Part shown: positions 1 to 39,758 of the stretch, piece after piece
How the letters are laid out: every line of letters begins with the position of its first letter
How positions within the stretch are numbered: the first letter of the stretch is position 1
Virus genome (UHGV): UHGV-0465656
Source of the DNA: a virus
Length of the DNA: 39,758 nucleotides
Direction: 5' to 3' (one strand)
Made by a program: the position numbers and the translations under genes
Notes under the pieces: generated by a model
Seen by the model: the letters and a program-made list of their open reading frames with translations, nothing else
Database searches by the model: none
Told to the model about the DNA's origin: nothing

Positions 1-55
1 GCTCACCTGTCAGCGGGTCGCGGTAGATGAAGACTTTCTCCTTCTTCTCTTCTAC
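1..55. repeat. 55-bp inverted duplication: exact reverse complement of 1283..1337 (portal codons [19 protein letters not shown])
   Basis: Base-by-base comparison; identity stops at position 56 versus 1282. Confidence 0.9.
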
Positions 56-727
56 CTCGTAATACTCAGCGACGTAGACGACATCATTCGATACCCACGG
101 AAACAGCCATGTATCGTTCGGATTCTGGAAAGATGGCAAGGTATCCGGATCAATACCGTAATCCTCTGCGAACTCTTTCCAGCCATTGCGTGACAAGGCG
201 TTAATCACCGTGCAGTGCTTAGCGTCGCTCTTATCCATCTGCTTGCTGTTGGCGTCCCATATGACGTGTGAGCAGGCTTCATGGATTGGAAGGCGTCGGA
301 TTACCTGATTGTTGCTTGTTGGGTCGTTGTCTTCGTACTGCGTGACCAGACGCCATGCGCCAACGCCAGACTCTATCTGCTCACGAACGCCAACGTTAAC
401 GGCAATTTTTGCCGTGTTATGGCGCATATCAGTACGATACATCCCCATCAGCACATCGGCAGCATCAGGATTAGCTCCGTCTTTTGGTCTGAATAGAACG
501 TCGATAGGGTTCCGGCGCATCTCTGCGACCAGCTTCCTGACCACCGGGCGAACAACATCAAATTGTCCGCGATATTGCAGGGTGGTGTAGTTTGATAGCC
601 AGTCATCCCATTGCGACACTCGGCTAAAATACAGGTCATTTGTCGCCTCGGTTCTGGCTTCATCGCTCGCCATCCAGTCTGCGTCAAACTTACACAGAAT
701 GGAATTGAGTCTGTTTTCGTCGGCCAT
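1..727 (-). CDS. Portal protein, N-terminal segment (aa 1-242), inverted relative to its continuation at 1338..2764; runs off window start
   Basis: Reverse-complement translation from ATG at 727-725: [43 protein letters not shown]..., matching recalled P22 gp1 N-terminus; absent from ORF track because no stop in window. Confidence 0.85.
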
Positions 728-1289
728 TTAAGTTCTCCGTGCGATGGGCCTGATTGGGGCTGGTATCTTTTTCTCTTTTGGTTTTTTGATGTCGCGCATC
801 ATTTTTGCGAAGCGGCGCATCATGTATGCATAGCGAACGGCGGATAGCACGTCGTCGTTAAGCTTGACGATTTTCCCGTTTTCATCACGGTGATAGAGGC
901 GGAACTCCTCAAAGAATGGCTCACAGGTGTTGAATACTTTGAAGCGACCATCAAGCATCATGTCGCGCAATTCAGTGATTCCAGGCTCAACAGCATTACC
1001 GCCATCAGGCCATGTCGCATGATCCTGCAACATCATAAATCCAGCGTCTGCATACTGCCCTTTGAGCTGCTCACCGCCGCCCTTCTCGTGCTGGTTTCCG
1101 TCATGAGGCCATGCGGTTGGCACTTTATGCGCCCATGATTTAACAGCTCCCCATGCCTGAACAGCTGTTTTTTCTTTCGCCTTCCACACGCGTGAAACGT
1201 AGATTGTGTCTGCGTCCTTATCCCACCAAAGCTGAACCTGCGCCTGTGGGTGATCCCATCCGAAATCCATCCCGCCAATTACGTAGAAG
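728..1289 (-). CDS. Terminase large subunit, C-terminal segment (..[31 protein letters not shown].. to stop at 730-728)
   Basis: In-frame part of ORF 728..1501(-); continues the TerL N-terminal part that ends at the window end; N part 331 aa + C part 168 aa = 499 aa, the recalled length of P22 gp2. Confidence 0.85.
1235..1289. repeat. 55-bp inverted duplication: exact reverse complement of window end 39704..39758 (terL codons [17 protein letters not shown])
   Basis: Base-by-base comparison; identity stops at 1290 versus 39703. Confidence 0.9.
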
Positions 1290-2764
1290 AGAAGAAGGAG
1301 AAAGTCTTCATCTACCGCGACCCGCTGACAGGTGAGCCGGTCAGCTATTACCAGCAGGATATCAAAGACGTCATCGACGACCTGGCTAATCGTGGATTCA
1401 TTAAGGTAGCAGAGCGCAAGGTGAAGCGTCGGCGTGTGTATAAGTCGATCATCACCTGCACGCAGATACTGAAAGACCGCGAGAAGATAGCTGGAGAGCA
1501 TATCCCAATCGTTCCTGTGTACGGCGAATGGTCATTCGCTGGTGACAAGGAGTGCTACGAGGGCGTGGTAAGGCTGACGAAAGACGGTCAACGCCTTCGT
1601 AACATGATCATGTCGTTCAACGCCGATATTGTTGCTCGTTCACCGAAGAAGAAACCGACCTTCTTCCCTGAGCAAATCGAAGGCTACGAATACATGTACG
1701 GTGGAAATGATGACTATCCGTACTATCTGCAGAACAGGACCGATGAAAACGGTAACGACCTGCCGATTGGTCCAATCTCCTACATGGAAAACCCTGAAGT
1801 GCCGCAAGCCAACGCTTACATGCTTGAGGCTGCCACCAACGCAGTGAAAGAGGTGGCTAGTCTTGGTGTGGATGCGCAGGCAGCAAACGGTCAGGTCGCT
1901 TTCGATACCGTCAATCAACTGAACATGCGGGCAGACCTTGAGACATACGTGTTTCAGGATAACCTGGCTACCGCAATGCGACGTGATGGCGAGATTTATG
2001 CCTCAATGGTCAACGATATTTATGACGTTCCTCGCCATGTAACGCTGACTCTTGAAGACGGAAGCGAGAAAGACGTTCAACTCTACGCGCAAGTTGTAGA
2101 TTACCAGTCCGGCAATGTGGTCACACTCAACGACATTCGCGGTCGCTATGAGTGCTATACGGACGTTGGGCCATCCTTCCAGAGCATGAAGGAACAGAAC
2201 CGCGCAGAGATTCAGGAGTTACTTACCAAGGTTCCGCAAGGTACTCCAGAGTTCCAGATGCTGATGCTGCAATACTTCACGCTGCTTGACGGTAAAGGCG
2301 TCGAGATGATGCGAGAGTACGCGAACAAGCAACTGGTGATGATGGGGCTGAAGAAACCAGAAACACCTGAAGAGATGGAGATGGTACAACAGGCACAACA
2401 ACAGCCGCAGCAGCCATCAGCAGAGCAAATTCAGGCGCAGGGCATCCTTCTGCAAGGTCAGGCTGAATTGCTCAAGGCAGAGAACCAACAGGCGCAGATT
2501 CAGGTTGAGGCCGCCAAGGTTGAAGCCCAAAACCAACTCAACGCCGCGAAGATCGCAGAGATCTTCAACAATATGGACCTCGACAAGCAGGCAGAACTGC
2601 GTGAGTACCTCAAGCTCGTAGGTCAATTCCAGCAACAGCGCAGCAAAGATGCTCGTGCTAACGCTGAGCTGCTTCTTAAAGATGCAGACCAGACTCATTC
2701 ACAACGCATGGATTTCGCGAATCTTATGCGTCAAGTTCAAATCCCCTCCGGCGGAGTAGCCTAG
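1283..2764 (+). CDS. Portal protein, C-terminal part (P22 gp1-like); the M at 1250 in the ORF track is a junction artefact
   Basis: ORF 1250..2764: ..[47 protein letters not shown].. matches recalled P22 portal; joining 727..1 to 1338..2764 gives a 717-aa in-frame portal. Confidence 0.9.
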
Positions 2765-2789
2765 ACACCTCAATAAGAGAGAGTTAACC

Positions 2790-3701
2790 ATGGACCAAAC
2801 CACCGACATTCAGGCTTCTGAAGAATTAACCCTGCCCGGCAATCATGCAGCGGCATCTGCTGATGGCTTAGTTGTCGATAATGCCAACGACAACGCAGGT
2901 CAGGAAGAAGGCTTCGAGATTGTCCTGAAAGACGATGAGAAACCAAAACAAGACCCGGCAACTAATGCTGAATTTGCCCGTCGCCGCATCGAACGCAAAC
3001 GCCAGCGTGAGCTTGAGCAGCAGATGGAAGCGGTTAAGCGTGGAGAGTTGCCGGAGCACCTGCGGGTGAACCCTGAGTTACCAAAACAACCAGACCCTAA
3101 CGATTATCTTTCCGAAGATGCACTGGCTAAGTACGACTATGACCAGAGCCGCGCACTGGCTGCCTTCCAGCAGGCAAACAGTGAATGGCAGATCAAGGCT
3201 ATGGACGCACGAAGCCAGGCTGTAGCAGAGCAGGGCCGCAAAACTCAGGAGTTCACCCAGCAATCAGCGCAATACGTCGAGGCAGCCCGTAAGCACTACG
3301 ACGCAGCGGAAAAGCTCAACATCCCTGACTATCAGGAGAAAGAGGATGCATTCATGCAACTGGTGCCGCCAGCAGTCGGTGCCGACATCATGCGCCTCTT
3401 CCCGGAGAAATCCGCTGCTCTCATGTATCACCTTGGTGCTAATCCTGAGAAAACACGCCAGTTGCTGGCGATGGACGGGCAATCCGCGCTGATTGAACTC
3501 ACTCGACTGTCAGAACGTTTAACTCTCAAGCCTCGAGCCAAGCCTGTTTCAGAAGCCCCGTTACCTGATGAACCAATTCAGGGACACGCTGTTGCTGCAA
3601 ATATCTCTGCGATTGAAAAGCAGATGGAAGCGGCAGCAAACAAAGGGGATGTAGAGACATACCGCAAGCTCAAGGCGCAACTGAATAAAGGAATTCGATA
3701 A
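2790..3701 (+). CDS. Scaffolding protein (P22 gp8-like, 303 aa)
   Basis: Position between portal and coat; length identical to P22 gp8; conserved block [42 protein letters not shown]. Confidence 0.9.
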
Positions 3702-4223
3702 TTATTTCGATATCGTGATGTTGTTTTCCTCGTCAAACTTTCTGATTACTTCTTTCGCCTCTTCGAATGAAGAACATACTTTTTGCACTCTTGCATTAAG
3801 CAGTCGCTTATGAGCGATCCATCTTTTCCGCGTGTTGCAAAAGTAAACTCCAGATATTCCGCTGGAGTTATTTTTAGATAGTTTGATTCTATTCCTTTGG
3901 TTTGCTGATTTTTTCACAAGACGAAGATTTTCAATTCTGTTGTCGTGGCGAATCCCATTTATATGGTCAATTTCCATGCCTTCTGGAATATCTCCGTTAA
4001 ACATTACCCATACGATGCGGTGTGCTAGCCACTTAATGCCGTTAATTCTTATGCGGATATATCCATTGCTTTCTAAAAGACCAGCAACTTTCCCAGCGTG
4101 TTTTGCATTCCAAACGTTGTGATAGTTGCGATTCTTTTTGTTGTTGAAAAATTCAGAGCTTCTGGCTTTCCAAACCAAAGAACCATCGCGGTATTCGAAG
4201 TATTCATTCAGTTCCATGCTCAT
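3702..4223 (-). CDS. HNH homing endonuclease with AP2-like DNA-binding domain
   Basis: Motif EIDHINGIRHDNRIENLRLV (HNH) plus SGISGVYFCNTRKRWIAH (AP2-like); opposite strand to flanking scaffold/coat genes; visibly AT-rich. Confidence 0.8.
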   Translation of the reverse strand: MSMELNEYFEYRDGSLVWKARSSEFFNNKKNRNYHNVWNAKHAGKVAGLLESNGYIRIRINGIKWLAHRIVWVMFNGDIPEGMEIDHINGIRHDNRIENLRLVKKSANQRNRIKLSKNNSSGISGVYFCNTRKRWIAHKRLLNARVQKVCSSFEEAKEVIRKFDEENNITISK

Positions 4224-4290
4224 AACCCTAATGCGCTATATGTTGATATAACAATAGTATAGCACATAAAGAAAGTAAGGTATTCAATAT

Positions 4291-5586
4291 ATGACTCTCA
4301 AAGAAGGGCAGTTAGTTACTTACGCTATCGATGAAATCATCGAAACCGTCCAGAACCTGACGCCAATGGCGTCCAAAGTGACAAAATACACCCCTCCGGC
4401 AGAATCCATGCAGCGTTCAAGCAACACCGTGTGGATGCCTGTTGAGCAGGAAGCGCCAACGCAGACTGGCTGGGATTTAACTGGCAACGCAACTGGGATT
4501 CTGGAGCTGTCCGTGAAATGCAACATGGGCGATCCGGATAACGATTTCTTCGAGCTTCGTGCAGATGACCTGCGTGATGAGCGTTCTTACCGTCGCCGCA
4601 TCCAGGCATCCGCCAAAAAACTGGCGAATAACATTGAGTCAGCAATTGCCAAACAGGCAACTGAAATGGGCTCGCTTGTTGTTCACGATACCCGCGCAAT
4701 TGGTCCATCTACTGGCCTGTCTGGCTGGGATTTTGTGTCTGATGCAGAGCGCCTGATGTTCTCCCGTGAGCTAAACCGCGATATGGGCATCAGTTACTTC
4801 CTGAACCCTGACGATTACCGTAAAGCAGGCCGCAACCTGGTAGATGGTGACATCTTTGGGCGCGTTCCTGAAGAAGCGTATCGCAACGGTACTATTCAGC
4901 GTCAGATTGCTGGCTTTGATGAAATTCTTCGCTCACCGAAACTTCCGGCAGTTACCAAGTCAACCGCTACTGGTGTAACTGTTTCTGGTGCGCAGAAGTT
5001 TAAGCCGCAGGCATACACCCTTGATACCGATGGTAACAAAGAGAACGTCGACAACCGTGTTGCAACGGTGACCGTATCCTCCACCACCGGATTTAAGCGC
5101 GGCGACAAAATCAGTTTCACCGGTGTGAAATTCCTGTCTCAGATGGCGAAGAACGTGCTAACTGATGATGCGACTTTCTCAATCACCCGTGTGATCGATG
5201 GTACTCACATCGAAATCACGCCGAAACCGATTGCACTGGATGACGCGTCACTGACAAAAGAAGAGAAGGCTTACGCTAACGTAAACACCTCTCTTGCTGA
5301 TACCACTCCGGTAAACGTTCTGAACGTGGCAACAACCACCGCTAACGTGTTCTGGGCTGATGACTCAATCCGCCTGCTGTCTCAGCCGATTCCGGTAACC
5401 CATGAACTGTTTGCTGGCATGAAAACGTCTTCCTTCAGCATTCCAGGCATTGGTGTTAACGGCATCTTCGCAACGCAGGGTGATATCAACACTCTGTCTG
5501 GTAAGTGCCGTATTGCTGTGTGGTATTCAGCATGTGCTGTACGACCAGAGGCAATTGGTGTTGGTCTGCCTAACCAGACTGCGTGA
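4291..5586 (+). CDS. Major coat protein (P22 gp5-like, 431 aa)
   Basis: Near-colinear with recalled P22 coat: ..[64 protein letters not shown]. Confidence 0.92.
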
Positions 5587-5592
5587 TAACCA

Positions 5593-5617
5593 GAGGGAGC
5601 TTCGGCTCCCTTTTTTA
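5593..5617 (+). terminator. Rho-independent terminator after coat gene (GGGAGC-TTCG-GCTCCC + T6)
   Basis: Perfect 6-bp stem with TTCG tetraloop followed by TTTTTTA. Confidence 0.8.
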
Positions 5618-5630
5618 TCTGGAGACAAGC

Positions 5631-5855
5631 ATGACACACATGATCTTTCGTCATGGCGACATGAAGAAGTGGAAAGGCGTTAGCTACGACTTTGAAATCG
5701 TGAAAGCCGAAGAGCTTCAGGAATATCTGGATGCTGGCTGGTTTTCACATCCTGATGACCTTTTGAAGGATGTTGCAGAGCCAGAAGAAAAACAGCGTAA
5801 AAAGCCCGGTCGAAAACCTAAGGCGGCAGCAGATGAACCTGACAACGAAGGGTGA
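5631..5855 (+). CDS. Small hypothetical protein (74 aa, charged C-terminus)
   Basis: ATG at 5631 preceded by GGAGA; in-frame part of ORF 5583..5855; overlaps gp4 start by 23 nt. Confidence 0.4.
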
Positions 5856-6333
5856 TTTAGTTCTTGCGGCATTACGTAAGCTCGGTGTGGCATCAAATGC
5901 CACGTTAACCGATGTCGAACCGCAGTCTATGGAAGATGGCGTCAACGACCTTGAAATGATGATGGCTGAATGGCTTGGCGGTGATGCGTCACCAGGTATC
6001 AACGTTGGCTACATTTTCGCTGATGCAGATGTCGCTCCAGATCCTGGCGATGAACACGGTTTATCAAATAACGCTATCAATGCCGTCATTTTCAACCTTG
6101 CCTGCCGCATTGCTCCGGATTATGCGCTGGAAGCGTCAGCAAAACTTATAACCACTGCCAGATACGGGAAAGAGCGACTCGTCAAACTGTCTGCAATGGA
6201 CAGAGCAAAAGCCGCTAAATGTAAGTCCGGTTATCCAAACCGTATGCCTGTTGGCAGTGGAAACCAGTTGGCGAAGTGGAACGGTTGGAATTACTTCCAC
6301 CGAAAGGAACCTTGCGATAATGGGAGCGAATAA
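5833..6333 (+). CDS. Head completion / tail accessory protein gp4-like
   Basis: From ATG 5833: [33 protein letters not shown].., matching recalled P22 gp4 N-terminus; gene order. Confidence 0.8.
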
Positions 6334-7751
6334 TGCCGATTCAGCAACTTCCGCTTATGAAAGGTGTCGGCAAAGACTTTAGAAACGCTGACTATATCGA
6401 CTATCTGCCAGTGAATATGTTGGCTACACCCAAAGAAATCCTCAACAGCAGCGGATATCTTCGCTCATTCCCGGGCATTGCCAAACGTTCTGATGTGAAC
6501 GGCGTATCGCGAGGCGTCGAGTACAACATGGCGCAGAATGCTGTTTATCGCGTGTGTGGTGGCAAGCTGTATAAGGGCGAAAGCGAGGTTGGTGATGTTG
6601 CCGGAAGTGGTCGCGTATCAATGGCGCATGGTCGAACATCACAGGCGGTAGGCGTTAATGGTCAACTGGTCGAGTATCGCTATGATGGCACGGTTAAAAC
6701 CGTCTCAAACTGGCCTACAGACAGCGGATTCACACAGTACGAGTTAGGTTCAGTTCGCGACATTACGCGCTTACGTGGGCGTTATGCGTGGTCAAAAGAC
6801 GGAAATGATTCATGGTTTATCACTGACCTTGAAGACGAATCGCATCCTGACCGATACAGCGCACAATATCGTGCAGAGTCGCAGCCTGACGGCATCATCG
6901 GTATCGGCACATGGCGAGACTTCATCGTCTGCTTTGGTTCATCGACGATTGAATATTTCTCCCTGACTGGCGCAACCACCGTTGGTGCTGCTTTGTATGT
7001 CGCACAGCCATCACTAATGGTGCAAAAAGGCATCGCCGGAACTTACTGCAAAACGCCGTTTGCTGATTCCTATGCGTTTATCAGCAATCCGGCAACAGGT
7101 GCTCCGTCTGTGTATATCATCGGCTCCGGTCAGGTATCACCAATAGCCAGCGCGAGCATTGAGAAAATTCTCCGCTCCTACACTGCTGATGAACTGGCTG
7201 ATGGTGTGATGGAGTCTCTGCGATTTGATGCGCATGAGCTGCTGATTATCCATCTTCCGCGCCATGTTCTCGTGTACGACGCATCTTCAAGCGCCAATGG
7301 TCCGCAATGGTGTGTGCTGAAAACAGGCCTGTATGACGATGTGTACCGCGCTATCGACTTCATTTACGAAGGCAATCAGATAACGTGTGGCGATAAGCTG
7401 GAATCGGTTATCGGCAAATTGCAGTTCGATATCAGCAGCCAGTACGACAAGCAACAGGAACACCTGTTGTTTACTCCGTTGTTCAAAGCGGATAACGCAA
7501 GAGTGTTCGACCTTGAGGTTGAATCTTCAACTGGCGTTGCGCAGTACGCTGACCGCCTGTTCCTCTCTGCAACCACTGACGGAATCAATTACGGACGTGA
7601 GCAGATGATTGAACAGAATGAACCGTTCGTTTACGACAAACGTGTTTTGTGGAAGCGAGTCGGGCGCATCAGGAAAAATGTCGGCTTCAAATTGCGCGTT
7701 ATCACGAAGTCACCTGTCACTCTGTCTGGCGCTCAGATAAGGATTGAGTAA
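6333..7751 (+). CDS. Tail hub / head completion protein gp10-like (472 aa)
   Basis: Same length as P22 gp10; position after gp4; start overlaps gp4 stop. Confidence 0.8.
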
Positions 7752-8599
7752 TGGCGGATTCGAATCTCAATGTGCCGGTAATCATTCAGGCTACACGGCT
7801 CGACACATCAGTCCTTCCACGCAATATCTTCTCGCAGTCGTATCTGCTTTACGTTATCGCACAGGGCACTGATGTTGGTAACGTGGCTAACAAGGCCAAC
7901 GAGGCCGGACAGGGCGCTTATGATGCACAAGTCAGGAACGATGAGCAGGATGTGATTCTCGCTGACCATGAGCAGCGAATTTCTGCTGCAGAAGCAACGC
8001 TTGTTAATCATGAGGAGCGAATCAGCCAGGCAGAATCAACTCTTCAGGAACATGAAACACGAATCACTCAGAATGAAAGCGATATTGCGTCGCTTGATAC
8101 CAGAGTTCAGTCGCTGGAGTCGCAGGTTTCAGACCATGAAACGCGCATTGATGCTCTGGAGTATGCAACCACACGCAAGAAGTCAGAGGTTGTTTACTCT
8201 GGCGTATCAGTAACCATCCCGACAGCGCCGACCAACCTTGTTAGCCTGCTGAAAACGCTCACGCCGTCATCCGGGACGTTGGCACCATTCTTCGACACTG
8301 TTAACAACAAGATGGTTGTGTTCAACGAGAACAAAACCTTGTTCTTCAAGTTGTCGATTGTCGGGACGTGGCCCAGTGAAACCGCCAACAGGTCAATGCA
8401 ACTAACATTTTCCGGTTCTGTTCCTGACACACTGGTAAGCAGTCGCAACTCGGCGACAACAACCGATAACATCTTGTTAGCTACGTTCTTCAGCGTGGAT
8501 AAAGACGGCTTTCTTGCCACAAATGGCAGCACGTTAACCATTCAGTCAAATGGTGCGGCGTTTACTGCCACAACCATCAAGATAATCGCGGAGCAGTAA
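7751..8599 (+). CDS. Tail needle protein (gp26-like N-terminus, heptad coiled coil, C-terminal knob-type extension)
   Basis: N-terminus [43 protein letters not shown] matches recalled P22 gp26; repeated HE.RI heptads; 282 aa versus 233 in P22. Confidence 0.85.
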
Positions 8600-9054
8600 T
8601 GATTCAGTTCAAACCAACGCGAAACATCGACCTGATCGAAGCAGTCGGAAATCACCCTGACATTATTGCCGGGAGCAACAACGGTGATGGATACGACTAC
8701 AAACCTGATTGCCGTTACTTTGAGGTGAACGTGCACGGGCAGTTCGGCGGCATTGTTTACTATCAGGAGATTCAGCCGCTTACATTCGATTGCCACGCCA
8801 TGTACCTGCCAGAGATTCGCGGATTCAGCAAGGAAATCGGGCTGGCGTTCTGGCGATACATTCTGACTAACACCACCGTTCAGTGCGTCACATCGTTCGC
8901 TGCACGCAAATTCCGCCACGGGCAGATGTACTGCGCAATGATTGGCCTTAAGCGTGTAGGAACCATCAAGAAATACTTCAAAGGCGTGGATGACGTGACG
9001 TTTTACAGCGCCACACGCGAAGAACTAATCGACTTCCTGAATCACGGGAGATAG
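8599..9054 (+). CDS. gp14-like head-associated protein
   Basis: Position between tail needle and ejection proteins as in P22; 151 aa; assignment by synteny only. Confidence 0.5.
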   Translation: MIQFKPTRNIDLIEAVGNHPDIIAGSNNGDGYDYKPDCRYFEVNVHGQFGGIVYYQEIQPLTFDCHAMYLPEIRGFSKEIGLAFWRYILTNTTVQCVTSFAARKFRHGQMYCAMIGLKRVGTIKKYFKGVDDVTFYSATREELIDFLNHGR

Positions 9055-9056
9055 CC

Positions 9057-9749
9057 ATGTTATATGCATTTAAGCTGGGCAGAAAACTGCGCGGCGAGGA
9101 ACCTTATTGCCCTGAAAAGGGTGGGAAAGGTGGCAGTTCTGATAAAAGCGCAAAGTATGCCGCAGAAGCTCAGAAGTATGCAGCAGACCTGCAAAATCAG
9201 CAGTGGCAGACGATCATGAAAAACCTTGCTCCGTTCACGCCTCTTGCGGAGCAGTATGTTAACCAGTTGCAGAATCTTTCCAGTTTAGAAGGTCAGGGGC
9301 AGGCACTTAATCAGTATTACAACTCTCAGCAGTATAAAGACCTTGCAGGTCAGGCGCGTTACCAGAGTCTTGCTGCTGCGGAGGCGACGGGTGGACTTGG
9401 TTCGACAGCCACAAGCAATCAACTGGCTACGATCGCGCCGACACTCGGTCAGTCTTGGTTATCAAACCAGATGAGCAATTACAACAATCTGGCAAACGTT
9501 GGGCTTGGTGCGCTGCAAGGTCAGGCAAACGCCGGGCAGACGTACGCCAACAACATGAGCAGCATTGCACAGCAAAGCGCAGCACTTGCCGCTGCTAATG
9601 CCAATAAACCATCAAGTCTTCAGACTGCAATTAGCGGTGGCACGTCTGGTGCGATTGCCGGTGCAGGTCTTGCCAGCCTTTTGGGAACATCAACGCCTTG
9701 GGGCGCTGGCATTGGTGCTGGTATCGGATTGCTTGGCTCGTTGTTTTAA
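9057..9749 (+). CDS. Ejection (internal virion) protein gp7-like
   Basis: N-terminus MLYAFKLGRKLRGEEPYCPEKGGKGGSS resembles recalled P22 gp7; 230 aa; Gly/Ala-rich C-terminus. Confidence 0.7.
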   Translation: MLYAFKLGRKLRGEEPYCPEKGGKGGSSDKSAKYAAEAQKYAADLQNQQWQTIMKNLAPFTPLAEQYVNQLQNLSSLEGQGQALNQYYNSQQYKDLAGQARYQSLAAAEATGGLGSTATSNQLATIAPTLGQSWLSNQMSNYNNLANVGLGALQGQANAGQTYANNMSSIAQQSAALAAANANKPSSLQTAISGGTSGAIAGAGLASLLGTSTPWGAGIGAGIGLLGSLF

Positions 9750-9758
9750 GGGGTAATC

Positions 9759-11090
9759 ATGGCTACTTGGCAAGGAACAAACGGCGGATTGTTGGCTGGT
9801 ATCGGCGGCGTCAACTCAAACGCTCCGAGCGTAAATGACATCGGCAATACGCTTCAGCTTATCAGGCAGAACAATGATATTGAGCGTTCAGGCGCTAACA
9901 ATGTTGGGCTGACTGCTTTGCAAGGCCTTTCAGGTATTGCGGGGGTGTTTCAGCAGGAAAAGCAGGCTCAGCGGCAGAAAGAATTTCAGCAGGCATACGC
10001 TAATGCTTATGCGTCTGGTGATCGCGGTGCTTTGCGTCAGTTGGCTACTCAATATCCAGAACAGATTGAATCCGTTCGTAAAGGCATGGGATTCATTGAT
10101 GAAGATCAGCGTAATTCTATCGGCACCTTAGCGGCTGGCGCACGCCTTGCGTCATCGTCTCCAGAAGCAATGCAATCATGGCTGCAAAACAACGCCGGTG
10201 AGTTAGCTCGTGTTGGCGTTAATCCTCAGGACGTCGCTCAGATGTACCAACAGAACCCGCGGCAGTTCGGCGAATTTGTCGATCACCTGGGGATGAACAG
10301 TCTCGGACCCGAAAAATACTTTGACCTACAGGATAAAATGCAGGGTCGCCAGGTTACCATGCGCGGTCAGGATCTGGATTCGCAAACCGCCGCTCGGAAT
10401 CAGGCAATCACAATGCGCGGGCAAGATATCCAGGCGAATTTAGGTCAGCAGCGCATTAATCTGGACGCAGAAACAAACCGCATTAACAACGAAAATAAGC
10501 GCCTTGACCGGATGCTATCAGCAGAAACTAACGACCTGAAGCGCCAGGAAATACAGAGCCGCATAGCAGCCAACAACCAGCAGTTGCAGCAGAAGCAGCA
10601 AGCGCTAAATGATGGCTACAAAGACGGCATCAACACCCTCACAACCAGCATGTTCACTCTGAACGATATCGTTAGTTCTCCTTCACTTAAGAGCATTACA
10701 GGCTTACGTGGAGTAATCCCCAACGTTCCAGGCTCACAGGCTGCAGACACTCAGGCACGACTTGATACCTTTAAATCCCAAGCATACCTGACAGCGGTTC
10801 AGGCCATGCGAGGCATGGGCGCACTTTCTGATGCCGAGGGCAAAAAGCTCGACCAGGCTGTTGGTTCGCTGCAGAACTCGCAGAGCGAGGAGTCCTTTCG
10901 TCGCAACGCTGGCGTCATCCTGAACACGCTCAACCAGAAGCGTAATGAGGCGGTTGGTAAGTACGTTCAGCAAAACGGTATCAAGCGAGTGGAAGCTCCT
11001 CAGGCTTCTATAGATTACCTGAAGCAGCACCCCGAGCTGTCAATCGACTTCATTAATCGCTACGGATATCTTCCATCTTTGGGGCAGTAA
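9759..11090 (+). CDS. Ejection protein gp20-like
   Basis: Synteny (second of three ejection-protein genes); Q-rich coiled-coil composition. Confidence 0.65.
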   Translation: MATWQGTNGGLLAGIGGVNSNAPSVNDIGNTLQLIRQNNDIERSGANNVGLTALQGLSGIAGVFQQEKQAQRQKEFQQAYANAYASGDRGALRQLATQYPEQIESVRKGMGFIDEDQRNSIGTLAAGARLASSSPEAMQSWLQNNAGELARVGVNPQDVAQMYQQNPRQFGEFVDHLGMNSLGPEKYFDLQDKMQGRQVTMRGQDLDSQTAARNQAITMRGQDIQANLGQQRINLDAETNRINNENKRLDRMLSAETNDLKRQEIQSRIAANNQQLQQKQQALNDGYKDGINTLTTSMFTLNDIVSSPSLKSITGLRGVIPNVPGSQAADTQARLDTFKSQAYLTAVQAMRGMGALSDAEGKKLDQAVGSLQNSQSEESFRRNAGVILNTLNQKRNEAVGKYVQQNGIKRVEAPQASIDYLKQHPELSIDFINRYGYLPSLGQ

Positions 11091-13721
11091 ATGGCTAATT
11101 ACCGTGATTTGTTAGAGCAGGCTGGCGCACGTTACGGTGTGCCAGAAGGGTTGATGACTGCACTGGGTGCCAAGGAGTCTTCTTACAACCCTGCCGCAGT
11201 AAGCTCCGCCGGGGCTGTAGGATTGACTCAGGTCATGCCTGGGACATGGCGTGATATGGGTTATACCGATGAGCAAATGCAAAACCCCGAATATCAGGCT
11301 GACGCTGGCGCGCGCTATCTGGCAAAGATGTACCAGCAGTTTGGTAACTGGCGTGACGCTCTTCAGGCTTATCACGACGGTCCCGGCAACGTTATGAAGG
11401 CAAAGCGTGGTGAATATACGCCAGGACCTGAAGGCCGCGGTTACGTTGATGATCGCTTTGCTCAATGGGCGGGTGACCCGGTGACAGACTCAACAGTCGA
11501 ACAGCGCGCCACCTCTGCAAAGGTACATCCTCAGCAAGACCCTAACAACCCGTTTGCACAACTGGAAGTACAGTCATCCGAACAAGTATCGGCATCAGGT
11601 GTGCAGTCAGACCCAAATAATCCATTTGCTCAGATTGAGCAGCAGGCAGCCAGTCAGCAGCCACCTCAACCCGTAAGTTCTGTCGCACCGAAACCTGTTC
11701 AGCAACAAACAGTTAATCAGGCCAATAATGAACCAGCACGTGAAGAACCATCATTGATGCAACAAGCTGGCGATTGGCTCACAGGTGGTCAAAGTGCAGG
11801 GCAAATTGCAGAGCAGGCTGGTCGTGGTCTGGTAAACATACCATTCGACGTATTACAGGGCGGCGCAAGCCTGATTAATGCAATCAGTCAGGGGCTTGGT
11901 GGCCACAAGGTTTTGGATGATGTTTATCGCCCTGTCGATCGACCGACAGACCCTTACGCACAAGCCGGTGAAACAATTGGTGGGTATCTCCTGCCAATTG
12001 GCACAGCGGCAAAAGCTGCTGGAGCGACAGCAAAGCTCGCAGGAGACATCGGTTCCGCAGGAAACATGATTGCCGGTTCTCTTGCTGATGCTGCAAATCA
12101 GGAGGGTGATTTTGCACAAAATGCTGCCATTAACGGTGGTATCAATATTGGTGCTCAAGGCGTTATTTCAGGTGTCGGGCGCGTTATTGCGCCAAGGGTT
12201 TCACAGGCTCTTGGTGGTGCAGCACTGAATTCTGCTAATGATGTTTCCAGGATGGCAAAGTCAGGTGCTGGGCGTCAGTCAATTGCCAGTCAGGCCGCTA
12301 ATGTGTCCGAAGATGTAGCAAAAGCGGCTGAGTCTGCTGGAATTGATATAAACGCATTAACACCAGGAATGCGATCTGGAAGTCGTGGAATTGCACAAGC
12401 CGAAGGGATATTGGCATCCGAACCAGGAATTGTTCAGGATGCACATACTAGGGCTTTTAGTGAAATACAGTCGAAATTCCACTCAGCACTTGATGAACTT
12501 GGTGCTGAGGCTGGATCTGCATCAGAAAAAAGTGCAGCCATAAAACAAAGGGTTTTAGCAAGTATTGATAAAATGAAGAACTCAGAAAAGGCAGCATGGG
12601 ATAGCGTCCGCTCCACGATGCCTGACGCAAAGGCCAGAATGTCAAACCTGAACGCTACAATTCAGGGTGATATTTTGGCTGGCATGCCGCTAACTCCTGA
12701 GATGAAACAATTTGCATCTGCTTATGCTAAAACTGGTAAAAAAGGAATCACGTTTGATGCCATGAAGGCATGGCGAAGTAAACTTGCTGACGCTGAGCAG
12801 AAGTATATAAGGTCTGGTGAGGCAAATACGGCAAGGCGCATGGCGGAGCTTCGTGATGCAGCAACGGAAGATATGCGCATAATGGCTCAAAATGGCGGTT
12901 TTCTTGATGACTGGCAAAAAGCTAATGATCTATCAAAAGCAAGATTTACAGCACAAGAACAGGCTGAAGCAGCGTTTAGAAACCTTGCAACTGATCAGTT
13001 AGTCACTGATGGTATTAAAGCCTTGCAAAATTCATCAAAAAGTGGGACAGGAAAGTTTCATCAGATTATTGGCGCACTGCCAGAGTCTGAGCGATCTCCA
13101 GCAATTGCATCAATATTACAAGATGCGGTATCGCAAGGGGTGCGTGGCGGTAAATCAGAGTCTGCTGGCGTATTCCATATAGCGTCGATCCTTACGCCGC
13201 AGAACATTGCTGCCATTAGCAGGCACTCGCCAGAAATGGGTAAGATTGCTAGGGCATACAGCGACCTTGCCAGAGCAGCAACCAGACCACTGCGATATGT
13301 AGAGCATACGGGACGCTCTATACCGGCAATTAACTCTCTTGAGCAAGGACTGCCAAAAGCTGTCATGACAGTACTCAATGCAATAGGCAATTCAACATCA
13401 GGGGCTATTGTTGGTACCACTGGTGGAGGGATTGTTGGCGGTGTTGTGGGGGCTGTTTCTGGATCTATAGCTAAAGGGACGATAGAAAAGTTAGCTGCAT
13501 CCCGCAGTGGTCGTTACGCTATTGAAAAGGCTGTTCAAGAGGCAACAAAGGCAGTTAAGGTTGGGGCAAGTGATGGTGCATTAGCGGCGGCTGAACGCAG
13601 ATTTATGGCAAATAAGGCCGCCGTAAAAGCAATACGCGATGCAGTTGGAAACGAAGAGTTCCAGCGTTTGTCGAGGGCTGGGATTGTCGCCTCGTTAAGC
13701 GGTATGAATGAATATGAATAG
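11091..13721 (+). CDS. Ejection protein (gp16 position) with N-terminal lytic transglycosylase (SLT) domain; 876 aa
   Basis: N-terminal SLT signature [34 protein letters not shown]; DPNNPFAQ duplicated; internal AT-rich segment ~12300..13560. Confidence 0.75.
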
Positions 13722-13723
13722 CT

Positions 13724-14209
13724 TTATCTAATGTTGCTGCTACTGTTGCATGTGACGGTGTTTCCAAATCCTGAATTGCAGTTTGTATATGTGTCAACGC
13801 GTGTTGGGTAAGGTTGAGTTATAACAGGCTGGCGCGCTTTTTGCTCGATCGCTTGCATTGTGTTTACAGCCTGATAATTCAATAAAGCCTGCTGGAATGC
13901 TTGGCTTTGCGCTATTTGTTGGGCTTGTTCTTGGCTTTGTAATTGAACATAAAGATTCTGAAGCTCAAGTCTTGCCTGTGCGTCACTTATCTTGCCTTCA
14001 TCGACACCTTGCCCGAGCATCTTCGCAGCAAGGACATACAGCTTAGGTGTTGGTGCTGATGCCATGCGTGAGTCGTTCTTCACGCTGGCATCAAGGCAAT
14101 TAGCCATATCACTAAGCTTTGGATAGCGTTGTTCGCAACTTGCTTGGTAGTCACTTACTTTTGCGCATCCAGCCAGCAGAAGCGGGATAATTAACAGTGA
14201 TTTTTTCAT
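13724..14209 (-). CDS. Lipoprotein (signal peptide + lipobox LLAGC), Q-rich coiled-coil, unknown function
   Basis: MKKSLLIIPLLLAGCAK..; last gene of the mnt operon; convergent with the ejection-protein gene stop 2 bp away. Confidence 0.7.
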   Translation of the reverse strand: MKKSLLIIPLLLAGCAKVSDYQASCEQRYPKLSDMANCLDASVKNDSRMASAPTPKLYVLAAKMLGQGVDEGKISDAQARLELQNLYVQLQSQEQAQQIAQSQAFQQALLNYQAVNTMQAIEQKARQPVITQPYPTRVDTYTNCNSGFGNTVTCNSSSNIR

Positions 14210-14213
14210 ATGG

Positions 14214-14459
14214 TTAACTCTCCTTAGTTTTGCTCATGATCCCATTCATGTCTTTTGGTAGATACTTATGAATTGGCCAATCCATGAACGCAAGTGCTAG
14301 CCACGCAACCACGTTGAATCCAGGGATTGTTAAACATACCGCCATCTTCCAGTCAAAACCAGCTTTCTTAGATATTTTTAAAGCAGGTATAAAAAAGATG
14401 AAAACGAAAAAAATCACCATAATAATCAATGATAATGGCGACCCTTGTTGTTGCTCCAT
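14214..14459 (-). CDS. Small membrane protein (two predicted TM helices), unknown function
   Basis: Hydrophobic stretches LSLIIMVIFFVFIFFIPAL and VVAWLALAFMDW; AT-rich; immediately follows mnt. Confidence 0.6.
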   Translation of the reverse strand: MEQQQGSPLSLIIMVIFFVFIFFIPALKISKKAGFDWKMAVCLTIPGFNVVAWLALAFMDWPIHKYLPKDMNGIMSKTKES

Positions 14460-14461
14460 GG

Positions 14462-14704
14462 TTATCCTCCATCTCTTACACGTTTTAACACATCAATAGC
14501 TACATCAAACGCCTCTTGCTCAGACTTTGTCAGGATTCGACTACTTGAAGGTATTAGCTGCCCTTTATGAATTTTTATCCATAGTTCGATAGCTGAAATA
14601 ATCTCTGCGTTTATCGAGCGGCGATTTGTTGCAGCAATATGCGTAAGTTGCTGTTTTATCTCATCAGGCATTCTTACGTTGAATTGTGGATCATTTCTAG
14701 CCAC
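14462..14704 (-). CDS. mnt: Mnt-like ribbon-helix-helix repressor (GTG start)
   Basis: (M)ARNDPQFNVRMPDEIKQQL..NRRSINAEII resembles recalled P22 Mnt; AGGAG 6 nt upstream of GTG. Confidence 0.8.
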   Translation of the reverse strand: MARNDPQFNVRMPDEIKQQLTHIAATNRRSINAEIISAIELWIKIHKGQLIPSSSRILTKSEQEAFDVAIDVLKRVRDGG

Positions 14705-14723
14705 GTCGTTCTCCTTTTGTTTG

Positions 14724-14766
14724 TTGACATGCTAGAACGGTAGTAGTACACTTTCAATAGTAGTAC
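14724..14766 (+). promoter_or_regulatory. Pant-like promoter (-35 TTGACA 14724..14729, 17-bp spacer, -10 TACACT 14747..14752) overlapped by two direct TAGTAGTAC repeats (14741..14749, 14758..14766)
   Basis: Divergent intergenic region between mnt and arc; repeats overlap -10 and start region. Confidence 0.55.
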
Positions 14767-14797
14767 GGTACTATCAACGAGTGAAATGGAGTTGAAT

Positions 14798-14956
14798 ATG
14801 CAAGGTGCAAGAAAAATGCCTCAGTTCAATTTGCGGTGGCCTAAAGAAGTATTGGATTTGGTGCGCAAGGTAGCTGAAGAGAACGGGCGATCTGTTAACT
14901 CTGAGATTTACAAGCGAGTGTTGGACAGCCTGAAGAGAGAAGGGATAACGGTATGA
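14798..14956 (+). CDS. arc: Arc repressor (52 aa)
   Basis: MQGARKMPQFNLRWPKEVLDLVRKVAEENGRSVNSEIYKRVLDSLKREGITV, near-identical to recalled P22 Arc; below ORF-track size cutoff. Confidence 0.9.
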   Translation: MQGARKMPQFNLRWPKEVLDLVRKVAEENGRSVNSEIYKRVLDSLKREGITV

Positions 14957-15174
14957 GGTTTATTGAGGTTGATGAGATTGGCTATGAGAATGCACTTGGT
15001 AGAGGTAAATCTTTAGTTAACATTGATGGCATTGAATCGATAAGGAGTGGTGAATTTACGGAGATCAGAATGATGTCAGGCGGAATCATTCCTTGCCGTG
15101 ACTCAGTAGAGTCAATCAAATCAAAAATGAGTGGTCAGTGGCTTTATAGCTACAGTGACTTACAAAAACAGTGA
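14953..15174 (+). CDS. Hypothetical protein (73 aa) between arc and ant
   Basis: ATGA overlap with arc stop; no recognisable motif. Confidence 0.4.
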   Translation: MRFIEVDEIGYENALGRGKSLVNIDGIESIRSGEFTEIRMMSGGIIPCRDSVESIKSKMSGQWLYSYSDLQKQ

Positions 15175-15204
15175 AGCCCCAACTGCGGTAACAGTCAGGG
15201 CTTC
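15173..15204 (-). terminator. Candidate terminator hairpin for an antisense (sar-like) RNA in the orf73-ant junction
   Basis: Stem GAAGCCC/GGGCTTC with inner ACTG/CAGT; on minus strand followed by ACUGUUUUUG. Confidence 0.3.
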
Positions 15205-15236
15205 GGTATCAACAAAACTTACGAGGTATTATTGAT

Positions 15237-16127
15237 ATGTCAAGCTTAGCAAAGTCAACTGTAAATTGCACTAATAGCATCATCATTTCCGACGTCAAGA
15301 TTCATATGGATTCAGAGGGGCGTTACTCGCTTAATGACCTTCATGTAGCGTCTGGGAAGGAGGAAAAACATCAGCCAGCTTTCTTCATGCGTAGAAATGA
15401 AACTATTGAATTGATTAATGAAATTTTTAATTCTGCGAATATGCAGAATAAGAATCCCGTCATTTCTAAGAAAGGTCGATATGGTGGAACCTATGTGTGC
15501 AAGGAGCTTGTTTACTCCTACGCCATGTGGATTAGCGCAGCATTTGCGCTGAAGGTTATCCGTGCATATGACGCAATGGTTACTGCCACACAGGAGAGGA
15601 AGACTATTGGCGGTAAAACTTCAGTAGCTGAACGCACACCGCTACGCGATGCAGTAAACATGCTGGTAGGAAAGAAAGGACTTCGCTATGACGATGCATA
15701 CAATATGGTTCATCAGCGTTTTGGTATTGACAGCATTGATGAACTTTCAATTGAACAAATCCCGCTGGCCGTAGAGTACATCCACAGGGTAGTGCTTGAA
15801 GGTGAGTTCATCGGCAAACAAGAGAAGAAAGCAAACGAGCTTTCTGCAAAAGAAGCAAACAGCCTTGTATGGTTATGGGATTATGCCAACCGTTCACAGG
15901 CATTATTCCGCGAACTGTATCCGGCGCTAAAACAAATTCAATCGAACTATTCCGGCAGATGCTACGACTACGGTCATGAATTCTCGTATGTTATCGGAAT
16001 GGCGAGAGACGTTTTAATCAATCACACACGAGATGTTGATATTAATGAGCCAGACGGACCAACGAATCTTTCCGCATGGATGAGACTTAAGAATAAAGAA
16101 TTACCTCCTTCAGTACATAACTACTGA
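15237..16127 (+). CDS. Antirepressor-like protein with KilA-N-type N-terminal domain
   Basis: Position after arc as P22 ant; 296 aa; N-terminal [33 protein letters not shown]. Confidence 0.6.
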
Positions 16128-16146
16128 CAGATAACCAACGCAACGA

Positions 16147-16170
16147 CCCAGCTTCGGCTGGGTTTTTTTA
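16147..16170 (+). terminator. Rho-independent terminator (CCCAGC-TTCG-GCTGGG + T7)
   Basis: Perfect stem, TTCG tetraloop, TTTTTTTA; downstream of ant-like gene. Confidence 0.8.
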
Positions 16171-16227
16171 TGCCCAAAATTCACCGTAGCCACGCTGCGG
16201 CGATTCCTTGCATCTGGAGCAAATTAA

Positions 16228-18144
16228 ATGACAGACATTACAGCTAATGTGATTGTATCGATGCCTTCGCAACTCTTCACTATGGCTCGTTCTTTTAAAG
16301 CCGTAGCCAATGGAAAAATTTATATCGGTAAAATTGACACTGACCCGGTAAATCCCGAAAACCAGATTCAGGTTTATGTGGAGAACGAAGACGGCTCTCA
16401 CGTTCCTGTTTCGCAACCAATCATCATTAACGCTGCTGGTTACCCGGTATATAACGGACAGATTGCTAAGTTCGTAACTGTGCAATGCCATTCTATGGCT
16501 GTTTATGATGCGTATGGATCGCAGCAGTTCTATTTCCCTAATGTGCTGAAGTATGACCCTGATCAACTTTCTTCGCGCTTATCATCTGATGATGGTGCTT
16601 CTTATATTTCATTTAAGAAGCCTTATGCTGATGCTGCAACCAGAAAAGCATCTGACTACTTTAATCAGGAAATTAATGTAGATGACTTTGGTGCGTATGG
16701 CGATGCCTACTTATTGAACGGAGAAGATAACCTAAGCAAGCATGACGACACACACGCATTTCAGGCCGCTCTGATTGCTGCGTGGCGTGCAGGTGGTGTT
16801 AAAGTAGTAGCCACTCCGTGGAAAAGCTATTACATCGCCGGTAAAGTTTATGTGTTGGCTTCAGAATCTCCATCTGACATTGAAGAAACTAATTTCCCTA
16901 ATCGTCGGGTGCAAGTGATCGATTTTCAGGGCGCTCGCATCGTAGGCCGCGACGATACTTCCGACGAAAATAACGTATTCATTGAGACTGGTTATATAGC
17001 TTCTAGTGGTGCTATATCTTCTGTATTTGGAAAGTCTGGTGAAGAGTATCTAACCATAGGAACAATAATTCGCAATGCCACACTGATTAATTTCTATCAG
17101 GGGTTACGTTTGCGGAATCATGTATTTGGATGCGAGGTTACAGATATTGTTGGAGTAAATGTCCAGCAGTTGGTTTACACTCAGCGCTGCTTTTACTCTT
17201 TATTTCGCAATCTTCAGTGCAATGGTACATATACTACTGGTCTGCATCGCTATCACTTTACTGATGAATGCAACATTCAGCCATTAGTATCGGTTCACAC
17301 AGGAGAGTGTGATGTAGGTTTTAAGTTTGAAGGTGCGGTAGAGGCACTTACGCTGTTCAACTGTGGTATTGAAAGTTTTCGTACTCACGGTGTTTGGATT
17401 GCAGGTGCATATAACATCAAGTTTGATTCATGCTACATAGAGTCAAACGAAAGCAATGTGTATGGGGTTATAGCAACGAGCGCAAATAACATTACGCTGG
17501 ATAACTGCTGGATTTACGGTAGCAGTATGAAAATGTTTGGTGCATTCGACGACAATACCAACGTAAGAATTATGCCTAATAACCGTATTGGAGGAGGGGC
17601 AGTTTGGTGGGACCTTAACGAAGGGTCTCCGTACAACCTTTCCGACATTCACTGGCAAACAGATATAAAACCAGGCGGTACAACACTACCTGCTGCATCC
17701 GCTAAAGAGGCCAGCACAGTAGACCAGACTATAGTTTTCTACCACCCGGATTTAGGACTTAGTTCAGTTGTAGGGAAAGCCAAACAGACCAGTAAATACC
17801 ACCCGCAGCTTGTTAACGGCAAAATGAGTAACGGTAGCTCTGCTGCACATACAGTTGGCGCAAGTGTCTCTACAGAGGTTTCAGGTTCAGACACTAGAGC
17901 AAAATGGACAACGCAAATACAATACTCTGATACACAGCTTATTTTTTTAGCATTGAAGATAGATCATAACTTGGGGACATGGTTTTGGTTAGGTGTTGTG
18001 GCAGGAGATAAAGCGATGGTTATTTCAACATCTGATGAATCAAAGACTCCGGTTATAAGTAATGAAAATGGGTTTGTCGTAGTAGAGAGTCCGCTTCTTA
18101 TGACGCCAATAAATGTTCATGGTGGAGAAATAAGATTGCTATAG
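16228..18144 (+). CDS. Tailspike protein: conserved P22-type head-binding domain (aa 1-~110) fused to a divergent receptor-binding domain
   Basis: N-terminus [60 protein letters not shown] matches recalled P22 gp9; remainder unlike P22 and AT-richer. Confidence 0.9.
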
Positions 18145-18272
18145 TTGACAAAACTATCATCAAATTCTTAATCGATCGATGACTTACTGTGGTTGATGAG
18201 ACAAAACTGATGAACACAAAGCTTTGTACTGGACTGCAAGGCTTTGTGCTATTCGATAGTTGTTAAGGTCGC

Positions 18273-19430
18273 TCACTCTACCTTTTCATCAATCCAGTCC
18301 GCCCACCACTGCATCATTTCTCTGCGCTTATCTAGATACTGAGCATGGTTGTAAATCCCACGCACAGATCCGCCGTTGGCATGTGCCAGTTGCACTTCAA
18401 TAGCATCAGCAGGCCATTCGTGCTCGTTCATAATCGTGCTGAATTCATGCCTGAATCCGTGACCGCTTTCCAGACCTTCATAGCCGATTTGTTTGATCAC
18501 AAGCAATACCGCGTTCTCGCAGATTGGCTTCTTCTTATCGTTGCGCCCGGCAAAAACAAACTCTGATACTGGTTTAGTGATGGAGCTTAGCGTAGTGAGA
18601 AGTTCAACCACCTGGTCTGACATAGGAACAACATGAATCTTGCGTCCCTTCATCACACTGGCGTCGATAGTGATAATCCTGTTTTCAAAATCGACGTTCT
18701 TCCATTGCATGGAACGAAGCTCTTTCGTTCTTAGGGCTGTGTAGCGTAAAACTTTGGTCGCAATGAGCGATACGATGCTTCCTGAAAATGTTGCCAGTGC
18801 TTTGTTGAATGCAGGGATCTGGTCTGCTGGAAGAAACGGGAAGTTCTTCTTGCGGTATCCTTTCATGGCGTCTGCAAGGTCAGGTGCCGGGTTATATTTA
18901 GCCCTTCCGGTGACAATAGCGTAACGGAAAACCTCGCCGCATCTTCTGCGGGCTTTGTTGGCTCGCTCCATTGCACCGCGATCTTCAAATCTGCGGATTA
19001 CTTCCAACAGTTGCATCGGCTCAATATCCTGAATCTCAAGACCGCCGATGATGGGTAAAATGTCGTCATCAAACATTTTTGCAAGTTCATTTGCATAGCC
19101 TACTGACCAGACTTGCTTCTTGTGCTCGTACCATTCCTTGTAAATGGCGCTAAAGGAATTGTTGTTAGACGAAGCCTTTTTCGCTTTTACCGGATCGATG
19201 CCAACCGAGATATCTTTCCTCGCGGTCCATGCTTTATCCCTTGCCTCCTGCAAAGTCATAAGTGGATATTTTCCGACGGTCAGGATTTTCTCCTTACCGT
19301 CAATCTTGTAGCGAAGCTGCCATACCTTTTTCCCGGATACAGGGACATAAAGGTACAGGCCATTACCATCGAGAAGGCGGTATGGTTTTTCTTTCGGCTT
19401 TGCTGCTTCAATCTGCTTAACGGTGAGCAT
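18273..19430 (-). CDS. int: Tyrosine integrase, P4-type
   Basis: N-terminus MLTVKQIEAAKPKEKPYRLLDGNGLYLYVPVSGKKVWQLRYKIDGKEK typical of P4-family integrases; start at second in-frame ATG (19430). Confidence 0.85.
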   Translation of the reverse strand: MLTVKQIEAAKPKEKPYRLLDGNGLYLYVPVSGKKVWQLRYKIDGKEKILTVGKYPLMTLQEARDKAWTARKDISVGIDPVKAKKASSNNNSFSAIYKEWYEHKKQVWSVGYANELAKMFDDDILPIIGGLEIQDIEPMQLLEVIRRFEDRGAMERANKARRRCGEVFRYAIVTGRAKYNPAPDLADAMKGYRKKNFPFLPADQIPAFNKALATFSGSIVSLIATKVLRYTALRTKELRSMQWKNVDFENRIITIDASVMKGRKIHVVPMSDQVVELLTTLSSITKPVSEFVFAGRNDKKKPICENAVLLVIKQIGYEGLESGHGFRHEFSTIMNEHEWPADAIEVQLAHANGGSVRGIYNHAQYLDKRREMMQWWADWIDEKVE

Positions 19431-19475
19431 GGGTAAAAATCCGGTGGGTAAAATTATTTTATCCACTTTTTACCC
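19431..19475. repeat. Arm-type repeats GGGTAAAA (19431..19438, 19446..19453) and TTTTACCC (19468..19475); further TTTTACCC copies at 19666..19673 and 19678..19685
   Basis: Five copies of an 8-mer or its reverse complement flanking the candidate att core. Confidence 0.5.
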
Positions 19476-19591
19476 GTCATGGAGTGCGGCTGTCAACGAT
19501 CTGACGCGAACCATTACGAACTGTGAATCTACGGAAGGCTTGATATTCAGGGGATTTTGCGGACTGGTACGGATGGGAGCGAACTGATAAA

Positions 19592-19606
19592 TGGTGTCCC
19601 CTGCAG
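19592..19606 (-). other. Candidate attP core: reverse complement CTGCAGGGGACACCA, matching the 3'-terminal 15 nt of tRNA-Arg (argW) as recalled
   Basis: Exact 15-mer in int-xis intergenic region flanked by arm-type repeats; argW sequence is from memory. Confidence 0.6.
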
Positions 19607-19679
19607 ACATCTACTTGAAGCGGCAGGGGATTGATTGGAATGGTGTTTTTTAGATGTGAGAAATATTTTACCCGCTATT

Positions 19680-19880
19680 TTACCCATTGGCGCGGCTTAA
19701 GAGCTTATTTTTGAATTCACAATGGTCACGATATAACCATCTTGCTCGCCCGTGGATAACTTTGGCTTTTGGCAGGTCGCCGGACTTAATCCTGTCATAG
19801 ATGAAGGTTTTACCGAAGCCAGTATCAGCCATGATGAATTTCAAATCAACCAGTGAATCAGGTTGTAGTTCGTGTTGCAT
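19680..19880 (-). CDS. xis: Excisionase / AlpA-family DNA-binding protein
   Basis: ..MADTGFGKTFIYDRIKSGDLPKAKVIHGRARW.. AlpA-like helix-turn-helix; upstream of int on same strand; GGAGA ahead of ATG. Confidence 0.7.
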   Translation of the reverse strand: MQHELQPDSLVDLKFIMADTGFGKTFIYDRIKSGDLPKAKVIHGRARWLYRDHCEFKNKLLSRANG

Positions 19881-19899
19881 GAGTGCTATCTCCGAATAG

Positions 19900-19915
19900 G
19901 GAATCGAACCTGCAA
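19900..19915 (-). other. tRNA-like T-arm fragment: reverse complement TTGCAGGTTCGATTCC
   Basis: 16-mer with canonical GGTTCGATTCC T-loop, immediately upstream of xis; not a complete tRNA. Confidence 0.5.
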
Positions 19916-19922
19916 ATCAGGT

Positions 19923-19945
19923 AATAAAAAACCGCCATCAGGCGG
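19923..19945 (-). terminator. Rho-independent terminator on minus strand (stem CCGCC/GGCGG, then U-run)
   Basis: Plus strand shows A6 then CCGCC-ATCA-GGCGG; stop codon of the small ORF lies in the loop. Confidence 0.65.
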
Positions 19946-20105
19946 CTTGGTGTTCTTTCAGTTCTTCAATTCGAATATTGGTTACGTCTGCATGTGCTAT
20001 CTGTGCCCATATCATCCAGTGGTCATAGCAGTCGTTGATGTCCTCTGCTTCGATAACTCTGTTGAATGGTTCTCCATTCCATTCTCCTGTGACTCGGAAG
20101 TGCAT
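19938..20105 (-). CDS. Small hypothetical protein (55 aa)
   Basis: Reverse-complement translation MHFRVTGEWNGEPFNRVIEAEDINDCYDHWMIWAQIAHADVTNIRIEELKEHQAA; below ORF-track cutoff. Confidence 0.4.
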   Translation of the reverse strand: MHFRVTGEWNGEPFNRVIEAEDINDCYDHWMIWAQIAHADVTNIRIEELKEHQAA

Positions 20106-20185
20106 TTATCATCTCCATAAAACAAAACTCGCCGTAGCGAGTTCAGATAAAAGAAATCCATCAATTGGTTAGGGTTTTTGTAATT

Positions 20186-20377
20186 CTACGAATTATGTTG
20201 TTTTTTAGCTTCATCTTTCCATTCATCAAAGGCAGTGTCTTTGTTCATGGTGCTGATATTGATCTTACGGTCAATATCATATACACGCCACTCACCGTTA
20301 GGCCTCTCTTCGCATCTAACTAAGTATGAATTGCCATTAATATCTATGCGTCTGTCTATTTGCATGAACATTTTCAA
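20186..20377 (-). CDS. Hypothetical protein (63 aa), AT-rich
   Basis: ORF track; no motif recognised. Confidence 0.4.
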   Translation of the reverse strand: MKMFMQIDRRIDINGNSYLVRCEERPNGEWRVYDIDRKINISTMNKDTAFDEWKDEAKKQHNS

Positions 20378-20487
20378 TTTTCGAATCCTCTTTAATATGC
20401 ATTTTTGCTATTTCAGTAGTTTACTATTGATGAGGCGTTATTATACACACTTCATTAATGCAAGCATCTTTATGCTATGCTACTAAT

Positions 20488-20769
20488 TTAGCAATTGATA
20501 TTCACCTTTATCGCGTATACCTTTACCGGCTTATCACCGAAGTGGGGGTGTGTGATTGTTTTCACTTCATATCCTCCATACGGAACATCAATTCTGCGAC
20601 TGGAGTCGTCGCGCTTCGGATATCCCTTTGTGATAATCAGGCGGTCATACTCCCGGAACATAATTCGCTTATTCCAATAGTCATTACACAGGCGATACTC
20701 TTCCGTTTTCTCTCCTCGAATCATGGCATCGAAGTATTCACCTTTGACGGCAAGTTGCAGGTTAGCCAT
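20488..20769 (-). CDS. Hypothetical protein (93 aa)
   Basis: ORF track; overlaps upstream gene stop. Confidence 0.45.
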   Translation of the reverse strand: MANLQLAVKGEYFDAMIRGEKTEEYRLCNDYWNKRIMFREYDRLIITKGYPKRDDSSRRIDVPYGGYEVKTITHPHFGDKPVKVYAIKVNINC

Positions 20770-21064
20770 GGTTAACCTCCTGCGGAGTAGCCTTTACAAG
20801 CACTGGTGTAAATCCATCTTCATTAAGGTTATGAATATAGACTTCCGTTCTCCTGCGCTCTTCAGCGTTTAATATGGTTTCTGGATCATAAACCCATACT
20901 TTCATTCGACTATTCCATGAAGAAATCGCTTCAGATTTAGTTCGTTTTTCTGGTCCTTGGGCACCACATTTGCATGACACATAGCGCATTTCCCCTCTGA
21001 TACTGAATGAGTATCCGATGTTAAGCACAGTGGAACCACAGAATGGGCAGCGATATAGATTCAT
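20762..21064 (-). CDS. Lar-family-like zinc-ribbon protein (putative restriction alleviation)
   Basis: N-terminus MNLYRCPFCGSTV..CKCG..SSWNSR, the CPFCG..C.CG pattern recalled for the Lar family. Confidence 0.55.
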   Translation of the reverse strand: MNLYRCPFCGSTVLNIGYSFSIRGEMRYVSCKCGAQGPEKRTKSEAISSWNSRMKVWVYDPETILNAEERRRTEVYIHNLNEDGFTPVLVKATPQEVNHG

Positions 21065-21837
21065 AAATCATCCACCTTAGGCGCAGCTGAGACAGCAACA
21101 TTCCAGAACTCAGAAAACATAATGTATGCACCAGATAGATTGGAAGTGGCATACCCTCCAAGCTCACTTCTAATCTGAACGGCTCTCATCATTTCCGGGG
21201 TTAACTCCTTCGGCACTATAACCCAACCATCCGGAGTTACCGGAGAGTTGCCAGCCTGAACAGTAGGCATATCCGGACCTTTGCGAATCGACCTGGCAAG
21301 ATCGATTGGGTCGTCGTATAACCAGTCACCTGTTTGCGGATGATTGGCTTCTGCCAATTGTGCAGCCCACTCCAGGCCGTCTTTGTGTCCTTGCAGATAG
21401 TCCAGCGGTAACTCATCACTATTACTTACAGGTTCGGCCTGAAGCATGGCGGCGCGATAGGCGTTCCAGCCGACAGCTTTTCCGTGTTCAAACGCGCTGT
21501 CAAAGTCATCATCAATTTCCATCGCAGCGGGCACAGATACCGGCGCTGGCTGGGCGGTGTAGAGCGGCATTACCTCAATATTGAAGATATCCCCCTCGCT
21601 TGGACACGCCTCTGCGCTACCGTAAACCCAATGGTGAACGACTCCGTTACGCTTGTTGATTAATCTGTGCGCCCACGCCACAGGCTCCGCTTCGAGCGAT
21701 GCCAGCGCGATACGCGCATTATTAATCAGGAGGATATCAGCAGGAAATAAAACAACATGAGCGTTTCCCTCCGCATCAATTTCAGAATTCGTAATTTTTC
21801 TGAACAGCTTTGCCAGTTCTTTGGTAATAGTGCTCAT
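21061..21837 (-). CDS. Hypothetical protein (258 aa from ATG 21837)
   Basis: ORF 21061..21876; start chosen at MSTITKELAKL with ATGA overlap to upstream stop. Confidence 0.5.
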   Translation of the reverse strand: MSTITKELAKLFRKITNSEIDAEGNAHVVLFPADILLINNARIALASLEAEPVAWAHRLINKRNGVVHHWVYGSAEACPSEGDIFNIEVMPLYTAQPAPVSVPAAMEIDDDFDSAFEHGKAVGWNAYRAAMLQAEPVSNSDELPLDYLQGHKDGLEWAAQLAEANHPQTGDWLYDDPIDLARSIRKGPDMPTVQAGNSPVTPDGWVIVPKELTPEMMRAVQIRSELGGYATSNLSGAYIMFSEFWNVAVSAAPKVDDL

Positions 21838-22079
21838 GACTGCATTCCCTCCACGCGAGCTTCTATCATGCCCCACACAACTTCGTGCTCAGGCCAGTCG
21901 CTTTCAACAACGACACATGACAGTTCGTCTTTACCGCGCTGCTGCCGAACTTGTTTTACTGCAAGCGCAGCATTTTCCAGCCCGTCCAGCGTTTCAGGAG
22001 AGATCAAACCAGTTTGAAAGGCAGCCTCAATGTCAGAAACCTTCAGAACGAAATAACGATTTTCTCTTTTCACGTTCAC
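21834..22079 (-). CDS. Hypothetical protein (81 aa)
   Basis: ORF track; translationally coupled chain. Confidence 0.45.
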   Translation of the reverse strand: MNVKRENRYFVLKVSDIEAAFQTGLISPETLDGLENAALAVKQVRQQRGKDELSCVVVESDWPEHEVVWGMIEARVEGMQS

Positions 22080-22369
22080 TCTCCTTTACCGGCTGCGGCG
22101 GCCGACTCTTCATAGGCGCGTTTGGATGCATTCATAATGGCCGCCAGCGGTGAGTAAGCCCCTCCACCTGTGATAGTGTTGTGAATGGCAGCCATTGCCT
22201 CGCGCAGATTTCCGTGGCTCGCCTCCAGCTCAGCAATCCTCTTCTCTGCGGCCTCCAGCTCATCCAGCAGCGCCAGAACGGTTTGTGAATGTATATCCAT
22301 GTTGAACACGCCATGCTCTTGAGCTTTCTCTGCTGTTTTGCGCAGCGCCTGTTTGTCGATGTTGCTCAT
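22076..22369 (-). CDS. Hypothetical coiled-coil protein (97 aa)
   Basis: Start MSNIDKQALRK at 22369 (ATGA overlap); shares N-terminal pattern with the next gene. Confidence 0.5.
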   Translation of the reverse strand: MSNIDKQALRKTAEKAQEHGVFNMDIHSQTVLALLDELEAAEKRIAELEASHGNLREAMAAIHNTITGGGAYSPLAAIMNASKRAYEESAAAAGKGE

Positions 22370-23058
22370 TGGGCGGCCTCCTTGCGAAGTTGGGCGGCGC
22401 GAATTGCTTTCCACTGCGACCACATTCCGTTGTAATCAGTACCGGAAAGAGTTGAGTTGCGGTAGCCGTCATCAGTGCGCAAACCTTCTAGCGTGGTCTT
22501 AGAGATGAATATCTTCTCCATTACCCATTCTTCGAATAAATCACGCTCCGTCGCTTCATCTGGAATAGCACTTGCCCGTACTTCAGCCAGGAAAGCGTCG
22601 GTGGCTGGGGTTTTGTTATCTGACTCCAGCCACTGGTTGTAGTAATAATCGAACATGCCAGTAGGATAACCACATCCGCTGTGCACGTGGTCTTTCATAG
22701 CAGAACCACACATGCAGTAGTCATTGTCAGTATTACTAATGATGTCGATAAGTTGCTGTGTCCGTTGCTTCAACATCGCACTCTCCGCCGCCAGCGCCGA
22801 AAACTTCTCGTGTGCCAACTTAACAGCTGCATCAGCCTGCTTAATTGACTCAGTCGCTTTCTGGTGGTCTTCGGCCAGCCCTGCTAAATCAGCCTCCAGT
22901 TCGGCTAGGCGTTCATTTAATGCATCTCGTTCATCCAGTAGAGCCAGCACAACCTGAGGTGTGACTTTCATACGAAATGCCAGCAATTTTTGAGGTGTTG
23001 CTACTGTTTCAATTGCTACTGCTGCCTCACGCAGTGCCTGATAGTTAATTTTGCTCAC
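22366..23058 (-). CDS. Hypothetical protein (230 aa, GTG start), N-terminal coiled coil, Cys/His-containing C-terminal domain
   Basis: (M)[16 protein letters not shown]..; paralogous N-terminus to the 22076..22369 product. Confidence 0.5.
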   Translation of the reverse strand: MSKINYQALREAAVAIETVATPQKLLAFRMKVTPQVVLALLDERDALNERLAELEADLAGLAEDHQKATESIKQADAAVKLAHEKFSALAAESAMLKQRTQQLIDIISNTDNDYCMCGSAMKDHVHSGCGYPTGMFDYYYNQWLESDNKTPATDAFLAEVRASAIPDEATERDLFEEWVMEKIFISKTTLEGLRTDDGYRNSTLSGTDYNGMWSQWKAIRAAQLRKEAAQ

Positions 23059-23636
23059 TGGTTGCCTCCTTTGCGAAGCTGGGCGGCGATATCTTCGAGA
23101 ACGCCATCAGAGAATGAGCGGTCAAAATCTCCTTCCGGTGCATTAGCCATAAACTCAGTTGAGGTAAGAATCATCCGGGCAATATCCGCTGCGTTCTTCG
23201 CAGTATCATCAATAAAACCAGCTTCCCAGGCAGCCAGCATTCTGTTCGCCACAAAGTAAGCGCCTTCCTTGCGTGCTTCAGTCTTCACTTCATCCCAAAA
23301 AGCGTCGGTGACTTGGGTTTGCGGCATCCTTCCGTCTATTGCGCAGATATACGCATCAGATAGTTCACCCTGCTCGCCGTCAAACACGTAGCAACTCTGT
23401 ACGATAAATTTATTCAGCCACGCATTCTCCACAGCCAGCGCCGCGCACTTGGCCTCAAGGTTATCAATCGTGATTCCAGCAGAACGACACTCCCGCAACG
23501 CCGTTTCCAGTTTTGATTCAAGTTCACCGAACTTACGGACAAGGTATTCAGCGTTTGTTTCGTTAACCTTTAAATCTCGTGGGATGCATTTACCTTTCAG
23601 AAAACCATCCATCTCAATTAGTGACATTTGTTTCAT
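23055..23636 (-). CDS. Hypothetical protein (193 aa)
   Basis: ORF track; C-terminus ..[10 protein letters not shown] overlaps next start with the conserved junction motif. Confidence 0.5.
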
Positions 23637-23830
23637 TTTTTCCCACTCCGAAACATCGCATTCAGATATTTGTTGTCATTAACAGAACCGAAACTCTTTC
23701 TCTTAAGCAATTCCTCTCTCGATAGCATTGGCTTTACGCGTTGGCGAATAATCATTTCTGCCGGAAGAATGCCGGGATTGTATGCAAGTCCTCTCATGGT
23801 AAATTCCTCAGTCATTACTGATAGCGCCAT
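23633..23830 (-). CDS. Hypothetical protein (65 aa)
   Basis: ORF track. Confidence 0.4.
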
Positions 23831-24104
23831 AGCGTGAGCGGTAATTACGCAGGCGCGGGTCGATATATTCAGGGAATTTGTCTATTGTCGCTTTTCGCAA
23901 CGGTCGCATTGCTGTTTCGTTTGTTCGGTCCCTCTCATCTTTTAACGCGAGCTGTATATCGCGTCGGTACATCCGTTCTGCTTTTGTTTCTGGTGGCAGA
24001 GCAAGAAACGCGTCGAAAATGTTTTTGATATTTTCCAGCACCTCCGACTTGGAGCTACCGGAGCAGTTGCGCGCGTCGTCCGCACCATACAGAGGCGCTG
24101 GCAT
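23808..24104 (-). CDS. Hypothetical protein (98 aa)
   Basis: ORF track. Confidence 0.4.
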
Positions 24105-24127
24105 AATGGAATCCTTATGTTGCTACT

Positions 24128-24511
24128 TTAGAAGGGAATTGAATCGTCGTATTCAGGATGATTTTGATGATTGCTACTTTGCTGCTGTTGGCTGTTTCCT
24201 GAGGTTGCAAATCCAATCTTTGCATTCAGTAATTCAAGAGTGATTGATTGACCATTTTGCCCCTGATAAACATCAACCCTGATGTTTTCTCCGGTAATTT
24301 CCACAATGCCACCTTCAACAAGAACACTACGGTAGTAATCCGCTTGCGCTCCCGGCTTGGCAAATACAACGGCGCTGTAGTTTGTCCATTCTTTCTTTTT
24401 TGTCTGGCGATCGTAATACTGAACGCCAGCACGGATGTTGAATCCGATATTTTCCCCGGCCTGAAACTCTCTTGCTGGCTTGTTTAGTCTTACAGTAATC
24501 GAATGTGCCAT
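24128..24511 (-). CDS. SSB-like single-stranded DNA-binding protein (127 aa) with acidic C-terminal tail ..EYDDSIPF
   Basis: Start MAHSITVRLNK at 24511; C-terminal DDSIPF resembles the bacterial SSB DDDIPF tail; directly downstream of erf. Confidence 0.6.
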   Translation of the reverse strand: MAHSITVRLNKPAREFQAGENIGFNIRAGVQYYDRQTKKKEWTNYSAVVFAKPGAQADYYRSVLVEGGIVEITGENIRVDVYQGQNGQSITLELLNAKIGFATSGNSQQQQSSNHQNHPEYDDSIPF

Positions 24512-25116
24512 TAAGCAGCCGCTCCTTCTAATTCGTCTCGTCTGATGTTGTAAACGTCCTGCGCTTTGTGCTGCTCCGGTGTGCCTTCGAGCATCTTCCA
24601 CGCTTTGGCGAACGCCTGTTTAAGCTCTTCTACGGTGTTTTTCTGCATTGCTGCGTCAGTGAATGCTTTTAGAACCTGTTCAGGTGTAGGTGATGGTTTT
24701 GATTGCTTTGCTGCTGCGTTCTGCTGATGTTTATGCTCGTCTGTATCTGCATCTTTCGCATCATCAATGCCGAACAAACCATTGAGGCAATACTTGCGCG
24801 CATAAGAACTTGTAGCTCCAGTAACTTGTGCAGAATCCATTCCTTTCTTGCTTTCTTCCTCTCGTGCAAGAGCGGTTGCCGTATGACTGTTTTCGCCATC
24901 GGTAATAGTTGCCGTAGCTTTCACGTAATACCGATCACCAATCAACACAACTTCATCGCTGATTGATAAAAACAGGCCATTCAGTAACGGCTTAACGCCT
25001 TCAAGAATGTCTTCGCAGCTTCTGTATTTATATTTGCCGAATGAGTTGTACTGATTCTTTGGCGCGTTCAGATTCTCCTGAATAGCTGCCAGTCTTGCGT
25101 AAAATTCTTTGCTCAT
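24511..25116 (-). CDS. erf: Erf recombination protein (single-strand annealing)
   Basis: MSKEFYARLAAIQENLNAPKNQYNSFGKYKYRSCEDILEGVKPLL..ATATITDGENSH..GATSSYARKYCLNGLFGIDDAKD, near-identical to recalled P22 Erf. Confidence 0.9.
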   Translation of the reverse strand: MSKEFYARLAAIQENLNAPKNQYNSFGKYKYRSCEDILEGVKPLLNGLFLSISDEVVLIGDRYYVKATATITDGENSHTATALAREEESKKGMDSAQVTGATSSYARKYCLNGLFGIDDAKDADTDEHKHQQNAAAKQSKPSPTPEQVLKAFTDAAMQKNTVEELKQAFAKAWKMLEGTPEQHKAQDVYNIRRDELEGAAA

Positions 25117-25217
25117 ATGATTGTTCTCAGAATGGACACGGCCCAAGGAAATAACGCTGATTTAATACTTCGACTCGTGACAAATTAAGGCATACCCGCA
25201 TTCCTTCGCGGTCGCCA

Positions 25218-25376
25218 TTATGGCGATACCAGAGAGCTTTCTGCGTGTACATGCGTCTCTGTAACTTGCTCTCCTTCACTGTGGTTGCAAGTGACATGAA
25301 TATCTCCTTCGTTACCGATTAAATCTTTCATCTGACGAATGAATTCTTCGTCTGACCAGTTATCTGTAAAACTCAT
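25218..25376 (-). CDS. Hypothetical small protein (52 aa)
   Basis: MSFTDNWSDEEFIRQMKDL..; ATGA overlap with cIII-like stop. Confidence 0.4.
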   Translation of the reverse strand: MSFTDNWSDEEFIRQMKDLIGNEGDIHVTCNHSEGEQVTETHVHAESSLVSP

Positions 25377-25543
25377 GGGCGGCCTTGTTGTTTCAAAATA
25401 TCCCAAAGCTTTTCGAGCAAGCTTTTCATTCTTGGTTGTTTAAAGTCTGCTCCGGTTAAAATATTTTTTCGTGAATGCTGTACCGATAAAATCGGGTTGA
25501 AAGGGCGAACCGATGCCGCCCCTGCAATAGCGAACTGTTGCAT
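25373..25543 (-). CDS. cIII: cIII-like protein (56 aa; FtsH-inhibitor family)
   Basis: MQQFAIAG..KSLLEKLWDILKQQGRP versus recalled lambda CIII MQYAIAG..ESLLERITRKLR..ILNQPGVP; AGGAG upstream. Confidence 0.6.
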   Translation of the reverse strand: MQQFAIAGAASVRPFNPILSVQHSRKNILTGADFKQPRMKSLLEKLWDILKQQGRP

Positions 25544-25776
25544 AGGATGCTCCTTCTGTTTTATTGCATAACGAAAACGCCTCGAATGAAGCGTTATTGG
25601 TATGCATATAAAAAGGCCCTCACACTGGAGGGCAAAGAAGATTTCCAATAATCAGAACAAGTCGGCTCCTGTTTAGTTACGAGCGACATTGCTCCGTGTA
25701 TTCACTCGTTGGAATGAATACACAATGCAGTATTTATTCTGTTGTTTATGCCAAAAATAAAGGCCGACTATGCTTC

Positions 25777-26247
25777 CTAGTAGAATACCCAATTTTCTGT
25801 TTCTTGGTTGTGTCCAAAGTTATATTCAATATCTGGTGTTGATGTATCAATATTCTTCATCCCATCAACAAGAGTTGATACAACAGCCAAATCTTGTTTG
25901 ATTCTCATTAAATGGTATTTCTTCCGGCGCAATAAACTCTCAATGGCAAGTTTCTTCGTTGGGAATGCAAAAGATCTTTCTGCATTTTTTGCTACTTTCT
26001 TAATTGCATATCTATTTCTCCTTTGTTTCCATTCCTGTAACCACTGATTTGGTGCTGGTTTAAAATCAACAATCCAATGCGCAGGAACCAACCATGCATA
26101 ATGCTCTGTCTGATGAAAAGCTATATATTGAAGTGCGAATATTTTGATTCCATCTTCTTCAACTGTCGCTTGGAATCTCCAGAAAACAGGCATTCCATCA
26201 TGTTCAGTTTCTGATTCAGGAAAAGGTACGCTCCATGATTTTGTCAT
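25777..26247 (-). CDS. Hypothetical protein (156 aa), AT-rich, in the ral/sieB position downstream of N
   Basis: ORF track; 8-bp gap after N; composition contrasts with flanking genes. Confidence 0.55.
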   Translation of the reverse strand: MTKSWSVPFPESETEHDGMPVFWRFQATVEEDGIKIFALQYIAFHQTEHYAWLVPAHWIVDFKPAPNQWLQEWKQRRNRYAIKKVAKNAERSFAFPTKKLAIESLLRRKKYHLMRIKQDLAVVSTLVDGMKNIDTSTPDIEYNFGHNQETENWVFY

Positions 26248-26255
26248 ATCTCACC

Positions 26256-26582
26256 TCAAATAAGTGGCTTGCTGCCTAATTTCATTTTCTGGCGACCAAC
26301 ACAAGTCACACCCATTTCACTGCGTGGCTTGCTGTACCATGTGCGCTGATTCTTGCGCTCAATACGTTGCAGGTTGCTTTCAATCTGTTCGTGGTATTCA
26401 GCCAGCACTGTAAGGTCTATCGGATTCAGTGCGCTTTCTACTCGTGATTTCGGTTTGCGATTCAGCGAGAGAATTGGGCGGTTAACTGGTTTTGCGCTTA
26501 CCCCAACCAACAGGGGATTTGCTGCTTTCCATTGAGCCTGTTTCTCTGCGCGACGTTCGCGGCGGCGTGTTTGTGCATCCAT
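26256..26582 (-). CDS. N: Antitermination protein N (lambda type)
   Basis: MDAQTRRRERRAEKQAQWKAANPLLVGVSAKPVNRPILSLNRKPKSRVESALNPIDLTVLAEYHEQIESNLQRIERKNQRTWYSKP.., almost identical to recalled lambda N. Confidence 0.92.
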   Translation of the reverse strand: MDAQTRRRERRAEKQAQWKAANPLLVGVSAKPVNRPILSLNRKPKSRVESALNPIDLTVLAEYHEQIESNLQRIERKNQRTWYSKPRSEMGVTCVGRQKMKLGSKPLI

Positions 26583-26850
26583 CTGGATTCTCCTGTCAGT
26601 TAGCTTTGGTGGTGTGGTGGCTGGTAGTCTAGCTCCAGCTTGTTGAGTCTCATTCGGAGGGGTATAACCGGCACCCCAGCGATTTTTCCATGCGACAACG
26701 TGCGCGTTATGGCGGCCTTATCGCCCGCGGCTCCCCATCTCGTCCACGCTATTGCTAGCGTTGGGAGTGCTTCACCGCTCAACAGTAGGTAAGCACTTGC
26801 CAGTGACTAGCTGGCTTCACCACACCCCAAAGCCTTCTGCTTTGAATGCT

Positions 26851-26881
26851 GCCCTTCTTCAGGGCTTAATTTTTAAGAGCG
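26851..26881 (-). promoter_or_regulatory. nutL (boxA CGCTCTTA and boxB GCCCTGAAGAAGGGC on minus strand)
   Basis: Reverse complement of 26851..26881 is CGCTCTTAAAAATTAAGCCCTGAAGAAGGGC, the lambda nutL arrangement. Confidence 0.9.
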
Positions 26882-26925
26882 TCACCTTCATGGTGGTCAG
26901 TGCGTCCTGCTGATGGCTTAAAATT

Positions 26926-26993
26926 ACAAGAAAGATTGTATGTTGTAAACAAGAAATATTGTAAAAAGGGGCATGAAAAACAAACTCCATTGT
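26926..26993 (-). promoter_or_regulatory. OL/PL region with three 434-type 14-bp operators (ACAAGAAAGATTGT 26926..26939, ACAAGAAATATTGT 26949..26962, ACAAACTCCATTGT 26980..26993)
   Basis: ACAA-N6-TTGT operators read directly, upstream of nutL. Confidence 0.7.
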
Positions 26994-27042
26994 TTTTAAA
27001 TGAAAAATAGTTTGTTTTTGGTTATCGAGATTGAGGTGGGGA

Positions 27043-28395
<1,353 letters not shown>

Positions 28396-28403
28396 GACAT
28401 TCC

Positions 28404-28435
28404 CGCTCTTACACATCACCGCCCTGAAAAAGGGC
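28404..28435 (+). promoter_or_regulatory. nutR (boxA CGCTCTTA 28404..28411, boxB GCCCTGAAAAAGGGC 28421..28435)
   Basis: Direct read; identical in form to lambda nutR. Confidence 0.9.
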
Positions 28436-28510
28436 ATTACCAGAAACAAATCCTATGGTTTTGCGTTTCTTTGCAAAGCCAACTCTATCTAATCATTAAG
28501 GAAATTATCT

Positions 28511-28792
28511 ATGGGTACTATTGCAACTAAAAGCAAGAAAGCGGCTCGCATCGAGTCAGCCTTGCTGAACAAACTGGCACTGATGGGGCAGAAGACATTC
28601 GCTCGAGCGATTGGTGTTCCTGAATATCAGGTAAGCCGATGGAAGAATGGTTTCTTCTCGCAGGTAAGCATGATGCTGGCTGTTCTGGAATACGGAATCG
28701 AAGACGATGAAATGGCTGAGCTGACTAAGCGGCTTGCCAATTACCTGACAAAAGAAAAAGCCCCGAAGAACGGCGAATTCTTCGAGGCCTGA
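28511..28792 (+). CDS. cII: CII-like transcriptional activator
   Basis: ..RIESALLNKLALMG..SRWK..MMLAVLEYGIEDDEMAEL.. parallels recalled lambda CII. Confidence 0.75.
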   Translation: MGTIATKSKKAARIESALLNKLALMGQKTFARAIGVPEYQVSRWKNGFFSQVSMMLAVLEYGIEDDEMAELTKRLANYLTKEKAPKNGEFFEA

Positions 28793-28826
28793 TGTAGAAA
28801 GACTGGATCAATCCACAGGAGTAATT

Positions 28827-28988
28827 ATGACAAAACGTCGTAAGAAATACCAGGAAAAAGAAGAGATTCGACACCCTGATTCACCTGAGGGATTAGTGGT
28901 AGCCGCAGCAAATAACAGGGCGTTCGCAGAGCGCCTTGTTGGTGTTTACAGACTAGCCAAAGCAGGAGTGAAACATGGGCGTCGTTAA
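28827..28988 (+). CDS. Small hypothetical protein (53 aa)
   Basis: ATG at 28827 after AGGAG; [53 protein letters not shown]; overlaps O-like start. Confidence 0.35.
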   Translation: MTKRRKKYQEKEEIRHPDSPEGLVVAAANNRAFAERLVGVYRLAKAGVKHGRR

Positions 28989-29796
28989 GTTAGCTGATTA
29001 CAGGCCTCAACTGGAGGTCGTGGAGCATCGCGTGGCAGATACCGAAGATGGTTTCATGCGCGTTGCTAACGAGATTACCGACAGTCTGCTGATGGCTGAT
29101 TTAACCGTCCGGCAGCTGAAGGTGATGCTCGCTATCATGCGCAAGACATACGGATTCAATAAGCCGATGGATCGACTCACAAACACGCAGATAGCAGCCA
29201 TGACAGGTATTCATCACACTCATGTTTGCGCTGCCAAGCGCCAGCTTATCGAGCGTAAATTCCTCATTGCTGATGGCGTGAAAATCGGAGTGAACAAGGT
29301 GGTTTCTCAGTGGATTAGCCAGGACAGCTTAACATTAGCTAAAACAGCTAATAAAACATTAGCCAAGTCGGCTAATGGGTATAAGCCAAGTCAGCTAAAC
29401 ACAAAAGACAATATACAAAAGACAATAAATACAAATACCCCCTTACCCCCTAACGGGGGCGGCGATGGGCAGGTTAAACCTGAACGTCGCAAGGCAGAAC
29501 GAATCGACTACGAATCCTTCCTGAACGCTTACAACACCGAAGTCGGTGACAGACTGCCACACGCTGTTGCGGTCAACGAGAAACGCAAACGCCGCCTGAA
29601 GAAAATCATCCCGCAACTGAAAACGCCAAACGTGGACGGTTTCAGAGCGTATGTCAGGGCGTTTGTGCATCAGGCCAAGCCGTTTTACTTCGGAGACAAC
29701 GACACGGGCTGGACAGCTGATTTTGATTACCTGCTGAGGGAAGATTCGTTAACGGGAGTTCGGGAAGGGAAGTTTGCAGACAGGGGGATTGCATGA
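28975..29796 (+). CDS. Replication initiation protein (O-like; P22 gene 18 position)
   Basis: Position before DnaB-like helicase; HTH segment [23 protein letters not shown]; internal iterons and AT-rich tract. Confidence 0.7.
29325..29450 (+). promoter_or_regulatory. Candidate origin: degenerate TAGC(T/C)AA iterons (29325..29400) followed by AT-rich tract (29401..29450), inside the O-like gene
   Basis: Repeated ..ACATTAGCTAAAACAGCTAATAAAACATTAGCCAAGTCGGCTAATGG..AGCCAAGTCAGCTAAAC then ACAAAAGACAATATACAAAAGACAATAAATACAAATA. Confidence 0.55.
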
Positions 29797-31169
29797 AACA
29801 GGATATCGAAGCGAGCGTTATCGGTGGCCTGCTGATTGGTGGATTAACACCAACTGCCAGTGACGTTCTGGCAACGCTGGAGCCGGAAGCGTTTTCAATT
29901 CCGCTCTACCGGAAAGCCTTCGAGGTTATCCGGAAGCAGGCGAGAAACAGAAACCTAATCGACGCGCTGATGGTTGCCGAGGCGTGCGGAGAGGAGCATT
30001 TCACGTCAATCCTGATGACCAGTAAGAACTGCCCGAGTGCCGCAAACCTGAAGGGATATGCCGGAATGGTCGCGGATAACTATCACCGTCGTCTGGTGCT
30101 GGAAATCATGGATGAAATGCGTGAACCAATTCAGAGCGGAACCATCGATACATCGAGTCAGGCGATGGACGAGCTTGTAAAGCGTCTCTCAGCCATCAGA
30201 AAGCCCCGTGACGAGGTTAAACCTGTACGGTTAGGGGAAATCATCACTGACTACACTGACACGCTTGACAGGCGCCTGAGGAACGGAGAAGAGTCAGATA
30301 CCCTGAAGACCGGAATCGAAGAACTTGATGCCATCACCGGAGGGATGAACGCGGAAGACCTGGTGATAATCGCTGCTCGTCCTGGTATGGGGAAAACCGA
30401 ACTGGCTCTGAAGATTGCCGAAGGCGTTGCAAGCCGCGTTATTCCTGGTTCTGACGTCCGGCGCGGGGTATTGATTTTCTCAATGGAAATGAGCGCATTG
30501 CAGATTGCAGAGCGAAGCATTGCCAACGCCGGGAGGATGTCGGTTAGTGTTCTGCGAAATCCTGCATCGATGGATGACGAAGGCTGGGCACGTGTTGCTA
30601 ACGGTATGAGTCAGCTTGCAGATTTGGATGTATGGGTTGTCGATGCCTCGCGGTTATCGGTCGAAGAAATACGCTCAATCGCAGAACGGCACAAACAGGA
30701 AAACCCAAACCTGTCACTCATCATGGCGGATTATCTTGGCCTGATTGAGAAGCCGAAAGCAGACCGCAACGACCTTGCAATTGCTCACATCTCCGGAAGC
30801 CTGAAGGCGATGGCGAAGGACCTGAAAACGCCTGTTATCTCCCTAAGTCAGCTTTCGCGCGATGTTGAGAAGCGACCAAACAAACGCCCGACAAACGCAG
30901 ATTTGCGTGATTCAGGAAGCATTGAGCAGGACGCAGACTCAATCATCATGCTCTATCGGGAAGCGGTATATGACGAGAGCAGTAGCGCCGCGCCATTTGC
31001 TGAAATCATCGTGACGAAAAACCGTTTTGGCTCGCTTGGTACGGTTTACCAGCGGTTCTGCAACGGACACTTTGTTGCATGTGACCAGGATGAAGCCAGA
31101 CAGATTTGCACAGCATCAAATGCGCCGAAGTCTTCCGGCAAGCGCTACGCGAAAGGGGCTGACGTATGA
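29793..31169 (+). CDS. Replicative DNA helicase (DnaB-like; P22 gene 12 position)
   Basis: Walker A in [17 protein letters not shown]; DnaB-like N-terminal domain; 458 aa. Confidence 0.85.
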
Positions 31170-31459
31170 ACACTTACCTGATGGCGTCAGGCATCGCTCT
31201 TAATGCACTGTTGACGATATTTATCCTGTTCATAGCATGGGTCTGGTTCATCTGGCCTGCTGTCGAAGCGTGGAGCATGACGCGCTGGTACAGGGAGATA
31301 AATAGCAGACATCCGCAAGTTAAACCTCAAAAGACGTGGCTTCATGTTTTCCTGTTTTGCTATGAGGTTTTTGGCAGGAGCTATGACGCGACGAGCAACA
31401 GATACGGTCGATGGGAAGGCGTCGGAAAATGGACGGTCTTCACAGGCGAAGAAGATTAA
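31166..31459 (+). CDS. Hypothetical membrane protein (97 aa)
   Basis: Hydrophobic [19 protein letters not shown]; ATGA overlap with helicase stop. Confidence 0.45.
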
Positions 31460-31461
31460 CA

Positions 31462-31487
31462 GGGCCACTTACACAGTGGCCTTTTTA
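31462..31487 (+). terminator. Rho-independent terminator (GGGCCACT-TACAC-AGTGGCC + T5), tR2-like position
   Basis: 7-8 bp GC-rich stem followed by TTTTTA, between replication and nin genes. Confidence 0.7.
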
Positions 31488-31502
31488 TTTGAGGATAGAG
31501 AT

Positions 31503-31760
31503 ATGCCAAAGAAATATGACATGTATGACTTGAGACAAATTCTTGAAGAAATGCGCGCCTACAACCCAAAGGCAGATGAGTATGGTGGGAAACACATTAT
31601 ACCCGGCTGGGCTGATCGTATCGAAGTTGCACTGAATCGGATGAATGCTGGCACATGCCAAAGATGCAACGGAACCGGAATGGAAGATAGCGGCGGAGTC
31701 CAACCATGGGGCGAGCCAATTCTTATTGAGTGTCAGTGTTGCGGAGGGAATCAATCGTGA
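31503..31760 (+). CDS. Hypothetical protein with C-terminal Cys cluster (C-x2-C .. CQCCGG)
   Basis: ATG 31503 after GAGGATAGAG; in-frame part of ORF 31344..31760. Confidence 0.5.
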   Translation: MPKKYDMYDLRQILEEMRAYNPKADEYGGKHIIPGWADRIEVALNRMNAGTCQRCNGTGMEDSGGVQPWGEPILIECQCCGGNQS

Positions 31761-31972
31761 AAGTTAAAACAGCAGAGCTGAGCGAAAAGCAATCAAAACA
31801 TCTTTTTGAGCAATGGTTTGAAAGAACATTTCGTACGCACATTAAAGAAAGAGCGCTACCTGCGATTGAACAACGCAAGCTGATGACCATGGCATGGTTC
31901 GGGTGGAGTGAAAGAAGCCTGTTGGGCGATGAGGTAGACATTCCCGATGAGCTGATGGAGGTGGGAGAGTGA
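31757..31972 (+). CDS. Hypothetical protein (GTG start; alternative GTG at 31730)
   Basis: ORF track 31730..31972; start ambiguous. Confidence 0.4.
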   Translation: MKVKTAELSEKQSKHLFEQWFERTFRTHIKERALPAIEQRKLMTMAWFGWSERSLLGDEVDIPDELMEVGE

Positions 31973-32187
31973 CTTGCATCAGAATACCTGGCGGAATTAT
32001 TACTCTGAATGATTCCTACCGACTGCGCCTTGAAGATGGAACTTGTGTCTTTATGAGTTGGCATCATTACTGCGGTCCTGAGTTTTACAGAGACAGAAGC
32101 GAGCGCAGATATATCGATGAGTGGTGGGAAAATCCGCTAATTGTCAAAGCACTCGATTGGTTTGTTGGTCGCGGTGAAAAAGCATAG
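31969..32187 (+). CDS. Hypothetical protein (72 aa, GTG start)
   Basis: ORF track. Confidence 0.4.
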   Translation: MTCIRIPGGIITLNDSYRLRLEDGTCVFMSWHHYCGPEFYRDRSERRYIDEWWENPLIVKALDWFVGRGEKA

Positions 32188-32217
32188 CAGCCAGCCTTCT
32201 GGCATGTGGAGGGGAAT

Positions 32218-32496
32218 ATGGAAGAGTCACGGAAACAGTTTGAGCAGGAGATTAACAAAAAGTTTGGCGACCTTATCGACCAGCGTATCTGCAAAAATAG
32301 CGATGGCGATTATATGGCGTGGGATATGCAGGTAGCATGGTGGGCATGGCAGGCAAGCAGGCGGGCTATTGCGGTAAACCTCGGAAAGCCGATTTATGTG
32401 AAGCATAACGGTGACTATATCCATGCATGGCCAGCTTATAACGTTGATATAGCCATACGCGCCGCTGGTCTTACAGTAAAAGGGGACAGCAAGTGA
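32218..32496 (+). CDS. Hypothetical protein (92 aa)
   Basis: ATG 32218 within ORF 32206..32496. Confidence 0.45.
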   Translation: MEESRKQFEQEINKKFGDLIDQRICKNSDGDYMAWDMQVAWWAWQASRRAIAVNLGKPIYVKHNGDYIHAWPAYNVDIAIRAAGLTVKGDSK

Positions 32497-32744
32497 GCGA
32501 GTTGAAACCTTGTCCGTTTTGTGGGAGCTCTGTGAAATGGTGTGGTGAGCATGAGCATGACCCATCAGATAATCATCTTTGCGATCATATTCAATGCACA
32601 AATGAACATTGCAGGGCTGATTTTAGCTTTATCTATGGGAATGATCTTCTTCCAGATGACTGCGAAGATATGTCACCAGAAGAGATGATGGATATTTTTC
32701 GCAAAAAAAGCAGTTGGTTTGTACAACCAAAGGTCCAGCCATGA
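32493..32744 (+). CDS. Lar-family-like zinc-ribbon protein (second copy)
   Basis: MSELKPCPFCGSSVKWCGEHEH..; same CPFCG N-terminal signature as 20762..21064. Confidence 0.55.
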   Translation: MSELKPCPFCGSSVKWCGEHEHDPSDNHLCDHIQCTNEHCRADFSFIYGNDLLPDDCEDMSPEEMMDIFRKKSSWFVQPKVQP

Positions 32745-33151
32745 AACAAACAATCTTCCTTCGAAGTAAGCAACAACAGCAAGCTGCAATAAATGCCATC
32801 CTCGCAACACCACTCGATAAAGACAAGCCAGTCACCATCCGCATTACTGACTACAAGCGCAACCTTGACCAGAACGCAAAATTTCACGCGATGCTGGCGG
32901 ATATCGCTCGTCAGGTTCAATGGTGCGGAAAATGGTTAAAACCGGAACAATGGAAGGTTTTGTTGATCAGCGGTCATGCAGTGGCAACAAAACAGGAAGC
33001 TGATGTTTTGCCCGGGCTTGAAGGCGAATACGTCAACATTCGCGAAAGCAGCGCGCAGATGAGCGTGAAGCGTATGGCAAGTCTGATTGAGTACACGACA
33101 GCATGGGCTATTGGTCAGGGTGTCAGATTTACCAACAGGAGGTACGAATGA
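32741..33151 (+). CDS. ninB: NinB (Orf-family recombination mediator)
   Basis: ..[53 protein letters not shown].. parallels recalled lambda NinB. Confidence 0.8.
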
Positions 33152-33330
33152 GACGACAGCGACGAAGTTTCACCGACATCATCTGCGAAAACTGCAAATA
33201 CCTTCCAACGAAACTCTCCAGAAATAAACCCAAGCCAATCCCAAAAGAATCTGACGTAAAAACCTTCAACTACACGGCTCACCTGTGGGATATCCGGTGG
33301 CTTAGAGAACGTGCGAGGAAAACAAGGTGA
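33148..33330 (+). CDS. ninE: NinE
   Basis: [60 protein letters not shown], near-identical to recalled lambda NinE. Confidence 0.88.
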
Positions 33331-33497
33331 TTGACCAAAATCGAAGTTACGAACAAGGAAGTGTCGAGCGAGCTTTAACGTGCGCTAACTGCGGTCAGAA
33401 GCTGCATGTGCTGGAAGTTCACGTGTGTGAGCACTGCTGTGCAGAACTGATGAGCGATCCGAATAGCTCAATGTACGAGGAAGAAGACGATGAGTGA
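33327..33497 (+). CDS. ninF: NinF (GTG start, 56 aa)
   Basis: (M)[55 protein letters not shown] matches recalled lambda NinF. Confidence 0.85.
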
Positions 33498-33702
33498 TTA
33501 CCTGAAATGGTATCTCTGTTACCGCTGGTTAATTAAGTTTGCTGTAAAAGACTGGATGACAGCGGATGCCAACAAACTTAAGCAAAGAAAGGACTATTAC
33601 TACGCCAGAATGAAGGAAAACTACTGCTCAATTCGCACTCGCATATTTATTAAAAAAGACCTTCAGTCAATTCTTCAATTGCGAGGGAAGGTAAATGGCT
33701 AA
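33490..33702 (+). CDS. Hypothetical protein (70 aa), AT-rich
   Basis: ORF track. Confidence 0.4.
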   Translation: MSDYLKWYLCYRWLIKFAVKDWMTADANKLKQRKDYYYARMKENYCSIRTRIFIKKDLQSILQLRGKVNG

Positions 33703-33985
33703 TCTACGCAAAGAAGCACGTGGCAGAGAATGCCAGGTACGTATTTACGGCGTATGCAATGGCAATCCTGAAACTACAGTTCTGGCGCATTACCGGATGG
33801 CTGGAATTTGCGGAACGGGAATGAAGCCTGCCGACCTGATCGGCGCATGGGCTTGTAGCGCGTGTCACGATGAAATCGACCGACGTACCCATAACCTCGA
33901 CAACAAAGACGCCAGACTTTACCACCTCGAAGGCGTGATCAGGACGCAGGCGATACTGCTGAAGGAGGGGAAGATTAAACCATGA
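33695..33985 (+). CDS. Cys-rich protein upstream of rusA (YbcO/DUF1364-like)
   Basis: CQVRIYGVCNG..CGTGMKP..WACSACHDEIDRR; same size and position as the recalled E. coli DLP12 ybcO next to rusA. Confidence 0.55.
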   Translation: MANLRKEARGRECQVRIYGVCNGNPETTVLAHYRMAGICGTGMKPADLIGAWACSACHDEIDRRTHNLDNKDARLYHLEGVIRTQAILLKEGKIKP

Positions 33986-34344
33986 ACGAATATCAGTTTG
34001 TGCTTCCATACCCGCCGTCGCTGAACACCTACTGGCGAAGACGGGGAAGCCAATACTACATCAGCGATAAAGGCCAGAAATACCGAAAAGACGTTCAGCA
34101 AATCATCCGCCAACTTAAGTTAGACATTTTCACCAAATCACGACTCTGCATCAAAGTCATCGCAGACGTTCCAGACTCCCGCCGCCGCGACCTCGACAAC
34201 ATCCTGAAAGGTTTACTCGACTCCCTTATCCACGCCGGATTTGCGGAAGACGACGAGCAATTCGATGACATTCGCGTAATTCGTGGCGTGAAAGTACCAG
34301 GCGGAAGGCTTGGAATAAAAATCACCGAACTGGAGAACGCATGA
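33982..34344 (+). CDS. rusA: RusA-family Holliday junction resolvase
   Basis: 120 aa; ..RRRDLDNILKGLLDSLIHAGFAEDDEQFDDIRVIR.. acidic catalytic motif; nin-region position. Confidence 0.85.
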   Translation: MNEYQFVLPYPPSLNTYWRRRGSQYYISDKGQKYRKDVQQIIRQLKLDIFTKSRLCIKVIADVPDSRRRDLDNILKGLLDSLIHAGFAEDDEQFDDIRVIRGVKVPGGRLGIKITELENA

Positions 34345-34529
34345 ACGCCACAATTCAAACGATACCAGAGCTTCTTATCCAGACACGAGGCAATCAGACC
34401 GAAGTGGCAAGGATGCTTTCCTGCGCAAGAGGAACAGTGCTCAAGTACAACCGAGACAGCAAAGGCGAGCGTCACGTAATAGTTAACGGCGTCCTGATGG
34501 TCAAACAGGGCAAAAGGGGAAGGCCATGA
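34341..34529 (+). CDS. ninH: NinH-like DNA-binding protein
   Basis: TIPELLIQTRGNQTEVARMLSCARGTVLKY..VIVNGVLMV parallels recalled lambda NinH. Confidence 0.8.
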   Translation: MNATIQTIPELLIQTRGNQTEVARMLSCARGTVLKYNRDSKGERHVIVNGVLMVKQGKRGRP

Positions 34530-35149
34530 GACTCGAAAGCGTAGCTAAATTTCATTCGCCAAAAAGCCCGATGATGAGCGACTCACCACGGGCCACGGCT
34601 TCTGACTCCCTTTCCGGTACTGATGTGATGGCTGCTATGGGGATGGCGCAATCACAAGCCGGATTCGGTATGGCTGCATTCTGCGGTAAGCACGAACTCA
34701 GCCAGAACGACAAACAAAAGGCTATCAACTATCTGATGCAATTTGCACACAAGGTATCGGGGAAATACCGTGGTGTGGCAAAGCTTGAAGGAAATACTAA
34801 GGCAAAGGTACTGCAAGTTCTCGCAACATTCGCTTATGCGGATTATTGCCGTAGTGCCGCGACGCCGGGCGCAAGATGCAGAGATTGTCACGGTACTGGC
34901 CGGGCCGTTGATATTGCCAAAACAGAACGGTGGGGGAGAGTTGTCGAGAAAGAGTGCGGAAGATGCAAAGGCGTCGGCTATTCAAGGATGCCAGCAAGCG
35001 CCGCATATCGCGCTGTGACGATGCTAATCCCAAATCTTACCCAACCCACCTGGTCACGCACTGTTAAGCCGCTGTATGACGCTCTGGTGGTGCAATGCCA
35101 CAAAGAAGAGTCAATCGCAGACAACATTTTGAATGCGGTCACACGTTAG
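34526..35149 (+). CDS. Q: Late antiterminator Q (lambda type, 207 aa)
   Basis: MRLESVAKFHSPKSPMMSDSPRATASDSLSGTDVMAAMGMAQSQAGFG..CRDCHGTGRAVDIAKTERWGRVVEKECGRCKGVGY.. matches recalled lambda Q. Confidence 0.92.
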   Translation: MRLESVAKFHSPKSPMMSDSPRATASDSLSGTDVMAAMGMAQSQAGFGMAAFCGKHELSQNDKQKAINYLMQFAHKVSGKYRGVAKLEGNTKAKVLQVLATFAYADYCRSAATPGARCRDCHGTGRAVDIAKTERWGRVVEKECGRCKGVGYSRMPASAAYRAVTMLIPNLTQPTWSRTVKPLYDALVVQCHKEESIADNILNAVTR

Positions 35150-35191
35150 CAGCATGATTGCCACGGATGGCAACATATTAACGGCATGATA

Positions 35192-35220
35192 TTGACTTTT
35201 TGAATAAAGTTGGGTAAATT
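35192..35220 (+). promoter_or_regulatory. Late promoter PR' (-35 TTGACT 35192..35197, 17-bp spacer, -10 TAAATT 35215..35220) with expected qut element
   Basis: TTGACTTTTTGAATAAAGTTGGGTAAATTTGAC resembles recalled lambda PR'. Confidence 0.8.
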
Positions 35221-35255
35221 TGACCCAACGATGGATAAATGCACTCGTTAAATAA

Positions 35256-35290
35256 AGCCCTGAGTTAATAGCTCGGGGCTTTTTGCGTTT
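35256..35290 (+). terminator. tR'-like intrinsic terminator ~35 nt downstream of PR' start region
   Basis: AGCCCTGAG-TTAATAG-CTCGGGGCT followed by TTTTGCGTTTT. Confidence 0.65.
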
Positions 35291-35582
35291 TAAGCACGGC
35301 CTTTCTGAAAGCACATCAAACCAAATACCAGACAGACAAAAATAATCACCTTATCCGCTGTGGCTACGGTGCGGTGTGCTTTGCATAAAAGAAAACCAGC
35401 GCAATGGCTGGCTTCGTGAAAGCGGGTGGCAGGAGGTTGCGCTAACAACCTCCTGCCGTTTTGCCCGTGCATATCGGTCACGAACAAATCTGATTACTAA
35501 ACACAGTAGCCTGGATTTGTTCTATCAGTAATCGACCTTATTCCTAATTAAATAGAGCAAATCCCCTTATTGGGGGTAAGAC

Positions 35583-35906
35583 ATGAAGATGCCAGAAAAA
35601 CATGACCTGTTAGCCGCTATTCTCGCGGCAAAGGAACAAGGCATCGGGGCAATCCTTGCGTTTGCAATGGCGTACCTTCGCGGCAGGTATAATGGCGGTG
35701 CGTTTACAAAAACAGTAATCGACGCAACGATGTGCGCCATTATCGCCTGGTTCATTCGTGACCTTCTCGACTTCGCCGGACTAAGTAGCAATCTCGCTTA
35801 TATAACGAGCGTGTTCATCGGCTACATCGGTACTGACTCGATTGGTTCGCTTATCAAACGCTTCGCTGCTAAAAAAGCCGGAGTAGAAGATGGTGGAAAT
35901 CAATAA
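35583..35906 (+). CDS. S: Holin S (lambda type, dual-start S107/S105)
   Basis: [107 protein letters not shown] matches recalled lambda S. Confidence 0.95.
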
Positions 35907-36366
35907 TCAACGTAAGGCGTTCCTCGATATGCTGGCGTGGTCGGAGGGAACAGATAACGGACGTCAGAAAACCAGAAATCATGGTTATGACGTCATTGTA
36001 GGCGGAGAGCTATTCACTGATTACTCCGATCACCCTCGCAAACTTGTCACGCTAAACCCAAAGCTCAAATCAACAGCAGCCGGACGTTACCAGCTTCTTT
36101 CCCGTTGGTGGGATGCCTATCGTAAGCAGCTTGGCCTGAAAGACTTCTCTCCCAAAAGCCAGGACGCTGTTGCGCTGCAGCAGATTAAGGAACGTGGCGC
36201 TTTGCCGATGATTGATCGCGGTGATATCCGTCAGGCTATCGACCGTTGTAGCAATATCTGGGCTTCACTGCCGGGTGCTGGTTATGGCCAGTTCGAGCAT
36301 AAGGCTGACAGCCTGATTGCAAAATTCAAAGAGGCTGGCGGAGCGGTCAGAGAGATTGAGGTATGA
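35890..36366 (+). CDS. R: Endolysin R (lambda-type lytic transglycosylase)
   Basis: [53 protein letters not shown].. matches recalled lambda R. Confidence 0.95.
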
Positions 36367-36800
36367 GCAGAGTAACCGCGATTATCTCCGCTCTGGTTAT
36401 CTGCATCATCGTTTGCCTGTCATGGGCTGTTAATCATTACCGTGATAACGCCATCGCCTATAAAGAACAGCGCGATAAGGCCACATCCACAATCGCTGAC
36501 ATGCAGAAGCGTCAACGTGATGTAGCAGAACTTGACGCCAGATACACAAAGGAGCTTGCTGATGCTAACGCGACTATTGAAAGTCTCCGTGCTGATGTTT
36601 CTGCTGGGCGTAAGCGCCTGCAAGTCGCCGCCACCTGTGCAAAGTCAACGACCGGAGCCAGCGGCATGGGCGATGGAGAAAGCCCAGGACTTACAGCAGA
36701 TGCTGAACTCAATTATTACCGTCTCCGAAGTGGAATCGACAAGATAACCGCGCAGGTTAACTACCTGCAGGAATATATCAACACGCAGTGCCTGAAATGA
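36363..36800 (+). CDS. Rz: Rz i-spanin (lambda-like N-terminus, divergent C-terminal half)
   Basis: [31 protein letters not shown].. as recalled for lambda Rz, then diverges. Confidence 0.88.
36562..36747 (+). CDS. Rz1: Rz1 o-spanin lipoprotein embedded in +1 frame of Rz
   Basis: [36 protein letters not shown]..: signal peptide, lipobox Cys, Pro-rich. Confidence 0.8.
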
Positions 36801-36850
36801 ACAATCATAGCCTCGTAATAGCGAGGCTTTTTACTAACCGAGGGTAAATA

Positions 36851-37039
36851 ATGTCATCTCCAATCATGAAGTATTTCGCTTATCAACACCTCCCCGCGCA
36901 TCTGCAGGAAGTAAGTAAGCCAATCGGTAACCTTGCGACACTGATGGATGAATCACTGCCTGACAGTGCTGAAAAGTCAGCAGGTCTCCGCAAGCTGCTC
37001 GAAGCTAAAGATGCACTGGTGCGAGCAAAGCTGGGGTAA
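36851..37039 (+). CDS. Hypothetical protein (62 aa)
   Basis: ORF track; followed by strong hairpin at 37040..37062. Confidence 0.4.
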   Translation: MSSPIMKYFAYQHLPAHLQEVSKPIGNLATLMDESLPDSAEKSAGLRKLLEAKDALVRAKLG

Positions 37040-37393
37040 GTCATTACAAAGCCCATCTACGGGTGGGCTTGATAATGAAACCGTGATTTACATCCCCACA
37101 ATCCGGGTATGTAAAAGATAGTTCAGGCGAGAACAGATTTAACTAAATCTGTGCACCACCAGTTAACGGCAGTACCGCGAAACAACCCAAGCCAGTAAGT
37201 GGGGAAATAACACTGGCAGCCACTGAAAGATGAACCTCCAGCCTTATGGCAAAAAATATTCTTTGTGGTGGCGGACTGATGGAAAGACATCGGTTATTGC
37301 AGAGGCCATTCAATGAGTGGTCTCGACAATGGCTTATACCCTACACGGGATAACTTAACTGATATCCCTTTTAACGGATAAACGGAGCCAACA

Positions 37394-37636
37394 ATGGCAG
37401 AGATTATTTCCATGACTGAAGAACAGAAATTCCAGTTAGAGATTTACAAACTGGTCATGAACCAGAACGCAGCCGCAGAGGAAGCATTTCATTTCATTGG
37501 CACTGACGAGCTGAAGCTTGAGCTATTCAAAATTCACTTCCAGTCAGGCGGCGCTAATTCAGATATCACGACCCGCACTATCGAAGCGGTGCGTAAATCG
37601 AAGGAAGCGTTAGACCTGTTCACCGCTGGAGTGTGA
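37394..37636 (+). CDS. Hypothetical protein (80 aa)
   Basis: ORF track; tightly coupled to next gene. Confidence 0.45.
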   Translation: MAEIISMTEEQKFQLEIYKLVMNQNAAAEEAFHFIGTDELKLELFKIHFQSGGANSDITTRTIEAVRKSKEALDLFTAGV

Positions 37637-37637
37637 T

Positions 37638-38027
37638 ATGGCTAAGGCCAAATGGCACAAACTCCCGGCGTTCACCATTCCGCTGTTTCAAAGTGCACAT
37701 GTCTACCTCGCAACAACCAGAGAACAGTTTCAGCACGCTGATAAATTCCTTGGCGGCAGCGGGGATGAGAAGCCATTCAATCTTGGGTTTGCAAGCAACT
37801 ATGAAAACACTGATACGGGTGAGCGATGCTATCTGATTGGAGTATTCGATCAGCAGATCGCTACGCTCGTTCATGAGTGCGCCCACGTCTGCTTTTACGT
37901 TTGCTCTGATGTCGGCGTGACGACAAGGCCTGAAGATGCCAACGAGACGTACTGTTACATGCTGGACAGGATGGTTAATCACTTCCTGCCATTCATTCAG
38001 GAGAAACAAGATGTATCACTGGAATAA
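37638..38027 (+). CDS. Hypothetical protein with HExxH motif (HECAH), possible zinc metallopeptidase-like
   Basis: ..QQIATLVHECAHVCFYVC..; 129 aa; upstream of terS. Confidence 0.5.
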   Translation: MAKAKWHKLPAFTIPLFQSAHVYLATTREQFQHADKFLGGSGDEKPFNLGFASNYENTDTGERCYLIGVFDQQIATLVHECAHVCFYVCSDVGVTTRPEDANETYCYMLDRMVNHFLPFIQEKQDVSLE

Positions 38028-38205
38028 TCAATCCCCTTATTGCCAATGCCAACGCTGCCCGTGCTGCGGGAAGATTGTTAACCAATTTACTGGCAAAAAT
38101 TTCTTCAAGACTGGTTATGGATATGGTGTTGCGGGTAGCGTTAATTGCTCTGGGGCTGCTGCTGAAACGACATCAAACACAGGCAAGCAGAAAGGAGCTA
38201 AGTAA
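38011..38205 (+). CDS. Small Cys-rich protein (64 aa; CQCQRCPCCGK)
   Basis: ATG 38011 after GAGAAA; in-frame part of ORF 37936..38205. Confidence 0.4.
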   Translation: MYHWNNQSPYCQCQRCPCCGKIVNQFTGKNFFKTGYGYGVAGSVNCSGAAAETTSNTGKQKGAK

Positions 38206-38299
38206 TGGTAATCAAAGTTTGTTCAGGCTCTCAGGGCTTCGACAACCCATCCAAATTCCGCGATGAATGGGATAAGCAAGCAGAAGGGAAATAATCAAT

Positions 38300-38788
38300 A
38301 TGGCAGCACCAAAGGGCAACCGATTTTGGGAGGCCCGCAGTAGTCATGGGCGAAATCCTAAATTCGAATCGCCTGAGGCGCTGTGGGCTGCTTGTTGTGA
38401 ATACTTCGAGTGGGCTGATGATAACCCGCTATGGGAGGGTAAGGTATTTTCATATCAGGGAGAAATAATTAAGGCTAATGTCCCTAAGATGCGAGCCATG
38501 ACTATTTCAGGATTGTGTACCTTCCTTGATATCACCAGGCAAACGTGGGGAACCTTCCGGTCAATGGAAGGTTTTTCTGACGTCACATCACGAGCGGAAG
38601 ACATCATCTACGACCAGAAATTTTCTGGCGCAGCCGCTGACCTTCTCAACGCTAACATCATCGCCCGTGATTTGGGCCTCAAAGAGCAGTCGCAAGTTGA
38701 AGACGTGACACCTGATAAGGGAGATCGCGATAAGCGACGCTCTCGTATCAAGGAGCTATTCAACCGTGGAACTGGACGCGATTCTTGA
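38300..38788 (+). CDS. Terminase small subunit (P22 gp3-like, 162 aa); pac site expected inside
   Basis: [99 protein letters not shown] matches recalled P22 gp3. Confidence 0.92.
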
Positions 38789-39758
38789 TAACCTGAGCGA
38801 CGAAGAGCAAATCGAGTTGCTCGAGCTACTCGAAGAAGAAGAGAACTACCGGAACACACACCTGCTATATGAATTTACGCCATACAGCAAACAGCGTGAG
38901 TTCATCGACGCCGGGCATGACTATCCAGAGCGCTGTTTTATGGCTGGTAACCAGCTTGGTAAGTCATTTACCGGTGCTGCCGAAGTCGCGTTTCACCTTA
39001 CAGGGCGTTATCCGGGCACAAAAGGCTATCCTGCTGATGGTAAATATGGCGGTGAGTGGAAAGGTAAGCGTTTCTATGAGCCTGTTGTCTTCTGGATTGG
39101 CGGCGAGACAAACGAGACGGTAACCAAAACGACTCAACGCATCCTGTGCGGTCGTATCGAAGAGAATGACGAGCCAGGCTACGGTTCCATACCGAAAGAA
39201 GACATCATTAGCTGGAAGAAGTCTCCTTTCTTTCCGAACCTTGTTGATCATCTTCTGGTTAAGCATCACACGGCTGATGGCGTTGAAGATGGCATTTCAA
39301 TCTGCTACTTCAAACCATACTCGCAAGGCCGTGCTCGCTGGCAGGGTGACACAATCCACGGCGTGTGGTTTGACGAAGAGCCACCATACAGCATTTATGG
39401 TGAAGGTCTTACCCGTACCAACAAATACGGGCAATTCTCAATTCTGACGTTTACCCCGCTTATGGGGATGTCTGACGTTGTTACCAAGTTCCTGAAGAAT
39501 CCCAGCAAGTCTCAGAAAGTGGTCAACATGACCATCTATGACGCTGAGCACTACACCGACGAGCAGAAAGAGCAAATCATCGCATCCTATCCTGAGCATG
39601 AGAGAGAGGCGCGTGCTCGCGGTATTCCTACGATGGGTAGTGGTCGAATCTTCCAGATACCGGAAGAGACGATTAAGTGTCAGCCGTTCGAGTGCCCTGA
39701 TCACTTCTACGTAATTGGCGGGATGGATTTCGGATGGGATCACCCACAGGCGCAGGTT
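38766..39758 (+). CDS. Terminase large subunit, N-terminal part (GTG start; aa 1-331), truncated by window end; continuation is the inverted segment 1234..728
   Basis: (M)[73 protein letters not shown].. matches recalled P22 gp2; absent from ORF track because it lacks an in-window stop. Confidence 0.9.

Follow-up and report, generated by a model that had tools for sequence, protein, structure and literature searches.

A single fold-back junction in a K = 55 assembly graph as the probable source of the split terL and portal genes in a P22-like phage contig

Introduction

Blocks of DNA reversed between inverted repeats are known from the invertible segments of phage Mu (Gin), phage P1 (Cin) and Salmonella (Hin). 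These systems combine recombination sites of ~26 bp with a neighbouring serine invertase; their junctions are two and reciprocal, and their alternative open reading frames (ORFs) are intact. The locus described here also shows a block reversed between inverted repeats, but has none of these defining features. Fold-back inversions and template switching at short inverted repeats in vivo have the same geometry and the same dependence on microhomology as our locus, although the junction described below does not recur in any related genome. A further source of inverted joins is multiple displacement amplification (MDA), whose chimeras are inverted in 85% of cases, are primed at complementarities of 2-21 nt and mostly join sequences less than 10 kb apart (Lasken & Stockwell 2007, PMC1855051).

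Repeats may also be generated by the assembler. Nodes of default metaSPAdes graphs overlap by 55 bp (PMC12133742), and the authors of CheckV found assembler-derived repeats of 55 bp to be common in viral contigs (PMC8116208). As in our contig, the k-mer terminal overlaps of de Bruijn assemblers (the 55-, 77- or 99-bp "DTRs" of PMC8116208) are equal to K in length and bounded by contig ends, and on circular or circularly permuted viral genomes they mark a closed, complete circle, as they do here. In contrast to those overlaps, the ones in our contig are inverted and pair an internal copy with a terminal one, one edge of the graph being traversed in reverse through a chimeric edge.

Results

A P22-like phage with split terL and portal genes

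The window, that is, the whole stretch of DNA analysed, comprises the 39,758 nucleotides of UHGV virus genome UHGV-0465656. Its source record, ENA ERZ807525 NODE_10_length_39758_cov_75.579478, carries a SPAdes-style name. The phage itself is unremarkable, a temperate P22-like phage of E. coli with a complete genome in which terL and portal are colinear. Pfam domains of a P22-type module (GP3_package, Terminase_6C, P22_portal, Phage-scaffold and P22_CoatProtein) were found, together with a P22 Head_binding domain in the tailspike (E 4e-66). The only recombinase among the 20 ORFs scanned is an IntS-type tyrosine integrase with an arm-binding domain (18273..19466), adjoining attP.

The underlying genome matches phages IME10, Dewey, Louie, APC_JM3.2 and HZ41 as well as a prophage integrated at argW in E. 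coli E62. Outside the terL-portal stretch, the structural module shares about 94-97% identity with these phages over the roughly 53-68% that aligns. The early region is mosaic and closest to HK446, HK97 and Sf101, showing the ordinary lambdoid mosaic differences from the P22-like relatives. ARAGORN detected no tRNA genes, and none of seven ORFs of unknown function had a match to defence systems in PADLOC.

In the orientation of the contig, TerL is cut at aa 331 and the portal protein at aa 242, the pieces of both genes being distributed over both strands:

1..727, minus strand: portal codons 1-242, with the start ATG at 727..725; a 242-aa partial gene in the public record
728..1234, minus strand: C-terminal part of terL, aa 332-499 and the stop TAA at 730..728 (168 aa plus stop), from the translation
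1338..2764, plus strand: remainder of portal, comprising the last 2 nt of codon 243, codons 244-717 and the stop, from the translation
38300..38788, plus strand: terS, a P22 gp3-type small terminase gene directly upstream of terL (Pfam GP3_package, E 8e-31)
38766..39758, plus strand: N-terminal part of terL, aa 1-331 (331 codons), running off the contig end, from the translation

These reading frames agree with those assigned to the pieces in the initial annotation. In the public record, Pfam Terminase_6C sits on a chimeric ORF of 257 aa (728..1501), and P22_portal is assigned to the portal fragment called there. When window positions 1338..39758 were joined to the reverse complement of positions 1..1234, the rebuilt sequence formed a circle of 39,655 bp, which on translation yielded a TerL of 499 aa and a portal protein of 717 aa, as the initial annotation had proposed for a re-inversion of this piece. 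The rebuilt genome contains no repeated k-mers of at least 17 nt in either orientation.

Two exact inverted duplications meet at a 7-bp microhomology

Positions 1..55 are the reverse complement of 1283..1337, and positions 1235..1289 that of 39704..39758. Both pairs are identical at 55/55 positions and extend by zero bases further either way, as had been claimed on first inspection. A repeat search of the window found no other long inverted repeats, the only other pair being one of 23 nt at 83% identity. At the internal join, the 7-bp microhomology GTAGAAG that had been proposed at 1283..1289 was recovered, with its inverted partner CTTCTAC at 39704..39710. To the left of 1283 the sequence is the reverse complement of 39711..39758, while to the right of 1289 it is the sense strand of portal.

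The contig holds one novel junction, with both wild-type junctions also present, and, since an inversion needs two novel junctions, the underlying event is most probably a fold-back and not a two-ended inversion. Among simulated random inverted joins, a microhomology of at least 7 bp occurred at a frequency of only 4.5e-4, and the pattern of inverted duplications is not due to chance. In the rebuilt genome, 1,282 bp separate the two fold-back sites. As this genome contains 6,202 inverted-repeat pairs of 7-mers within 2 kb, and 123 pairs of at least 10 nt, the chosen 7-bp site is not special. Collapse of small-k repeats was also considered as a source of the join and was ruled out by the lack of any repeat of 17 nt or longer in either orientation.

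Relatives are colinear and lack the junction

The re-inverted terL-portal stretch, including both restored joins, aligned in one piece and with 100.0% identity over 1,542 nt to the prophage of E. coli E62, in which the annotated gene order is terS, terL (499 aa), portal and scaffold. The rebuilt stretch likewise aligned in one piece, at 97-98%, to IME10, Dewey, CurroJimenez, APC_JM3.2, Louie and HZ41. Overall, terL and portal were colinear in 199 E. coli genomes (among 5,426) and in about 100 phage records (among about 50,000). When the window was used as given, the alignment broke at 1283 in every matching phage and E. coli genome.

The inverted junction itself was spanned by 0 of the 5,426 E. 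coli genomes and by none of about 110 matching phage records (50,697 searched). The central 39-mer of the junction had 0 matches in the collections viral_contigs and metagenome_contigs, both of which lack the source contig itself.

A K = 55 graph with one junction edge reproduces the contig

We simulated a K = 55 de Bruijn graph from the colinear circle and one junction-spanning read. The graph resolved into exactly three unitigs, spanning 1283..39758, 1..1289 and 1235..1337, and its edges and vertices map onto the contig as follows:

1..1289, minus strand: edge S, reversed (K = 55 unitig); the true segment between the end and the start of the main edge, with a 55-bp overlap at each end
1..55, no strand assigned: 55-mer vertex rc(V1), a copy of 1283..1337 (exact inverted pair); contig end
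1235..1337, plus strand: junction edge E (third unitig), 103 bp or 48 (K+1)-mers, joining the reverse complement of terL 39711..39758 to portal from 1290 via GTAGAAG
1283..39758, plus strand: main edge M (K = 55 unitig), 38,476 bp, running round from codon ~225 of portal to codon 331 of terL
39704..39758, no strand assigned: 55-mer vertex V2, a copy of 1235..1289 beginning with CTTCTAC (exact inverted pair); contig end

Every walk using all three edges once was 39,758 bp long, equal in length to the observed contig, while the plain cycle measured 39,710 bp. A control graph without the junction edge gave a single cycle with no branch. The ends of the contig fall exactly where the single-junction graph has no unused edges left. 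Edge S (1..1289) maps on the minus strand to positions 20082..21373 of the E62 prophage locus L002 (99.9%), and the main edge is colinear with IME10, Dewey and the E62 prophage. The junction edge is the only sequence of the contig that is absent from the colinear genome.

These results support the contig being a valid walk through one fold-back junction edge of a K = 55 graph of the SPAdes family, and we regard it as almost certain that the genome is colinear and the contig a product of the graph walk. Since the contig is a walk through the junction edge, the reads must have contained the k-mers of the junction. This had been predicted by the initial annotation, and the graph model, in which the contig cannot be obtained without the junction edge, points to the same requirement. 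The further proposal of an artefact, from a k = 55 graph or a chimeric template, in place of a functional inversion is upheld by the SPAdes-style name, the simulation, the match to E62 and the absence of the junction elsewhere. The term "k = 55 misjoin" is correct as regards the graph artefact but not as regards a false k-mer overlap, since the walk is valid and passes through a real junction edge.

Discussion

The whole of the observations is quite probably explained by a colinear phage, a fold-back chimera and a K = 55 graph walk. The genome is a normal, closed P22-like circle of 39,655 bp with the order terS-terL-portal-scaffold, and the sequenced DNA would also have held molecules with a single fold-back junction, in which the bottom strand of terL to the right of CTTCTAC (39704) was joined via 7 nt to the top strand of portal from GTAGAAG (1283), 1.28 kb away. 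One such junction would create two branch vertices, the 55-mers 1283..1337 and 39704..39758, cutting the circle into M (38,476 bp) and S (1,289 bp), and would add the 103-bp edge E. An assembler that output the walk rc(S)-E-M, with each edge used once, would place the 1.29-kb piece in reverse at the start of the contig and leave a 55-bp inverted duplicate at each seam.

As to the junction molecules, it is fairly likely that they were made in vitro. The 3' end of a polymerase product may have been displaced and re-annealed on the complementary strand, by template switching as in MDA or possibly during PCR or library preparation. The junction has the same inverted A'C form as the MDA chimeras of Lasken and Stockwell (PMC1855051), being inverted and single, with 7 nt of complementarity and sites 1.28 kb apart, all within what is described for them. 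Blunt ligation is an unlikely source because the 7 nt far exceed the expectation (P = 4.5e-4). The coverage of the junction may count against an origin in vitro. Under its defaults, metaSPAdes disconnects an edge whose coverage is below 1/10 of that of its neighbours (PMC5411777); therefore, if these defaults were used, the junction edge may have been covered roughly at least 7x, compared with about 75x for the contig. In contrast to typical one-off MDA chimeras, the junction was apparently covered well enough to survive graph cleaning, and about 7x may be high for a single random chimera made in vitro, unless an early amplification step gave rise to it or PCR duplication raised its share.

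The same graph-walk artefact would arise from a biological junction, formed in vivo by a template switch at the 7-bp inverted repeat in a replication fork or a rolling-circle intermediate. The resulting inverted dimers, large quasi-palindromic molecules with a 1.28-kb spacer, would have to persist as a sizeable defective subpopulation. Joins mediated by 7-bp annealing are also a signature of in-vivo template switching, which the present junction fits. The expected presence of junction k-mers in the reads favours this origin too, as does the survival of the edge through graph cleaning; with metaSPAdes at its defaults, such survival would mean a share of about 10% or more of local coverage (PMC5411777). 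We nevertheless find a biological junction unlikely: it is absent from every other genome, phage and contig collection searched, and a rearranged copy without intact terL and portal would be a dead end for replication or packaging. Moreover, the repeat pair belongs to a set of thousands and is by no means the longest in it, which suits stochastic mispriming better than a favoured site in vivo. There is accordingly only a slim chance that inverted dimers, possibly around 10% of the replicating phage DNA, represent a natural species of defective genome.

A different case would be a genuine inversion with two ends, in which the terL-portal segment of 1.28 kb had been reversed between the 7-bp inverted repeats in a defective variant beside the wild type. 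The observed junction looks like the right-hand junction of such an inversion, and a graph that also held the reciprocal junction could still give this contig. With both wild-type junctions and one novel junction only in the contig, with contig ends that match the exhaustion of a single-junction graph, with two essential genes destroyed and with the inversion found in neither the 5,426 E. coli genomes nor the ~110 matching phage records (50,697 searched), we hold this to be highly improbable. It is also very unlikely that junction reads were lacking altogether and that scaffolding or gap closing put two separate edges together in a wrong orientation where their ends happened to overlap by 7 bp. 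Ends that overlap only very slightly can be merged by SPAdes scaffolding, which speaks for such a merger. However, a circle without the junction edge has no branch, as seen in the single cycle of the control graph, and would not be cut at these positions, nor is there an internal repeat of at least 17 nt to break the graph. Furthermore, the cut points match the 7-mer pair to the base, for which the chance is about 6e-5 for a 7-mer.

At first sight, the reversed block with inverted repeats on either side might suggest a programmed, site-specific invertible segment of the Hin/Gin/Cin type. The 55-bp repeats, however, were created by the walk, and in the real genome inverted identity at the flanks amounts to no more than 7 bp. 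A scan of 20 ORFs detected no domain of a resolvase or invertase, and the neighbours are terS, terL, portal, scaffold and HNH genes. The inverted state breaks terL and portal, so that the two orientations are not both intact, and it was never seen in relatives. A programmed invertase switch is thus refuted on its defining features (sites, invertase gene and genes intact both ways), and its probability is negligible. A hairpin-telomere or ITR phage was likewise ruled out, since the phage is P22-like with headful-type terS and terL, and its inverted copies, exactly K in length, fall within coding regions.

The biological weight of the arrangement is small, as the phage is ordinary. It does, though, offer a clean example of how one chimeric junction edge can lead a SPAdes-type assembler to output the full genome with one of its edges reversed. 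The signature could be screened for: two inverted duplicates of length K, each touching a contig end and overlapping by a short microhomology. Contigs bearing it could be found automatically and then repaired. As the contig has no direct or inverted terminal repeat, completeness tools will not call closure. Two hallmark genes are split in the contig, and public protein collections hold the artefactual products derived from it: a 257-aa "Terminase_6C" fusion, a 399-aa portal fragment and a 242-aa partial protein. The assembly index has no entry for the chimeric ORF at 1250..2764 and one for the ORF at 728..1501.

Terminal duplicates and split genes

Direct comparison bore out both 55-bp inverted duplicates described in the initial annotation: positions 39704..39758 of the window are the perfect reverse complement of 1235..1289, and 1283..1337 that of 1..55, with neither match extending by even one base. 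A search of the entire window for repeats turned up no further notable inverted repeat, the next best being 23 nt at 83%. The duplicates share GTAGAAG (1283..1289), where they overlap, and its complement, CTTCTAC, starts the terminal 55-mer at 39704. The reading frames also place the parts of terL and portal where they had been reported:

38766..39758 (+), terL codons 1-331
1234..728 (-), terL codons 332-499 and stop
727..1 (-), portal codons 1-242
1338..2764 (+), remainder of portal

Joining 1338..39758 to the reverse complement of 1..1234 gives a sequence of 39,655 bp whose two ends close on one another. Its translation yields an unbroken TerL of 499 aa followed directly (TAAATG) by a portal protein of 717 aa, as the earlier proposal of a re-inversion had it. 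No terminal repeat, direct or inverted, is present in the contig, and standard circularity checks would therefore overlook the completeness of the genome. Its ends have in common only a 7-bp direct repeat, CTTCTAC (49..55 and 39704..39710), a by-product of the assembly walk.

Colinear order in related genomes

Comparison with independent genomes indicates that the rebuilt terL-portal order is the real one. The rebuilt stretch (3,127 nt) aligned in one piece, over 100% of its length and at 97-98% identity, with eight records, which represent six P22-like phages of E. coli (IME10, Dewey, CurroJimenez_Bas106, APC_JM3.2, Louie and HZ41). Around 100 Salmonella P22-like phages also aligned to it at lower identity, and all are annotated in the order terS, terL, portal. 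With the window as given, no phage record aligned across 1283, each splitting there into two places. Window 800..1800 was matched in 218 of 5,426 complete E. coli genomes, with every alignment ending at 1283 and the junction covered in none of the 5,426.

The re-inverted sequence over both restored joins (1,542 nt) was colinear in 199 E. coli genomes. It matched as a single piece, at 100.0% identity, the P22-like prophage of E. coli strain E62 (NZ_CP022393.1, 4180006-4181547), which is integrated beside tRNA-Arg/yfdC and annotated with terS, terL (499 aa), portal, scaffold, HNH, coat and further genes. Using blastn, the E62 locus was tiled continuously by window 38230..39758, then 1292..1 (-), then 1283 onwards, the alignments overlapping on E62 by 58 nt at the first join (55 exact plus 3 more with one mismatch) and by 55 nt at the second.

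Reproduction of the contig in a K = 55 graph

The source record, ENA ERZ807525, of which the window is the reverse complement, is named in the style of SPAdes (NODE_10_length_39758_cov_75.579478). Node overlaps in default metaSPAdes graphs are 55 bp (PMC12133742), and assembler-made terminal repeats accumulate at 55, 77 and 99 bp according to CheckV (PMC8116208). We simulated the K = 55 de Bruijn graph of the rebuilt circle with and without one junction-spanning sequence (window 1181..1400). The circle alone formed a single cycle, while addition of the junction sequence produced exactly three unitigs:

1283..39758, edge M, 38,476 bp
1..1289, edge S (reversed), 1,289 bp
1235..1337, junction edge E, 103 bp

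As the junction shares GTAGAAG with normal portal and CTTCTAC with normal terL, the first shared 55-mers on each side become the branch vertices. We enumerated all walks that reuse no edge or its reverse complement. Each walk that took the three edges once came to 39,758 bp, just as long as the contig; rc(S)-E-M (rc, reverse complement) was one such walk. The plain cycle M-S would measure 39,710 bp. In neither orientation does any k-mer of at least 17 nt recur in the rebuilt genome, so the join cannot stem from repeats collapsed at a smaller k (21 or 33). Because the circle stays uncut at these positions unless junction k-mers are supplied, the 48 junction-spanning 56-mers had to be in the reads, as the initial annotation had maintained. 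What looks like an inversion does not belong to the phage genome but arose when the assembler walked through one chimeric fold-back junction; the colinear relatives and the graph reproduction both support the earlier view of an artefact rather than an inversion within a functional genome.

In the public ENA record, gene calling on the artefact produced:

728..1501 (-), chimeric 'Terminase_6C' protein, 257 aa
1565..2764 (+), portal fragment, 399 aa
2..727 (-), partial gene, 242 aa

Artefactual proteins have thereby entered public collections, a warning that broken terL and portal fragments are already within such sets. The practical value lies in a signature that can be recognised and repaired.

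Nature of the junction

The contig retains both wild-type junctions, with terL continuous through 39704 and portal through the 55/56 boundary (-), and has only one novel junction. A single novel junction implies fold-back geometry (an inverted join, 'A'C'), whereas a balanced inversion needs two. A defective variant carrying a genuine two-ended inversion is an unparsimonious reading, and no relative shows one. The defining features of a programmed invertible segment are lacking, and this reading is excluded: inverted identity at the native flanks amounts to just 7 bp, the 20 ORFs scanned yielded no invertase domain, their sole recombinase being a tyrosine integrase adjoining attP, and the flipped state truncates two essential genes. 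A scaffolder merge made without junction reads leaves unaccounted for a graph break at precisely the 7-mer pair, and a genome with hairpin telomeres or ITRs fits neither the headful packaging module of P22 type nor the presence, inside coding sequence, of repeats exactly K long.

The fold-back join is annealing-mediated; among 400,000 random inverted joins simulated within this genome, microhomology of at least 7 nt occurred at a rate of 4.5e-4. The genome holds 6,202 inverted-repeat pairs of 7-mers within 2 kb and 27,993 within 10 kb, as well as 123 pairs of at least 10 nt within 2 kb, and the site is not a special one; the event appears stochastic rather than site-directed. Of the phi29/MDA chimeras described by Lasken & Stockwell (PMC1855051), 85% show inversion; priming is by a displaced 3' end with 2-21 nt of complementarity, and the segments joined are preferentially <10 kb from each other within one branched molecule. 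The junction fits this profile. Template switching in PCR or library preparation would give an identical picture, and the accession ERZ807525, sought for the amplification history of its sample, did not occur in the searchable literature. An in-vitro origin of the fold-back junction is most likely. The metaSPAdes defaults disconnect edges with <1/10 of the adjacent coverage (PMC5411777), so that, if these were used, the junction edge may have had roughly at least 7x against ~75x. Such coverage would point to a 'jackpot' chimera formed early on, to PCR duplicates or to a fold-back subpopulation that truly existed in vivo; that an abundant fold-back species of the phage DNA exists in vivo, a mildly novel reading, we consider improbable.

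The underlying phage genome

The underlying genome is that of a typical mosaic lambdoid podovirus. Its late and structural genes (1338..21000) are nearest to Dewey and IME10 (~96%), and its early and regulatory half (21001..39758) to HK446, HK97, HK544 and Sf101 (~96%). The genes identified comprise P22-type terS, scaffold, coat, a tailspike with a P22 head-binding domain, an Ant-like KilA-N protein, an IntS-type integrase, ERF, SSB, N, CI, O, NinB and Q; for the helicase, the assignment follows how related phages are annotated, not a scan. The ejection (DNA-transfer) proteins occupy 9057..13721:

9057..9749, assigned by position and relatives' annotation
9759..11090, scanned
11091..13721 (+), scanned, gp16-like, 876 aa

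At the N-terminus of this last protein is an SLT lytic transglycosylase domain (Pfam E 3e-25). In the E62 prophage the protein at its position measures 665 aa; the match to E62 at nucleotide level ends at ~10295. Antisense between scaffold and coat lies an HNH_3 homing-endonuclease-like gene (3702..4223 (-), 173 aa, Pfam E 4e-22), an insertion also annotated in the E62 prophage and hence shared among phages of this group. Four ORFs occupy classic 'moron' slots:

27043..27519 (-)
25777..26247 (-)
13724..14209 (-)
37638..38027 (+)

Among these positions, one overlaps the cI 3' end and lies just downstream, one is near N and one falls between the ejection genes and immI. The ORFs gave no Pfam or PADLOC match and match only PHROG families of unknown function.

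ARAGORN found no complete tRNA in the window. The integrase end (18214..19606) matches the E62 prophage to ~15 nt inside the flanking tRNA-Arg, beyond which the contig runs on into early-left genes. The contig therefore spans attP and derives from DNA that was excised, replicating or in virions, not from an integrated prophage.

Follow-up and report, generated by a model that had tools for sequence, protein, structure and literature searches.

A 173-aa open reading frame (ORF) at 3702-4223 on the minus strand of UHGV virus genome UHGV-0465656 is, judging from its sequence and that of its relatives, likely to be a free-standing homing endonuclease gene (HNH_3 and AP2-like), and it forms part of a cassette of about 630 bp placed exactly between the scaffold stop codon and the coat start codon of a P22-like phage (Lederbergvirus) of E. 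coli. Positions given below are those of the window, that is, the whole stretch of 39,758 nucleotides that was analysed.

The putative homing endonuclease and its neighbours

The original prediction had described an AT-rich 173-aa HNH ORF on the minus strand, placed between the scaffold and coat morphogenesis genes and convergent with the scaffold gene, with the stop codons adjacent at 3701/3702; all of these points were confirmed. The scaffold stop codon TAA (3699-3701) abuts the reverse-complemented stop codon of the endonuclease gene (TTA, 3702-3704), and the GC content is 0.389 in the endonuclease ORF, 0.529 in the scaffold gene and 0.510 in the coat gene (0.38-0.40 over 3600-4350 versus 0.50-0.56 in the flanks). 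In P22, the scaffold and coat genes are co-transcribed in the late operon. The features of the region are as follows.

2790..3701, plus strand: scaffolding protein gene (P22 gene 8 homologue; PF09306, E=1.7e-179)
3702..4223, minus strand: endonuclease ORF, 173 aa, ATG start (ORF list, Pfam and PHROG matches)
3726..3863, minus strand: C-terminal AP2-like putative DNA-binding domain, residues ~121-166, three strands and a helix (predicted fold and homologues)
3894..4028, minus strand: HNH_3 nuclease domain, residues 66-110 (Pfam)
4224..4290, no strand assigned: spacer of 67 nt that arrives with the gene (missing in empty-site genomes)
4231..4267, no strand assigned: inverted repeat with arms at 4231-4240 and 4258-4267, overlapping the putative -10 element (repeats in all four lineages)
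4256..4264, minus strand: putative extended -10 element TGCTATACT for the endonuclease gene (read from the sequence)
4276..4290, plus strand: replacement coat ribosome-binding site TAAGGTATTCAATAT before the ATG (blastn and conservation)
4291..4329, plus strand: endonuclease-linked recoded tract, first 13 coat codons (14 substitutions relative to empty allele A)
4291..5586, plus strand: coat protein gene (P22 gene 5 homologue; PF11651, E=1.5e-164)

The Pfam HNH_3 profile matched residues 66-110 of the ORF (E=3.9e-22, 78 bits with a cutoff of 24.8), the HNH motif EIDHINGIRHDNRIENL occupies residues 84-100, and PHROG 99 ('HNH endonuclease') was matched with E=1.3e-50. No family was matched when the ORF was searched against NCBIfam, the PADLOC matches were to generic homing endonuclease models only, and GenBank and RefSeq records already label the gene 'HNH endonuclease'. 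As for the AP2-like segment claimed by the original prediction, the fold was recovered and the profile match was not: residues 126-166 form three strands and a helix in an AlphaFold2 model built on 58 homologues (pLDDT 87.6), whereas the Pfam AP2 match was partial and sub-threshold (E=0.019), so that the assignment comes from the predicted fold and the homologues. The residues D86, H87, N99 and N108, taken as catalytic, are unchanged across the 58 homologues and align with the active-site region of the homing endonuclease I-HmuI, which is the nearest solved structure (PDB 1U3E); the ORF protein also has the I-HmuI-type HNH core fold and the N-terminal beta DNA-binding region. The AGGG ribosome-binding site (4226-4229) is more favourably spaced from a second ATG of the ORF, at 4217. 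The gene is not encoded in a group I intron: the ORFs on either side of it, both on the other strand, are complete, and no gene is interrupted. A family profile search of the window yielded no second member of the scaffold-coat endonuclease family.

Occupied and empty junctions

The occupied site was also found in Escherichia phages Louie and Dewey (98.6-98.7% identical over the scaffold-coat region by megablast), and the endonuclease protein is 100% identical in Louie, Dewey and the window. In IME10, APC_JM3.2, HZ41 and CurroJimenez/Bas106 (97-98% identical; flanks, 97-99%), 590 bp are missing, and the scaffold stop and coat start codons overlap as TAATG at the empty site. The comparison of the scaffold-coat region with P22-like relatives, which the original prediction had proposed for defining an empty site, thus gave a clean presence/absence polymorphism. 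Two features of intronless homing are found here, namely an intergenic insert with a precise empty site in close relatives and a homing-family nuclease with intact catalytic residues.

Among 5,426 complete E. coli genomes, about 217 carried a related prophage junction. The common empty junction (allele A, ...CGATAATGGCATTAAATGAAGGTCAACTGGTCACGTATGCTCTGGAT...) was found in 189 of them, a hybrid empty junction (allele B) in 8 and the occupied junction (allele O) in 20; the corresponding numbers of IMG/VR contigs were at least 120, 3 and 12. Since the occupied allele makes up only about 9% of the E. coli junctions (allele A, about 87%), it is not sweeping through the population. The endonuclease ORF was intact, with 0-1 aa changes, in all complete phage and IMG/VR copies read, this check covering the phage and IMG/VR copies and, in part, the 20 E. 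coli copies. In E. coli EEC_W5 (CM130020; L029, 3795-4309), a 1-nt deletion (TTTAACGG to TTTACGG) just before the HNH motif splits the gene into ORFs of 85 aa and 102 aa; the deletion may mean that the element is decaying, or it may be an error in sequencing a homopolymer. One further locus (L294), found by a scan with the pattern GAAGGGCAG-N18-GAYGARATCRT, was an unrelated chance match and was discarded.

A recoded tract at the 5' end of the coat gene

When the occupied allele was compared with allele A, 14 differences fell within coat nt 4-39 (39-nt tract) and 26 in the other 1257 nt (Poisson P=2.7e-13), and the last 60 nt of the scaffold gene had 0-1 differences. Ten codons are changed in the tract, seven of them synonymously and three conservatively (A2T, N4K and L13I). 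The tract is perfectly linked to the gene, it is invariant across the 14 endonuclease-bearing copies analysed for diversity, and A-type bases occur within it in endonuclease-bearing copies at one synonymous site only, in a few copies. Over 5.8 kb (window 1290-7100; 14 occupied versus 124 A-type sequences), an allele-frequency difference above 0.5 was seen only at 4281-4329; as the A- and O-type loci from IMG/VR were retrieved by the junction pattern, the fixation at 4291-4325 in the IMG/VR sets is partly by construction, and the E. coli counts are unaffected by this. Polymorphisms at 3347-3671 and 4374-4782 have equal frequencies in occupied and empty genomes, the nearest common ones being at 3671 (left) and 4374 (right). 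Among the occupied copies, nucleotide diversity is 0.0034 in the cassette (3702-4329), 0.0117 in the scaffold gene and 0.0197 in the rest of the coat gene, that is, 3-6 times lower in the cassette than in its flanks.

From these patterns, the apparent travelling unit consists of the gene and its spacer together with 39 nt from the start of the coat gene, in shuffled backgrounds. Recombination has randomised sites only 31 nt (left) and 45 nt (right) from the tract and should have eroded it too, had it been neutral; its retention suggests selection against carriers with a cleavable site and a target in the coat 5' end. We predict, therefore, that the tract confers self-immunity and marks the target. 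For annotation, linkage to the endonuclease also accounts for the sharply bounded 39 nt of synonymous divergence with which the coat gene begins.

A hybrid empty allele

Allele B, carried by eight E. coli prophages and three IMG/VR contigs (for example, L020 3001-3058, in the E. coli ECONIH6 prophage; L021; L150-L152), lacks the endonuclease gene and retains TAATG; in its coat gene, nt 1-11 are A-type and nt 12-39 O-type. Coat nt 12-39 of allele B are identical to the endonuclease-linked tract, and its right-hand boundary is the same as that of allele O. Because the O-type codons 2-3 (ATGACTCT...) also occur in the nearest of the other lineages with the endonuclease, all 39 nt of the tract probably arrived with the gene. 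This arrival and the shared right-hand boundary suggest that allele B was derived from allele O and was not its ancestor; it looks like allele O minus the gene and coat nt 1-11. Speculatively, a breakpoint in the shared AA at nt 10-11 would fit an aborted homing event with one-sided co-conversion and a cut near coat nt 10-12. Allele B may be a resistant or escape empty site, or a product of aborted homing. Deletion between direct repeats was considered for its origin and rejected, since the sequence is A-type through coat nt 11, which places the breakpoint inside the coat gene and not in the duplicated ribosome-binding-site region.

Spacer, coat ribosome-binding site and putative promoter

In genomes without the insert, the 3' end of the scaffold gene (AAAGGAATTCGATAA) holds the coat ribosome-binding site. 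Window 4277-4345 was aligned by blastn to the empty-site junction from 13 nt upstream of the coat ATG, with 75% identity, and the ribosome-binding site in the spacer resembles the scaffold 3' end (AAAGGAATTCGATA), of which it may be a diverged copy. The three other endonuclease-bearing lineages (see below) have a corresponding spacer of 60-67 nt, and the coat ribosome-binding-site-like element is similar in all four. The case shows how a phage can remain viable when an insertion parts its translationally coupled scaffold and coat genes, the insert bringing a ribosome-binding site of its own.

All four lineages have TATACT or TATAAT where the putative -10 element lies in the window. A consensus scan of 3300-4700 called no sigma-70 two-hexamer promoter in the spacer, and no good -35 element was found at 16-18 nt; the proposal of an own promoter for the endonuclease gene, which draws on the conservation of the -10 element in the four lineages, is tentative. 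Perfect or near-perfect inverted repeats of 7-10 bp, unrelated in sequence, are found at the same place, overlapping the -10-like element, in all four lineages (in the others, L022 913-935, L027 1413-1434 and L028 2795-2823), and the fold z-scores of the endonuclease-sense RNA are -2.65, -4.22, -3.10 and -3.13. In the outer stem of this RNA, the endonuclease ribosome-binding site is paired with the sequence complementary to that of the coat gene, which is partly to be expected where the two sites lie on opposite strands and face one another. Tentatively, transcripts from the embedded promoter, which would lack the 5' arms, would be translatable, and in read-through antisense RNA the ribosome-binding site would be sequestered. 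Such a scheme would resemble the control of endonuclease expression in T4 (PMC2988022). The inverted repeat could also act as an operator or RNA switch, or be where the late mRNA is processed.

Transcription of the late operon across the gene is expected to silence the endonuclease late in infection. Transcriptional interference had been raised in the original prediction; a lethal effect is contradicted by Louie and Dewey, which were isolated as plaque-forming temperate phages and form plaques and lysogens (PMC11990801), so that any interference with coat expression must be tolerable. Terminator-like hits over 3300-4700 numbered 4, with 1.9 +/- 1.5 expected, and were not above chance. A hairpin with an 8-bp stem at 3846-3869, inside the endonuclease ORF (SSGISG region) and with T-runs on the plus (ATTTTTAGAT) and minus (TACTTTTGCA) strands, looks like a bidirectional terminator; on the plus strand it would lie in the path of late transcription.

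Proposed mechanism of homing

We infer nuclease activity, the location of the cut, immunity, the promoter and homing itself from the sequence comparisons, and propose the following. A promoter of its own, in the 67-nt spacer, would drive transcription of the endonuclease gene in antisense to the late operon, and a relative with allele A in the same cell would be nicked or cut within or beside the first ~40 nt of its coat gene. The break would be repaired off the endonuclease-bearing genome by phage recombination functions, which is plausible because the window encodes Erf (E=2.4e-44) and the anti-RecBCD protein Abc2 (E=1.6e-35), and the repair would copy the endonuclease gene and the spacer along with 39 nt from the start of the donor coat gene. 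The carrier would be protected, as the insert divides its site and 14 positions are recoded. The insertion would part the coat gene from its ribosome-binding site in the scaffold 3' end and break TAATG, and the cassette would bring the replacement. With the empty site, the intact catalytic residues, the linked recoded tract and I-HmuI as the nearest structure, the reading of the ORF as a mobile homing endonuclease, with which the original prediction had started, is supported. Several points can be set against homing: the parallel divergence in four lineages (see below) fits long vertical residence as well as repeated homing among close relatives, the unlinked flanks could reflect high general recombination among P22-like prophages without conversion driven by the nuclease, the occupied allele is infrequent, and the consensus scan called no promoter.

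Divergent lineages and age of the gene

A search of 5.8 billion proteins gave homologues of 82, 74 and 59% identity, each encoded antisense between the scaffold and coat genes of divergent P22-like phages, and the endonuclease stop codon abuts the scaffold stop codon in two of the three. Amino acid identities (global alignment for the endonuclease) are as follows.

82% lineage: endonuclease 82%, coat 89%, scaffold 76%
74% lineage: endonuclease 73%, coat 74%, scaffold 74%
59% lineage: endonuclease 61%, coat 69%, scaffold 49%

In these lineages the GC content of the endonuclease gene is 0.42-0.45, versus 0.52-0.55 of its neighbours. Between lineages, pN/pS of the endonuclease gene is 0.14-0.28 (pN, 0.10-0.26), with synonymous sites saturated, and dN/dS is 0.055 for the closest lineage pair. 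The clade of the scaffold-coat junction (59-100% identity) is separated by a gap from the next relatives (50% or less over most of the protein), which occupy other sites, in T1-like siphoviruses and other phages. A search of species-representative genomes with the clade profile gave no further lineage (nothing above 49% identity), and a profile scan of IMG/VR gave the 12 near-identical copies and then only partial matches of 60% identity or less. Because the homologues diverge in step with the flanks under purifying selection, the endonuclease, as traced by these sequences, is an old, site-faithful resident of the scaffold-coat junction and not a recent arrival. Its persistence under purifying selection would be expected if it keeps re-invading close relatives, or if its carriers benefit from it. 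The original prediction had named, as an observation against mobility, the same gene at the same position in related genomes with a composition like that of vertical descent; the shared junction and the parallel divergence were indeed found, whereas the composition is AT-rich and the gene is polymorphic in the densely sampled lineage.

It is unlikely that the gene is an inert relic or hitch-hiker that homed only in the past, in which case its patchiness and unlinked flanks would come from ordinary recombination and the tract would be a leftover donor flank. Such a history agrees with the divergence parallel to the flanking genes in four lineages, with the low frequency (~9%) and with the one frameshifted copy (EEC_W5), but it does not readily explain why all complete phage and IMG/VR copies read are intact, why purifying selection is strong despite saturated synonymous sites, why the catalytic residues are invariant, or why the diversity of the cassette is 3-6 times below that of flanks whose recombination should have eroded a neutral tract.

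Possible role in competition between phages

The endonuclease might, alternatively, serve as a weapon of competition or defence that cuts the coat start of co-infecting or superinfecting relatives without the gene, perhaps from a prophage, with conversion as a by-product. This reading overlaps homing and does not exclude it, and as an account of its own we consider it quite unlikely. The apparent sigma-70-type -10 element, which would make expression independent of the late promoter, the long-term purifying selection, unusual in a purely selfish element, and the presumed sensitive site in ~87% of related prophages are all consistent with it; allele B could be an escape allele, and there are precedents for endonuclease-mediated interference and marker exclusion (PMC2988022; PMC11620839). 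PADLOC, however, gave generic homing endonuclease models and no defence system, the gene has no partner genes, and plain homing also accounts for everything observed.

A more detailed version, which we regard as doubtful, would combine these elements: the antisense nuclease would be expressed from its own sigma-70-type promoter, lying in a lineage-specific hairpin, in lysogens or early in infection, would be silenced by late transcription, and, being more than a gene drive, would act as a prophage-borne weapon by cutting the coat start in the ~87% of relatives with the presumed sensitive site; allele B would then be an escape allele or a product of aborted homing, its breakpoint marking a cut near coat nt 10-12.

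P22-like phages package their DNA by a headful (pac) mechanism. An accessory role in packaging or morphogenesis, with the HNH protein aiding the terminase as in HK97-like cos phages (HK97 gp74 type) or aiding head assembly, is very improbable, for although the gene lies inside the head-gene cluster, it is antisense to the operon and away from the terminase gene, it is missing in ~90% of near-identical relatives, including the viable IME10, APC_JM3.2 and CurroJimenez, and its product is HNH_3 plus AP2-like with a homing endonuclease as the nearest solved structure.

Comparison with known systems

For the preferred reading, a homing endonuclease gene, the closest parallels are the free-standing endonuclease genes of the T-even phages (mobA-E, HNH; segA-G, GIY-YIG), for which 'intronless homing', marker exclusion and co-conversion are reviewed in PMC2988022; segD of T4 adjoins the major capsid gene (PMC2988022, Table 1). 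As in the T-even phages, an intergenic nuclease gene is present or absent among close relatives between conserved essential genes, and the presumed target is in a neighbouring gene, where the carrier has clustered substitutions. Flanking sequence is co-converted in the T-even systems (PMC2988022), and the recoded tract would be the matching signature here. Unlike the T-even systems, the host is a temperate P22-like podovirus or prophage and not a virulent phage, the gene is antisense to the operon that it interrupts, the presumed target is within ~40 nt of the insertion and not hundreds of bp away, and the putative DNA-binding domain is AP2-like, with activity deduced from the sequence.

Homing endonucleases that combine HNH and AP2 domains form a recognised family (Magnani et al. 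2004, cited in PMC10448857), to which the 'IPA-HNH' genes of ICP1 and other phages belong; its members are often located beside capsid, terminase or replication genes (PMC10448857). The window protein resembles this family in its N-terminal HNH domain, matched by HNH_3, and in the predicted AP2-type three strands plus helix at its C-terminus; unlike the atypical ICP1 members, it strongly matches the canonical Pfam HNH_3. It also differs from I-HmuI, an intron-encoded HNH nicking enzyme of the Bacillus phage SPO1, in being encoded by a free-standing gene and in having an AP2-like C-terminus, and the identity between the two is ~22%. I-HmuI is encoded in a group I intron and has a C-terminal helix-turn-helix domain. 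Outside the P22-junction clade, the closest genes (39-49% identity) are HNH_3 genes of T1-like siphoviruses (Drexlerviridae, for example Klebsiella phage KLPN1, Escherichia phage DTL and Shigella phage Sf12) and of Pantoea phage PdC23, several of which adjoin head morphogenesis genes, like the window gene, but in different phage families and at different insertion sites.

In our literature searches, no paper was found that describes an endonuclease between P22-type scaffold and coat genes, its empty site or the linked tract, and the BASEL paper that reports Louie and Dewey leaves the endonuclease unmentioned (PMC11990801). Nearly all that has been established about free-standing homing endonucleases comes from the virulent T-even phages; the present case offers a natural three-allele system (presumed sensitive empty, occupied and hybrid empty) in P22-like temperate phages, a classical genetic model. 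As plaque-forming isolates with the occupied (Louie and Dewey) and empty (CurroJimenez/Bas106) sites exist in one collection with the same E. coli K-12 host, cleavage mapping, crosses and exclusion tests are feasible.

Other observations on the window and its relatives

Dewey and Louie carry four to six additional HNH annotations in the early and nin regions; the further genes annotated as 'HNH endonuclease' are at 21816-22355, 29260-30060, 33685-34462 and 37703-38254 in Dewey (L007) and at 22694-23161, 28241-29041 and 32852-33629 in Louie (L008).

At the ends of the window (1-1337 and 39701-39758), the following was noted. Window 1-1292 is the reverse complement of Dewey 1402-2693, a segment that in both Dewey and Louie spans the end of the large terminase gene (C-terminal half) and the beginning of the portal gene (N-terminal part), window 38300-39758 matches Dewey 1-1459, and the window from 1283 onward matches Dewey from 2639 onward. 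The terminase and portal ORFs are broken as the window is written: the ORF at 728..1501 (minus strand) holds Terminase_6C, and that at 1250..2764 (plus strand) holds portal profile positions 209-594 only. Reverse-complemented, window 1-55 is identical to 1283-1337. This inverted duplication of 55 nt at the joint looks like an assembly artefact, though it may be a real inversion.

A 90-aa ORF at 5583-5855 overlaps the coat stop codon, and the annotation between the coat gene and the gp4-like gene differs among relatives. The identity of Dewey and Louie to the window is 94.7% at 5776-7959, versus 98.5% at the scaffold-coat region, and the stretch downstream of the coat gene seems to be more variable.

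What the first reader, a model, noticed from the sequence alone, without database searches (positions are those of the whole stretch)
11091..13721. Third ejection protein is a fusion with an N-terminal lytic transglycosylase domain and a foreign AT-rich internal segment
The gene in the gp16 position encodes 876 aa (I recall about 609 for P22 gp16). The first ~125 aa carry an SLT signature (..[26 protein letters not shown]..). A DPNNPFAQ-containing unit is duplicated at ~11536..11640. A central stretch ~12300..13560 is clearly AT-richer and uses AGA/AGG/ATA codons, unlike the flanks. This suggests an ejected protein that also cuts peptidoglycan (conceptually like T7 gp16) and has acquired an internal module by recombination.
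Basis: partly seen in the sequence, partly recalled or inferred. Interest (0 to 1): 0.6.

Follow-up and report, generated by a model that had tools for sequence, protein, structure and literature searches.

The report
Ejection protein carrying a cell-wall-cutting domain
The third DNA-ejection protein of this P22-like phage has a cell-wall-cutting (lytic transglycosylase) domain at its front end, a real but already-annotated and fairly widespread gene type, and its "AT-rich foreign segment" is an ordinary swap between versions of the same gene.

Summary

The fusion reading is supported. The SLT head plus linker (aa 1-217) is a swappable N-terminal module joined to a P22-gp16-family body, and other alleles carry short unrelated N-termini at the same joint.

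It is not new. Dewey, Huey, Sf101, IME10, Skarpretter-like phages, 70 of 5426 complete E. coli genomes, and Serratia, Pectobacterium, Tatumella and Shimwellia prophages have the same architecture, usually annotated as a transglycosylase. Reviews, however, still say P22-like gp16 lacks this domain.

The "foreign AT-rich module" is only partly right. A block (12192-13623) is 100% identical to an SLT-less prophage allele and diverges from Dewey over 12407-13577, so recombination is real. But the block is homologous gp16 sequence. All alleles share the low GC, about half the shift comes from amino-acid composition, and the block's GC is ordinary for this genome.

Peptidoglycan cleavage during DNA entry is inferred, not shown.

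The parts
11091..13721 (+). Gene-16-position ejection (E) protein gene, 876 aa plus stop: SLT head, linker and P22-gp16-family body
   Evidence: ORF. PHROG 21143 covers aa 1-425 and phrog_770 'DNA transfer protein' covers aa 108-834. Dewey's 875-aa 'DNA transfer protein' and Sf101's 911-aa 'transglycosylase' start identically.
11091..11480 (+). SLT (family-1 lytic transglycosylase, lysozyme-like) catalytic domain, aa 1-130. The catalytic Glu29 codon is at 11175-11177. Motifs: [18 protein letters not shown]
11481..11741 (+). Predicted disordered Gln/Pro/Ser-rich linker, aa 131-217. It ends at the module joint with the gp16 body
   Evidence: pLDDT <50 over aa 133-237. Composition Q18 P13 A12 (percent). 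IME10 identity ends at 11708; UMNK88/HK620 identity begins at 11742.
11538..11561 (+). DPNNPFAQ motif, copy 1 (aa 150-157)
   Evidence: Conserved as DPDNPFAQ in the Shimwellia homolog P0006.
11610..11633 (+). DPNNPFAQ motif, copy 2 (aa 174-181). It differs from copy 1 at 6 synonymous sites only
11742..11972 (+). Most conserved gp16 segment, aa 218-294 ([41 protein letters not shown]...[11 protein letters not shown]), shared by all gp16 types including P22
   Evidence: tblastn to P22 gene 16 gives 67.7% identity over protein aa 221-375, E=2e-46. Mean identity to distant SLT-less representatives is 59% in this segment.
11973..12227 (+). Gly/Ala-rich, weakly hydrophobic, low-confidence segment, aa 295-379
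   Evidence: pLDDT <50 over aa 295-377. Hydropathy peaks at aa 296-314 and 349-367.
12228..13304 (+). All-alpha-helical core of the gp16 body, aa 380-738. It has no solved structural relative.
13305..13475 (+). Low-confidence segment, aa 739-795, containing the most hydrophobic stretch of the protein, a Gly-zipper-like [19 protein letters not shown] (aa 771-789, nt 13401-13457). Candidate membrane-inserting element
   Evidence: Kyte-Doolittle maximum of 1.53. pLDDT <50.
13476..13718 (+). C-terminal helical segment, aa 796-876, conserved at the very end among alleles
   Evidence: pLDDT 62-82. Identity to all alleles rises again after about 13578.
12192..13623 (+). Recombinant allelic block: 100% identical to the SLT-less TW10573 prophage gp16, and 58-76% identical to Dewey over 12407-13577
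   Evidence: Mismatch maps and sliding identity. GC is 0.461, the same as the homologous block in Dewey, HK620, Sf101 and UMNK88.
9759..11090 (+). gp20 homolog (443 aa), the upstream partner E-protein. It belongs to the same inherited block as the SLT head
   Evidence: Pfam Inj_translocase E=3.8e-68. Window 8599-11708 is 98.6% identical to IME10 as one block, while HK620 and UMNK88 lose similarity over 9773-11741.
9057..9749 (+). gp7 homolog (230 aa), the first E-protein
   Evidence: Pfam P22_gp7 E=1.8e-134.

Best explanation
This is the gene-16 ejection protein of a P22-like (Lederbergvirus-type) E. coli phage, in its SLT-headed form. It has three functional parts: an N-terminal family-1 lytic transglycosylase (aa 1-130, catalytic Glu29); a disordered Gln/Pro-rich linker carrying two DPNNPFAQ motifs (aa 131-217); and the P22-gp16-family body (aa 218-876), made of a conserved junction segment, Gly/Ala-rich segments, an all-helical core and a Gly-zipper hydrophobic stretch.

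Inferred mechanism. The protein is packaged in the head with gp7 and gp20 and expelled through the tail at infection. In the periplasm the SLT head cuts the MurNAc-GlcNAc bonds of peptidoglycan locally, which lets the gp7/gp20 conduit reach the inner membrane. The body then acts at the inner membrane for DNA passage, as proposed for P22 gp16. Functionally this is the T7 gp16 arrangement built on a different, P22-type body.

Evolution. The head-plus-linker is a swappable module. Other alleles carry short unrelated N-termini joined at the same point (aa 217/218), and the head is inherited together with the adjacent gene 20.

The 3' AT-richer part is not foreign. It is the normal composition of gp16 bodies in all alleles. 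In this genome it happens to coincide with an allelic recombination block (12192-13623) that is identical to an SLT-less prophage allele.

Shown: domain identity, fold, catalytic residues, architecture, synteny, distribution, breakpoints and composition. Inferred: virion packaging, ejection, enzymatic activity and its role in entry.
For: SLT identity and intact active site.

The SLT head is the best-conserved part among distant SLT-type homologs, at 53% mean identity against 22% in the core. That fits selection on an enzyme.

E-protein identity of the body: direct homology to P22 gene 16; near-identical relatives carry precomputed Pfam PF26808 Phage_P22_gp16; the gene order gp14-gp7-gp20-[this gene]-immI-like genes-tailspike is P22-like.

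The same SLT-plus-body architecture, in the same gene order, occurs in Dewey, Sf101 and IME10, a Shimwellia prophage, a 31%-identical metagenomic P22-like contig and Skarpretter. At least 15 distinct 50%-identity clusters have it.

A separate holin-endolysin-Rz cassette exists at 35583-36800, so the SLT head is not the phage's endolysin.

T7 gp16's N-terminal SLT aligns at the same N-terminal position (E=9e-4) and is the top Foldseek hit (7k5c_B). In T7 this domain is needed for genome internalization when peptidoglycan is highly cross-linked (review PMC8954989).

Module joint and recombination block. Family-wide composition.
Against: There is no experimental evidence for this protein or any close relative. 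In the searchable library I found no zymogram, virion proteomics or mutant data for SLT-type P22-like gp16.

Most P22-like phages, including P22, Sf6, HK620 and CUS-3, lack the head and infect normally, so it cannot be generally essential. P22 virions are already credited with a muralytic activity in gp4 (review PMC5380687), and this phage has a gp4 homolog at 5770-6333.

The order of ejection and the topology of gp16 are unsettled even for P22 (PMC10883804).

The structure model for aa 133-377 and 739-795 is unreliable.
Confidence: 0.75

Rival explanations
1. The AT-rich stretch 12300-13560 is a foreign, non-gp16 module inserted into the gene by illegitimate recombination.
For: GC drops from 0.528 to 0.463 and AGA/AGG/ATA codons cluster there. 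Breakpoints against Dewey lie near the same coordinates.
Against: The block aligns colinearly, with the same length, to the homologous part of every gp16 allele. Dewey's divergent version has the same GC. Sf101, IME10 and HK620 show the same step and the same AGR pattern. The block's GC is at the 30th percentile of this genome. About 55% of the step is due to amino-acid composition. The block is the predicted helical core of the protein, not an add-on.
Confidence: 0.03
2. The SLT head is not an active enzyme in infection. It serves as a peptidoglycan-binding anchor or a structural or packaging domain, or it is a dispensable passenger kept by linkage to gene 20.
For: Most P22-like phages do without it. 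gp4 may already supply muralytic activity. The head travels with gene 20 as one block, so linkage alone could maintain it over short time scales.
Against: The catalytic Glu and both substrate-site motifs are invariant or nearly so in 18 homologs, down to about 23-31% overall identity. The head is the most conserved region of those proteins. That is not expected for a passenger or a mere binding module.
Confidence: 0.12
3. The SLT domain acts late in infection, helping lysis or remodelling the wall for assembly or release, rather than at entry.
For: SLT domains occur in some endolysins; PHROG 669 'endolysin' matches weakly.
Against: A complete holin/endolysin/Rz cassette lies elsewhere. The domain is covalently fused to an ejection-protein body, within the virion-gene operon, in all relatives. 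There is no signal peptide or SAR-like N-terminus: the protein begins directly with SLT helix 1.
Confidence: 0.05
4. The 876-aa ORF is an artefactual or recent read-through fusion of two genes, a small SLT gene and a gp16 gene.
For: Stand-alone ~200-aa SLT proteins are the closest non-phage relatives of the head.
Against: The same continuous ORF occurs in independent isolates and genomes (Dewey, Huey, Sf101, IME10, 67 E. coli genomes, Shimwellia, Serratia, Pectobacterium, Skarpretter), at identities from 99% down to 27%.
Confidence: 0.01

Closest known systems
SLT-headed gp16 of P22-like phages and prophages: Escherichia phages Dewey and Huey ('DNA transfer protein', 875 aa), Shigella phage Sf101 ('transglycosylase', 911 aa), IME10 (unannotated 797-aa ORF), and RefSeq 'lytic transglycosylase domain-containing protein' in 70 complete E. 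coli genomes
   Same: The head and linker are identical in arrangement and 99-100% identical in sequence. The gene position after gp7 and gp20 is the same. Dewey is 99% identical up to nt 12406.
   Different: The C-terminal body is a different allele, identical to SLT-less prophage alleles over 12192-13623. No database protein exceeds 83% identity over the full length. Sf101 and IME10 have different body types beyond about aa 300.
SLT-less gp16 of HK620, UMNK88 and TW10573 prophages, and P22 gp16 itself (609 aa)
   Same: The body is homologous: 98-100% to UMNK88/TW10573, 86% to HK620, and 67.7% to P22 over aa 221-375. Synteny and presumed role in DNA delivery at the inner membrane are the same.
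   Different: These proteins carry short (~40-65 aa) unrelated N-termini in place of the 217-aa SLT head and linker.
T7 gp16 (internal virion protein D; PDB 7k5c, 7eyb)
   Same: It is the third, largest ejection protein and has an SLT lytic transglycosylase at the extreme N-terminus followed by an extended linker. Weak but specific sequence similarity (E=9e-4, aa 3-112 against 11-126) and the top Foldseek hit. Its function as a virion-borne peptidoglycan cutter during entry is established for T7 (PMC8954989, PMC5380687).
   Different: No detectable similarity beyond the SLT head. Size is 1318 aa against 876 aa. Hardies et al. treat T7 IVP-D and P22 gp16 as alternative proteins that are never found together (PMC4819975). 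The head is closer to bacterial Slt70 (E=8e-11) than to T7 gp16.
E. coli Slt70, Pseudomonas Slt, MltE and MltC catalytic domains (GH23 family-1 lytic transglycosylases)
   Different: Those are housekeeping periplasmic or lipoprotein enzymes with their own targeting domains. Here the domain has no signal peptide and is fused to a phage ejection protein.

Membership tests
SLT / family-1 lytic transglycosylase (Pfam PF01464, GH23) | Profile match above the curated threshold | tested here: met
   88.3 bits against a 21.3-bit cutoff, E=3.4e-25, aa 7-110.
SLT / family-1 lytic transglycosylase (Pfam PF01464, GH23) | Single catalytic Glu in the E-S motif, plus the GLMQ-like and AYNxG-like motifs | tested here: met
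   E29-S30 aligns with Slt70 E478-S479. GLTQVMP and AYHDGPGN are present. All are conserved in 18/18 homologs.
SLT / family-1 lytic transglycosylase (Pfam PF01464, GH23) | Lysozyme-like alpha-helical fold | tested here: met
SLT / family-1 lytic transglycosylase (Pfam PF01464, GH23) | Non-hydrolytic cleavage of MurNAc-beta1,4-GlcNAc giving 1,6-anhydroMurNAc | not testable with these tools
   Needs an enzyme assay and muropeptide analysis.
P22 gp16 family of ejection proteins (Pfam PF26808 Phage_P22_gp16) | Sequence homology to P22 gp16 and the family profile | tested here: met
   tblastn to P22 gene 16 gives 67.7% identity, E=2e-46. Relatives that are 83-99% identical carry precomputed PF26808. 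The model is absent from the local Pfam and NCBIfam copies, so the window protein itself could not be scored directly.
P22 gp16 family of ejection proteins (Pfam PF26808 Phage_P22_gp16) | Position as the third gene of the gp7-gp20-gp16 cluster, downstream of gp26/gp14 and upstream of the immI region and tailspike | tested here: met
   Compare P22 and HK620.
P22 gp16 family of ejection proteins (Pfam PF26808 Phage_P22_gp16) | Packaged in the virion, ejected at infection and required for DNA delivery; membrane association | not testable with these tools
   Only hydrophobic Gly-zipper-like segments are seen. Needs virion proteomics, ejection assays and genetics.
T7 gp16 / internal virion protein D family | N-terminal lytic transglycosylase domain | tested here: met
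   phmmer to 7eyb_I/7k5c gives E=9e-4, aa 3-112 against 11-126. The top Foldseek hit is 7k5c_B.
T7 gp16 / internal virion protein D family | Homology of the large C-terminal body to IVP-D | tested here: not met
   The PHROG 342 match stops at aa 241. No PDB sequence or fold match of aa 218-876 to T7 gp16. The literature treats the two as alternatives (PMC4819975). So it works like T7 gp16 but is not a member.
Phage endolysin of a lysis cassette | Located with holin and spanin genes and exported at the end of infection | tested here: not met
   Holin is at 35583-35906, endolysin (phrog_90) at 35890-36366 and Rz at 36363-36800, all elsewhere in the window.

The most novel reading that the evidence does not exclude
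The duplicated short motif N-[P/I/V/F/M]-F-[A/E/D]-[Q/E]-[F/I/L] may be a functional signal that governs deployment of the enzymatic head. Here it appears as DPNNPFAQL and DPNNPFAQI after the SLT head. In distant homologs one copy sits at residue 3 and one directly after the head, bracketing SLT or, in P0261, an unrelated ~100-aa domain. It could be a docking site for the gp20 conduit, analogous to the 'molecular tape' after the SLT domain of T7 gp16, or a processing site that releases the head into the periplasm. If so, the motif-bracketed head would be a general, exchangeable 'cargo slot' at the N-terminus of P22-type third ejection proteins. The SLT-headed form might then be the older state, linking P22-type and T7-type ejectosomes.
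Probability: 0.2. Interest if true: 0.55.

Novelty: new member of a known kind. Interest (0 to 1): 0.3.

Why it matters
Short-tailed phages must get DNA across the peptidoglycan layer. T7 does this with a lytic transglycosylase on its third ejection protein. For P22-like phages the textbook view is that gp16 lacks such a domain (PMC8954989 says so explicitly) and that neck protein gp4 is the only virion-associated lysin (PMC5380687).

This locus and its many relatives show that a sizeable minority of P22-like phages carry an intact SLT head on gp16. The head is interchangeable with short non-enzymatic N-termini on otherwise near-identical bodies. That gives a natural isogenic system for asking when a virion-borne peptidoglycan cutter pays off, for example by swapping heads, mutating E29, and testing cold or stationary-phase hosts. 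It would also allow mapping of gp16-gp20 interactions.

This is a correction and refinement of current summaries, not a new biological principle.

Tried and rejected
- A word-indexed homolog search with the 217-aa head returned mostly stand-alone ~200-aa SLT proteins and fragments. It missed the known full-length relatives and was uninformative about architecture. The exhaustive representative search and tblastn against phages replaced it.
- NCBIfam and the local Pfam copy have no gp16-body model, so family membership rests on P22 homology and precomputed PF26808 on near-identical relatives.
- The repeat finder did not report the DPNNPFAQ duplication, because the copies differ at synonymous sites.
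- Casjens & Thuman-Commike 2011 is the key paper on E-protein mosaicism and may already describe SLT-type gp16. It is not held in the library, so I could not check it. Four further literature searches found no experimental work on SLT-type P22-like gp16.
- I tested whether gp20 type co-varies with presence of the SLT head. It does clearly only within the close Escherichia/Shigella/Shimwellia group and is not convincing for distant SLT+ phages. Physical linkage could explain it, so I list it only as noticed.
- P0108 (862 aa) looked like another head type. It is a gp20 C-terminus fused in frame to a gp16 body and is probably a gene-call or assembly artefact.
- Searches were script errors or time-outs and were repeated correctly.
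Full report
**Context.** The window is a P22-like (Lederbergvirus-type) E. coli phage genome. Upstream of the finding lie a gp4 homolog (5770-6333), gp10, an Sf6-type tail needle with knob (7751-8599), gp14 (8599-9054), gp7 (9057-9749) and gp20 (9759-11090). Downstream lie small minus-strand genes, an Arc-like repressor, an antirepressor, a tailspike with a P22 head-binding domain (16228-18144) and an integrase. A holin/endolysin/Rz cassette sits at 35583-36800. The closest deposited genomes are the Escherichia phages Dewey, CurroJimenez, Louie and IME10, at 45-55% coverage and 94-97% identity.

**Observation check.** All four observations are real.
- *ORF length.* ORF 11091-13721 encodes 876 aa. 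P22 gene 16 is 609 aa.
- *Repeat.* DPNNPFAQ occurs at nt 11538-11561 and 11610-11633. The two copies are identical as peptides and differ at six synonymous positions, so selection acts on the peptide.
- *Composition.* GC is 0.528 before 12300 and 0.463 within 12300-13560. 23 of the 29 AGA/AGG/ATA codons fall in that stretch, and AGR/Arg is 0/14 before 12195 against 15/32 after (p=0.0015).

**Anatomy.** The model and the comparisons divide the protein as follows.

| Residues | Feature |
|---|---|
| 1-130 | SLT head |
| 131-217 | Disordered Gln/Pro-rich linker carrying the two motifs |
| 218-294 | Most conserved gp16 segment ([12 protein letters not shown]...[10 protein letters not shown]), shared even with P22 gp16 (67.7% identity over aa 221-375) |
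| 295-379 | Gly/Ala-rich, low-confidence segment |
| 380-738 | Confident all-helical core |
| 739-795 | Low-confidence segment containing the most hydrophobic stretch, [19 protein letters not shown] (aa 771-789) |
| 796-876 | C-terminal helices |

**The fusion is modular.**
- *Shared left block.* Window 8599-11708 (gp14, gp7, gp20 and the first 618 nt of this gene) is 98.6% identical to IME10. Window 8597-11989 is 97.7% identical to Sf101.
- *Switch to SLT-less alleles.* From 11742 the gene is 97.6% identical to the 718-aa SLT-less gp16 of the UMNK88 prophage. From 11772 it is 98% identical to the TW10573 prophage allele.
- *Joint.* At the protein level the body starts at [13 protein letters not shown] (aa 218) in all of them. 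The SLT-less alleles carry unrelated N-termini of about 40-65 aa, of at least three types.
- *Linkage to gene 20.* HK620 and UMNK88 lose similarity from about 9773 to 11741, so gene 20 and the gp16 head form one inherited block.

**Distribution: the architecture is known and widespread.**
- *Deposited phages.* Dewey and Huey (875 aa, 'DNA transfer protein'), Sf101 (911 aa, 'transglycosylase'), IME10 (an unannotated 797-aa ORF) and APC_JM3.2 carry the identical head.
- *E. coli genomes.* 70 of 5426 complete E. coli genomes carry the head at 99% identity or better, named 'lytic transglycosylase domain-containing protein' by PGAP. By comparison, 670 genomes match some part of gene 16.
- *Diversity.* An exhaustive search of 1.84 billion representatives finds at least 15 distinct 50%-identity clusters of 850-1033-aa proteins with an SLT head and a gp16-like body. 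Named sources include Serratia, Pectobacterium and Tatumella prophages, and Shimwellia from the first homolog search. All 18 SLT-type sequences aligned score for Pfam SLT, and none of the 11 SLT-less ones do.
- *Synteny in distant relatives.* A 31%-identical metagenomic member and the Shimwellia member both sit in gp7-gp20-[SLT-gp16]-tailspike order. So does the 977-aa 'transglycosylase' of Skarpretter.
- *Salmonella.* A Salmonella Lederbergvirus paper lists an LT-domain protein next to its ejection proteins without comment.
- *This allele.* The exact allele here is new only as a recombinant. No database protein exceeds 83% identity over the full length.

**Conservation argues for an active enzyme.** The catalytic Glu, GLxQVMP and AYxxGxGN are conserved in 18/18 SLT-type homologs. 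Among the 14 distant ones the head is the best-conserved region, at 53% mean identity against 22% in the helical core.

**The 'foreign AT-rich segment'.**

*Comparative data confirm a recombination block.* Against Dewey there are 12 mismatches in 11091-12406, dense divergence over 12407-13577 (58-76% identity in 150-nt windows), and about 91% identity thereafter. Window 12192-13623 is 100% identical to TW10573.

*Composition is not evidence of foreignness.*
- The homologous block has GC 0.462 in Dewey, 0.473 in HK620, 0.467 in Sf101, 0.458 in UMNK88 and 0.486 in IME10.
- In every allele the AGR codons are confined to the C-terminal body.
- The block's GC is at the 30th percentile of this genome, while the 5' half of the gene is at the 97th.
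- GC3 is already low from about 11540 onward.
- With codon usage held at that of the upstream virion genes, amino-acid composition alone predicts 0.036 of the 0.065 GC step. The synonymous AT shift grows gradually along the gene: -0.024, -0.045, -0.058, -0.073, -0.062.
- The 'AT-rich' block is the folded helical core, which follows Ala/Gly/Gln/Pro-rich disordered sequence.

*Most parsimonious history.* TW10573 similarity continues through the downstream gene to 14216. The simplest account is a crossover between 12166 and 12407 joining a Dewey/Sf101-like left arm to a TW10573-like right arm, plus a small third-source patch at 13624-13682. This is the pervasive mosaicism already described for genes 16 and 20 of P22-like phages (PMC10883804).

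**Mechanism (inferred).** The model rests on three precedents:
- T7 gp16, whose N-terminal SLT is needed when peptidoglycan is highly cross-linked (PMC8954989).
- The list of virion-associated lysins in PMC5380687.
- What is known of P22 gp16: membrane association and a functional pairing with gp20 (PMC10883804).

On that basis the protein would be packaged, ejected, and would use its SLT head to open the peptidoglycan mesh locally for the gp7/gp20 conduit, while the body acts at the inner membrane.

It works like T7 gp16 but is not a member of that family. Similarity stops at the head, and Hardies et al. treat the two bodies as alternatives (PMC4819975). Because most P22-like phages lack the head, and gp4 may supply muralytic activity, the head is probably conditionally beneficial rather than essential.

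[quoted passage not shown] A 2017 review lists only gp4 as the P22 virion-associated lysin. The databases contradict the first statement for a minority of P22-like phages. I could not read Casjens & Thuman-Commike 2011, which may already catalogue this type.

**Unexplained extra.** A related motif, N-Φ-F-[AED]-[QE]-[FIL], occurs in two copies in distant homologs. There it brackets the head: MANIFDQFD, MANPFAQFD, MANVFDQFD or MANMFAEF at residue 3, with a second copy at aa 171-192. The recurrence of the N-terminal 9-mer beats 299-300 of 300 shuffles in five proteins. In P0261 the pair brackets an unrelated ~100-aa domain with no Pfam match. This suggests a motif-delimited cargo slot. Its function (docking, processing or recombination joint) is open.

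**Verdict.** The fusion interpretation is supported. The 'foreign module' interpretation is supported only in the sense of allelic recombination. The gene is a new recombinant member of a known, annotated but under-discussed kind, and interest is modest.

Noticed in passing
window 11538-11561 and 11610-11633; homologs P0258, P0261, P0263, P0264, P0265, P0273, P0278: A short motif, N-[PIVFM]-F-[AED]-[QE]-[FIL], is always present in two or more copies. In the window type the copies are tandem after the SLT head. In distant homologs one copy is at residue 3 and one directly after the head. In P0261 the pair brackets an unrelated ~100-aa domain with no Pfam hit (GNIDIHNRPIVKNPDGSISTVRS...). The function is unknown.
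   Followed up: partly
window 13724-14209 (-) and 14214-14459 (-): At the position where P22 carries sieA, immediately downstream of gene 16 on the opposite strand, this phage has a 161-aa lipoprotein-like gene (MKKSLLIIPLLLAGC...; phrog_6067, unknown function) and an 81-aa membrane protein (phrog_32536, unknown function). The first travels with the TW10573-type 3' end of gene 16 (98% identity over 11772-14216). These are candidate superinfection-exclusion or moron genes.
   Followed up: partly
window 9773-11741 (gene 20 plus the gp16 head): Gene 20 and the gp16 N-terminal module behave as one mosaic block. The C-terminal half of gp20 is 77% identical in the SLT+ Shimwellia prophage but only 23-24% identical in SLT-less P22, HK620, CUS-3 and epsilon34. 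Distant SLT+ phages show only 27-31%. This fits the reported need for matched gp16/gp20 pairs, but plain physical linkage could also explain it.
   Followed up: partly
window 13624-13682: A roughly 60-nt patch differs from TW10573 at 12 positions, and Dewey differs from the window at 11 of those same positions. UMNK88 differs in this patch at a largely different set of positions. This is fine-scale mosaicism from a third source near the 3' end of gene 16.
   Followed up: no
window 35890-36366 (+): The 158-aa gene between the holin and Rz has no Pfam hit at E<=1e-3 but matches PHROG 90 'endolysin' at 2e-63. It is presumably the phage's real endolysin.
   Followed up: partly
window 7751-8599 (+): The tail needle is the Sf6 type, with a C-terminal knob (Pfam Phage_tail_NK, E=1e-116), unlike the knobless needles of P22, HK620 and Dewey (702-nt genes).
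   Followed up: no
protein P0108 (862 aa, a Logan assembly): A gp20 C-terminal region is fused in frame to a gp16 body in place of any N-terminal head. This is probably a gene-call or assembly artefact, though a natural gp20-gp16 fusion is not excluded.
   Followed up: no
literature: PMC8954989 and PMC5380687: Reviews state that the gp16 transglycosylase is absent from P22-like phages and list only gp4 as the P22 virion-associated lysin. Database annotations (Sf101 'transglycosylase', PGAP 'lytic transglycosylase domain-containing protein', Skarpretter 'transglycosylase') show that a subset of phages with P22-type virion modules does carry it.
   Followed up: yes

Follow-up and report, generated by a model that had tools for sequence, protein, structure and literature searches.

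In a P22-like (Lederbergvirus) E. coli prophage, the ant moron, a hypervariable insert that separates ejection gene 16 from the tailspike gene, carries two small genes after mnt, one for a predicted inner-membrane protein with two transmembrane (TM) segments and one for a lipoprotein. These two genes are separately acquired, independent cargo and are seldom found together. It is proposed, with slightly less than even confidence, that both are independent envelope morons expressed in the lysogen, each of which would block DNA delivery by superinfecting phages. They are unproven candidates for superinfection exclusion, and the proposal draws on where they lie, on the mutual exclusivity that they show with sieA, and on the mobile-element or defence-like surroundings of distant relatives. 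What was determined directly, starting from the window (the whole stretch of 39,758 nucleotides that was analysed, UHGV-0465656), is the structure of the genes, their conservation and distribution, their place in the genome and the purifying selection on them.

Organization of the ant moron

A sequence-only reading of this DNA had described three same-strand open reading frames between the ejection-protein genes and the tailspike gene. The same frames were found here on the minus strand (Table 1), with the ejection genes 7, 20 and 16 on one side and arc, ant and the tailspike gene on the other. The tight spacing was confirmed as well, with 2 bp between mnt and the 81-residue gene and 4 bp between the latter and the lipoprotein gene. 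Shine-Dalgarno sequences precede the 81-residue frame (GGAGGA) and the lipoprotein frame (AAGGAGAG). The 3' end of the lipoprotein gene meets the stop codon of gene 16 convergently across a 2-bp gap, and the gp16 of the window has a lytic transglycosylase domain at its N-terminus. The dN/dS values and the homologues in many genera indicate that the lipoprotein and TM frames are real genes and not chance open reading frames. The module had also been called AT-richer than its neighbours. This holds for the TM gene (37.8% G+C) and mnt (39.5%), but for the lipoprotein gene (45.1%) it stands against gene 16 (49.5%) only and fails otherwise (tailspike gene, 42.6%); the window has a G+C content of 47.8%.

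Table 1. Features of the ant moron and the adjoining immI region (window coordinates)
Feature	Coordinates	Strand	Basis
Lipoprotein gene, 161 aa (phrog_6067)	13724..14209	-	AlphaFold2 model, dN/dS, family alignments
Recombination joint and native lipoprotein leader with Shine-Dalgarno, CTAAGGAGAGTTAACCAT 5' of ATG	14210..14244	-	Homology breakpoints
Predicted two-TM inner-membrane protein, 81 aa (phrog_32536)	14214..14459	-	Hydropathy, family, dN/dS
mnt-type ribbon-helix-helix repressor, 80 aa, GTG start	14462..14704	-	Pfam Arc, E 1.8e-12
Pmnt-like sigma-70 promoter, TTGAAA / 17 nt spacer / TAGCAT	14729..14757	-	Consensus match only
Pant-like promoter, TTGACA / 17 nt spacer / TACACT, ahead of arc-orf73-ant	14724..14752	+	10/12 consensus positions; P22 immI layout
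Operator-like repeats TAGAACGGTAGTA (14733-14745) and palindrome TAGTACGGTACTA (14761-14773)	14733..14773	.	Direct-repeat family D2
arc repressor, divergent partner of mnt	14786..14956	+	Pfam Arc, E 2.3e-26
sar antisense RNA	15170..15235	-	Rfam RF00262, 62.8 bits vs gathering score 43, E 8.2e-11
ant antirepressor, KilA-N and P22_AR_C domains	15237..16127	+	Domain matches

The mnt gene and the immI switch

Mnt belongs to the Arc/Mnt ribbon-helix-helix proteins and aligns to P22 Mnt with 45% identity over residues 1-40, where the alignment ends. The two proteins are unrelated in their C-terminal halves, and a Pfam scan of the window's Mnt found no match to the tetramerisation domain Repressor_Mnt (PF11423), which is present in the Mnt alleles at some other lipoprotein loci. 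Salmonella phage Emek has an annotated mnt with 98% DNA identity to the one here. The immI region is complete (mnt, arc, sar RNA and ant); the sar RNA, located by its Rfam match, lies at the start of ant on the opposite strand and has a terminator-like hairpin at 15204..15173. As the switch is intact, Mnt should be made in lysogens.

The Pmnt-like promoter overlaps the divergent Pant-like promoter completely and lies about 18 nt 5' of the Shine-Dalgarno sequence and GTG of mnt, in agreement with the annotated Pmnt/Pant layout of P22. The repeats, which overlap both promoters, are putative operators by analogy with P22 Oarc and Omnt. Promoter and terminator calls are consensus matches whose number in the region is not above shuffle expectation. 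A terminator scan of the region found no terminator-like site from mnt to the lipoprotein stop. With this, the Pmnt-like promoter and the short gaps, the operon with mnt that had been suggested earlier is plausible. In the annotation of P22 a terminator stands 3' of mnt and sieA has a promoter of its own (PsieA), so co-transcription from Pmnt is not a given.

The P22 immI region (Villafane et al. 2008, PMC2629481) shares with the window the divergent arrangement of mnt and arc-ant, the overlapping promoters, sar and the presence of cargo after mnt. It differs in the C-terminal half of Mnt, in the additional orf73 found here between arc and sar, in the cargo (orf59a and sieA in P22, the TM protein and the lipoprotein here), and in that no terminator-like site follows mnt in the window.

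The two-TM protein

The 81-residue protein has the two TM segments ascribed to it (hydrophobic residues 9-27 and 39-59), joined by the loop KISKKAGFDWK with a charge of +3. Its dN/dS is 0.014 at a dS of 0.42 in comparison with phage Emek. It matches phrog_32536, a family with no assigned function (E 4.8e-52, residues 1-73 of 77). Only 12 protein clusters of this family are known, and a second profile search gave merely three marginal additions. All of the members examined come from P22-like prophages, where their genes lie in the interval from gene 16 to the tailspike gene, and the gene is present in 33 of 5426 complete E. coli genomes.

The lipoprotein

The lipoprotein has the lipobox LLAGC (Cys15), the long Gln-rich helix and the Cys144/Cys154 pair that had been claimed, and in addition a conserved Cys25/Cys38 pair that had gone unmentioned. 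The N-terminus MKKSLLIIPLLLAG-C15 matches the lipobox pattern [LVI][ASTVI][GAS]C, and Cys15 is kept in at least 90% of 102 aligned family members. Position +2 is Ala here and either Ala or Thr in 28 of 30 aligned members; two members of the Providencia/Morganella type have Val followed by Ala. Since no Asp, the inner-membrane retention signal, follows the lipidated Cys, the predicted destination is the outer membrane. No 19-residue window of the protein has a Kyte-Doolittle value above 1.6; the protein has no TM segment, only a short signal peptide that ends in the lipobox. The dN/dS is 0.021 at a dS of 0.25 (compared with phage Gally) and 0.036 at a dS of 0.48 (compared with phage VSe13).

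The protein matches phrog_6067, again a family with no assigned function, over residues 1-161 of 161 (E 2.6e-110). An AlphaFold2 model built from 102 diverse family members reached a pLDDT of 89.1, whereas an earlier model from 30 close homologues was poor (pLDDT 63). The modelled protein consists of a small helical N-terminal domain holding C25/C38, a 50-residue Gln-rich helix (residues 76-125) and a C-terminal beta-hairpin holding C144/C154. A Foldseek search with the pLDDT 89 model found no structural neighbour in the PDB (best E 2.1) or in BFVD (best E 0.21).

The lipoprotein gene was found in 186 of the 5426 complete E. coli genomes (3.4%) and in prophages of at least ten enterobacterial genera, and the wider, unnamed family comprises 251 cluster representatives. 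A scan of genome contigs gave five loci only, and among 50,697 phage records there are five carriers, few P22-like phages among them. The gene is convergent with gene 16 and antisense to the late operon at all 80 IMG/VR loci and at eight loci from other genera (Yersinia, Morganella, Providencia, two Tatumella, an Enterobacteriaceae MAG, and two contigs with a relative of about 39% identity). At the loci examined it usually follows an mnt gene and sometimes stands alone; about 30 loci have mnt, a 70-bp gap and then the lipoprotein gene. In Yersinia and Morganella prophages it is the sole gene between gene 16 and the tailspike gene, and phage Gally has a gene on the opposite strand and a terminator-like site between the lipoprotein gene and mnt, which shows that elsewhere the lipoprotein does not depend on mnt. 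The length of the partner gp16 varies widely across the lipoprotein loci, from about 615 to 885 residues, and at least one partner, judged by its N-terminal sequence, does not have the transglycosylase-type N-terminus of the window's gp16.

The contexts of seven distant family members were also examined. One is in another P22-like ant moron. Two adjoin giant ddrB-ParB polyvalent protein genes of another phage type, and one of these is convergent on the giant gene with zero gap. One is in the cargo region of a satellite-like element (integrase, AlpA, primase), one is beside ThsB-TIR and SLATT genes in a defence-island-like region, and two are in housekeeping chromosomal neighbourhoods. The last two suggest that the fold may have a housekeeping role in the envelope. 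A Cronobacter relative bears the label "GspK", which probably stems from a Gln-rich noise match.

Joining of the two genes

The sequence-only reading had treated the TM protein and the lipoprotein as one two-protein module. This was not supported, as the TM gene is present in only 2 of 80 lipoprotein loci and the lipoprotein gene in only 2 of 15 TM loci. The fused arrangement occurs in 8-9 of the 5426 complete E. coli genomes (strains PEC301, VG48B2 and FREC5 carry it), far fewer than carry either gene, and elsewhere each gene has other partners (orf69 or a ClpP-like protein) or none. An obligate TM-lipoprotein pair was rejected on the locus co-occurrence and the genome counts. In the window the two genes meet at a recombination joint at about 14240-14244; homology to Emek begins at about 14244 and homology to Gally stops at about 14240. 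An identical leader precedes the lipoprotein gene at a locus without the TM gene. The TM reading frame enters this leader, so that the usual C-terminal tail of the family is replaced; the tail reads PKDMNGIMSKTKES here and PKDVKK in most other family members.

Relationship to SieA

The slot is that of sieA in P22, as had been recognized: between the homologues of gene 16 and gene 9 (the tailspike gene), leftward, antisense to the late operon and after mnt. The lipoprotein loci examined have the same gene 16-gene 9, antisense position. This slot gathers envelope proteins. A study by Leavitt et al. (2024, PMC10883804) described SieA types A, B and C; sieA is present in just 22 of 66 sequenced P22-like phages, which leads one to expect other occupants of the slot, and in P22 it is expressed in the lysogen (PMC10883804). 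The contents of the slot in other prophages included signal-peptide proteins of 104 and 112 residues, a 153-residue TM protein and an opposite-strand lipoprotein.

The statement that neither product resembles SieA was borne out. BLASTP of the lipoprotein against SieA gave no alignment at E <= 100, and the TM protein gave E 3.6 across 10 residues; SieA homology was rejected for both. The conserved cytoplasmic SieA motif FxRYPxEAxxFNK was sought with a regular expression that matches all 33 IMG/VR sieA loci and P22 itself, and neither the window nor any of the lipoprotein or TM loci gave a match. SieA resides in the inner membrane, with three predicted TM segments (type A) or four, whereas the lipoprotein bears a lipobox and lacks TM segments and the 81-residue protein has two TM segments. 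What is shared is the slot, the predicted envelope location and, for the lipoprotein, the size (161 residues, compared with 162-164 for SieA). The exclusion activity of SieA, a block to DNA injection by P22-like phages that leaves adsorption intact, has been demonstrated (PMC10883804), whereas that of the lipoprotein and the TM protein is proposed here. P22-type sieA was found in 0 of 80 lipoprotein loci, and the lipoprotein or TM gene in 0 of 32 sieA loci. This mutual exclusivity could merely reflect alternative alleles at a recombination hot spot.

Other known systems

Pfam, NCBIfam and PADLOC scans of the lipoprotein and the TM protein gave nothing significant. The lipoprotein scored 18.9 bits with NCBIfam GspK, for which the cutoff is 130, and this is noise from its Gln-rich sequence. 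In PADLOC-DB 2.0 neither the lipoprotein nor Mnt had a match, and the TM protein had only ZorA (E 0.015, 12 bits), which is hydrophobic noise. A literature search found no paper on the lipoprotein, the TM protein or their RefSeq accessions. Comparison within the window led to the rejection of either protein as a paralogue of another window protein.

Cor (phages T1, phi80 and N15) and Llp (T5) are outer-membrane lipoproteins that block the FhuA receptor. Like them, the lipoprotein is a small phage lipoprotein whose predicted place is the outer membrane's inner leaflet, where it would work from the periplasmic side. Homology was not found, as phrog_1119 (Cor) matched at E 0.078 over residues 1-29, which is the signal peptide only, and there was no Pfam match. 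The fold class, a long helix with a beta-hairpin, differs, as do the carriers, which are FhuA-dependent siphophages for Cor and Llp and a podophage using O-antigen for the lipoprotein. Lambda Bor is a prophage-expressed outer-membrane lipoprotein with a part in serum resistance. It is likewise a prophage-borne lipoprotein moron, and lysogen expression is expected here too, but it has no sequence similarity to the lipoprotein (no Pfam match) and differs in genomic position and size. An Rz1-type o-spanin, a small Pro-rich lipoprotein whose gene lies inside or beside Rz, was rejected since the lipoprotein gene lies 22 kb from the lysis genes and phrog_11621 matched at E 0.058 only. The phage encodes Rz itself, together with a candidate Rz1-like lipobox frame (36532..36747, within a 145-residue frame at 36363..36800), so that the lipoprotein is not needed as a spanin.

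T4 Imm is the product of a lytic phage, made early in infection. With 83 residues it is close in size to the TM protein and shares with it a pair of TM helices, a short loop with basic residues and a polar tail at the C-terminus. Homology to Imm was rejected, as hhalign of the TM family profile gave a probability of 0.4% (E 0.14, 6 columns), there was no match to Pfam Imm_superinfect, and 13 TM-family members had no Pfam match at all at E <= 10.

Proposed function and alternatives

In the lysogen, Mnt made from Pmnt would silence the antirepressor gene ant, and the leftward mnt transcript, antisense to the late operon, most likely runs on through both cargo genes. The 81-residue protein would form a helical hairpin in the inner membrane with its basic loop in the cytoplasm and would act there in the manner of T4 Imm or SieA. 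The 161-residue protein would receive its lipid at Cys15 and go to the outer membrane, from which three parts are predicted to extend into the periplasm: a small helical domain and a beta-hairpin, both disulfide-stapled, and a helix of about 75 A. It would replace SieA by position and interfere at the outer-membrane or periplasmic stage. Each protein probably binds either the ejection-protein conduit or a conserved component of the host envelope. The very strong purifying selection fits a conserved host target better than an arms race with fast-evolving ejection proteins. Co-transcription, localisation, topology, exclusion function and targets are what we infer from the data above. A bolder version, which we regard as possible but rather doubtful, is that the lipoprotein founds a widespread and so far unrecognized class of outer-membrane-anchored anti-phage exclusion proteins, standing in for SieA in P22-like prophages and also carried by satellites and other phages, in which the helix and hairpin would obstruct the trans-periplasmic conduit or a host factor that it needs. 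The 81-residue protein would then be a separate, Imm-like blocker at the inner membrane, and the two together would make a two-layer barrier.

The genes may instead be lysogen-expressed envelope morons that help the host by means other than exclusion, such as serum or complement resistance (as for lambda Bor), tolerance of envelope stress, or adhesion. The family members in non-phage chromosomal neighbourhoods agree with this, very strong purifying selection suits a host-directed function, and the ant moron is known to hold varied genes of non-identical function (PMC2629481). We consider it unlikely, given that the position of the lipoprotein gene beside the ejection genes is strictly kept across genera, that it is mutually exclusive with sieA, that relatives are found in satellite cargo and by TIR/SLATT genes, and that no similarity to Bor, TraT or another Pfam family was found. 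The constant position beside gene 16, which codes for the last injected protein, could also speak for a role of the lipoprotein in the lytic cycle or infection of its own phage, in handling or neutralising injected proteins, in protecting the wall from the gp16 transglycosylase, or in lysis and release. The giant polyvalent ddrB-ParB proteins are believed to be injected, and the family member that abuts such a gene in an unrelated phage type, like the transglycosylase domain of the window's gp16, would fit. Such a role is nonetheless quite improbable. Late transcription would oppose expression of a gene that is antisense to the late operon at every locus examined, the rarity of the gene among phage records shows that it is dispensable for the lytic cycle, and the phage has its own Rz and candidate Rz1. 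The differences among the partner gp16 proteins in length and N-terminus count against it too, and led to the rejection of an inhibitor specific to the transglycosylase domain.

Two further explanations make partners of adjacent genes. An obligate two-component complex of TM protein and lipoprotein across the envelope is suggested by the 4-bp gap and the predicted location of the products in opposite membranes, and the long helix of the modelled lipoprotein could span part of the periplasm. We judge it very improbable in view of the rare co-occurrence, the genome counts and the other partners of each gene, and the junction arose by recent recombination, which rewrote the tail of the TM protein. 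Hardly credible, to our mind, is a toxin-antitoxin or abortive-infection pair of mnt (a ribbon-helix-helix antitoxin) and the 81-residue gene (a small membrane toxin). The 2-bp gap to a small hydrophobic protein, the retention of the mnt allele-TM gene pairing in Emek and E. coli 13KWH46, and weak Pfam scores of Mnt against ribbon-helix-helix antitoxins (FitA-like, 8e-5; ParD-like, 0.11) point that way. Against this, the repressor belongs to a complete immI region with divergent arc, sar, ant and operator-like repeats and aligns to P22 Mnt, in Pectobacterium another gene and a gap of 196 bp lie between mnt and the TM gene, and PADLOC gave no significant match.

Significance

The lipoprotein merits attention for its dN/dS of about 0.03, its presence in at least ten enterobacterial genera and in a few percent of complete E. 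coli genomes, and its never occurring with sieA at the loci sampled. Should exclusion be its function, no earlier blocker of podophage DNA delivery in the outer membrane or periplasm is known to us. The protein would then offer a way to learn how the gp7/gp20/gp16 conduit passes through the envelope and would give a name and a function to several hundred unannotated lipoproteins of mobile elements. Exclusion of this kind would also bear on the host range of therapeutic and typing phages of E. coli and Salmonella.

The immI region of the prophage

The genome is that of a P22-like (Lederbergvirus) temperate phage with closest resemblance to E. coli prophages, and it carries a complete immI-type region between gene 16 and the tailspike gene. 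The Mnt protein shares 45% identity with P22 Mnt across residues 1-40 and no relationship beyond. Within the 81-bp mnt-arc gap, Pmnt-like and Pant-like promoters overlap each other and are accompanied by operator-like repeats, TAGAACGGTAGTA and the palindrome TAGTACGGTACTA, an arrangement that mirrors the annotated P22 layout. The sar antisense RNA and its terminator hairpin are also present, so the immI switch is complete in the prophage. An additional gene, orf73, and the arc stop codon overlap by 4 bp. The same ORF occurs in phage Emek and in E. coli 13KWH46; there is no ORF at that position in P22. The gp16 protein is 876 aa in length compared to 609 aa in P22, and ranges from about 615 to 885 aa where it adjoins the lipoprotein in other prophages. 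Elsewhere, the c2-like repressor gene is followed immediately, on its own strand, by a 158-aa ORF. This is where lambda has rexAB, which makes the ORF a candidate for another lysogen-expressed gene.

Features of the prophage and of the comparison loci (L handles)
Feature	Coordinates	Strand	Remarks
genes 7, 20, 16	9057..13721
gene 16	11091..13721	+	N-terminal lytic transglycosylase domain (PHROG transglycosylase and lytic tail protein matches)
lipoprotein gene	13724..14209	-	161 aa
TM protein gene	14214..14459	-	81 aa
homopolymer runs, first-TM-segment coding region	14368..14472; 14380..14420	-	T7, T4, T6, A5
mnt	14462..14704	-	Pfam Arc, E 1.8e-12
arc	14786..14956		divergent from mnt
orf73	14953..15174	+	73 aa; phrog_11805; between arc and sar/ant
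sar antisense RNA	15170..15235	-	Rfam RF00262, 62.8 bits
sar terminator hairpin	15204..15173
ant	15237..16127
tailspike gene	16228..18144
integrase gene	18273..19466
158-aa ORF	27043..27519	-	phrog_2651, match from residue 39
c2-like repressor gene	27444..28076
145-aa ORF	36363..36800		probably Rz, by position
candidate Rz1-like ORF	36532..36747	+	lipobox LGVSAC, then Pro-rich stretch; embedded in 145-aa ORF
104-aa signal-peptide protein	L018 3661..3975		other slot cargo
112-aa signal-peptide protein	L013 3604..3942		other slot cargo
153-aa TM protein	L014 3519..3980		other slot cargo
ClpP-like 178-aa protein	L005 4269..4805		other slot cargo
second lipoprotein, 139 aa	L002 4121..4540	opposite	other slot cargo; LSGC lipobox
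P0152 (wider family)	L156 5001..5534
P0240 (wider family)	L155 6001..6888

The cargo genes behind mnt

The mnt gene is followed after 2 bp by the 81-aa gene and after a further 4 bp by the 161-aa gene, all on one strand, and the sequence-only reading had these ORFs, their strand and both gaps correct in every detail. Each of the two downstream genes has a Shine-Dalgarno sequence of its own, no terminator-like site was predicted upstream of the lipoprotein stop, and the stops of the lipoprotein gene and gene 16 are convergent and 2 bp apart. In P22, the prophage state requires Mnt, and sieA is expressed in the lysogen. The P22 annotation shows a terminator after mnt and a separate promoter, PsieA, unlike the read-through from Pmnt assumed here. 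With immI intact, the cargo genes would be transcribed from Pmnt in lysogens, and the lysogen expression proposed earlier is plausible.

Both ORFs are real genes. The lipoprotein has 94 close homologue clusters (48-98% identity) in E. coli, Citrobacter, Serratia, Klebsiella aerogenes, Cronobacter, Pectobacterium, Yersinia, Morganella, Providencia and Tatumella, with dN/dS values of 0.021 against phage Gally (dS 0.25) and 0.036 against phage VSe13 (dS 0.48). The TM protein has just 12 clusters (E. coli, Pectobacterium, Pluralibacter) and three marginal matches; its dN/dS against phage Emek is 0.014 (dS 0.42), and it retains 82% amino-acid identity with Pectobacterium despite saturated synonymous sites. 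Homopolymer runs occur in the region encoding its first TM segment, and three family members (P0098, P0101 and P0106) resemble frame-shifted forms of it, with the original frame restored ahead of KAGFDW. In the window itself the alternative frame is open, as a 34-aa ORF. Slippage or phase variation is one possible explanation of these variants; decay and gene-calling artefacts are others.

The hydrophobic segments of the TM protein (9-27 and 39-59) flank a loop, KISKKAGFDWK, of net charge +3, with -1 at the N-terminus and +1 at the C-terminus. By the positive-inside rule the loop would be cytoplasmic and both ends periplasmic, and we infer insertion as an inner-membrane hairpin. The conserved core of the family comprises the loop, the second TM segment and DWPIHK.

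The lipoprotein signal sequence, MKKSLLIIPLLLAG-C15, is followed by Ala; as there is no Asp at +2, sorting to the outer membrane is predicted. The AlphaFold2 model is confident (pLDDT 89.1, from a 102-sequence alignment of the wider family) and consists of a small four-helix N-domain (18-70) bearing Cys25 and Cys38, a single 50-residue Gln-rich helix (76-125), a Pro-rich linker, and a C-terminal beta-hairpin (139-146 / 152-159) bearing Cys144 and Cys154. An oxidising, periplasmic location would be in keeping with the presence of two conserved Cys pairs. In an alignment of close homologues (A1), the linker and hairpin (~128-161) occur as at least three alternative sequence types, for example tips ending in TNCNSGFGNTVTCNSSSNIR or TTNCTTYGNQTRCQSY, on a nearly invariant N-domain, which suggests that the C-terminal tip is exchanged as a module.

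A shared slot, separate cargo

The interval between gene 16 and the tailspike gene is the 'ant moron' of Villafane et al., with ten types in sixteen genomes and functions known for P22 alone (PMC2629481). The proposal that the genes occupy the sieA slot of P22 was confirmed. In all 80 IMG/VR loci and the eight loci examined from other genera, the lipoprotein gene runs antisense to the late operon and converges with gene 16 at the end of the latter. P22-type sieA was found in 0/80 lipoprotein loci and the lipoprotein in 0/32 sieA loci, making the two mutually exclusive in this sample.

The interval collects envelope proteins. Upstream of the lipoprotein lies mnt at 70 bp (about 30 loci), mnt and then a 104-aa signal-peptide protein (nine loci), an intervening lipoprotein of a different kind on the opposite strand (17 loci) or a 692-bp gap (15 loci); seven loci are without any ribbon-helix-helix gene. 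In prophages of Yersinia ruckeri and Morganella, nothing but the lipoprotein gene separates gene 16 from the tailspike gene, and in those of Providencia and Tatumella other TM or secreted proteins accompany it. The order tailspike / mnt / lipoprotein / gene 16 is preserved around a divergent relative (~39% identity across the 97 N-terminal residues aligned). Pectobacterium prophages, which have the TM gene and no lipoprotein, carry a ClpP-like gene between mnt and the TM gene.

The two genes were previously read as one module; they are instead separate cargo. Among 5426 complete E. coli genomes, the lipoprotein gene occurs in 186, the TM gene in 33 and the window's arrangement in 8-9. In IMG/VR, the TM gene is found in 2/80 lipoprotein loci and the lipoprotein in 2/15 TM loci. 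Of 50,697 phage records, five carry the lipoprotein (Gally, vB_EcoP-720R6, VSe13, 'MS2 LVA' and Proteus phage Brookers) and Emek alone the TM gene. DNA homology to Emek (mnt, TM, arc, ant) ends at ~14244 and homology to Gally (lipoprotein) begins at ~14240. The ~30 bp before the lipoprotein ATG are its own leader, identical in loci without the TM gene; the TM frame continues into it, which has given the TM protein an atypical tail. By this comparison of sequences, the tricistronic operon is a recent recombinant.

Comparison with known families

Pfam, NCBIfam and PADLOC scans of both proteins gave nothing significant; PHROG assigns phrog_6067 (lipoprotein) and phrog_32536 (TM protein), neither with an assigned function. 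Both are labelled 'hypothetical protein' by PGAP, and a literature search found no paper mentioning either. SieA crosses the inner membrane three times and carries the motif FxRYPxEAxxFNK (PMC10883804). Neither product aligns with SieA and the window lacks the motif, in agreement with the dissimilarity noted earlier. The only Cor match is confined to the lipoprotein signal peptide (E 0.078). T4 Imm resembles the TM protein in size and two-TM layout, but there is no profile similarity (hhalign probability 0.4%). A spanin identity for the lipoprotein was rejected, and a candidate Rz1-like lipobox ORF was found elsewhere in the window. The 'general secretion pathway protein GspK' annotation of P0023, the Cronobacter dublinensis homologue, is apparently artefactual and due to a weak Gln-rich match (NF037980, 18.9 bits where the cutoff is 130).

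When 1.84 billion cluster representatives were searched with a profile, 251 proteins were recovered at E < 1e-3 (94 at E < 1e-10), mostly 125-140-aa lipoproteins sharing the N-domain and the C-terminal motif TTNCxxxGNxxxCxxY. Of ten members scanned none had a significant Pfam match, and none of ten clusters looked up had an informative name. Seven distant members were sampled for context. One lies in another P22-like ant moron; two are neighbours of giant ddrB-ParB polyvalent proteins in a phage of another type, in one case convergent and with zero gap; P0152 adjoins a T5orf172/MUG113 gene in the cargo region of a satellite-like element with integrase, AlpA and primase; P0240, a tandem two-domain form, is beside ThsB-TIR, SLATT and QueC genes; and two are in ordinary chromosomal neighbourhoods.

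Proposed function

That the wider family leans toward mobile elements and defence-like settings is evidence for an anti-phage role. Together with the slot, the orientation and the exclusivity with sieA, it leads us to favour, tentatively and short of calling it probable, a role of the cargo proteins in phage exclusion. Given the chromosomal members, the fold may also serve a housekeeping envelope function, and lysogenic conversion that benefits the host is a rather unlikely alternative. A role in the phage's own cycle, for a lipoprotein gene antisense to the late operon, is quite improbable. Slimmer still is the chance of an obligate complex of the TM protein and the lipoprotein, adjacent here and rarely found together elsewhere. 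Least likely of all is that the ribbon-helix-helix protein encoded directly upstream here is one half of a toxin-antitoxin or abortive-infection pair.

If the proteins act in exclusion, dN/dS values this low argue for a conserved target, either a component of the host envelope or a conserved portion of the conduit, and not for the hypervariable ejection proteins. P22 DNA injection requires the inner-membrane factor YajC (cited in PMC10883804), which the TM protein might, speculatively, target. The cargo genes belong with the prophage envelope morons, or exclusion candidates, and draw on an uncharacterised protein family.

Follow-up and report, generated by a model that had tools for sequence, protein, structure and literature searches.

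The region at 14705–14797 of the window (the whole stretch of viral DNA analysed, 39,758 nucleotides of UHGV virus genome UHGV-0465656) probably holds the divergent Pant and Pmnt promoters, with their operators, of a complete immI module of the P22 type. As judged from sequence comparison, both operators probably belong to a second specificity allele, here named the 'Emek type' for Salmonella phage vB_SemP_Emek, in which the module also occurs. The reading draws on features observed directly in the sequence, on their positional equivalence to P22, on conservation and on the co-variation of proteins and operators across related loci. Most likely, this is a textbook system in a version with a second specificity and not a new kind of system, and the window allele would be heteroimmune to the immI of P22. 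Arc and Mnt of P22 are textbook models of DNA recognition by beta-sheets; to our knowledge, only the P22 operators have been studied.

Promoters and dyads between mnt and arc

The control region spans 93 bp between the GTG start of the mnt-like gene (14704, minus strand) and the ATG of arc (14798). Divergent, overlapping sigma-70 promoters were located in this short region at the P22 positions, together with two dyad sites:

14724..14752, plus strand, Pant-equivalent promoter toward arc-ant: −35 TTGACA (14724–29), 17-nt spacer, −10 TACACT (14747–52)
14729..14757, minus strand, Pmnt-equivalent promoter toward mnt: −35 TTGAAA (14757->14752), 17-nt spacer, −10 TAGCAT (14734->14729)
14729..14749, no strand, site 1 (P22 Oarc position): ATGCTAGAACGGTAGTAGTAC; dyad centre G14739; candidate operator of the Arc variant
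14741..14749, plus strand, first copy of TAGTAGTAC: right arm of site 1, overlapping the first 3 nt of the Pant −10
14757..14777, no strand, site 2 (P22 Omnt position): ATAGTAGTACGGTACTATCAA; centre G14767, over the Pant start region; candidate operator of the Mnt variant
14758..14766, plus strand, second copy of TAGTAGTAC: left arm of site 2

The divergent 93-bp arrangement and the TTGACA-17-TACACT promoter had been described in a sequence-only reading of this DNA, and both were confirmed. In the promoter scan, the Pant equivalent scored 10/12, the top match on the plus strand, and it was colinear with the annotated arc/ant promoter of P22. The Pmnt equivalent scored 9/12 and occupied the position of the annotated P22 mnt promoter. 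Site 1 lies between the −35 and −10 of Pant and covers the −10 of Pmnt. The −10 hexamer of Pant varied at window position 14750, being TACACT in the window, in locus L012 and in E. coli 203740 and TACGCT in Emek, N7 and most other relatives. This single-base difference could alter promoter strength.

The same reading had noted two direct repeats and a near-palindrome. The two TAGTAGTAC copies were present exactly, with no further copy in the whole window, and the near-palindrome proved to lie within a perfect palindrome of the 6+1+6 form, TAGTAC-G-GTACTA (14761–14773; script check). This palindrome, centred on 14767, forms the core of site 2, which reads TAGTAGTAC-G-GTACTATCA. Shuffling the 93 bp produced an exact non-overlapping 9-mer repeat 1.2% of the time, and 3.2% of the 93-bp segments of the same genome contained one. 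A 6+1+6 palindrome was obtained in 2.3% of shuffles, and the whole window contained 15 of them. By themselves, repeat and palindrome are only moderately unusual; their weight comes from position and conservation. Elsewhere in the window, CAGTACGGAACTA at 28363–28375 matched the core palindrome of site 2 with two mismatches, which is within chance expectation for the window.

The region was aligned with the annotated P22 record BK000583 (Oarc at 14798–14818, Omnt at 14822–14844). From the −35 through the second operator, the alignment was ungapped, with the same spacing and colinear operator positions. The sequences at the operator positions were not the same: site 1 shared 12/21 positions with P22 Oarc (ATGATAGAAGCACTCTACTAT) and site 2 shared 9/21 with P22 Omnt (ATAGGTCCACGGTGGACCTGT). 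In the alignment, identity to P22 was 55% in site 1 and 43% in site 2, against 81% in arc codons 8–53. Besides an identical −35, the window retained the left TAGAA of Oarc, together with the outer ATAG and the ACGGT centre of Omnt. At site 1, the centre was ACGGT versus AGCAC in P22 Oarc, and the right TAGA box of Oarc was absent (TACT on the bottom strand), so that ATGATAGAAGCACTCTACTAT with its symmetric TAGA boxes was conserved in position and length but not in sequence. At site 2, the arms read GTAGT versus GGTCC in P22 Omnt, and TAGTAC-G-GTACTA occupied the place of the P22 palindrome. Neither the P22 Oarc core nor the P22 Omnt core (AGGTCCAC-G-GTGGACCT, over the Pant start) had a match at ≤3 mismatches anywhere in the window. 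The canonical operators, which the sequence-only reading had not seen in this region, are therefore indeed absent.

The repressors and the rest of the module

The control region is flanked by a complete module, in which mnt, arc, sar and ant are all intact:

13724–14459, minus strand, two genes downstream of mnt: an 81-aa hydrophobic protein and a 161-aa protein with a lipoprotein-like signal (LLAGC); PHROGs of unknown function
14462..14704, minus strand, mnt-like gene: 80 aa, GTG start, N-terminal ribbon-helix-helix domain, N-terminus MARNDPQFNVRMP
14798..14956, plus strand, arc: 52 aa, GGAG Shine-Dalgarno at 14788–91, Pfam PF03869 at 92 bits
14953..15174, plus strand, orf73: between arc and ant, start overlapping the arc stop (ATGA); PHROG 11805, unknown function
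15170..15235, minus strand, sar antisense RNA: Rfam RF00262, 62.8 bits against a gathering score of 43, aligned with P22 sar
15237..16127, plus strand, ant: 296 aa, KilA-N (PF04383) and P22 antirepressor C-terminal domain (PF10548, P22_AR_C, 101 bits)

The module shares with P22 immI the plan of mnt diverging from arc across Pmnt/Pant, site 1 and site 2, with sar and ant beyond arc. It differs from P22 in having orf73 between arc and ant and a KilA-N domain at the N-terminus of ant, where the P22 antirepressor has its own domain type.

The sequence-only reading considered both repressors close to those of P22, which holds for Arc but not for Mnt. Arc was 79% identical to P22 Arc (PDB 1ARR/1PAR; PF03869), with conserved helices and an identical beta-strand (PQFNLRW, including the Gln9/Asn11/Arg13 signature). 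Three of its first five residues differed, the arm reading MQGARKM in the window and MKGMSKM in P22 (K2Q, M4A, S5R). Since the beta-strand is identical yet the right TAGA box is missing, the arm changes would have to carry the whole specificity shift. Mnt was only 32% identical to P22 Mnt overall, and BLASTP aligned residues 1–40 only (45%). Consistently with this, Pfam PF03869 matched residues 2–39 (47 bits), and the best solved structure, 1MNT, matched residues 1–39 only (E=1e-5). The proteins share the N-terminal domain Ala-Arg-x-Asp-Pro-x-Phe-Asn-x-Arg-Met-Pro, a gene divergent from arc and a putative ACGGT-centred operator that covers the Pant start. Within the N-terminus (ARNDPQFNVRMP versus ARDDPHFNFRMP in P22), His6 was replaced by Gln and Phe9 by Val, and Arg2, Asn8 and Arg10 were kept. 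Beyond residue 40, the C-terminal half of Mnt had no detectable similarity to the P22 tetramerisation domain. A single-sequence AlphaFold model of low confidence (pLDDT 54) suggested two ribbon-helix-helix helices and a C-terminal helix at 60–78.

The residues that contact DNA are Arg2, His6, Asn8 and Arg10 in Mnt, and the N-terminal arm with Gln9, Asn11 and Arg13 in Arc. Knight and Sauer reportedly showed in 1989 that the N-terminal residues of Arc and Mnt set which operator is bound. With S5R, Arc has an Arg in register with Arg2 of Mnt; the change goes together with a Mnt-like ACGGT centre at site 1. We infer that this Arg (Arc 5/Mnt 2) reads the central guanines of the site, which fits the biochemistry of Mnt Arg2.

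Mnt homologues, P22 Mnt included, are called 'partition protein ATPase' in RefSeq (NC_018275, NC_002371 and others) and in PHROG 2685/795. The name looks like a propagated misannotation, because an 80-aa ribbon-helix-helix repressor cannot be an ATPase.

Downstream of arc, orf73 matched no Pfam family. It was present in Emek and E. coli 203740 and missing from N7, ETEC1703 and E2865, in which arc is followed directly by sar and ant. The sar terminator hairpin was found at 15204->15173 (terminator scan), and sar ends beside the ribosome-binding site and start codon of ant. The sar body and terminator were well conserved. The 5' coding region of ant, which contains Psar in P22, was different here, and a simple promoter scan detected no minus-strand promoter for sar at 15236–15275. 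The two genes at 13724–14459 may be prophage-expressed cargo transcribed from Pmnt, because they are located where P22 has orf59a/hkcC/sieA.

Phage Emek was 99.2% identical to the window over mnt–arc and 93.8% identical over about 14245–16570. Outside the latter interval, the window between 11000 and 19000 (DNA-transfer and tailspike regions) was closer to the E. coli phages vB_EcoP-611R6, Dewey and CUS-3. The possibility that the window is phage Emek itself was rejected, as the match was limited to about 14245–16570. With flanks nearer to E. coli P22-like phages than to Emek, the window is best described as a mosaic Lederbergvirus-type genome.

Co-variation of operators and repressor N-termini

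Related loci were collected from IMG/VR with Arc (best 80 of 163) and with Mnt (best 80 of 382) and from species-representative genomes, and their control regions were read by script. The scan of species-representative genomes with Arc yielded three loci (Pectobacterium, Pluralibacter and one unrelated). The following operator and repressor types were distinguished, several of which share one geometry:

Type A (P22): Oarc ATGATAGAAGCACTCTACTAT; Omnt ..AGGTCCAC(G/C)GTGGACCT..; Arc arm MKGMSK; Mnt ARDDPHFNFR
Type B (this window, Emek type): Oarc ATGCTAGAACGGTAGTAGTAC; Omnt ATAGTAGTACGGT(A/G)CTATCA; Arc arm MQGARK; Mnt ARNDPQFNVR
Type C (including a Pectobacterium prophage): Oarc ATGATAGGAC(C/G)ATG(G/C)TA(T/C)TAT; Omnt of the P22 type; Arc arm MKGASK; Mnt of the P22 type
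Type D: Oarc AGTCTATAACGGTGATAGTAC; Omnt TTGAACCAC(G/C)GTGGTTC; Arc arm MQGARK; Mnt SREDPQFKLR
Type E: Oarc ATGGTAGAACGGTAATATTAC; Omnt ATCGTAGTACGGTGCTATCAT; Arc arm MQGARN; Mnt ARDDPQFNVR
Group 3: Oarc ATACTATTACGGTG(A/G)TAT; Omnt AAGACCACGGTGGTCT; Arc arm MKGART; Mnt ARDDPQFNLR

Among the loci listed, with approximately 43 distinct combinations, Arg5-type Arc arms (QGAR, KGAR, KDAR) occurred with an ACGGT-centred site 1 in 19/19 cases, and Ser5 arms (KGMS, KGAS) occurred with AGCAC or AC(C/G)AT centres. The window-type Arc arm was found only beside ACGGT-centred sites in this set. In the same loci, the Mnt N-terminus was paired with the arms of site 2: PHFNFR with GGTCC or AGTCC, PQFNVR with GTAGT (TAGTAC-type), PQFKLR with GAACC and PQFNLR with AGACC. 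An explanation of the new arms by His6 -> Gln was found insufficient: PQFNLR relatives, with Gln6, Asn8 and Arg10 but Leu9, have AGACCAC and not TAGTAC.

The order along the DNA is mnt, site 1, site 2, arc, and the putative site of each protein is thus the one farther from its own gene. Read in this order, type C was P22, C, P22, C (the Mnt and Omnt of P22, but another Arc arm and site 1), and type D was D, B-like, D, B (site 1 and Arc arm resembling those of Emek, but another Mnt and site 2). Because the pairs interleave along the DNA, hitch-hiking or simple linkage of adjacent DNA is hard to square with the pairing, and the comparison argues for protein-operator co-variation. Two further comparisons bear on the individual pairs. 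The Arc proteins of loci L019 and L009 differed only at residues 2, 4 and 5 and stood beside P22-type and Emek-type operators, respectively. Locus L113 carried the Mnt type of the window without arc and retained only the site-2-type palindrome, site 1 being replaced. It can be regarded as a natural deletion test, which supports the pairing of Mnt with site 2.

In Emek-type relatives, 14724–14777 was nearly invariant and both leaders varied; the class of site 1 was conserved among relatives with differing flanks. Locus L109, with unrelated flanks, kept the block, and at site 2 its palindrome, TGGTAGTAC-G-GTACTACCA, is perfect over 19 bp. Both operators and both repressor N-termini therefore differ in step across many loci, which lends comparative support to the altered operator specificity that the sequence-only reading had suggested. 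The co-variation comes from only about 5–6 evolutionary types, and the number of independent switches behind it is accordingly small.

Beyond immI, the Mnt-type N-terminus M(A/S)RxDP(Q/H) was fused to many unrelated C-terminal domains (79–133 aa) in viral contigs (loci L114–L171). AC-(G/C)-GT-centred palindromes were always present in the promoter region of these repressors (e.g. L124, L140), upstream of position 901, often in two to three copies. Their arms tracked residues 6–9 among the loci listed: His6/Arg8 with ACGCAC, Gln6/Lys8 with GAACCAC and PQ(V/M)N(M/I)R with TAG(C/T)AC. In locus L070 (IMG/VR_UViG_2534681875_000018), upstream of arc at 1201, a P22-type Omnt was apparently split by an insertion of approximately 30 bp, with CCACCGTGGA on either side.

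The Emek-type region was detected in 74 of 5426 complete E. coli genomes, and the P22 type in 173 of the 5426. It also occurred in four phage records (two Emek records, N7 and HZ41). The records examined contained no operator annotation of the Emek-type region, and a literature search for the operator variant, Emek and the Mnt contact residues returned nothing specific. The ε34 genome paper described an 'ant moron' in rapid flux and stated that the P22 version of the region is the only one to have been analysed (PMC2629481).

Regulation, competing explanations and related systems

Established P22 immI biology, as summarised in PMC2629481 and PMC8022706, suggests how the variant module would operate; the assignment of each protein to its site and the regulatory outcome are taken from P22 by analogy. 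In the lysogen, variant Mnt expressed from Pmnt would bind site 2 as a dimer of dimers, blocking arc-ant transcription and freeing the overlapping Pmnt. After infection, Pant would fire, and variant Arc, made early, would accumulate, bind site 1 and close both promoters. The sar RNA would damp translation of ant. The sequence-only reading had offered a different regulatory logic as an alternative to altered specificity. Promoter geometry, operator positions and spacing were colinear with P22, and arc, sar RNA and ant were present. With the geometry unchanged, the logic is most likely unchanged as well, and the recognised sequences are what has changed; the intact sar RNA and ant likewise make the logic look conserved.

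The sequence-only reading also held that the control region uses the direct repeats, in which case they would be the functional unit, for instance for a tandem or direct-repeat reader such as the P2 C repressor. The two exact 9-mers are 17 bp apart, and a related third, TGCTAGAAC, lies 11 bp upstream in the same orientation. However, the repeat was not kept in relatives with the same genes and architecture (8/9 in L109, 6/9 in L056 and 4/9 in type D), in which both dyads were. The conserved feature is the dyad around ACGGT at both positions, and ribbon-helix-helix repressors of the Arc/Mnt family bind dyads. Control by direct repeats is thus extremely improbable, and the comparison indicates that the TAGTAGTAC copies are arms of two different dyad sites and not a repeat element in its own right. 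A variant with 8-bp or 11-bp phased direct repeats was dropped, as these were not conserved in types D and E but the dyads were. Only slightly more credible, and still very unlikely, is a decaying immI with drifted operators, in which the TAGTAGTAC repeat arose by chance or slippage and the region regulates nothing. The GenBank record of Emek marks ant as possibly defective, the ant region changes rapidly among P22-like phages, some of which have degraded arc and ant genes (PMC2629481), and the repeat alone is a 1–3% event. Against decay, all genes in the window were intact and sar scored above the Rfam gathering score. The promoter-operator block was the most conserved intergenic part across E. 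coli and Salmonella prophages and phages, and the allele's presence in 74 complete E. coli genomes and the perfect palindromes at site 2 (13 bp here, 19 bp in L109) are likewise hard to reconcile with drift.

The main rival to a second specificity allele is cross-recognition, in which Mnt also binds site 1, repressing its own promoter, or Arc binds site 2, or both, so that the logic has changed. Sites 1 and 2 were identical at 14/21 positions, compared with 6/21 for the corresponding P22 operators, and their cores (TAGAACGGTAGTA and TAGTACGGTACTA) differed at only 2 of 13 positions (11/13 shared). Clean discrimination between Arc and Mnt is consequently not guaranteed. In both proteins, the same four candidate base-contacting residues are also in register (Ala-Arg-x-x-Pro-Gln-Phe-Asn-x-Arg), S5R having put an Arg of Arc at the Mnt Arg2 position. 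Arg5-type Arc half-sites are loose (TA-N-N-AC), and the TAGTAC of Mnt fits them. The Mnt-like repressors of L140, L124, L139 and L122 have two to three palindrome copies across a similar promoter region. In contrast, each half of site 1 contains a base never seen at that position in the collected PQFNVR-type Mnt half-sites (A at −3 on the left, C at −4 on the right). Type D combines the same Arc arm with a site 1 of CTATAAC-G-GTGATAG, unlike the Mnt site of that phage (GAACCAC), and L113 keeps Mnt with site 2 only. We consider a changed logic through cross-recognition unlikely. A milder form is a little easier to accept, though still doubtful: both repressors would have converged on Arg, Gln, Asn and Arg contacts and on near-identical operator cores, and might partly cross-bind. 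If cross-binding occurs, Mnt would repress its own promoter via site 1 or Arc could substitute for Mnt at site 2, which would amount to a rewired circuit.

If the Emek type is a second immI specificity, a prophage of either type (P22 or Emek) would leave the antirepressor of the other unrepressed, with consequences for superinfection and for cross-induction of prophages in E. coli and Salmonella. In these natural alleles, changes in a few N-terminal residues accompany changes in the arms and centres of the operators, and the Arc pair of L019 and L009 is ready material on how ribbon-helix-helix arms set specificity. The allele series (P22, Emek, C, D, E and group 3) would provide a readable recognition code for ribbon-helix-helix N-terminal arms, with Arg at Arc arm position 5 or Mnt position 2 specifying an AC-G-GT centre as a candidate element. 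The region is of moderate interest; its value lies chiefly in supplying natural variants for work on ribbon-helix-helix recognition and on cross-talk between prophages.

An experimental parallel is provided by the Arc/Mnt hybrids of Knight and Sauer, in which a short N-terminal segment is said to decide the operator; the natural proteins compared here differ mainly in that segment. Those hybrids were engineered, whereas the types described here are natural alleles. The window Mnt carries an Arc-like Gln, and site 2, its putative operator, is identical at 15/21 positions to the reverse complement of P22 Oarc. At the level of whole modules, the heteroimmune immC alleles of lambdoid phages (lambda, 434, 21 and P22 c2/cro) have homologous repressors and colinear operators of differing specificity, and are exchanged as modules. 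The lambdoid immC repressors are helix-turn-helix proteins of primary immunity, whereas those of the window immI are ribbon-helix-helix proteins of secondary (antirepressor) immunity.

Follow-up and report, generated by a model that had tools for sequence, protein, structure and literature searches.

A predicted sar antisense RNA, orthologous to that of phage P22, opposite the antirepressor leader of a P22-like phage

We analyzed the virus genome UHGV-0465656 over a stretch of 39,758 nucleotides, hereafter the window, and found opposite the leader of its antirepressor gene, ant, a member of the known sar family of antisense RNAs. With a probability that we put at roughly 80%, the minus strand at 15165..15236 encodes an orthologue of the sar RNA of phage P22, which would mask the ribosome-binding site of ant. 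This reading is based on family membership, on the structure and its conservation, on the strand bias of the folds, on the terminator, and on the positional homology of the promoter. In P22, sar has been known since 1987 as an RNA of 68-69 nt that represses the synthesis of Ant. Its transcription, its RNA ends, and the translational repression of Ant were reportedly established by Liao et al. and Wu et al. in 1987 and by Schaefer & McClure in 1997. To our knowledge, the sar RNA has been demonstrated for P22 only. There, it was recently redetected by small-RNA sequencing of the infection (PMC13397905). The differences between the window and P22 that are described below leave the kind of system unchanged. 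The sar finding is ordinary in its biology, is already known, and adds nothing unexpected; the main gain is one of annotation, namely a complete immI region with a KilA-N/P22_AR_C antirepressor and a predicted antisense regulator.

The window is from a P22-like phage (podovirus), and its immI region is complete. When the 1.5-kb query 14700..16230 was compared with deposited genomes, Salmonella phage vB_SemP_Emek (JQ806763) showed 98.4% identity over 100% of the query; P22, epsilon34, and many other Lederbergvirus genomes gave only piecewise matches. At the left of the region, an mnt-like repressor gene is located on the minus strand at 14462..14704 (Pfam Arc-like domain, 1.8e-12), and its equivalent in Emek is annotated mnt. 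The promoter scan placed two overlapping divergent promoters within 14724..14757, which are Pant on the plus strand (TTGACA-17-TACACT) and Pmnt on the minus strand (TTGAAA-17-TAGCAT), and the 5-nt offset of this pair equals the geometry of the annotated P22 pair. The first gene of the ant-carrying Pant operon is arc (14798..14956, plus strand; Pfam Arc, 1.8e-26), and here also the Emek equivalent is annotated arc. The arc stop codon overlaps, as ATGA, the ATG of orf73 (14953..15174, plus strand), an extra ORF of 73 codons between arc and ant that matched PHROG 11805 (function unknown) and no Pfam family. The stop codon of orf73, TGA at 15172-15174, lies at the base of the sar terminator, and the predicted 3′ end of sar overlaps the last codons and the stop of orf73. 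The initial annotation had compared this site with the arc-ant junction of P22. It is indeed the junction before ant, but the upstream gene is orf73, which is inserted after arc. From the orf73 stop to the ant ATG at 15237, the junction measures 62 bp (15175..15236).

The putative target of sar, ant (15237..16127, plus strand), encodes 296 amino acids with a KilA-N domain at the N-terminus (Pfam, 6.8e-20) and a P22_AR_C domain at the C-terminus (Pfam, 3.5e-29), and PHROG anti-repressor families matched it as well. A strong terminator (16145..16164) follows downstream of ant, and then comes the tailspike gene. In Emek, the closest deposited genome, sar is unannotated and ant is labelled “(Defective?)”. 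Although it is marked as possibly defective, the Emek ant is a complete KilA-N and P22_AR_C antirepressor gene.

The region 14400..16400 was scanned against all Rfam families, and the whole 39.8-kb window was scanned at the gathering thresholds. The sar model, RF00262, matched 15170..15235 on the minus strand with 62.8 bits against a gathering score of 43 (E = 4e-12). The match was full-length, covering model positions 1-68 of 68, and RF00262 was the sole Rfam family to attain its gathering score anywhere in the window. The matched segment has the opposite orientation to ant. It stops 2 nt short of the ATG of that gene and includes GAGG (15224-15227), the ribosome-binding site of ant, 9 nt before the ATG. 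Several sub-threshold Rfam matches (ctRNA_pGA1, RsaJ, DUF3800-VIII, STnc370, istR, and snoRNAs) were rejected as generic hairpin shapes. Among them, the ctRNA_pGA1 match was weak (24.3 bits against a gathering score of 45) and mirrored the hairpin-plus-U-tract shape only. Our own covariance model, R1, gave 84.2 bits to the predicted RNA of ~71 nt at 15165..15236 (minus strand). By analogy with P22, its 5′ end would be A15236, and its 3′ end is predicted to fall somewhere in the U run 15168..15164. The 71-nt stretch 15236..15166 of the minus strand folded at −29.1 kcal/mol (z = −6.0), and 0 of 200 shuffles were equally good.

The predicted RNA has two stem-loops. Stem-loop II, at 15173..15204 on the minus strand, is an intrinsic terminator hairpin of 14 bp, seven of which are G-C, with a 4-nt loop of UUAC. 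Read on the minus strand from 15204 to 15173, its sequence is GAAGCCCUGACUG-UUAC-CGCAGUUGGGGCUUC, after which comes ACUGUUUUUG; the U tract UUUUU (15164..15168) begins 4 nt past the stem. The terminator scan lists this hairpin on the minus strand together with its U tract, and a stable G+C-rich stem-loop followed by a run of U is what characterizes an intrinsic terminator. The hairpin alone folded on the minus strand at −21.9 kcal/mol (z = −6.9; 0 of 200 shuffles equally good) and is a feature beyond chance. Base for base, it is identical (100%) to the annotated sar terminator of P22 (BK000583, 15021-15058), and everything to the left and right of it differs in the alignment to the P22 and epsilon34 records. 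The nested hairpin that the initial annotation had noticed in the junction before an ant-like gene, at 15173..15204, was thus confirmed by the sequence, the fold, and the terminator scan, and the U-rich tract that it had reported past the hairpin on the minus strand is present. Its proposal of a sar-like antisense RNA gene at the start of ant is upheld as a prediction by the RF00262 match and by the identity with the P22 terminator.

Stem-loop I, at 15208..15236 on the minus strand, begins directly after the complement of the ant AUG. It consists of eight basal pairs, from A15236-U15208 to A15229-U15215, then a U-U mismatch, and then two inner pairs, A15227-U15217 and C15226-G15218, which close a 7-nt loop of CUCGUAA. 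The 5′ half of the window sar, which contains this stem-loop, reads AUCAAUAAUACCUCGUAAGUUUUGUUGAUACC. At the 5′ edge of loop I is the anti-Shine-Dalgarno sequence CCUC (15224..15227, minus strand), whose plus-strand counterpart is the GAGG of the ant ribosome-binding site. The first C of this motif (C15226) takes part in the inner stem, and loop I opens with the other bases.

The P22 record (BK000583) annotates the sar RNA at 15021-15090 and Psar at 15097-15125, in addition to the terminator named above. The sar of P22 and that of the window occupy the same position in immI, antisense to the ant leader and ribosome-binding site, and the start, which is a predicted one in the window, is beside the complement of the ant AUG. 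They also share the two-hairpin architecture, with folding energies of −29.5 kcal/mol for the annotated 70 nt of P22 and −29.1 kcal/mol for the window. In contrast, the 32-nt 5′ half differs, beginning with AUCAAUAAU in the window and with GUUGGUUUU in P22, where the corresponding sequence is GUUGGUUUUUCUCCAAGGAUUUACUGACAACC; the stem is nevertheless kept by compensatory changes, shifted by one base. Further differences are found at +1, which is predicted to be A in the window and is G in P22; in the U tract, which is longer in the window; in the gene overlapped by the sar 3′ end, which is orf73 in the window and arc in P22; and in the N-terminal domain of the target Ant, which is KilA-N in the window and P22_AR_N in P22. 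In epsilon34 (EU570103), a P22-like phage with an intact immI (PMC2629481), the sar, its terminator, and Psar are annotated by similarity. Unlike the window, epsilon34 carries the P22-type 5′ half together with a P22-type Ant and is without orf73.

Homologues were gathered in three ways, which were a scan of IMG/VR with the hairpin pattern, a scan of IMG/VR with the Psar motif, and a protein search with the KilA-N N-terminus of Ant. A lack of conservation of the hairpin among relatives had been named at the outset as one result that would speak against a sar-like RNA; the hairpin is both conserved and covarying. In the set obtained with the hairpin pattern, its invariance is partly by construction, as the hairpin was itself the search pattern. 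The sequence upstream of it in the RNA was compared in the same set by per-sequence folds, and each of the 33 distinct 5′ halves forms the equivalent of stem-loop I from +1 onwards. A stem starting at +1 is present also in 42 of the 42 diverse full-length variants listed, and a CCU/CUCC motif occurs in loop I of every variant in both groups. Pair 4 of stem-loop I was seen as A-U, G-C, G-U, U-A, and U-G, and 64 of the 65 basal cells of the hairpin-anchored set are paired, compared with 17-46 of 65 in shifted registers. With the promoter as the anchor, 30 distinct terminator hairpins with compensatory changes were obtained. All KilA-N Ant relatives with at least 62% amino acid identity and a covered N-terminus have a sar match that ends no more than 2 bases from the ATG. 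An exact-hairpin scan of genome contigs returned a single locus, in Pectobacterium, which made too small a sample to be used.

Alignment by MAFFT followed by RNAalifold recovered the invariant hairpin only, since stem I was misaligned because of the varying length of the spacer between the stems; per-sequence folds and a covariance model were used instead. The covariance model was built from nine sequences and aligned 68 homologues, 64 of them distinct. In this alignment, which was fitted to the structure and so leans towards it, 96.2% of cells are paired, and double-sided changes occur in 12 of the 21 pairs, spanning both stems. The observed values were reached by 0 of 500 shuffles, and slid registers are at most 45% paired. 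For stem-loop I, double changes were found in six of the seven model pairs. Many of the IMG/VR loci are closely related, and the counts overstate the number of independent events.

The strand bias of the folds is a test that is independent of the alignment fitting. Of 30 distinct variants of stem-loop II, 29 fold more stably on the sar strand, and so do 44 of 45 variants of stem-loop I. In the window type, stem-loop I reaches −5.7 kcal/mol on the sar strand versus −2.3 kcal/mol on the other strand. On the sar strand, three pairs of the window hairpin are wobbles (U-G, G-U, and the loop-closing U-G), and the hairpin is weaker on the plus strand because these become A-C mismatches there; alone, it folded on the plus strand at −16.0 kcal/mol (z = −4.5). 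Of the hairpin-anchored variants, only L039 lacks a T run after the hairpin; in the others, the run is present whatever the neighboring gene. On the plus strand of the window, the sequence past the hairpin is GGTATCAAC, with no T run.

The annotated Psar of P22 consists of GTGTTA-17-TATACT preceded by TGC, which makes an extended −10, and transcription starts (+1) 7 nt past this −10. In P22, Psar is reported to be activated by Pant. The annotated element aligns to 15243..15271 on the minus strand of the window. As a candidate extended −10, the window has TGC-TAAGCT at 15243..15251 (minus strand), with TG at 15251-15250 and the −10 hexamer TAAGCT at 15248..15243. This element lies in ant codons 3-5 (AGC TTA GCA) and aligns to TGC-TATACT of P22, so that the −10 hexamers read TAAGCT in the window and TATACT in P22. 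A −35-like GTGCAA (15266..15271, minus strand) is located in ant codons 10-12 at a spacing of 17 nt and is the positional equivalent of the P22 GTGTTA. The candidate Psar of the window lies at the same ant codons as that of P22 and likewise has a TGn extended −10. Its match to consensus is 3/6 for the −10 and 3/6 for the −35, or 6/12 overall, plus the TG. TAAGCT is the weakest −10 among the 13 types compared; at the −35, the P22 GTGTTA scores the same 3/6 as GTGCAA.

None of the 13 types and none of the KilA-N Ant relatives departs from T-12, A-11, or T-7, and the −10 variants within the KilA-N Ant family are TAAGCT, TAAGAT, TAAACT, and TATACT. The −35-like GTGCAA is conserved among the KilA-N relatives, and the G at −9 of the window is due to a synonymous change of AGT to AGC at Ser3. 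In nearly all types, the −10 falls in ant codons 3-4, the TG in codon 5, and the −35 in codons 10-12, and almost every type has a TGnTAnnnT skeleton at a distance of 7 nt from the predicted +1, despite the presence of four different Pfam families at the Ant N-terminus. Judged from these comparisons, a −10 that varies while T-12, A-11, and T-7 stay constant would be the pattern expected of a working −10 element. The initial annotation had proposed a search for a minus-strand promoter around 15240..15280. The alignment of the P22 Psar places a candidate there, whereas a simple sigma-70 scan reported no minus-strand promoter near 15240-15280. The same scan applied to P22 misses both the authentic Psar and the authentic sar terminator, and its silence therefore carries little weight against Psar. 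The skeleton TGNTANNNT is no more frequent in the window than expected (59 matches versus 72), so that the case for the promoter comes solely from positional homology and conservation. From its sequence, Psar of the window is probably a weaker promoter than its P22 counterpart and might even be dead.

A dead Psar would be the starting point of the rival reading that survives best, which we nevertheless consider unlikely. According to it, sar is a relic whose promoter has decayed from TATACT to TAAGCT and which yields little or no RNA; the hairpin would have been kept as an exchange junction or for the mRNA, and ant would be controlled by Arc and Mnt only. The 3/6 score of the window −10, the weakest seen, and the equally low score of the −35 fit this reading. 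So does the finding that at least eight left and several right modules adjoin the hairpin in every combination, as recombination alone could spread and homogenize the hairpin. However, the sole lineage-specific change in the promoter is A-9 to G, which is synonymous and affects a weakly conserved position of the −10, and the TGn, T-12, A-11, and T-7 are intact. Moreover, stem-loop I lies outside the shared junction and is kept by compensatory changes, with the sar-strand bias in the window type too, and the U tract of the window is better than that of P22.

A second rival, which we regard as highly improbable, concerns the start point. A shorter antisense RNA of ~45 nt might start near 15210 and contain the terminator hairpin only, leaving the ribosome-binding site uncovered. 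Its promoter would be an alternative promoter-like site at 15216..15243 (minus strand), where TTGACA at 15243..15238, overlapping the ant start codon, is separated by a 16-nt spacer from TAAGTT at 15221..15216. This site, with a perfect −35 and a −10 of the TAnnnT form, matches consensus at 9/12, compared with 6/12 plus TG for Psar. Yet the TTGACA and TAAGTT hexamers occur in no other type, and the nearest diverged relatives with the same Ant (L214-L216) have TGTCAT or TGCCAT and CTGATT at these places; such an RNA would, in addition, be without the conserved stem-loop I and the anti-Shine-Dalgarno sequence.

There is equally little chance that the hairpin acts mainly on the plus strand, as a processing site, a stabilizer, or an attenuator of the Pant or a late transcript, and that the antisense reading is incidental: the plus strand folds too, as stated, and the P22 ant mRNA leader is reportedly structured (Schaefer & McClure in 1997), but no T run follows on that strand, the two internal wobbles and the closing wobble turn into mismatches there, the folding energies favor the sar strand in all but one of the 30 hairpin variants, and the T run on the minus side is kept, L039 excepted, whatever gene adjoins.

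Under the preferred reading of a P22-type sar, control of ant would proceed as follows. Psar, a weak sigma-70 promoter with an extended −10 that lies within codons 1-12 of ant, would start a leftward transcript at about A15236, adjoining the complement of the ant AUG. Termination at the 14-bp hairpin and its U run (15204..15164) would leave a two-stem-loop RNA of ~71 nt. Every base of this RNA would have its complement in the orf73-ant leader of the Pant mRNA, with the Shine-Dalgarno sequence GAGG as part of the complementary stretch, and the pairing of sar with this leader would hide the ribosome-binding site, with the result that less antirepressor would be made. sar would in this way add an RNA layer to the control by Mnt and Arc. 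We take the transcription of the locus, the exact RNA ends, and the translational repression from the P22 precedent, and with P22 as the guide, it is most likely that the sar RNA prevents the antirepressor from being translated.

Among the other short cis-antisense RNAs known to mask a ribosome-binding site are RNA-OUT of IS10, CopA of plasmid R1, and OOP of phage lambda. These RNAs resemble sar in being small, structured, constitutively terminated, and placed opposite the 5′ leader of their target, and their pairing is expected to begin from an exposed loop, as for sar. They differ from it in belonging to sequence-unrelated families and in having other targets.

The hairpin with its U tract (15164..15204) was also compared for its surroundings across loci L004-L123. 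On its left are at least eight different sequences, including the ends of arc, of orf73, and of other ORFs, and on its right are several types of ant and sar 5′ sequence. Other phages, for instance, have P22-type, Bro-N-type, and further ant genes linked by the hairpin to the end of orf73. The left and right modules occur in all combinations, from which it follows that the hairpin marks a hot junction of mosaic exchange. The “bsq2 boundary sequence” of CUS-3 was considered as support for the hairpin and discarded, being a 482-bp feature that is not hairpin-specific.

A comparison of the window with loci L001, L005, L012, L039, L044, and L124 revealed a common Ant leader, M-x-S-[ILV]-A ... N-(C)-T, which precedes P22_AR_N, Bro-N, KilA-N, and ORF6N domains alike and corresponds in the window to 15237..15275 (ant codons 1-13). 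All three Psar elements (−10, TG, and −35) fall within the codons of this leader. As Psar lies within a leader that is common to four N-terminal domain families, the comparison suggests that the N-terminus of Ant is under a constraint from the antisense promoter. Tentatively, and at somewhat less than even odds, we propose that the sar unit is a portable cassette, in which the near-invariant terminator hairpin would serve as the pivot for swaps of the left-hand sequences (the arc end, orf73, and at least six other ORF ends) against those on the right, and Psar would constrain the N-terminus of otherwise unrelated antirepressors. If this proposal is true, the window is one instance of the cassette, with a slightly weakened −10. 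Three by-products of the analysis are modestly useful for studies of phage mosaicism and for the design of antisense control elements: the strong covariation of the two stems together with their strand bias, the placement of the promoter in a conserved Ant leader that four domain families share, and the hairpin as a pivot of exchange.

At three distant KilA-N loci, a second match to the sar model was observed 400-900 nt upstream of the KilA-N gene, at 1030-1106 in L225, 748-823 in L227, and 566-625 in L231. These matches suggest additional sar-like elements or other nearby ant-like genes.

Beside mnt, the “ant moron” of the window contains two leftward ORFs that are without a Pfam match. One, at 13724..14209 (minus strand), encodes a 161-aa protein with a lipoprotein-type signal (LLAGC), and the other, at 14214..14459 (minus strand), encodes a hydrophobic protein of 81 aa; their placement is like that of the superinfection-exclusion genes of P22-like phages. 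Directly before the ant moron, the ejection-protein block ends with an 876-aa protein (11091..13721, plus strand) that has an SLT lytic transglycosylase domain at its N-terminus.

Follow-up and report, generated by a model that had tools for sequence, protein, structure and literature searches.

A modular tailspike in a P22-like temperate podovirus: an Sf6-like virion anchor joined to a probably exchangeable receptor-binding cassette of an unstudied family

Results and Discussion

The tailspike gene at 16228..18144 (+) of the window, i.e. the whole 39,758-bp stretch of phage DNA that was analysed, starts with ATG and encodes a protein of 638 residues in which a P22/Sf6-type head-binding domain is followed, after codon 113, by a receptor part of another sequence family. 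We consider it likely that this protein is a tailspike of modular build, belonging to a P22-like (Sf6-subtype) temperate podovirus, with an exchangeable cassette that would bind and most probably cleave a surface polysaccharide of the host. Sequence comparisons support a gene of two modules that recombination has joined sharply at codon 113. The phenomenon itself, a familiar route to a changed host range, is textbook knowledge: P22-like tailspikes resemble one another in the head-binding residues 1-115 but not recognisably in their C-terminal parts (PMC2629481), and the transfer of receptor-binding domains across genera in coliphages has been treated systematically by Pas et al. 2023 (PMC10408124). 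The chimera reported here challenges no current concept, and its new element is only a receptor-domain family that is uncharacterised, widely spread and thinly represented. It provides a clean and well-bounded case of tailspike modularity, in which one pair of breakpoints (codon 113, end of int) serves exchange among P22-like phages and a second, nested pair (aa 146, aa 622) serves exchange with siphoviruses. It concerns a receptor domain that occurs frequently in E. coli and Salmonella prophages without an assigned glycan.

Genomic setting of the tailspike gene

The window carries the almost complete genome of a P22-like temperate podovirus, most closely related to the coliphages Dewey, IME10 and APC_JM3.2 and the Shigella phage Sf6, with 93-97% DNA identity in the virion genes. 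The P22-type virion gene set is present (gp4, gp10, needle and ejection proteins), and the spike gene lies downstream of the ejection-protein genes and the immI/ant region, the integrase gene being located directly after it (Table 1). The tail-hub products matched the Pfam profiles P22_Tail-4 (PF11650, E 1.5e-58), Phage_stabilise (PF11134, E 1e-299) and the Sf6-type needle knob (PF16532, E 1e-116). By analogy, the head-binding domain would dock onto a P22-type tail hub, of which the gp4 and gp10 proteins encoded at 5770-7751 are presumed to be part. From 18280 on, the integrase gene shows 97% DNA identity to Dewey and Sf6, and prophage copies adjoin yfdC/mlaA and tRNA-Arg. Two Arc/Mnt-like genes (14462-14704 and 14786-14956) are also consistent with a P22-type immI region. 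The terminator-like hairpin with its T-run, for which the consensus scan is the one source, may function as a terminator, judging from its position between ant and the tailspike gene. The Rfam scan gave no match inside the tailspike gene. The minus-strand ORFs at 16168-16566, 17443-17658 and 17739-17894 were rejected as genes, as nothing backs them but a mechanical ORF list.

Two other regions of the window deserve a comment. Positions 1-1289 are inverted with respect to the usual P22-like gene order. A minus-strand ORF (728-1501) holds the RNaseH domain of the terminase large subunit (PF17289), and the plus-strand portal ORF begins only at 1250 and covers positions 209-594 of the P22_portal profile; a 733-aa portal ORF spanning the junction reappears when 1-1289 is reverse-complemented. 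Past gp3 (38300-38788), the N-terminal portion of the large terminase seems to run off the 3' end (38790-39758). This inversion is probably an assembly artefact; a real one would make the phage defective. Two small minus-strand genes (13724-14459), located between the gp16-like ejection gene and the immI region, encode a 161-aa predicted lipoprotein (MKKSLLIIPLLLAGC...) without a Pfam match and an 81-aa hydrophobic protein. They are possible superinfection-exclusion or 'moron' genes.

Table 1. Features of the tailspike region, its genomic neighbours and the modelled receptor part (window positions unless given as aa of the spike)
Feature	Position	Strand	Evidence or remark
Tail-hub genes: gp4-like, gp10-like, Sf6-type needle	5770..8599	+	PF11650, PF11134, PF16532
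sar antisense RNA, upstream of ant	15170-15235	-	Rfam RF00262, 62.8 bits, E 8e-11
ant (antirepressor)	15237-16127		KilA-N and P22_AR_C domains
Terminator-like hairpin and T-run, gap between ant and tailspike	16145..16174	+	Consensus scan: GACCCAGCTTCGGCTGGGTT then TTTTTATGCC
P22/Sf6-type head-binding (virion anchor) domain, codons 1-113	16228..16566	+	PF09008
Neck/linker, codons 114-145, start of swapped cassette	16567..16662	+	Model pLDDT 72-75
Receptor-binding core, codons 146-622: cap helix, beta-helix, most of C-terminal beta-sandwich	16663..18092	+	
Last 16 codons and stop, conserved C-terminal GGEIRLL motif	18093..18144	+	L022 DNA similarity ends at 18092
Intergenic tail of swapped cassette	18145..18279	.	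Dewey/Sf6 similarity back only at 18280
IntS-type integrase (argW)	18273..19430	-	385-aa call, PF00589, on contigs L010-L013
Model: short helical neck	aa ~111-150		pLDDT ~73
Model: cap helix	aa ~175-187		
Model: right-handed parallel beta-helix	aa ~190-505		Regular rungs
Model: connector	aa ~519-539		Lower confidence
Model: C-terminal beta-sandwich	aa ~545-637		

An Sf6-like anchor that ends at codon 113

Residues 1-113 match the complete Head_binding profile that is characteristic of P22-like tailspikes (PF09008, profile positions 1-113/113, E 3.9e-66 in Pfam). In a sequence search of the PDB, the head-binding domains of P22 and Sf6 were retrieved at E 1e-44 to 1e-66, with phmmer alignments limited to the N-terminus, up to aa 116-118 for the P22 gp9 chains and up to aa 162 for Sf6 gp14. 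The first-pass annotation had described a P22-type head-binding domain fused to another receptor domain, with an N-terminus following that of P22 almost residue for residue. The type of the domain and the fusion are confirmed, similarity stopping at codon 113. The closeness was overstated for P22 and suits Sf6 better, since the ungapped identity over aa 1-113 is 104/113 (92%) with Sf6 versus 86/113 (76%) with P22. From its sequence the N-terminal module can be assigned to the E. coli/Shigella (Sf6-like) subtype, and not to P22 itself. The corresponding DNA is 82-96% identical to that of 29 P22-like phages. Codon 87 (16486-16488) encodes Cys here and Gly in P22, in Sf6 and in a 99%-identical E. 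coli protein (P0001). As the exact Cys-bearing protein recurs on at least 24 contigs, this residue is not a sequencing error.

The end of the anchor is well defined. Megablast against 50,697 phage records showed that 28 of the 29 matching records lose similarity at nt 329-342 of the gene, the last one stopping at nt 215, and pairwise blastn with Dewey, Sf6 and CUS-3 ended at window position 16565 in all three cases, at codon 113. The junction reads ...NVLKYDPDQ/LSSRL (aat gtg ctg aag tat gac cct gat caa / ctt tct tcg). The loss of similarity after NVLKYDPDQ had earlier been estimated at nt 16555-16570, an interval into which the blastn end falls, and in the PDB search the last 525 residues did not match the P22 receptor domain in sequence, again as anticipated. 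The claim that the rest of the gene is AT-richer proved wrong: its GC content is 42.8% before the junction (16228-16566) and 42.5% after it (16567-18144), both under the window mean of 47.8%, and GC3 alone differs (42.5% and 36.0%, respectively). As overall GC is equal on both sides, composition gives no mark of the cassette, and a compositional sign of foreign origin was rejected.

Similarity to Dewey and Sf6 returns in blastn at 18280, within the 3' end of int. In these alignments the cassette (16566-18279) lies between two arms conserved among P22-like phages, the head-binding coding region and the int 3' end. At its start, the neck/linker is not matched by the DNA of Dewey, Sf6 or CUS-3 in pairwise blastn and is confined to P22-type versions of the spike; similarity to a Kagunavirus-like siphovirus contig (L022) begins only at 16663. 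At its end, the intergenic tail contains no O-antigen conversion gene.

Fold and family of the receptor part

An AlphaFold2 model of the monomer (aa 110-638, alignment of 35 homologues) gave a mean pLDDT of 87.2 and a pTM of 0.74 and shows a long series of regular beta rungs as well as a sandwich at the C-terminus (Table 1). The C-terminal right-handed parallel beta-helix that is typical of P22-like tailspikes is found in this model, and PF13229 (Beta_helix) matched aa 374-455 at threshold (26.0 bits versus a Pfam cutoff of 25.9 bits). Foldseek against the PDB ranked Kp7 gp52, an Acinetobacter spike, HK620, CBA120 TSP2 and Sf6 at E 1e-6 to 1e-8. Structure prediction and structure search, proposed as a check in the first-pass annotation, have thus revealed a beta-helix fold shared with tailspikes, with no characterised close relative. 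The receptor part, which had been called unrelated, is so in sequence but not in fold, which is of the same right-handed beta-helix class as in P22, Sf6 and HK620. As modelled, it would combine the fold class of P22-like receptor domains with a separate and unstudied sequence family.

Sequence searches agree on this separate status. PDB searches with the single sequence and with a profile of the family alignment matched the N-terminus and neck only, with no hit in the receptor domain. Neither phmmer nor the profile detected receptor-domain homology to gp9 (from aa ~125) or to gp14 (from aa ~110), and the tailspike stands outside the P22 and Sf6 endorhamnosidase sequence families. Curated families provided no significant receptor-domain profile: NCBIfam had no match, and the sole PHROGs match, phrog_17640 'tail fiber protein' (E 2.5e-9, aa 92-317 of the receptor domain), was weak and generic. 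The BFVD fold search returned uncharacterised viral proteins only, with no characterised close match. Tblastn against the 50,697 phage records gave one informative match, phage vB_EcoP_P64441, the other matches being Vibrio, Aeromonas and Iodobacter proteins with 22-28% identity and uncharacterised function. HMMER against 1.84 billion cluster representatives retrieved 164 relatives at E<=1e-3, only 12 of them at E<=1e-30, and no relative was found in species-representative genome contigs scanned with the alignment and with the single protein. In the cap region, where F154, D173 and Q179 are invariant, the stretch DDFGAYGDA... resembles what we take to be the Pectate_lyase_3-type cap motif DFGAxGDG..TDDTxAxQxA (PF12708); a PF12708 match was not reported even at E<=1. 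It is worth mentioning that PF23504 ('YodE') matches the last ~46 residues of three relatives (P0138, P0139 and P0140), the window protein not reaching E<=1 with this profile. The small-protein family YodE may be derived from C-terminal tailspike fragments.

Spread of the fusion and of its receptor core

Exactly this 638-aa protein recurs on at least 24 other contigs, which come from independent samples. Several of these are prophages adjoining int, yfdC and mlaA (argW site), and some carriers (L013, L014) have different ant-region neighbours. A word-indexed protein search retrieved 143 relatives, most of them of 638-639 aa with PF09008 and with receptor domains 94-100% identical, from E. coli and Salmonella enterica. 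Versions whose receptor domains are 94-97% identical are found in E. coli and on several hundred Salmonella contigs, three Salmonella sequences alone representing 198, 184 and 64 contigs; serovar Rubislaw is named in two Salmonella records, most records being without serovar. In the Salmonella prophages the spike gene is located at the prophage end beside the hut operon, at a different integration site. Receptor-domain DNA was found in only 3 of 5,426 complete E. coli genomes.

The Salmonella version is colinear with that of the window over the whole gene, with 90.5% DNA identity. Identity reaches 99-100% at gene nt ~300-600, a region that spans the junction, and elsewhere it is 77-100% per 150 nt; the corresponding range against E. 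coli EC6 is 71-100%. Since these values vary so widely, the receptor part is a mosaic of alleles, and since the Salmonella prophage DNA is almost or fully identical across the junction, the fusion is old and travels as a whole gene. The fusion is neither new nor peculiar to the window phage; it is common to two genera and moves both as a whole gene and as a cassette.

Two records call for separate mention. An endonuclease gene with HNH_3/AP2 domains (minus strand, L016 5478-5978) is located at the tailspike start (L016 5424-6048) in the Salmonella prophages L016-L018. Upstream of it, the ribosome-binding site and the first 14 nt known from the window are duplicated, and the L016 spike restarts with a recoded N-terminus, MPEQLYNVVVSQPSQLF. 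This looks like a homing-endonuclease insertion. The cluster member P0121 (638 aa, 90%-identity cluster) is labelled in NCBI both as an E. coli MAG and as 'Bifidobacterium longum', most likely because of a mis-binned metagenome contig.

The receptor core is also carried by other anchors. Spikes of 650 aa (P0106-P0120) on 43-45-kb contigs have a core 86-90% identical to that of the window and a different anchor with weak PF18668 TSP1/Gp66-N matches. For the Kagunavirus-like siphovirus L022, the DNA match to the window is confined to 16663-18092 (aa 146-622), at 88%. A 520-aa 'tail fiber protein', the second spike of phage vB_EcoP_P64441, has a receptor domain with 68.5% identity behind a short N-terminus lacking PF09008. 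More distant receptor domains occur in prophages of Proteus (49%, PF09008 anchor), Providencia (42-44%, PF18668 in P0140 and no anchor profile detected in P0141), and Vibrio and Shewanella (39-41%, PF12571 tail-collar anchor), and the cores of these four groups together span 35-59% identity. The narrower core (aa 146-622) has thus moved between phage families. The breakpoints delimit two nested exchange units: a P22-lineage cassette from codon 113 to the int end, and within it the core that crosses phage families.

Which glycan is recognised

By analogy with related phages, we somewhat favour O-antigen as the receptor glycan. Homology offered no link, as no characterised relative of the receptor domain was found in the PDB, NCBIfam or deposited phages. 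Host serotypes were also considered. O-typing from annotation in two complete E. coli genomes indicated an O60-family wzm/wzt cluster carrying an IS1 insertion for EC6 and an O75 wzx/wzy cluster for HKUOPY1. Their spike variants are only ~88-90% DNA-identical, and the HKUOPY1 prophage is decayed, its spike being a remnant. As these O-types differ, the host data indicate no one O-antigen, and deducing the receptor from host serotype was abandoned, with no consistent O-type among carriers. Published work on the O-antigens of Salmonella O11 and of related E. coli offered nothing usable.

A hint comes from E. coli HKUOPY1 (L023 6619-9226), in which a gtrA/gtrB-like (yfdG/yfdH) cluster and a third gene are located between the spike remnant and intS. 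A gtr cluster for O-antigen glucosylation after a remnant of the same spike type would point to O-antigen. The window intergenic region (18154-18400) matches HKUOPY1 only beyond this gtr cluster, indicating that the window phage has no lysogenic-conversion module here. The allelic mosaicism of the receptor part, with 71-100% identity per 150 nt, may also favour O-antigen, such variation being more typical for serotype-specific receptors.

The receptor domain could instead be a capsule or exopolysaccharide depolymerase (acting on K-antigen, O-antigen capsule or colanic acid) and not an O-antigen endoglycosidase. The closest cultured relative sits in a capsule-targeting phage, which argues against a simple O-antigen picture. 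CUS-3 forms an exception among the P22-like phages in that its target is the K1 capsule. We nevertheless consider a capsule depolymerase rather unlikely: besides the gtr cluster and the mosaicism, the Dewey receptor domain is unrelated in sequence, and the characterised P22, Sf6, HK620 and epsilon34 use O-antigen, CUS-3 (K1) excepted (PMC2629481; established knowledge).

A more specific proposal can be made only tentatively. The core (aa 146-622) could constitute an uncharacterised depolymerase family whose E. coli/Salmonella branch recognises one glycan shared by Salmonella O:11 (Rubislaw) and some E. coli. If this rather doubtful possibility were true, a temperate podovirus, lytic siphoviruses and a T7-like phage would share cross-genus hosts via one cassette, and the specificity of the enzyme, possibly also its catalytic arrangement on E372, E382 and E405, would be new. 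Once its target is identified, the spike could serve as a tool for serotype-specific detection or engineered host range, and would add one more entry to the spike-to-serotype table.

Conserved residues and proposed mode of action

Conservation was analysed in an alignment of 15 family members, down to 35% identity, with numbering converted by +109. Six acidic residues are invariant (D173, D232, E272, E372, E382 and E405), as are C379, C402, Y403 and the C-terminal E634 and R636. E382 and E405 belong to the repeated motifs CGIE and SCYIE (CGxE / SCYxE) and are 23 residues apart, i.e. one helix turn. E372, E382 and E405 are the best candidates for catalytic carboxylates, and the conservation of acidic residues at such low identity is consistent with an enzyme. 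A domain that binds glycan without cleaving it, as in an adhesin-type spike, seems very improbable to us, given that none of the six acidic residues varies down to 35% identity, that three of them lie on consecutive helix rungs, and that the other beta-helix phage spikes matched here are annotated as enzymes. That the junction reflects a chimeric metagenome assembly or a recent recombination unique to the window phage could be suspected from the origin of the window (metagenome contig ENA ERZ807525, NODE_10) and from its inverted first 1289 nt, hence assembly errors do occur in this contig, but this is refuted by the identical protein on at least 24 independent-sample contigs, several being prophages at argW, by the related alleles in E. 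coli and Salmonella isolate genomes, and by the 99-100% DNA identity with Salmonella prophages across the junction.

A modular spike with an enzymatic cassette could operate as follows. Residues 1-113 would fix the spike to the gp4/gp10 tail hub. As in P22, Sf6 and HK620, the spike is expected to be trimeric and present in six copies per virion. Residues 114-638 would form the exchangeable cassette, made of the neck, the right-handed parallel beta-helix and the C-terminal beta-sandwich, which would bind the host surface polysaccharide and most probably cut it. The virion could thereby work down to the outer membrane, where the needle would then trigger DNA ejection. Replacement of the receptor specificity in one step would be possible because the conserved flanks, i.e. 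the head-binding region and the int 3' end, could act as arms for homologous recombination.

Comparison with known systems

No characterised tailspike in the PDB or in the phage records matched the protein colinearly over its full length; such a match is what the first-pass annotation had named as decisive against a chimera. The HK620 tailspike, CBA120 TSP1-4, Klebsiella Depo32 and K5 lyase, a comparison set that covers both hydrolase and lyase chemistries, differ from it with only 9-16% identity, a level at which catalytic residues are not transferable. The closest relative in a cultured phage is XXQ42883 of Escherichia phage vB_EcoP_P64441 (Autoscriptoviridae, Slopekvirinae), with 68.5% identity over aa 28-524 of the receptor-domain query. 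In contrast to the window gene, XXQ42883 is encoded after the lysis genes, in a lytic phage of the T7 supergroup that also carries an endosialidase; the paper describing this phage (Virology 2025) is cited in PMC13018314. Tailspikes of the Kagunavirus type (Guernseyvirinae siphoviruses) share the core, with 86-90% protein identity and 88% DNA identity over 16663-18092, but differ in anchor and virion type and in their breakpoints (aa 146 / 622 versus 113 / gene end), and come from uncultured contigs only.

The endorhamnosidase gp9 of P22 (PDB 8tvr, 2xc1, 1lkt) has the same anchor-plus-beta-helix design, and its PF09008 domain, 76% identical, likewise ends in NVLKYDPDQ. Its receptor domain is without sequence similarity past aa 116-118, and it is longer (667 aa versus 638 here). 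The Sf6 tailspike (gene 14 protein, endorhamnosidase; PDB 7sg7, 4urr) differs in that no recognisable sequence similarity exists past ~aa 162, the structural alignment showing 13% identity, and in that Sf6 has the conversion gene oac between spike and int, which the window phage lacks. It resembles the present protein in its head-binding domain (92% identical, aa 1-113), in the position of its gene after the ejection-protein genes and before int, in a neck and cap that align weakly up to aa 162, and in the beta-helix fold class of the receptor part (Foldseek E 1.2e-6, TM 0.49).

Follow-up and report, generated by a model that had tools for sequence, protein, structure and literature searches.

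Organisation of the integration region

The window analysed here is the whole stretch of 39,758 nucleotides of the virus genome UHGV-0465656. Between positions 18273 and 19948 it carries an integrase gene (int), an attachment site (attP), an excisionase gene (xis) and their neighbouring elements, as follows.

18273..19430, minus strand: integrase gene, IntS type, 385 aa (open reading frame, Pfam, nucleotide identity)
19053..19060, plus strand: sixth copy of GGGTAAAA, within the int coding sequence (HK620 equivalent 829-839, a repeat_region "attP")
19431..19475, unstranded: P' arm repeat cluster (GGGTAAAA copies; HK620 attP repeats 1207-1232 and 1232-1253)
19453..19480, minus strand: sigma-70-like promoter into int, ATGACG-16-AATAAT (the published PintS; a "prophage excision" promoter in HK620)
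19497..19584, minus strand: TorI-type pentamer array (sequence and PMC2951348)
19592..19606, minus strand: attP core, CTGCAGGGGACACCA, the last 15 nt of argW (annotated in HK620 and Sf6)
19666..19685, minus strand: P arm repeats, two direct copies of GGGTAAAA at 19673..19666 and 19685..19678 (HK620 attP repeat 1441-1463)
19680..19880, minus strand: xis gene, TorI/HkaC recombination directionality factor, 66 aa (open reading frame, match to PDB 1Z4H)
19887..19925, minus strand: predicted cII-dependent "pI" promoter (annotations of HK620, offset +18223, and Sf6, offset +1492)
19899..19912, minus strand: T-loop-like box CAGGTTCGATTCCC (conservation across lineages; 16-mer TTGCAGGTTCGATTCC at 19915..19900)
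19929..19948, minus strand: intrinsic terminator, shortly before the box (mosaic boundary of the int-attP-xis module)

The integrase carries the Pfam domains Arm-DNA-bind_3 (2.2e-25), Phage_int_M and Phage_integrase (1.6e-39). Its gene, to which the int annotation of HK620 maps at 18273..19430, is 96-97% identical in nucleotide sequence to those of HK620, Sf6 and CUS-3, and its ATG start codon (19430..19428) adjoins an arm repeat. The xis product matched the "Tor inhibition protein" of PDB entry 1Z4H over residues 1-66 (E = 6.6e-43), and its homologue is named torI in E. coli genomes; a Pfam search with TorI returned no family above threshold.

The int-attP-xis segment is 96-97% identical to those of HK620, Sf6, HF4s and N7, and the published module has the same 16-nt core and an attP between int and xis (PMC2951348, PMC8787464). 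The region is almost certainly the attP of a recombination module of the KplE1/HK620/Sf6 type, since the integrase, TorI, the core, integration at the argW 3' end (in close relatives) and the TorI and arm sequences of this module were all found. KplE1 (CPS-53), HK620, Sf6, CUS-3 and Kapi1 share with the window the integrase and excisionase (97% nucleotide identity), core, arm repeats, TorI pentamers, PintS position and integration site, and we found no substantive difference from them; the window represents another mosaic P22-like phage with this module. A sequence-only reading had proposed an attP between int and xis with an argW 3'-end core and integrase arm repeats, which the annotations of HK620 and Sf6 support. 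Annotations of this architecture and experimental work on it already exist, and its occurrence here adds nothing new.

By analogy with the known module, IntS would recombine the 15-16-bp core with the host tRNA-Arg(CCU) gene argW, whereby the tRNA is regenerated, and the GGGTAAAA arm repeats on either side would guide it. In excision, guidance would also come from TorI, bound at the GTTCG-type pentamers that lie between core and int. Because attP sits between xis and int, the two genes come to lie at opposite ends of the prophage. The attP of phage lambda is alike in that a heterobivalent tyrosine integrase uses a short core with arm-type repeats on either side, and the small excisionase, a winged-helix protein, binds to direct repeats. 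In lambda, however, int and xis lie together on one side, whereas KplE1-type modules have attP between the two genes, place the excisionase sites in the int-proximal arm, use a tRNA 3' end as core and transcribe int from an autoregulated promoter within the arm (PMC2951348). P4-type integrases, which go with excisionases of the AlpA/Vis family that double as transcription regulators, show the same domain layout (Arm-DNA-bind_3 and a catalytic domain) and also target tRNA 3' ends.

The window contains eight copies of GGGTAAAA as compared with 0.83 expected, a number reached in 0 of 100 shuffles. All five copies reported earlier around the core, at 19431, 19446, 19468, 19666 and 19678, were confirmed. 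In the P' arm, GGGTAAAA lies on the plus strand at 19431-19438 and 19446-19453, TTTTACCC at 19468-19475 is the same repeat on the minus strand, and a degenerate copy with one mismatch, GGATAAAA, is located at 19464..19457 on the minus strand. The cluster is kept in the divergent relatives L009 and L130. Its repeats are putative IntS arm-type sites by comparison with the published system, in which such sites overlap PintS and PintS in turn overlaps attL (PMC2951348). The PintS sequence was the sole promoter-like site found in 19300-20200. The P arm repeats follow every xis homologue examined, and the second of them includes the xis stop codon.

TorI-type pentamers form an array on the minus strand, with GATCG (19501..19497), GTTCG (19511..19507), GTTCG (19521..19517), GTCCG (19564..19560), ATCCG (19574..19570) and GTTCG (19584..19580). 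They are conserved in relatives with the consensus A-GTTCG-C. These predicted sites between core and int agree with the description of attL, where five TorI sites in two blocks were mutated at GTTCG, GATCG and GTCCG, and TorI represses intS by binding such pentamer sites (PMC2951348).

The attP core and its match to argW

The core reads TGGTGTCCCCTGCAG on the plus strand at 19592..19606, which is CTGCAGGGGACACCA on the minus strand and identical to the 3'-terminal 15 nt of argW. The argW sequence given in the sequence-only reading was correct: the 75-nt gene matched an annotated tRNA-Arg in 5426 of 5426 complete E. coli genomes, with at least 99% identity in 5342 of them. In the literature the core is counted as 16 nt including A19591, namely CTGCAGGGGACACCAT (PMC2951348). 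It occupies 19591..19606 of the window between int and xis, the "attP core" annotations of HK620 and Sf6 map onto the same positions, and the CUS-3 record has an attL core annotated at the core position. A half-site GATGTC (19611..19606), a putative 7-bp overlap TGCAGGG (19605..19599) and an inverted half-site GACACC (19598..19593) can be inferred, an assignment made because of the inverted repeat only.

Integration junctions were read from prophage records of close relatives rather than of this very phage. On the attL side the match to the window ends at 19606 with tRNA-Arg adjacent, on the attR side it begins at approximately 19585-19592, and an empty attB and the window have precisely CTGCAGGGGACACCA in common. 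The junctions of these lysogens coincide with the core exactly. The intact attP had also been taken as a sign of a free phage. This fits a phage genome, but the uninterrupted form is also present in 17 E. coli genome records and is no proof of a free phage, because a tandem-prophage junction looks identical.

Upstream of xis, GGAATCGAACCTGCAA at 19900..19915 on the plus strand, TTGCAGGTTCGATTCC on the minus strand, repeats the T-arm portion of argW, as had been noted before. When both pieces were aligned to the host tRNA-Arg gene they matched argW and abutted there with a 1-nt overlap. In the window these matches of 15 and 16 nt lie on the minus strand 293 nt apart. Such lengths are more than chance would give, as the longest exact match to argW measured 9-14 nt when the window was shuffled 200 times with a first-order Markov model. 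ARAGORN found 0 tRNA genes in the window.

A conserved T-loop-like box precedes xis

The part of the box that reads GTTCGATT (19909..19902, minus strand) is invariant in 12 divergent lineages in which the flanking non-coding sequence is 37% and the 4-fold degenerate sites of xis are 52% identical. The distance from the start of its GTTCG to the xis ATG is mostly 28-29 nt (range 26-35), and the box thus stands shortly ahead of the ribosome-binding site. A second pentamer, ATTCG (19897..19893, minus strand), lies 12 nt downstream of the box pentamer and overlaps the Shine-Dalgarno sequence GGAG (19893..19890). The full 16-nt match to argW is confined to the E. coli lineage, and the other lineages share the 14-nt sequence CAGGTTCGATTYCC.

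The protein search for xis relatives with other tRNA targets went down to 62% identity, and all loci recovered share the tRNA-Arg(CCU) core. Among 39 distinct xis proteins, 26 are preceded by the box, which is found across prophages of Escherichia, Citrobacter, Enterobacter, Serratia, Pantoea, Edwardsiella and Hafnia and likewise in the group of KplE1, HK620, Sf6, CUS-3 and Kapi1. The box is dispensable, because the remaining 13 of the 39 variants do without it. In some box-less lineages the terminator is followed directly by the ribosome-binding site, and no relocated box was found within 2.5 kb upstream in lineages that do without it. L018 and L311 are natural deletion variants (CCTG|GAG), which suggests that loss of the box would have a mild effect. 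The box is present in tandem in L129, L132, L133 and L135, L014 has three copies in phase, and in L016, L019 and L140 the box continues into CCTG, which duplicates core sequence. The same box-bearing leader also precedes a different xis allele, MRELRDDSL. On the far side of the box, E. coli-lineage prophages have three distinct terminators and upstream contexts joined to the same TTTTTATT(G/A)CCTGATTTGCAGG... sequence, and other lambdoid phages share the window only from about 19918 onward. KplE1 and HK620 agree with the window throughout 19880-19950 except for one G/A difference.

To judge from these comparisons, the box is probably a selected element and not a split-off relic, and it appears to be held constant by selection in many, though not all, lineages of the module. 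A description of the box was not found in the accessible literature, where a full-text search for GCAGGTTCGATTCC was empty, and an earlier mention is possible.

In tRNA terms the box corresponds to positions 50-62 of tRNA-Arg(CCU) and resembles the T-arm sequence GGTTCGAnTCC, being common to the tRNA-Arg(CCU) of E. coli (GCAGG...CCTGC) and Proteus (ACAGG...CCTGT). In contrast to a T arm, the 3' strand of the stem is missing in most lineages, other tRNA parts are absent, and the variable base of the box is the equivalent of the near-universal C61. RNAalifold gave 0 consensus pairs for the box region over 16 divergent leaders, and a permissive Rfam search of 19300-20200 gave only sub-threshold hits (STnc130, 23 bits as compared with 55). 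A tRNA gene or tRNA-like RNA was rejected on the ARAGORN, Rfam and RNAalifold results. Compared by eye, none of the consensus sequences for sigma-32, sigma-54, sigma-E, IHF, the tor box and LexA agrees with the conserved positions. Two possible structures were also inspected by eye, a CCTG...CAGG hairpin ahead of the box and a T-stem after it; each occurs in a subset of lineages, and both were rejected as general explanations.

The box as a putative control site for xis

We consider it fairly likely that the locus as a whole combines the known argW attP with a separate, selected box upstream of xis, and that the latter would be a protein-binding control site for xis expression. TorI is a tentative candidate for the binding protein and would in this case autoregulate xis. 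TorI is favoured because the box contains the TorI pentamer GTTCG, oriented like the known sites and on the strand that carries those of attL, and because TorI already represses intS through such pentamers (PMC2951348). In approximately 9 of 12 lineages another TorI-like pentamer (GTTCG, GTCCG, ATTCG, GACCG or xATCG) follows 11-13 nt downstream, mostly at 12 nt. The excisionase Vis of P4 is at the same time a regulator of its own operon, and an operator for an excisionase in front of the gene that encodes it would therefore have a precedent; unlike for Vis, no report of torI autoregulation was found in the accessible literature.

Known TorI sites and the box differ in two respects: the former continue with C or T (consensus GTTCGC) and recur every 10 nt, whereas the box always reads GTTCGA and its tandem copies recur every 12-16 nt. 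Moreover, a scan for sigma-70 promoters between terminator and xis found none, and the target of repression by such an operator is obscure because no promoter of this class is recognisable there. The box may also be linked to the tRNA rather than to TorI, because its conserved part is the T-arm part common to the tRNA-Arg(CCU) of E. coli and Proteus.

Both connections would be joined if the box were an undescribed operator that senses the module's own proteins and if the TorI motif GTTCG had its origin in the T loop of the target tRNA gene. One protein would then read three T-loop-like sequences, namely that in argW next to the core, the TTCGAT beside the attP core of relatives and the box before xis. 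A distance of 31 bp, or three turns of the helix, separates the GTTCG of argW from the first TorI site. We regard this extended reading as not very probable; if true, it would link assembly of the excision complex to autoregulation of xis.

Alternative explanations for the box

A control site for xis might be bound by the integrase instead. As a core-type half-site resembling the B half of attB, the box would tether IntS near xis or repress xis. It is identical to the TTCGATTCC of argW that flanks the crossover immediately to the left, most relatives keep TTCGAT left of the attP core, which suggests that something reads this sequence, and IntS is known to autoregulate transcription by binding to att sites (PMC2951348). 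However, the inverted repeat around the core, GATGTC/GGTGTC, as inferred from the sequence, excludes TTCGAT. The attP of the E. coli lineage has lost the core-adjacent TTCGAT (AGTAGATGTC) and the box was retained. Direct tandem copies would be unusual for core-type sites, and the box has neither an adjacent overlap nor a partner half-site. Binding of IntS to the box is, on balance, unlikely.

The box could also work at the RNA level: within the leader of the xis mRNA it would imitate a T arm or serve as an anti-Shine-Dalgarno sequence, and it would tune translation or processing of transcripts reading through the terminator. Its orientation is fixed and its distance to the ribosome-binding site nearly so, and the absence of a promoter between terminator and xis implies read-through transcripts that contain the box. 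UUCC could pair with GGAG in most lineages, the helix being longer in L016, and Edwardsiella has a perfect hairpin, GACAGG-TTCGATTC-CCTGTC. Against this stand the missing consensus pairs in the 16 lineages folded with RNAalifold and the 3' strand of the T-stem, which is missing or mismatched in most lineages. The equivalent of C61, which a T-arm fold would need to keep constant, is the one variable base in the box, and pairing with the ribosome-binding site leaves the invariant GTTCGA unexplained. We consider a role in the leader RNA improbable, and a DNA site bound by a protein remains our preferred reading.

According to the GenBank records of HK620 and Sf6, the sequence belongs to a cII-activated pI promoter, with the TTGC that opens the 16-mer as the presumed second half of the cII site. 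The predicted site at 19924..19912 on the minus strand reads TTACCTGATTTGC, and repeats of the form TT(G/A)C-N5-TTGC are found in E. coli, Citrobacter and Enterobacter lineages. The cII and C1 sites of lambda and P22 have a 6-nt spacing (TTGC-N6-TTGC), the repeats lying astride a -35 region that is followed by a -10 element, but the spacing here is 5 nt, and the first repeat of the window is TTAC (TTAC-N5-TTGC). The TTGC repeats are missing in many box-bearing lineages, in which the downstream box is the conserved part, and neither a -10 element nor a sigma-70-like hexamer pair was found. In addition, excisionase made during lysogenisation would be counterproductive, and hkaC was not known to be an excisionase gene when the annotation was made. 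That the sequence belongs to such a promoter is very unlikely.

The sequence-only reading had proposed that a xis cassette was inserted into an ancestral longer core, the 3' half of argW, with the T-arm piece left as a neutral relic 293 bp away. The pieces do adjoin in argW and stand in the window on the same strand and in the correct order, and the place of xis varies, Proteus-type relatives having it beside int on the same side of att. Comparison with relatives nevertheless largely refutes this history, which we rate as highly improbable. In the attP of most relatives (A/G)TTCGATGTA stands directly left of TGCAGGGGACACCA, in the register of the tRNA T loop. In detail, among 27 xis variants with a readable core flank TTCGAT lies in register left of TGCAGGGGAC in 11 and differs by one base in 12. 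The long homology was apparently never separated from the core, because relatives keep TTCGAT adjacent to it in tRNA register. Only in the E. coli lineage does the 16-mer begin with TTG; in other lineages A, C or T precedes CAGG, and even within E. coli this base is polymorphic (L217, L250). A neutral relic would also be expected neither to be invariant where neutral sites are 37-52% identical, nor to be duplicated in tandem, nor to run into CCTG and repeat core sequence.

Chance resemblance, for which one can cite that GGTTCGAnTCC is very common owing to tRNA genes and that unrelated coding regions of viral contigs contain the 15-mer ACAGGTTCGATTYCC as well, is already refuted by the comparative data, as the shuffles gave at most 14 nt and dozens of divergent loci have the box ahead of xis at a near-fixed distance.

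Possible significance for prophage excision

The view that xis was inserted into and split the core can be dropped on comparative grounds, and the box is better regarded as a likely control site of xis. It sits in the promoter or leader region of torI, whose promoter was described as "non-characterized" (PMC2951348). The KplE1 prophage of E. coli K-12 is expected to carry the box, and KplE1-type attR loci of other strains (L010 and L013) do so. As the supply of excisionase decides whether a prophage leaves the chromosome, a conserved control element at this position would be open to direct tests in E. coli K-12.

The int-attP-xis region is that of the KplE1/HK620/Sf6 module

Integrase and excisionase genes of the window lie on the minus strand, on either side of a phage attachment site.

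Features of the int-attP-xis region (window coordinates)
19948..19929, minus: intrinsic terminator
19915..19900, minus: 16-mer TTGCAGGTTCGATTCC
19893..19890, minus: Shine-Dalgarno GGAG
19880..19680, minus: xis/torI ORF, 66 codons
19685..19666, minus: two direct GGGTAAAA repeats, the first-read one holding the xis stop codon
19606..19592, minus: core CTGCAGGGGACACCA
19584..19497, minus: run of GTTCG/GTCCG/GATCG pentamers
19475..19431, minus: cluster of GGGTAAAA/TTTTACCC repeats
19464..19457: one-mismatch copy of the arm repeat GGGTAAAA
19430..18273, minus: int ORF, 385 codons, ATG directly abutting the repeat cluster

The large ORF has the domain set of a P4-type tyrosine integrase (arm-binding, central and catalytic), and the small ORF is the excisionase TorI (match to the solved structure PDB 1Z4H, E = 6.6e-43). 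Over 2 kb the region shares 96-97% identity with int-attP-xis of phages HF4s, N7, HK620, Sf6, IME10 and others; the whole window is a new mosaic P22-like coliphage. The HK620 GenBank record marks an attP core plus four repeat regions of attP, and that of Sf6 marks the same core; when aligned, these annotations land on window 19591-19606 and on the GGGTAAAA clusters. The module of the defective E. coli K-12 prophage KplE1, conserved in HK620, Sf6 and CUS-3, has a duplicated 16-nt core, CTGCAGGGGACACCAT, at the host tRNA-Arg(CCU) gene argW, five TorI sites in attL, mutated at GTTCG, GATCG and GTCCG, and an autoregulated intS promoter overlapped by arm-type sites for the integrase IntS (PMC2951348). 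In Sf6, HK620, KplE1 and Kapi1, attP lies between int and xis, which therefore occupy opposite prophage ends (PMC8787464). The single sigma-70-like promoter in 19300-20200 (19480..19453) reads into int, where the intS promoter is expected, and the window agrees with the module in every feature testable by sequence.

A sequence-only reading had proposed an attP with an argW core, split by xis from a detached T-arm fragment. Its coordinates were correct throughout, and the argW sequence it used matches annotated tRNA-Arg in 5426 of 5426 complete E. coli genomes (at least 99% identity in 5342). Exact argW matches of 15 and 16 nt lie on the same strand, 293 nt apart; the longest in 200 Markov shuffles of the window measured 9-14 nt. 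GGGTAAAA occurs eight times against 0.83 expected, six of the eight within 633 bp.

In the prophage-derived records CUS-3, phiv205-1, VT2phi_272 and 611R6 the match to the window stops at 19606, an edge at which tRNA-Arg or "attL" is annotated, and xis-side matches in E. coli chromosomes start at 19585-19586. One E. coli attR reads ...GATGTCTGCAGGGGACACCATTTATCA followed by host DNA, and unoccupied argW reads ...TTCCTGCAGGGGACACCAgatacc, so that the phage identity is exactly the 15 nt first proposed. Annotations, module identity and junctions thus bear out the attP reading, but its architecture was already known and the window is one further carrier.

Seventeen E. coli genome records hold an uninterrupted int-attP-xis stretch, e.g. 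L005 (NZ_CP082824.1 1535861-1542461), NZ_CP081786.1 and NZ_CP081778.1. Two tandem prophages joined at argW would look like this in chromosomes, and the 39,448-bp records seem to be phage genomes that were assembled as replicons of their own. In E. coli ATCC 8739 (NZ_CP043852.1; locus L006, 2501-3941) the gene of another tyrosine recombinase (WP_001131474.1) follows argW, with the junction ...GGGGACACCATTTACACC, hence this tRNA end serves other integrative elements too.

The TAA that ends xis (19682..19680) falls within an arm repeat (19678-19685) and the int start codon directly adjoins another (19428-19438), so both coding sequences are interlocked with the att arms. A 46-codon minus-strand ORF (19547-19687), named hkaB in the HK620 annotation and gene 17 in that of Sf6, crosses the core; integration would cut it in two and it is probably no real gene. 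An imperfect inverted repeat, GATGTC / GGTGTC around TGCAGGG (19599-19611), would fit two integrase half-sites with a 7-bp overlap, which may place strand exchange at the T-stem/acceptor-stem junction of argW. The gene directly upstream of int (16228-18144, plus strand) codes for a 638-aa tailspike whose N-terminal head-binding domain is of P22 type; the window has no O-antigen-modifying gene between them, whereas Sf6 has oac and CUS-3 has neuO there.

A split of the att core by xis is not supported

We gathered xis homologues with flanking sequence from a single genome of each species, from viral contigs and from metagenome assemblies (39 distinct proteins, lowest identity 59%). Unlike the attP itself, the idea that xis inserted into a longer ancestral core and detached its T-arm piece is not supported, for four comparative observations oppose it. 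Relatives have (A/G)TTCGATGTA immediately left of TGCAGGGGACACCA in attP/attR, with TTCGAT in exact tRNA T-loop register (GTTCGATTCC before TGCAGGGG in argW, GTTCGATGTA before TGCAGGGG in the relative L140); the long tRNA homology is thus still contiguous with the core, and the E. coli lineage, reading AGTAGATGTC, has simply diverged there. Rather than lineage-specific debris, the upstream piece is a T-loop-like box, CAGGTTCGATT(C/T)CC, found ahead of xis in 26 of the 39 variants. The box also runs on into CCTG in three relatives (L016, L019, L140), duplicating core bases, and stands twice in tandem in L129, L132, L133 and L135 and three times, with 12-nt phasing, in L014. Finally, it appears to be under constraint across 12 lineages. 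TTG precedes it in the E. coli lineage only, some of whose prophages read TTTACAGG; in other lineages the base before the box is A, C or T, and the 16-nt identity therefore consists of a 13-nt shared box and three lineage-specific bases.

Proteus-type relatives (L162 2495-4073; L029; xis 64-68% identical; tRNA T arm ACAGGTTCGATTCCTGT) have the order tRNA-Arg(CCT) - int - xis, with int and xis as convergent neighbours on the same att side, so xis has changed place with respect to the attachment site during family evolution. In the attL configuration (argW plus window 19580-19606), the argW T-loop GTTCG and the first TorI pentamer across the core are 31 bp apart, about three helical turns; the core-adjoining TTCGAT in relatives such as L140 has this spacing too.

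A conserved box upstream of xis

GTTCGATT does not vary among the 12 lineages, nor does the C two positions after it, and pairwise identity averages 85% across the 14-nt box (19899..19912, minus strand, in the window) versus 37% in its flanks; identity at 4-fold degenerate xis sites is 52%. From the start of its GTTCG to the xis ATG downstream, the distance is 26-35 nt and in most cases 28-29 nt. Lineages with overlap between xis and the ORF upstream of it (Klebsiella phage Chronis, L137, Proteus-type loci) have no box, and the leaders of L018 and L311 resemble clean deletions of the box (...GCCTG joined to GAG...). No relocated copy lies within 2.5 kb in lineages without it, and such natural lineages indicate that it is not essential.

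The box travels with xis: the mosaic boundary in E. coli-lineage prophages is the terminator just upstream, three different terminators being joined to one TTTTTATT(G/A)CCTGATTTGCAGG... sequence. Four viral contigs (L247, L268, L270, L282) carry the same box-bearing leader (…ACAGGTTCGATTTCCAAACCGGAGATGAAACCCATG) before a different xis allele starting MRELRDDSL, which implies recombination between leader and coding sequence.

No tRNA gene or known RNA family was identified for the box, and RNAalifold predicted no common fold for 16 divergent leaders. Its single variable base is the equivalent of C61, which is nearly universal in tRNAs. A cII-dependent pI promoter, predicted in the HK620 and Sf6 records, was rejected: the repeats are TT(G/A)C-N5-TTGC (TTAC in the window) and lambda-type cII sites require N6, no -10 element is detectable, many box-bearing lineages lack the repeats, and such a promoter would be counterproductive before a gene now known as excisionase.

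Candidate readers of the box

As the module moves among phages with differing regulators, a protein that reads the box would most likely come from the module itself or from the host. TorI is the first candidate, albeit a tentative one. Published TorI sites are GTTCG-type pentamers, of which the box has one in the same orientation, about 9 of 12 lineages have another TorI-like pentamer 11-13 nt downstream, and TorI represses intS and multimerises on arrays of sites (PMC2951348, PMC4989314). However, attL sites read GTTCG(C/T) with 10-nt spacing versus GTTCGA and 12-16 nt at the box, and no obvious promoter is available for repression. It is improbable that the box is an integrase core-type half-site, despite its identity to the argW side of attB, and equally doubtful that it acts in the xis mRNA leader, where UUCC could pair with GGAG.

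No description of the box was found in the papers accessible, a full-text search for its sequence returned nothing, and the KplE1 paper terms the torI promoter "non-characterized" (PMC2951348). The remaining value of the region lies not in attP itself but in a conserved, testable candidate element for the control of excisionase expression.
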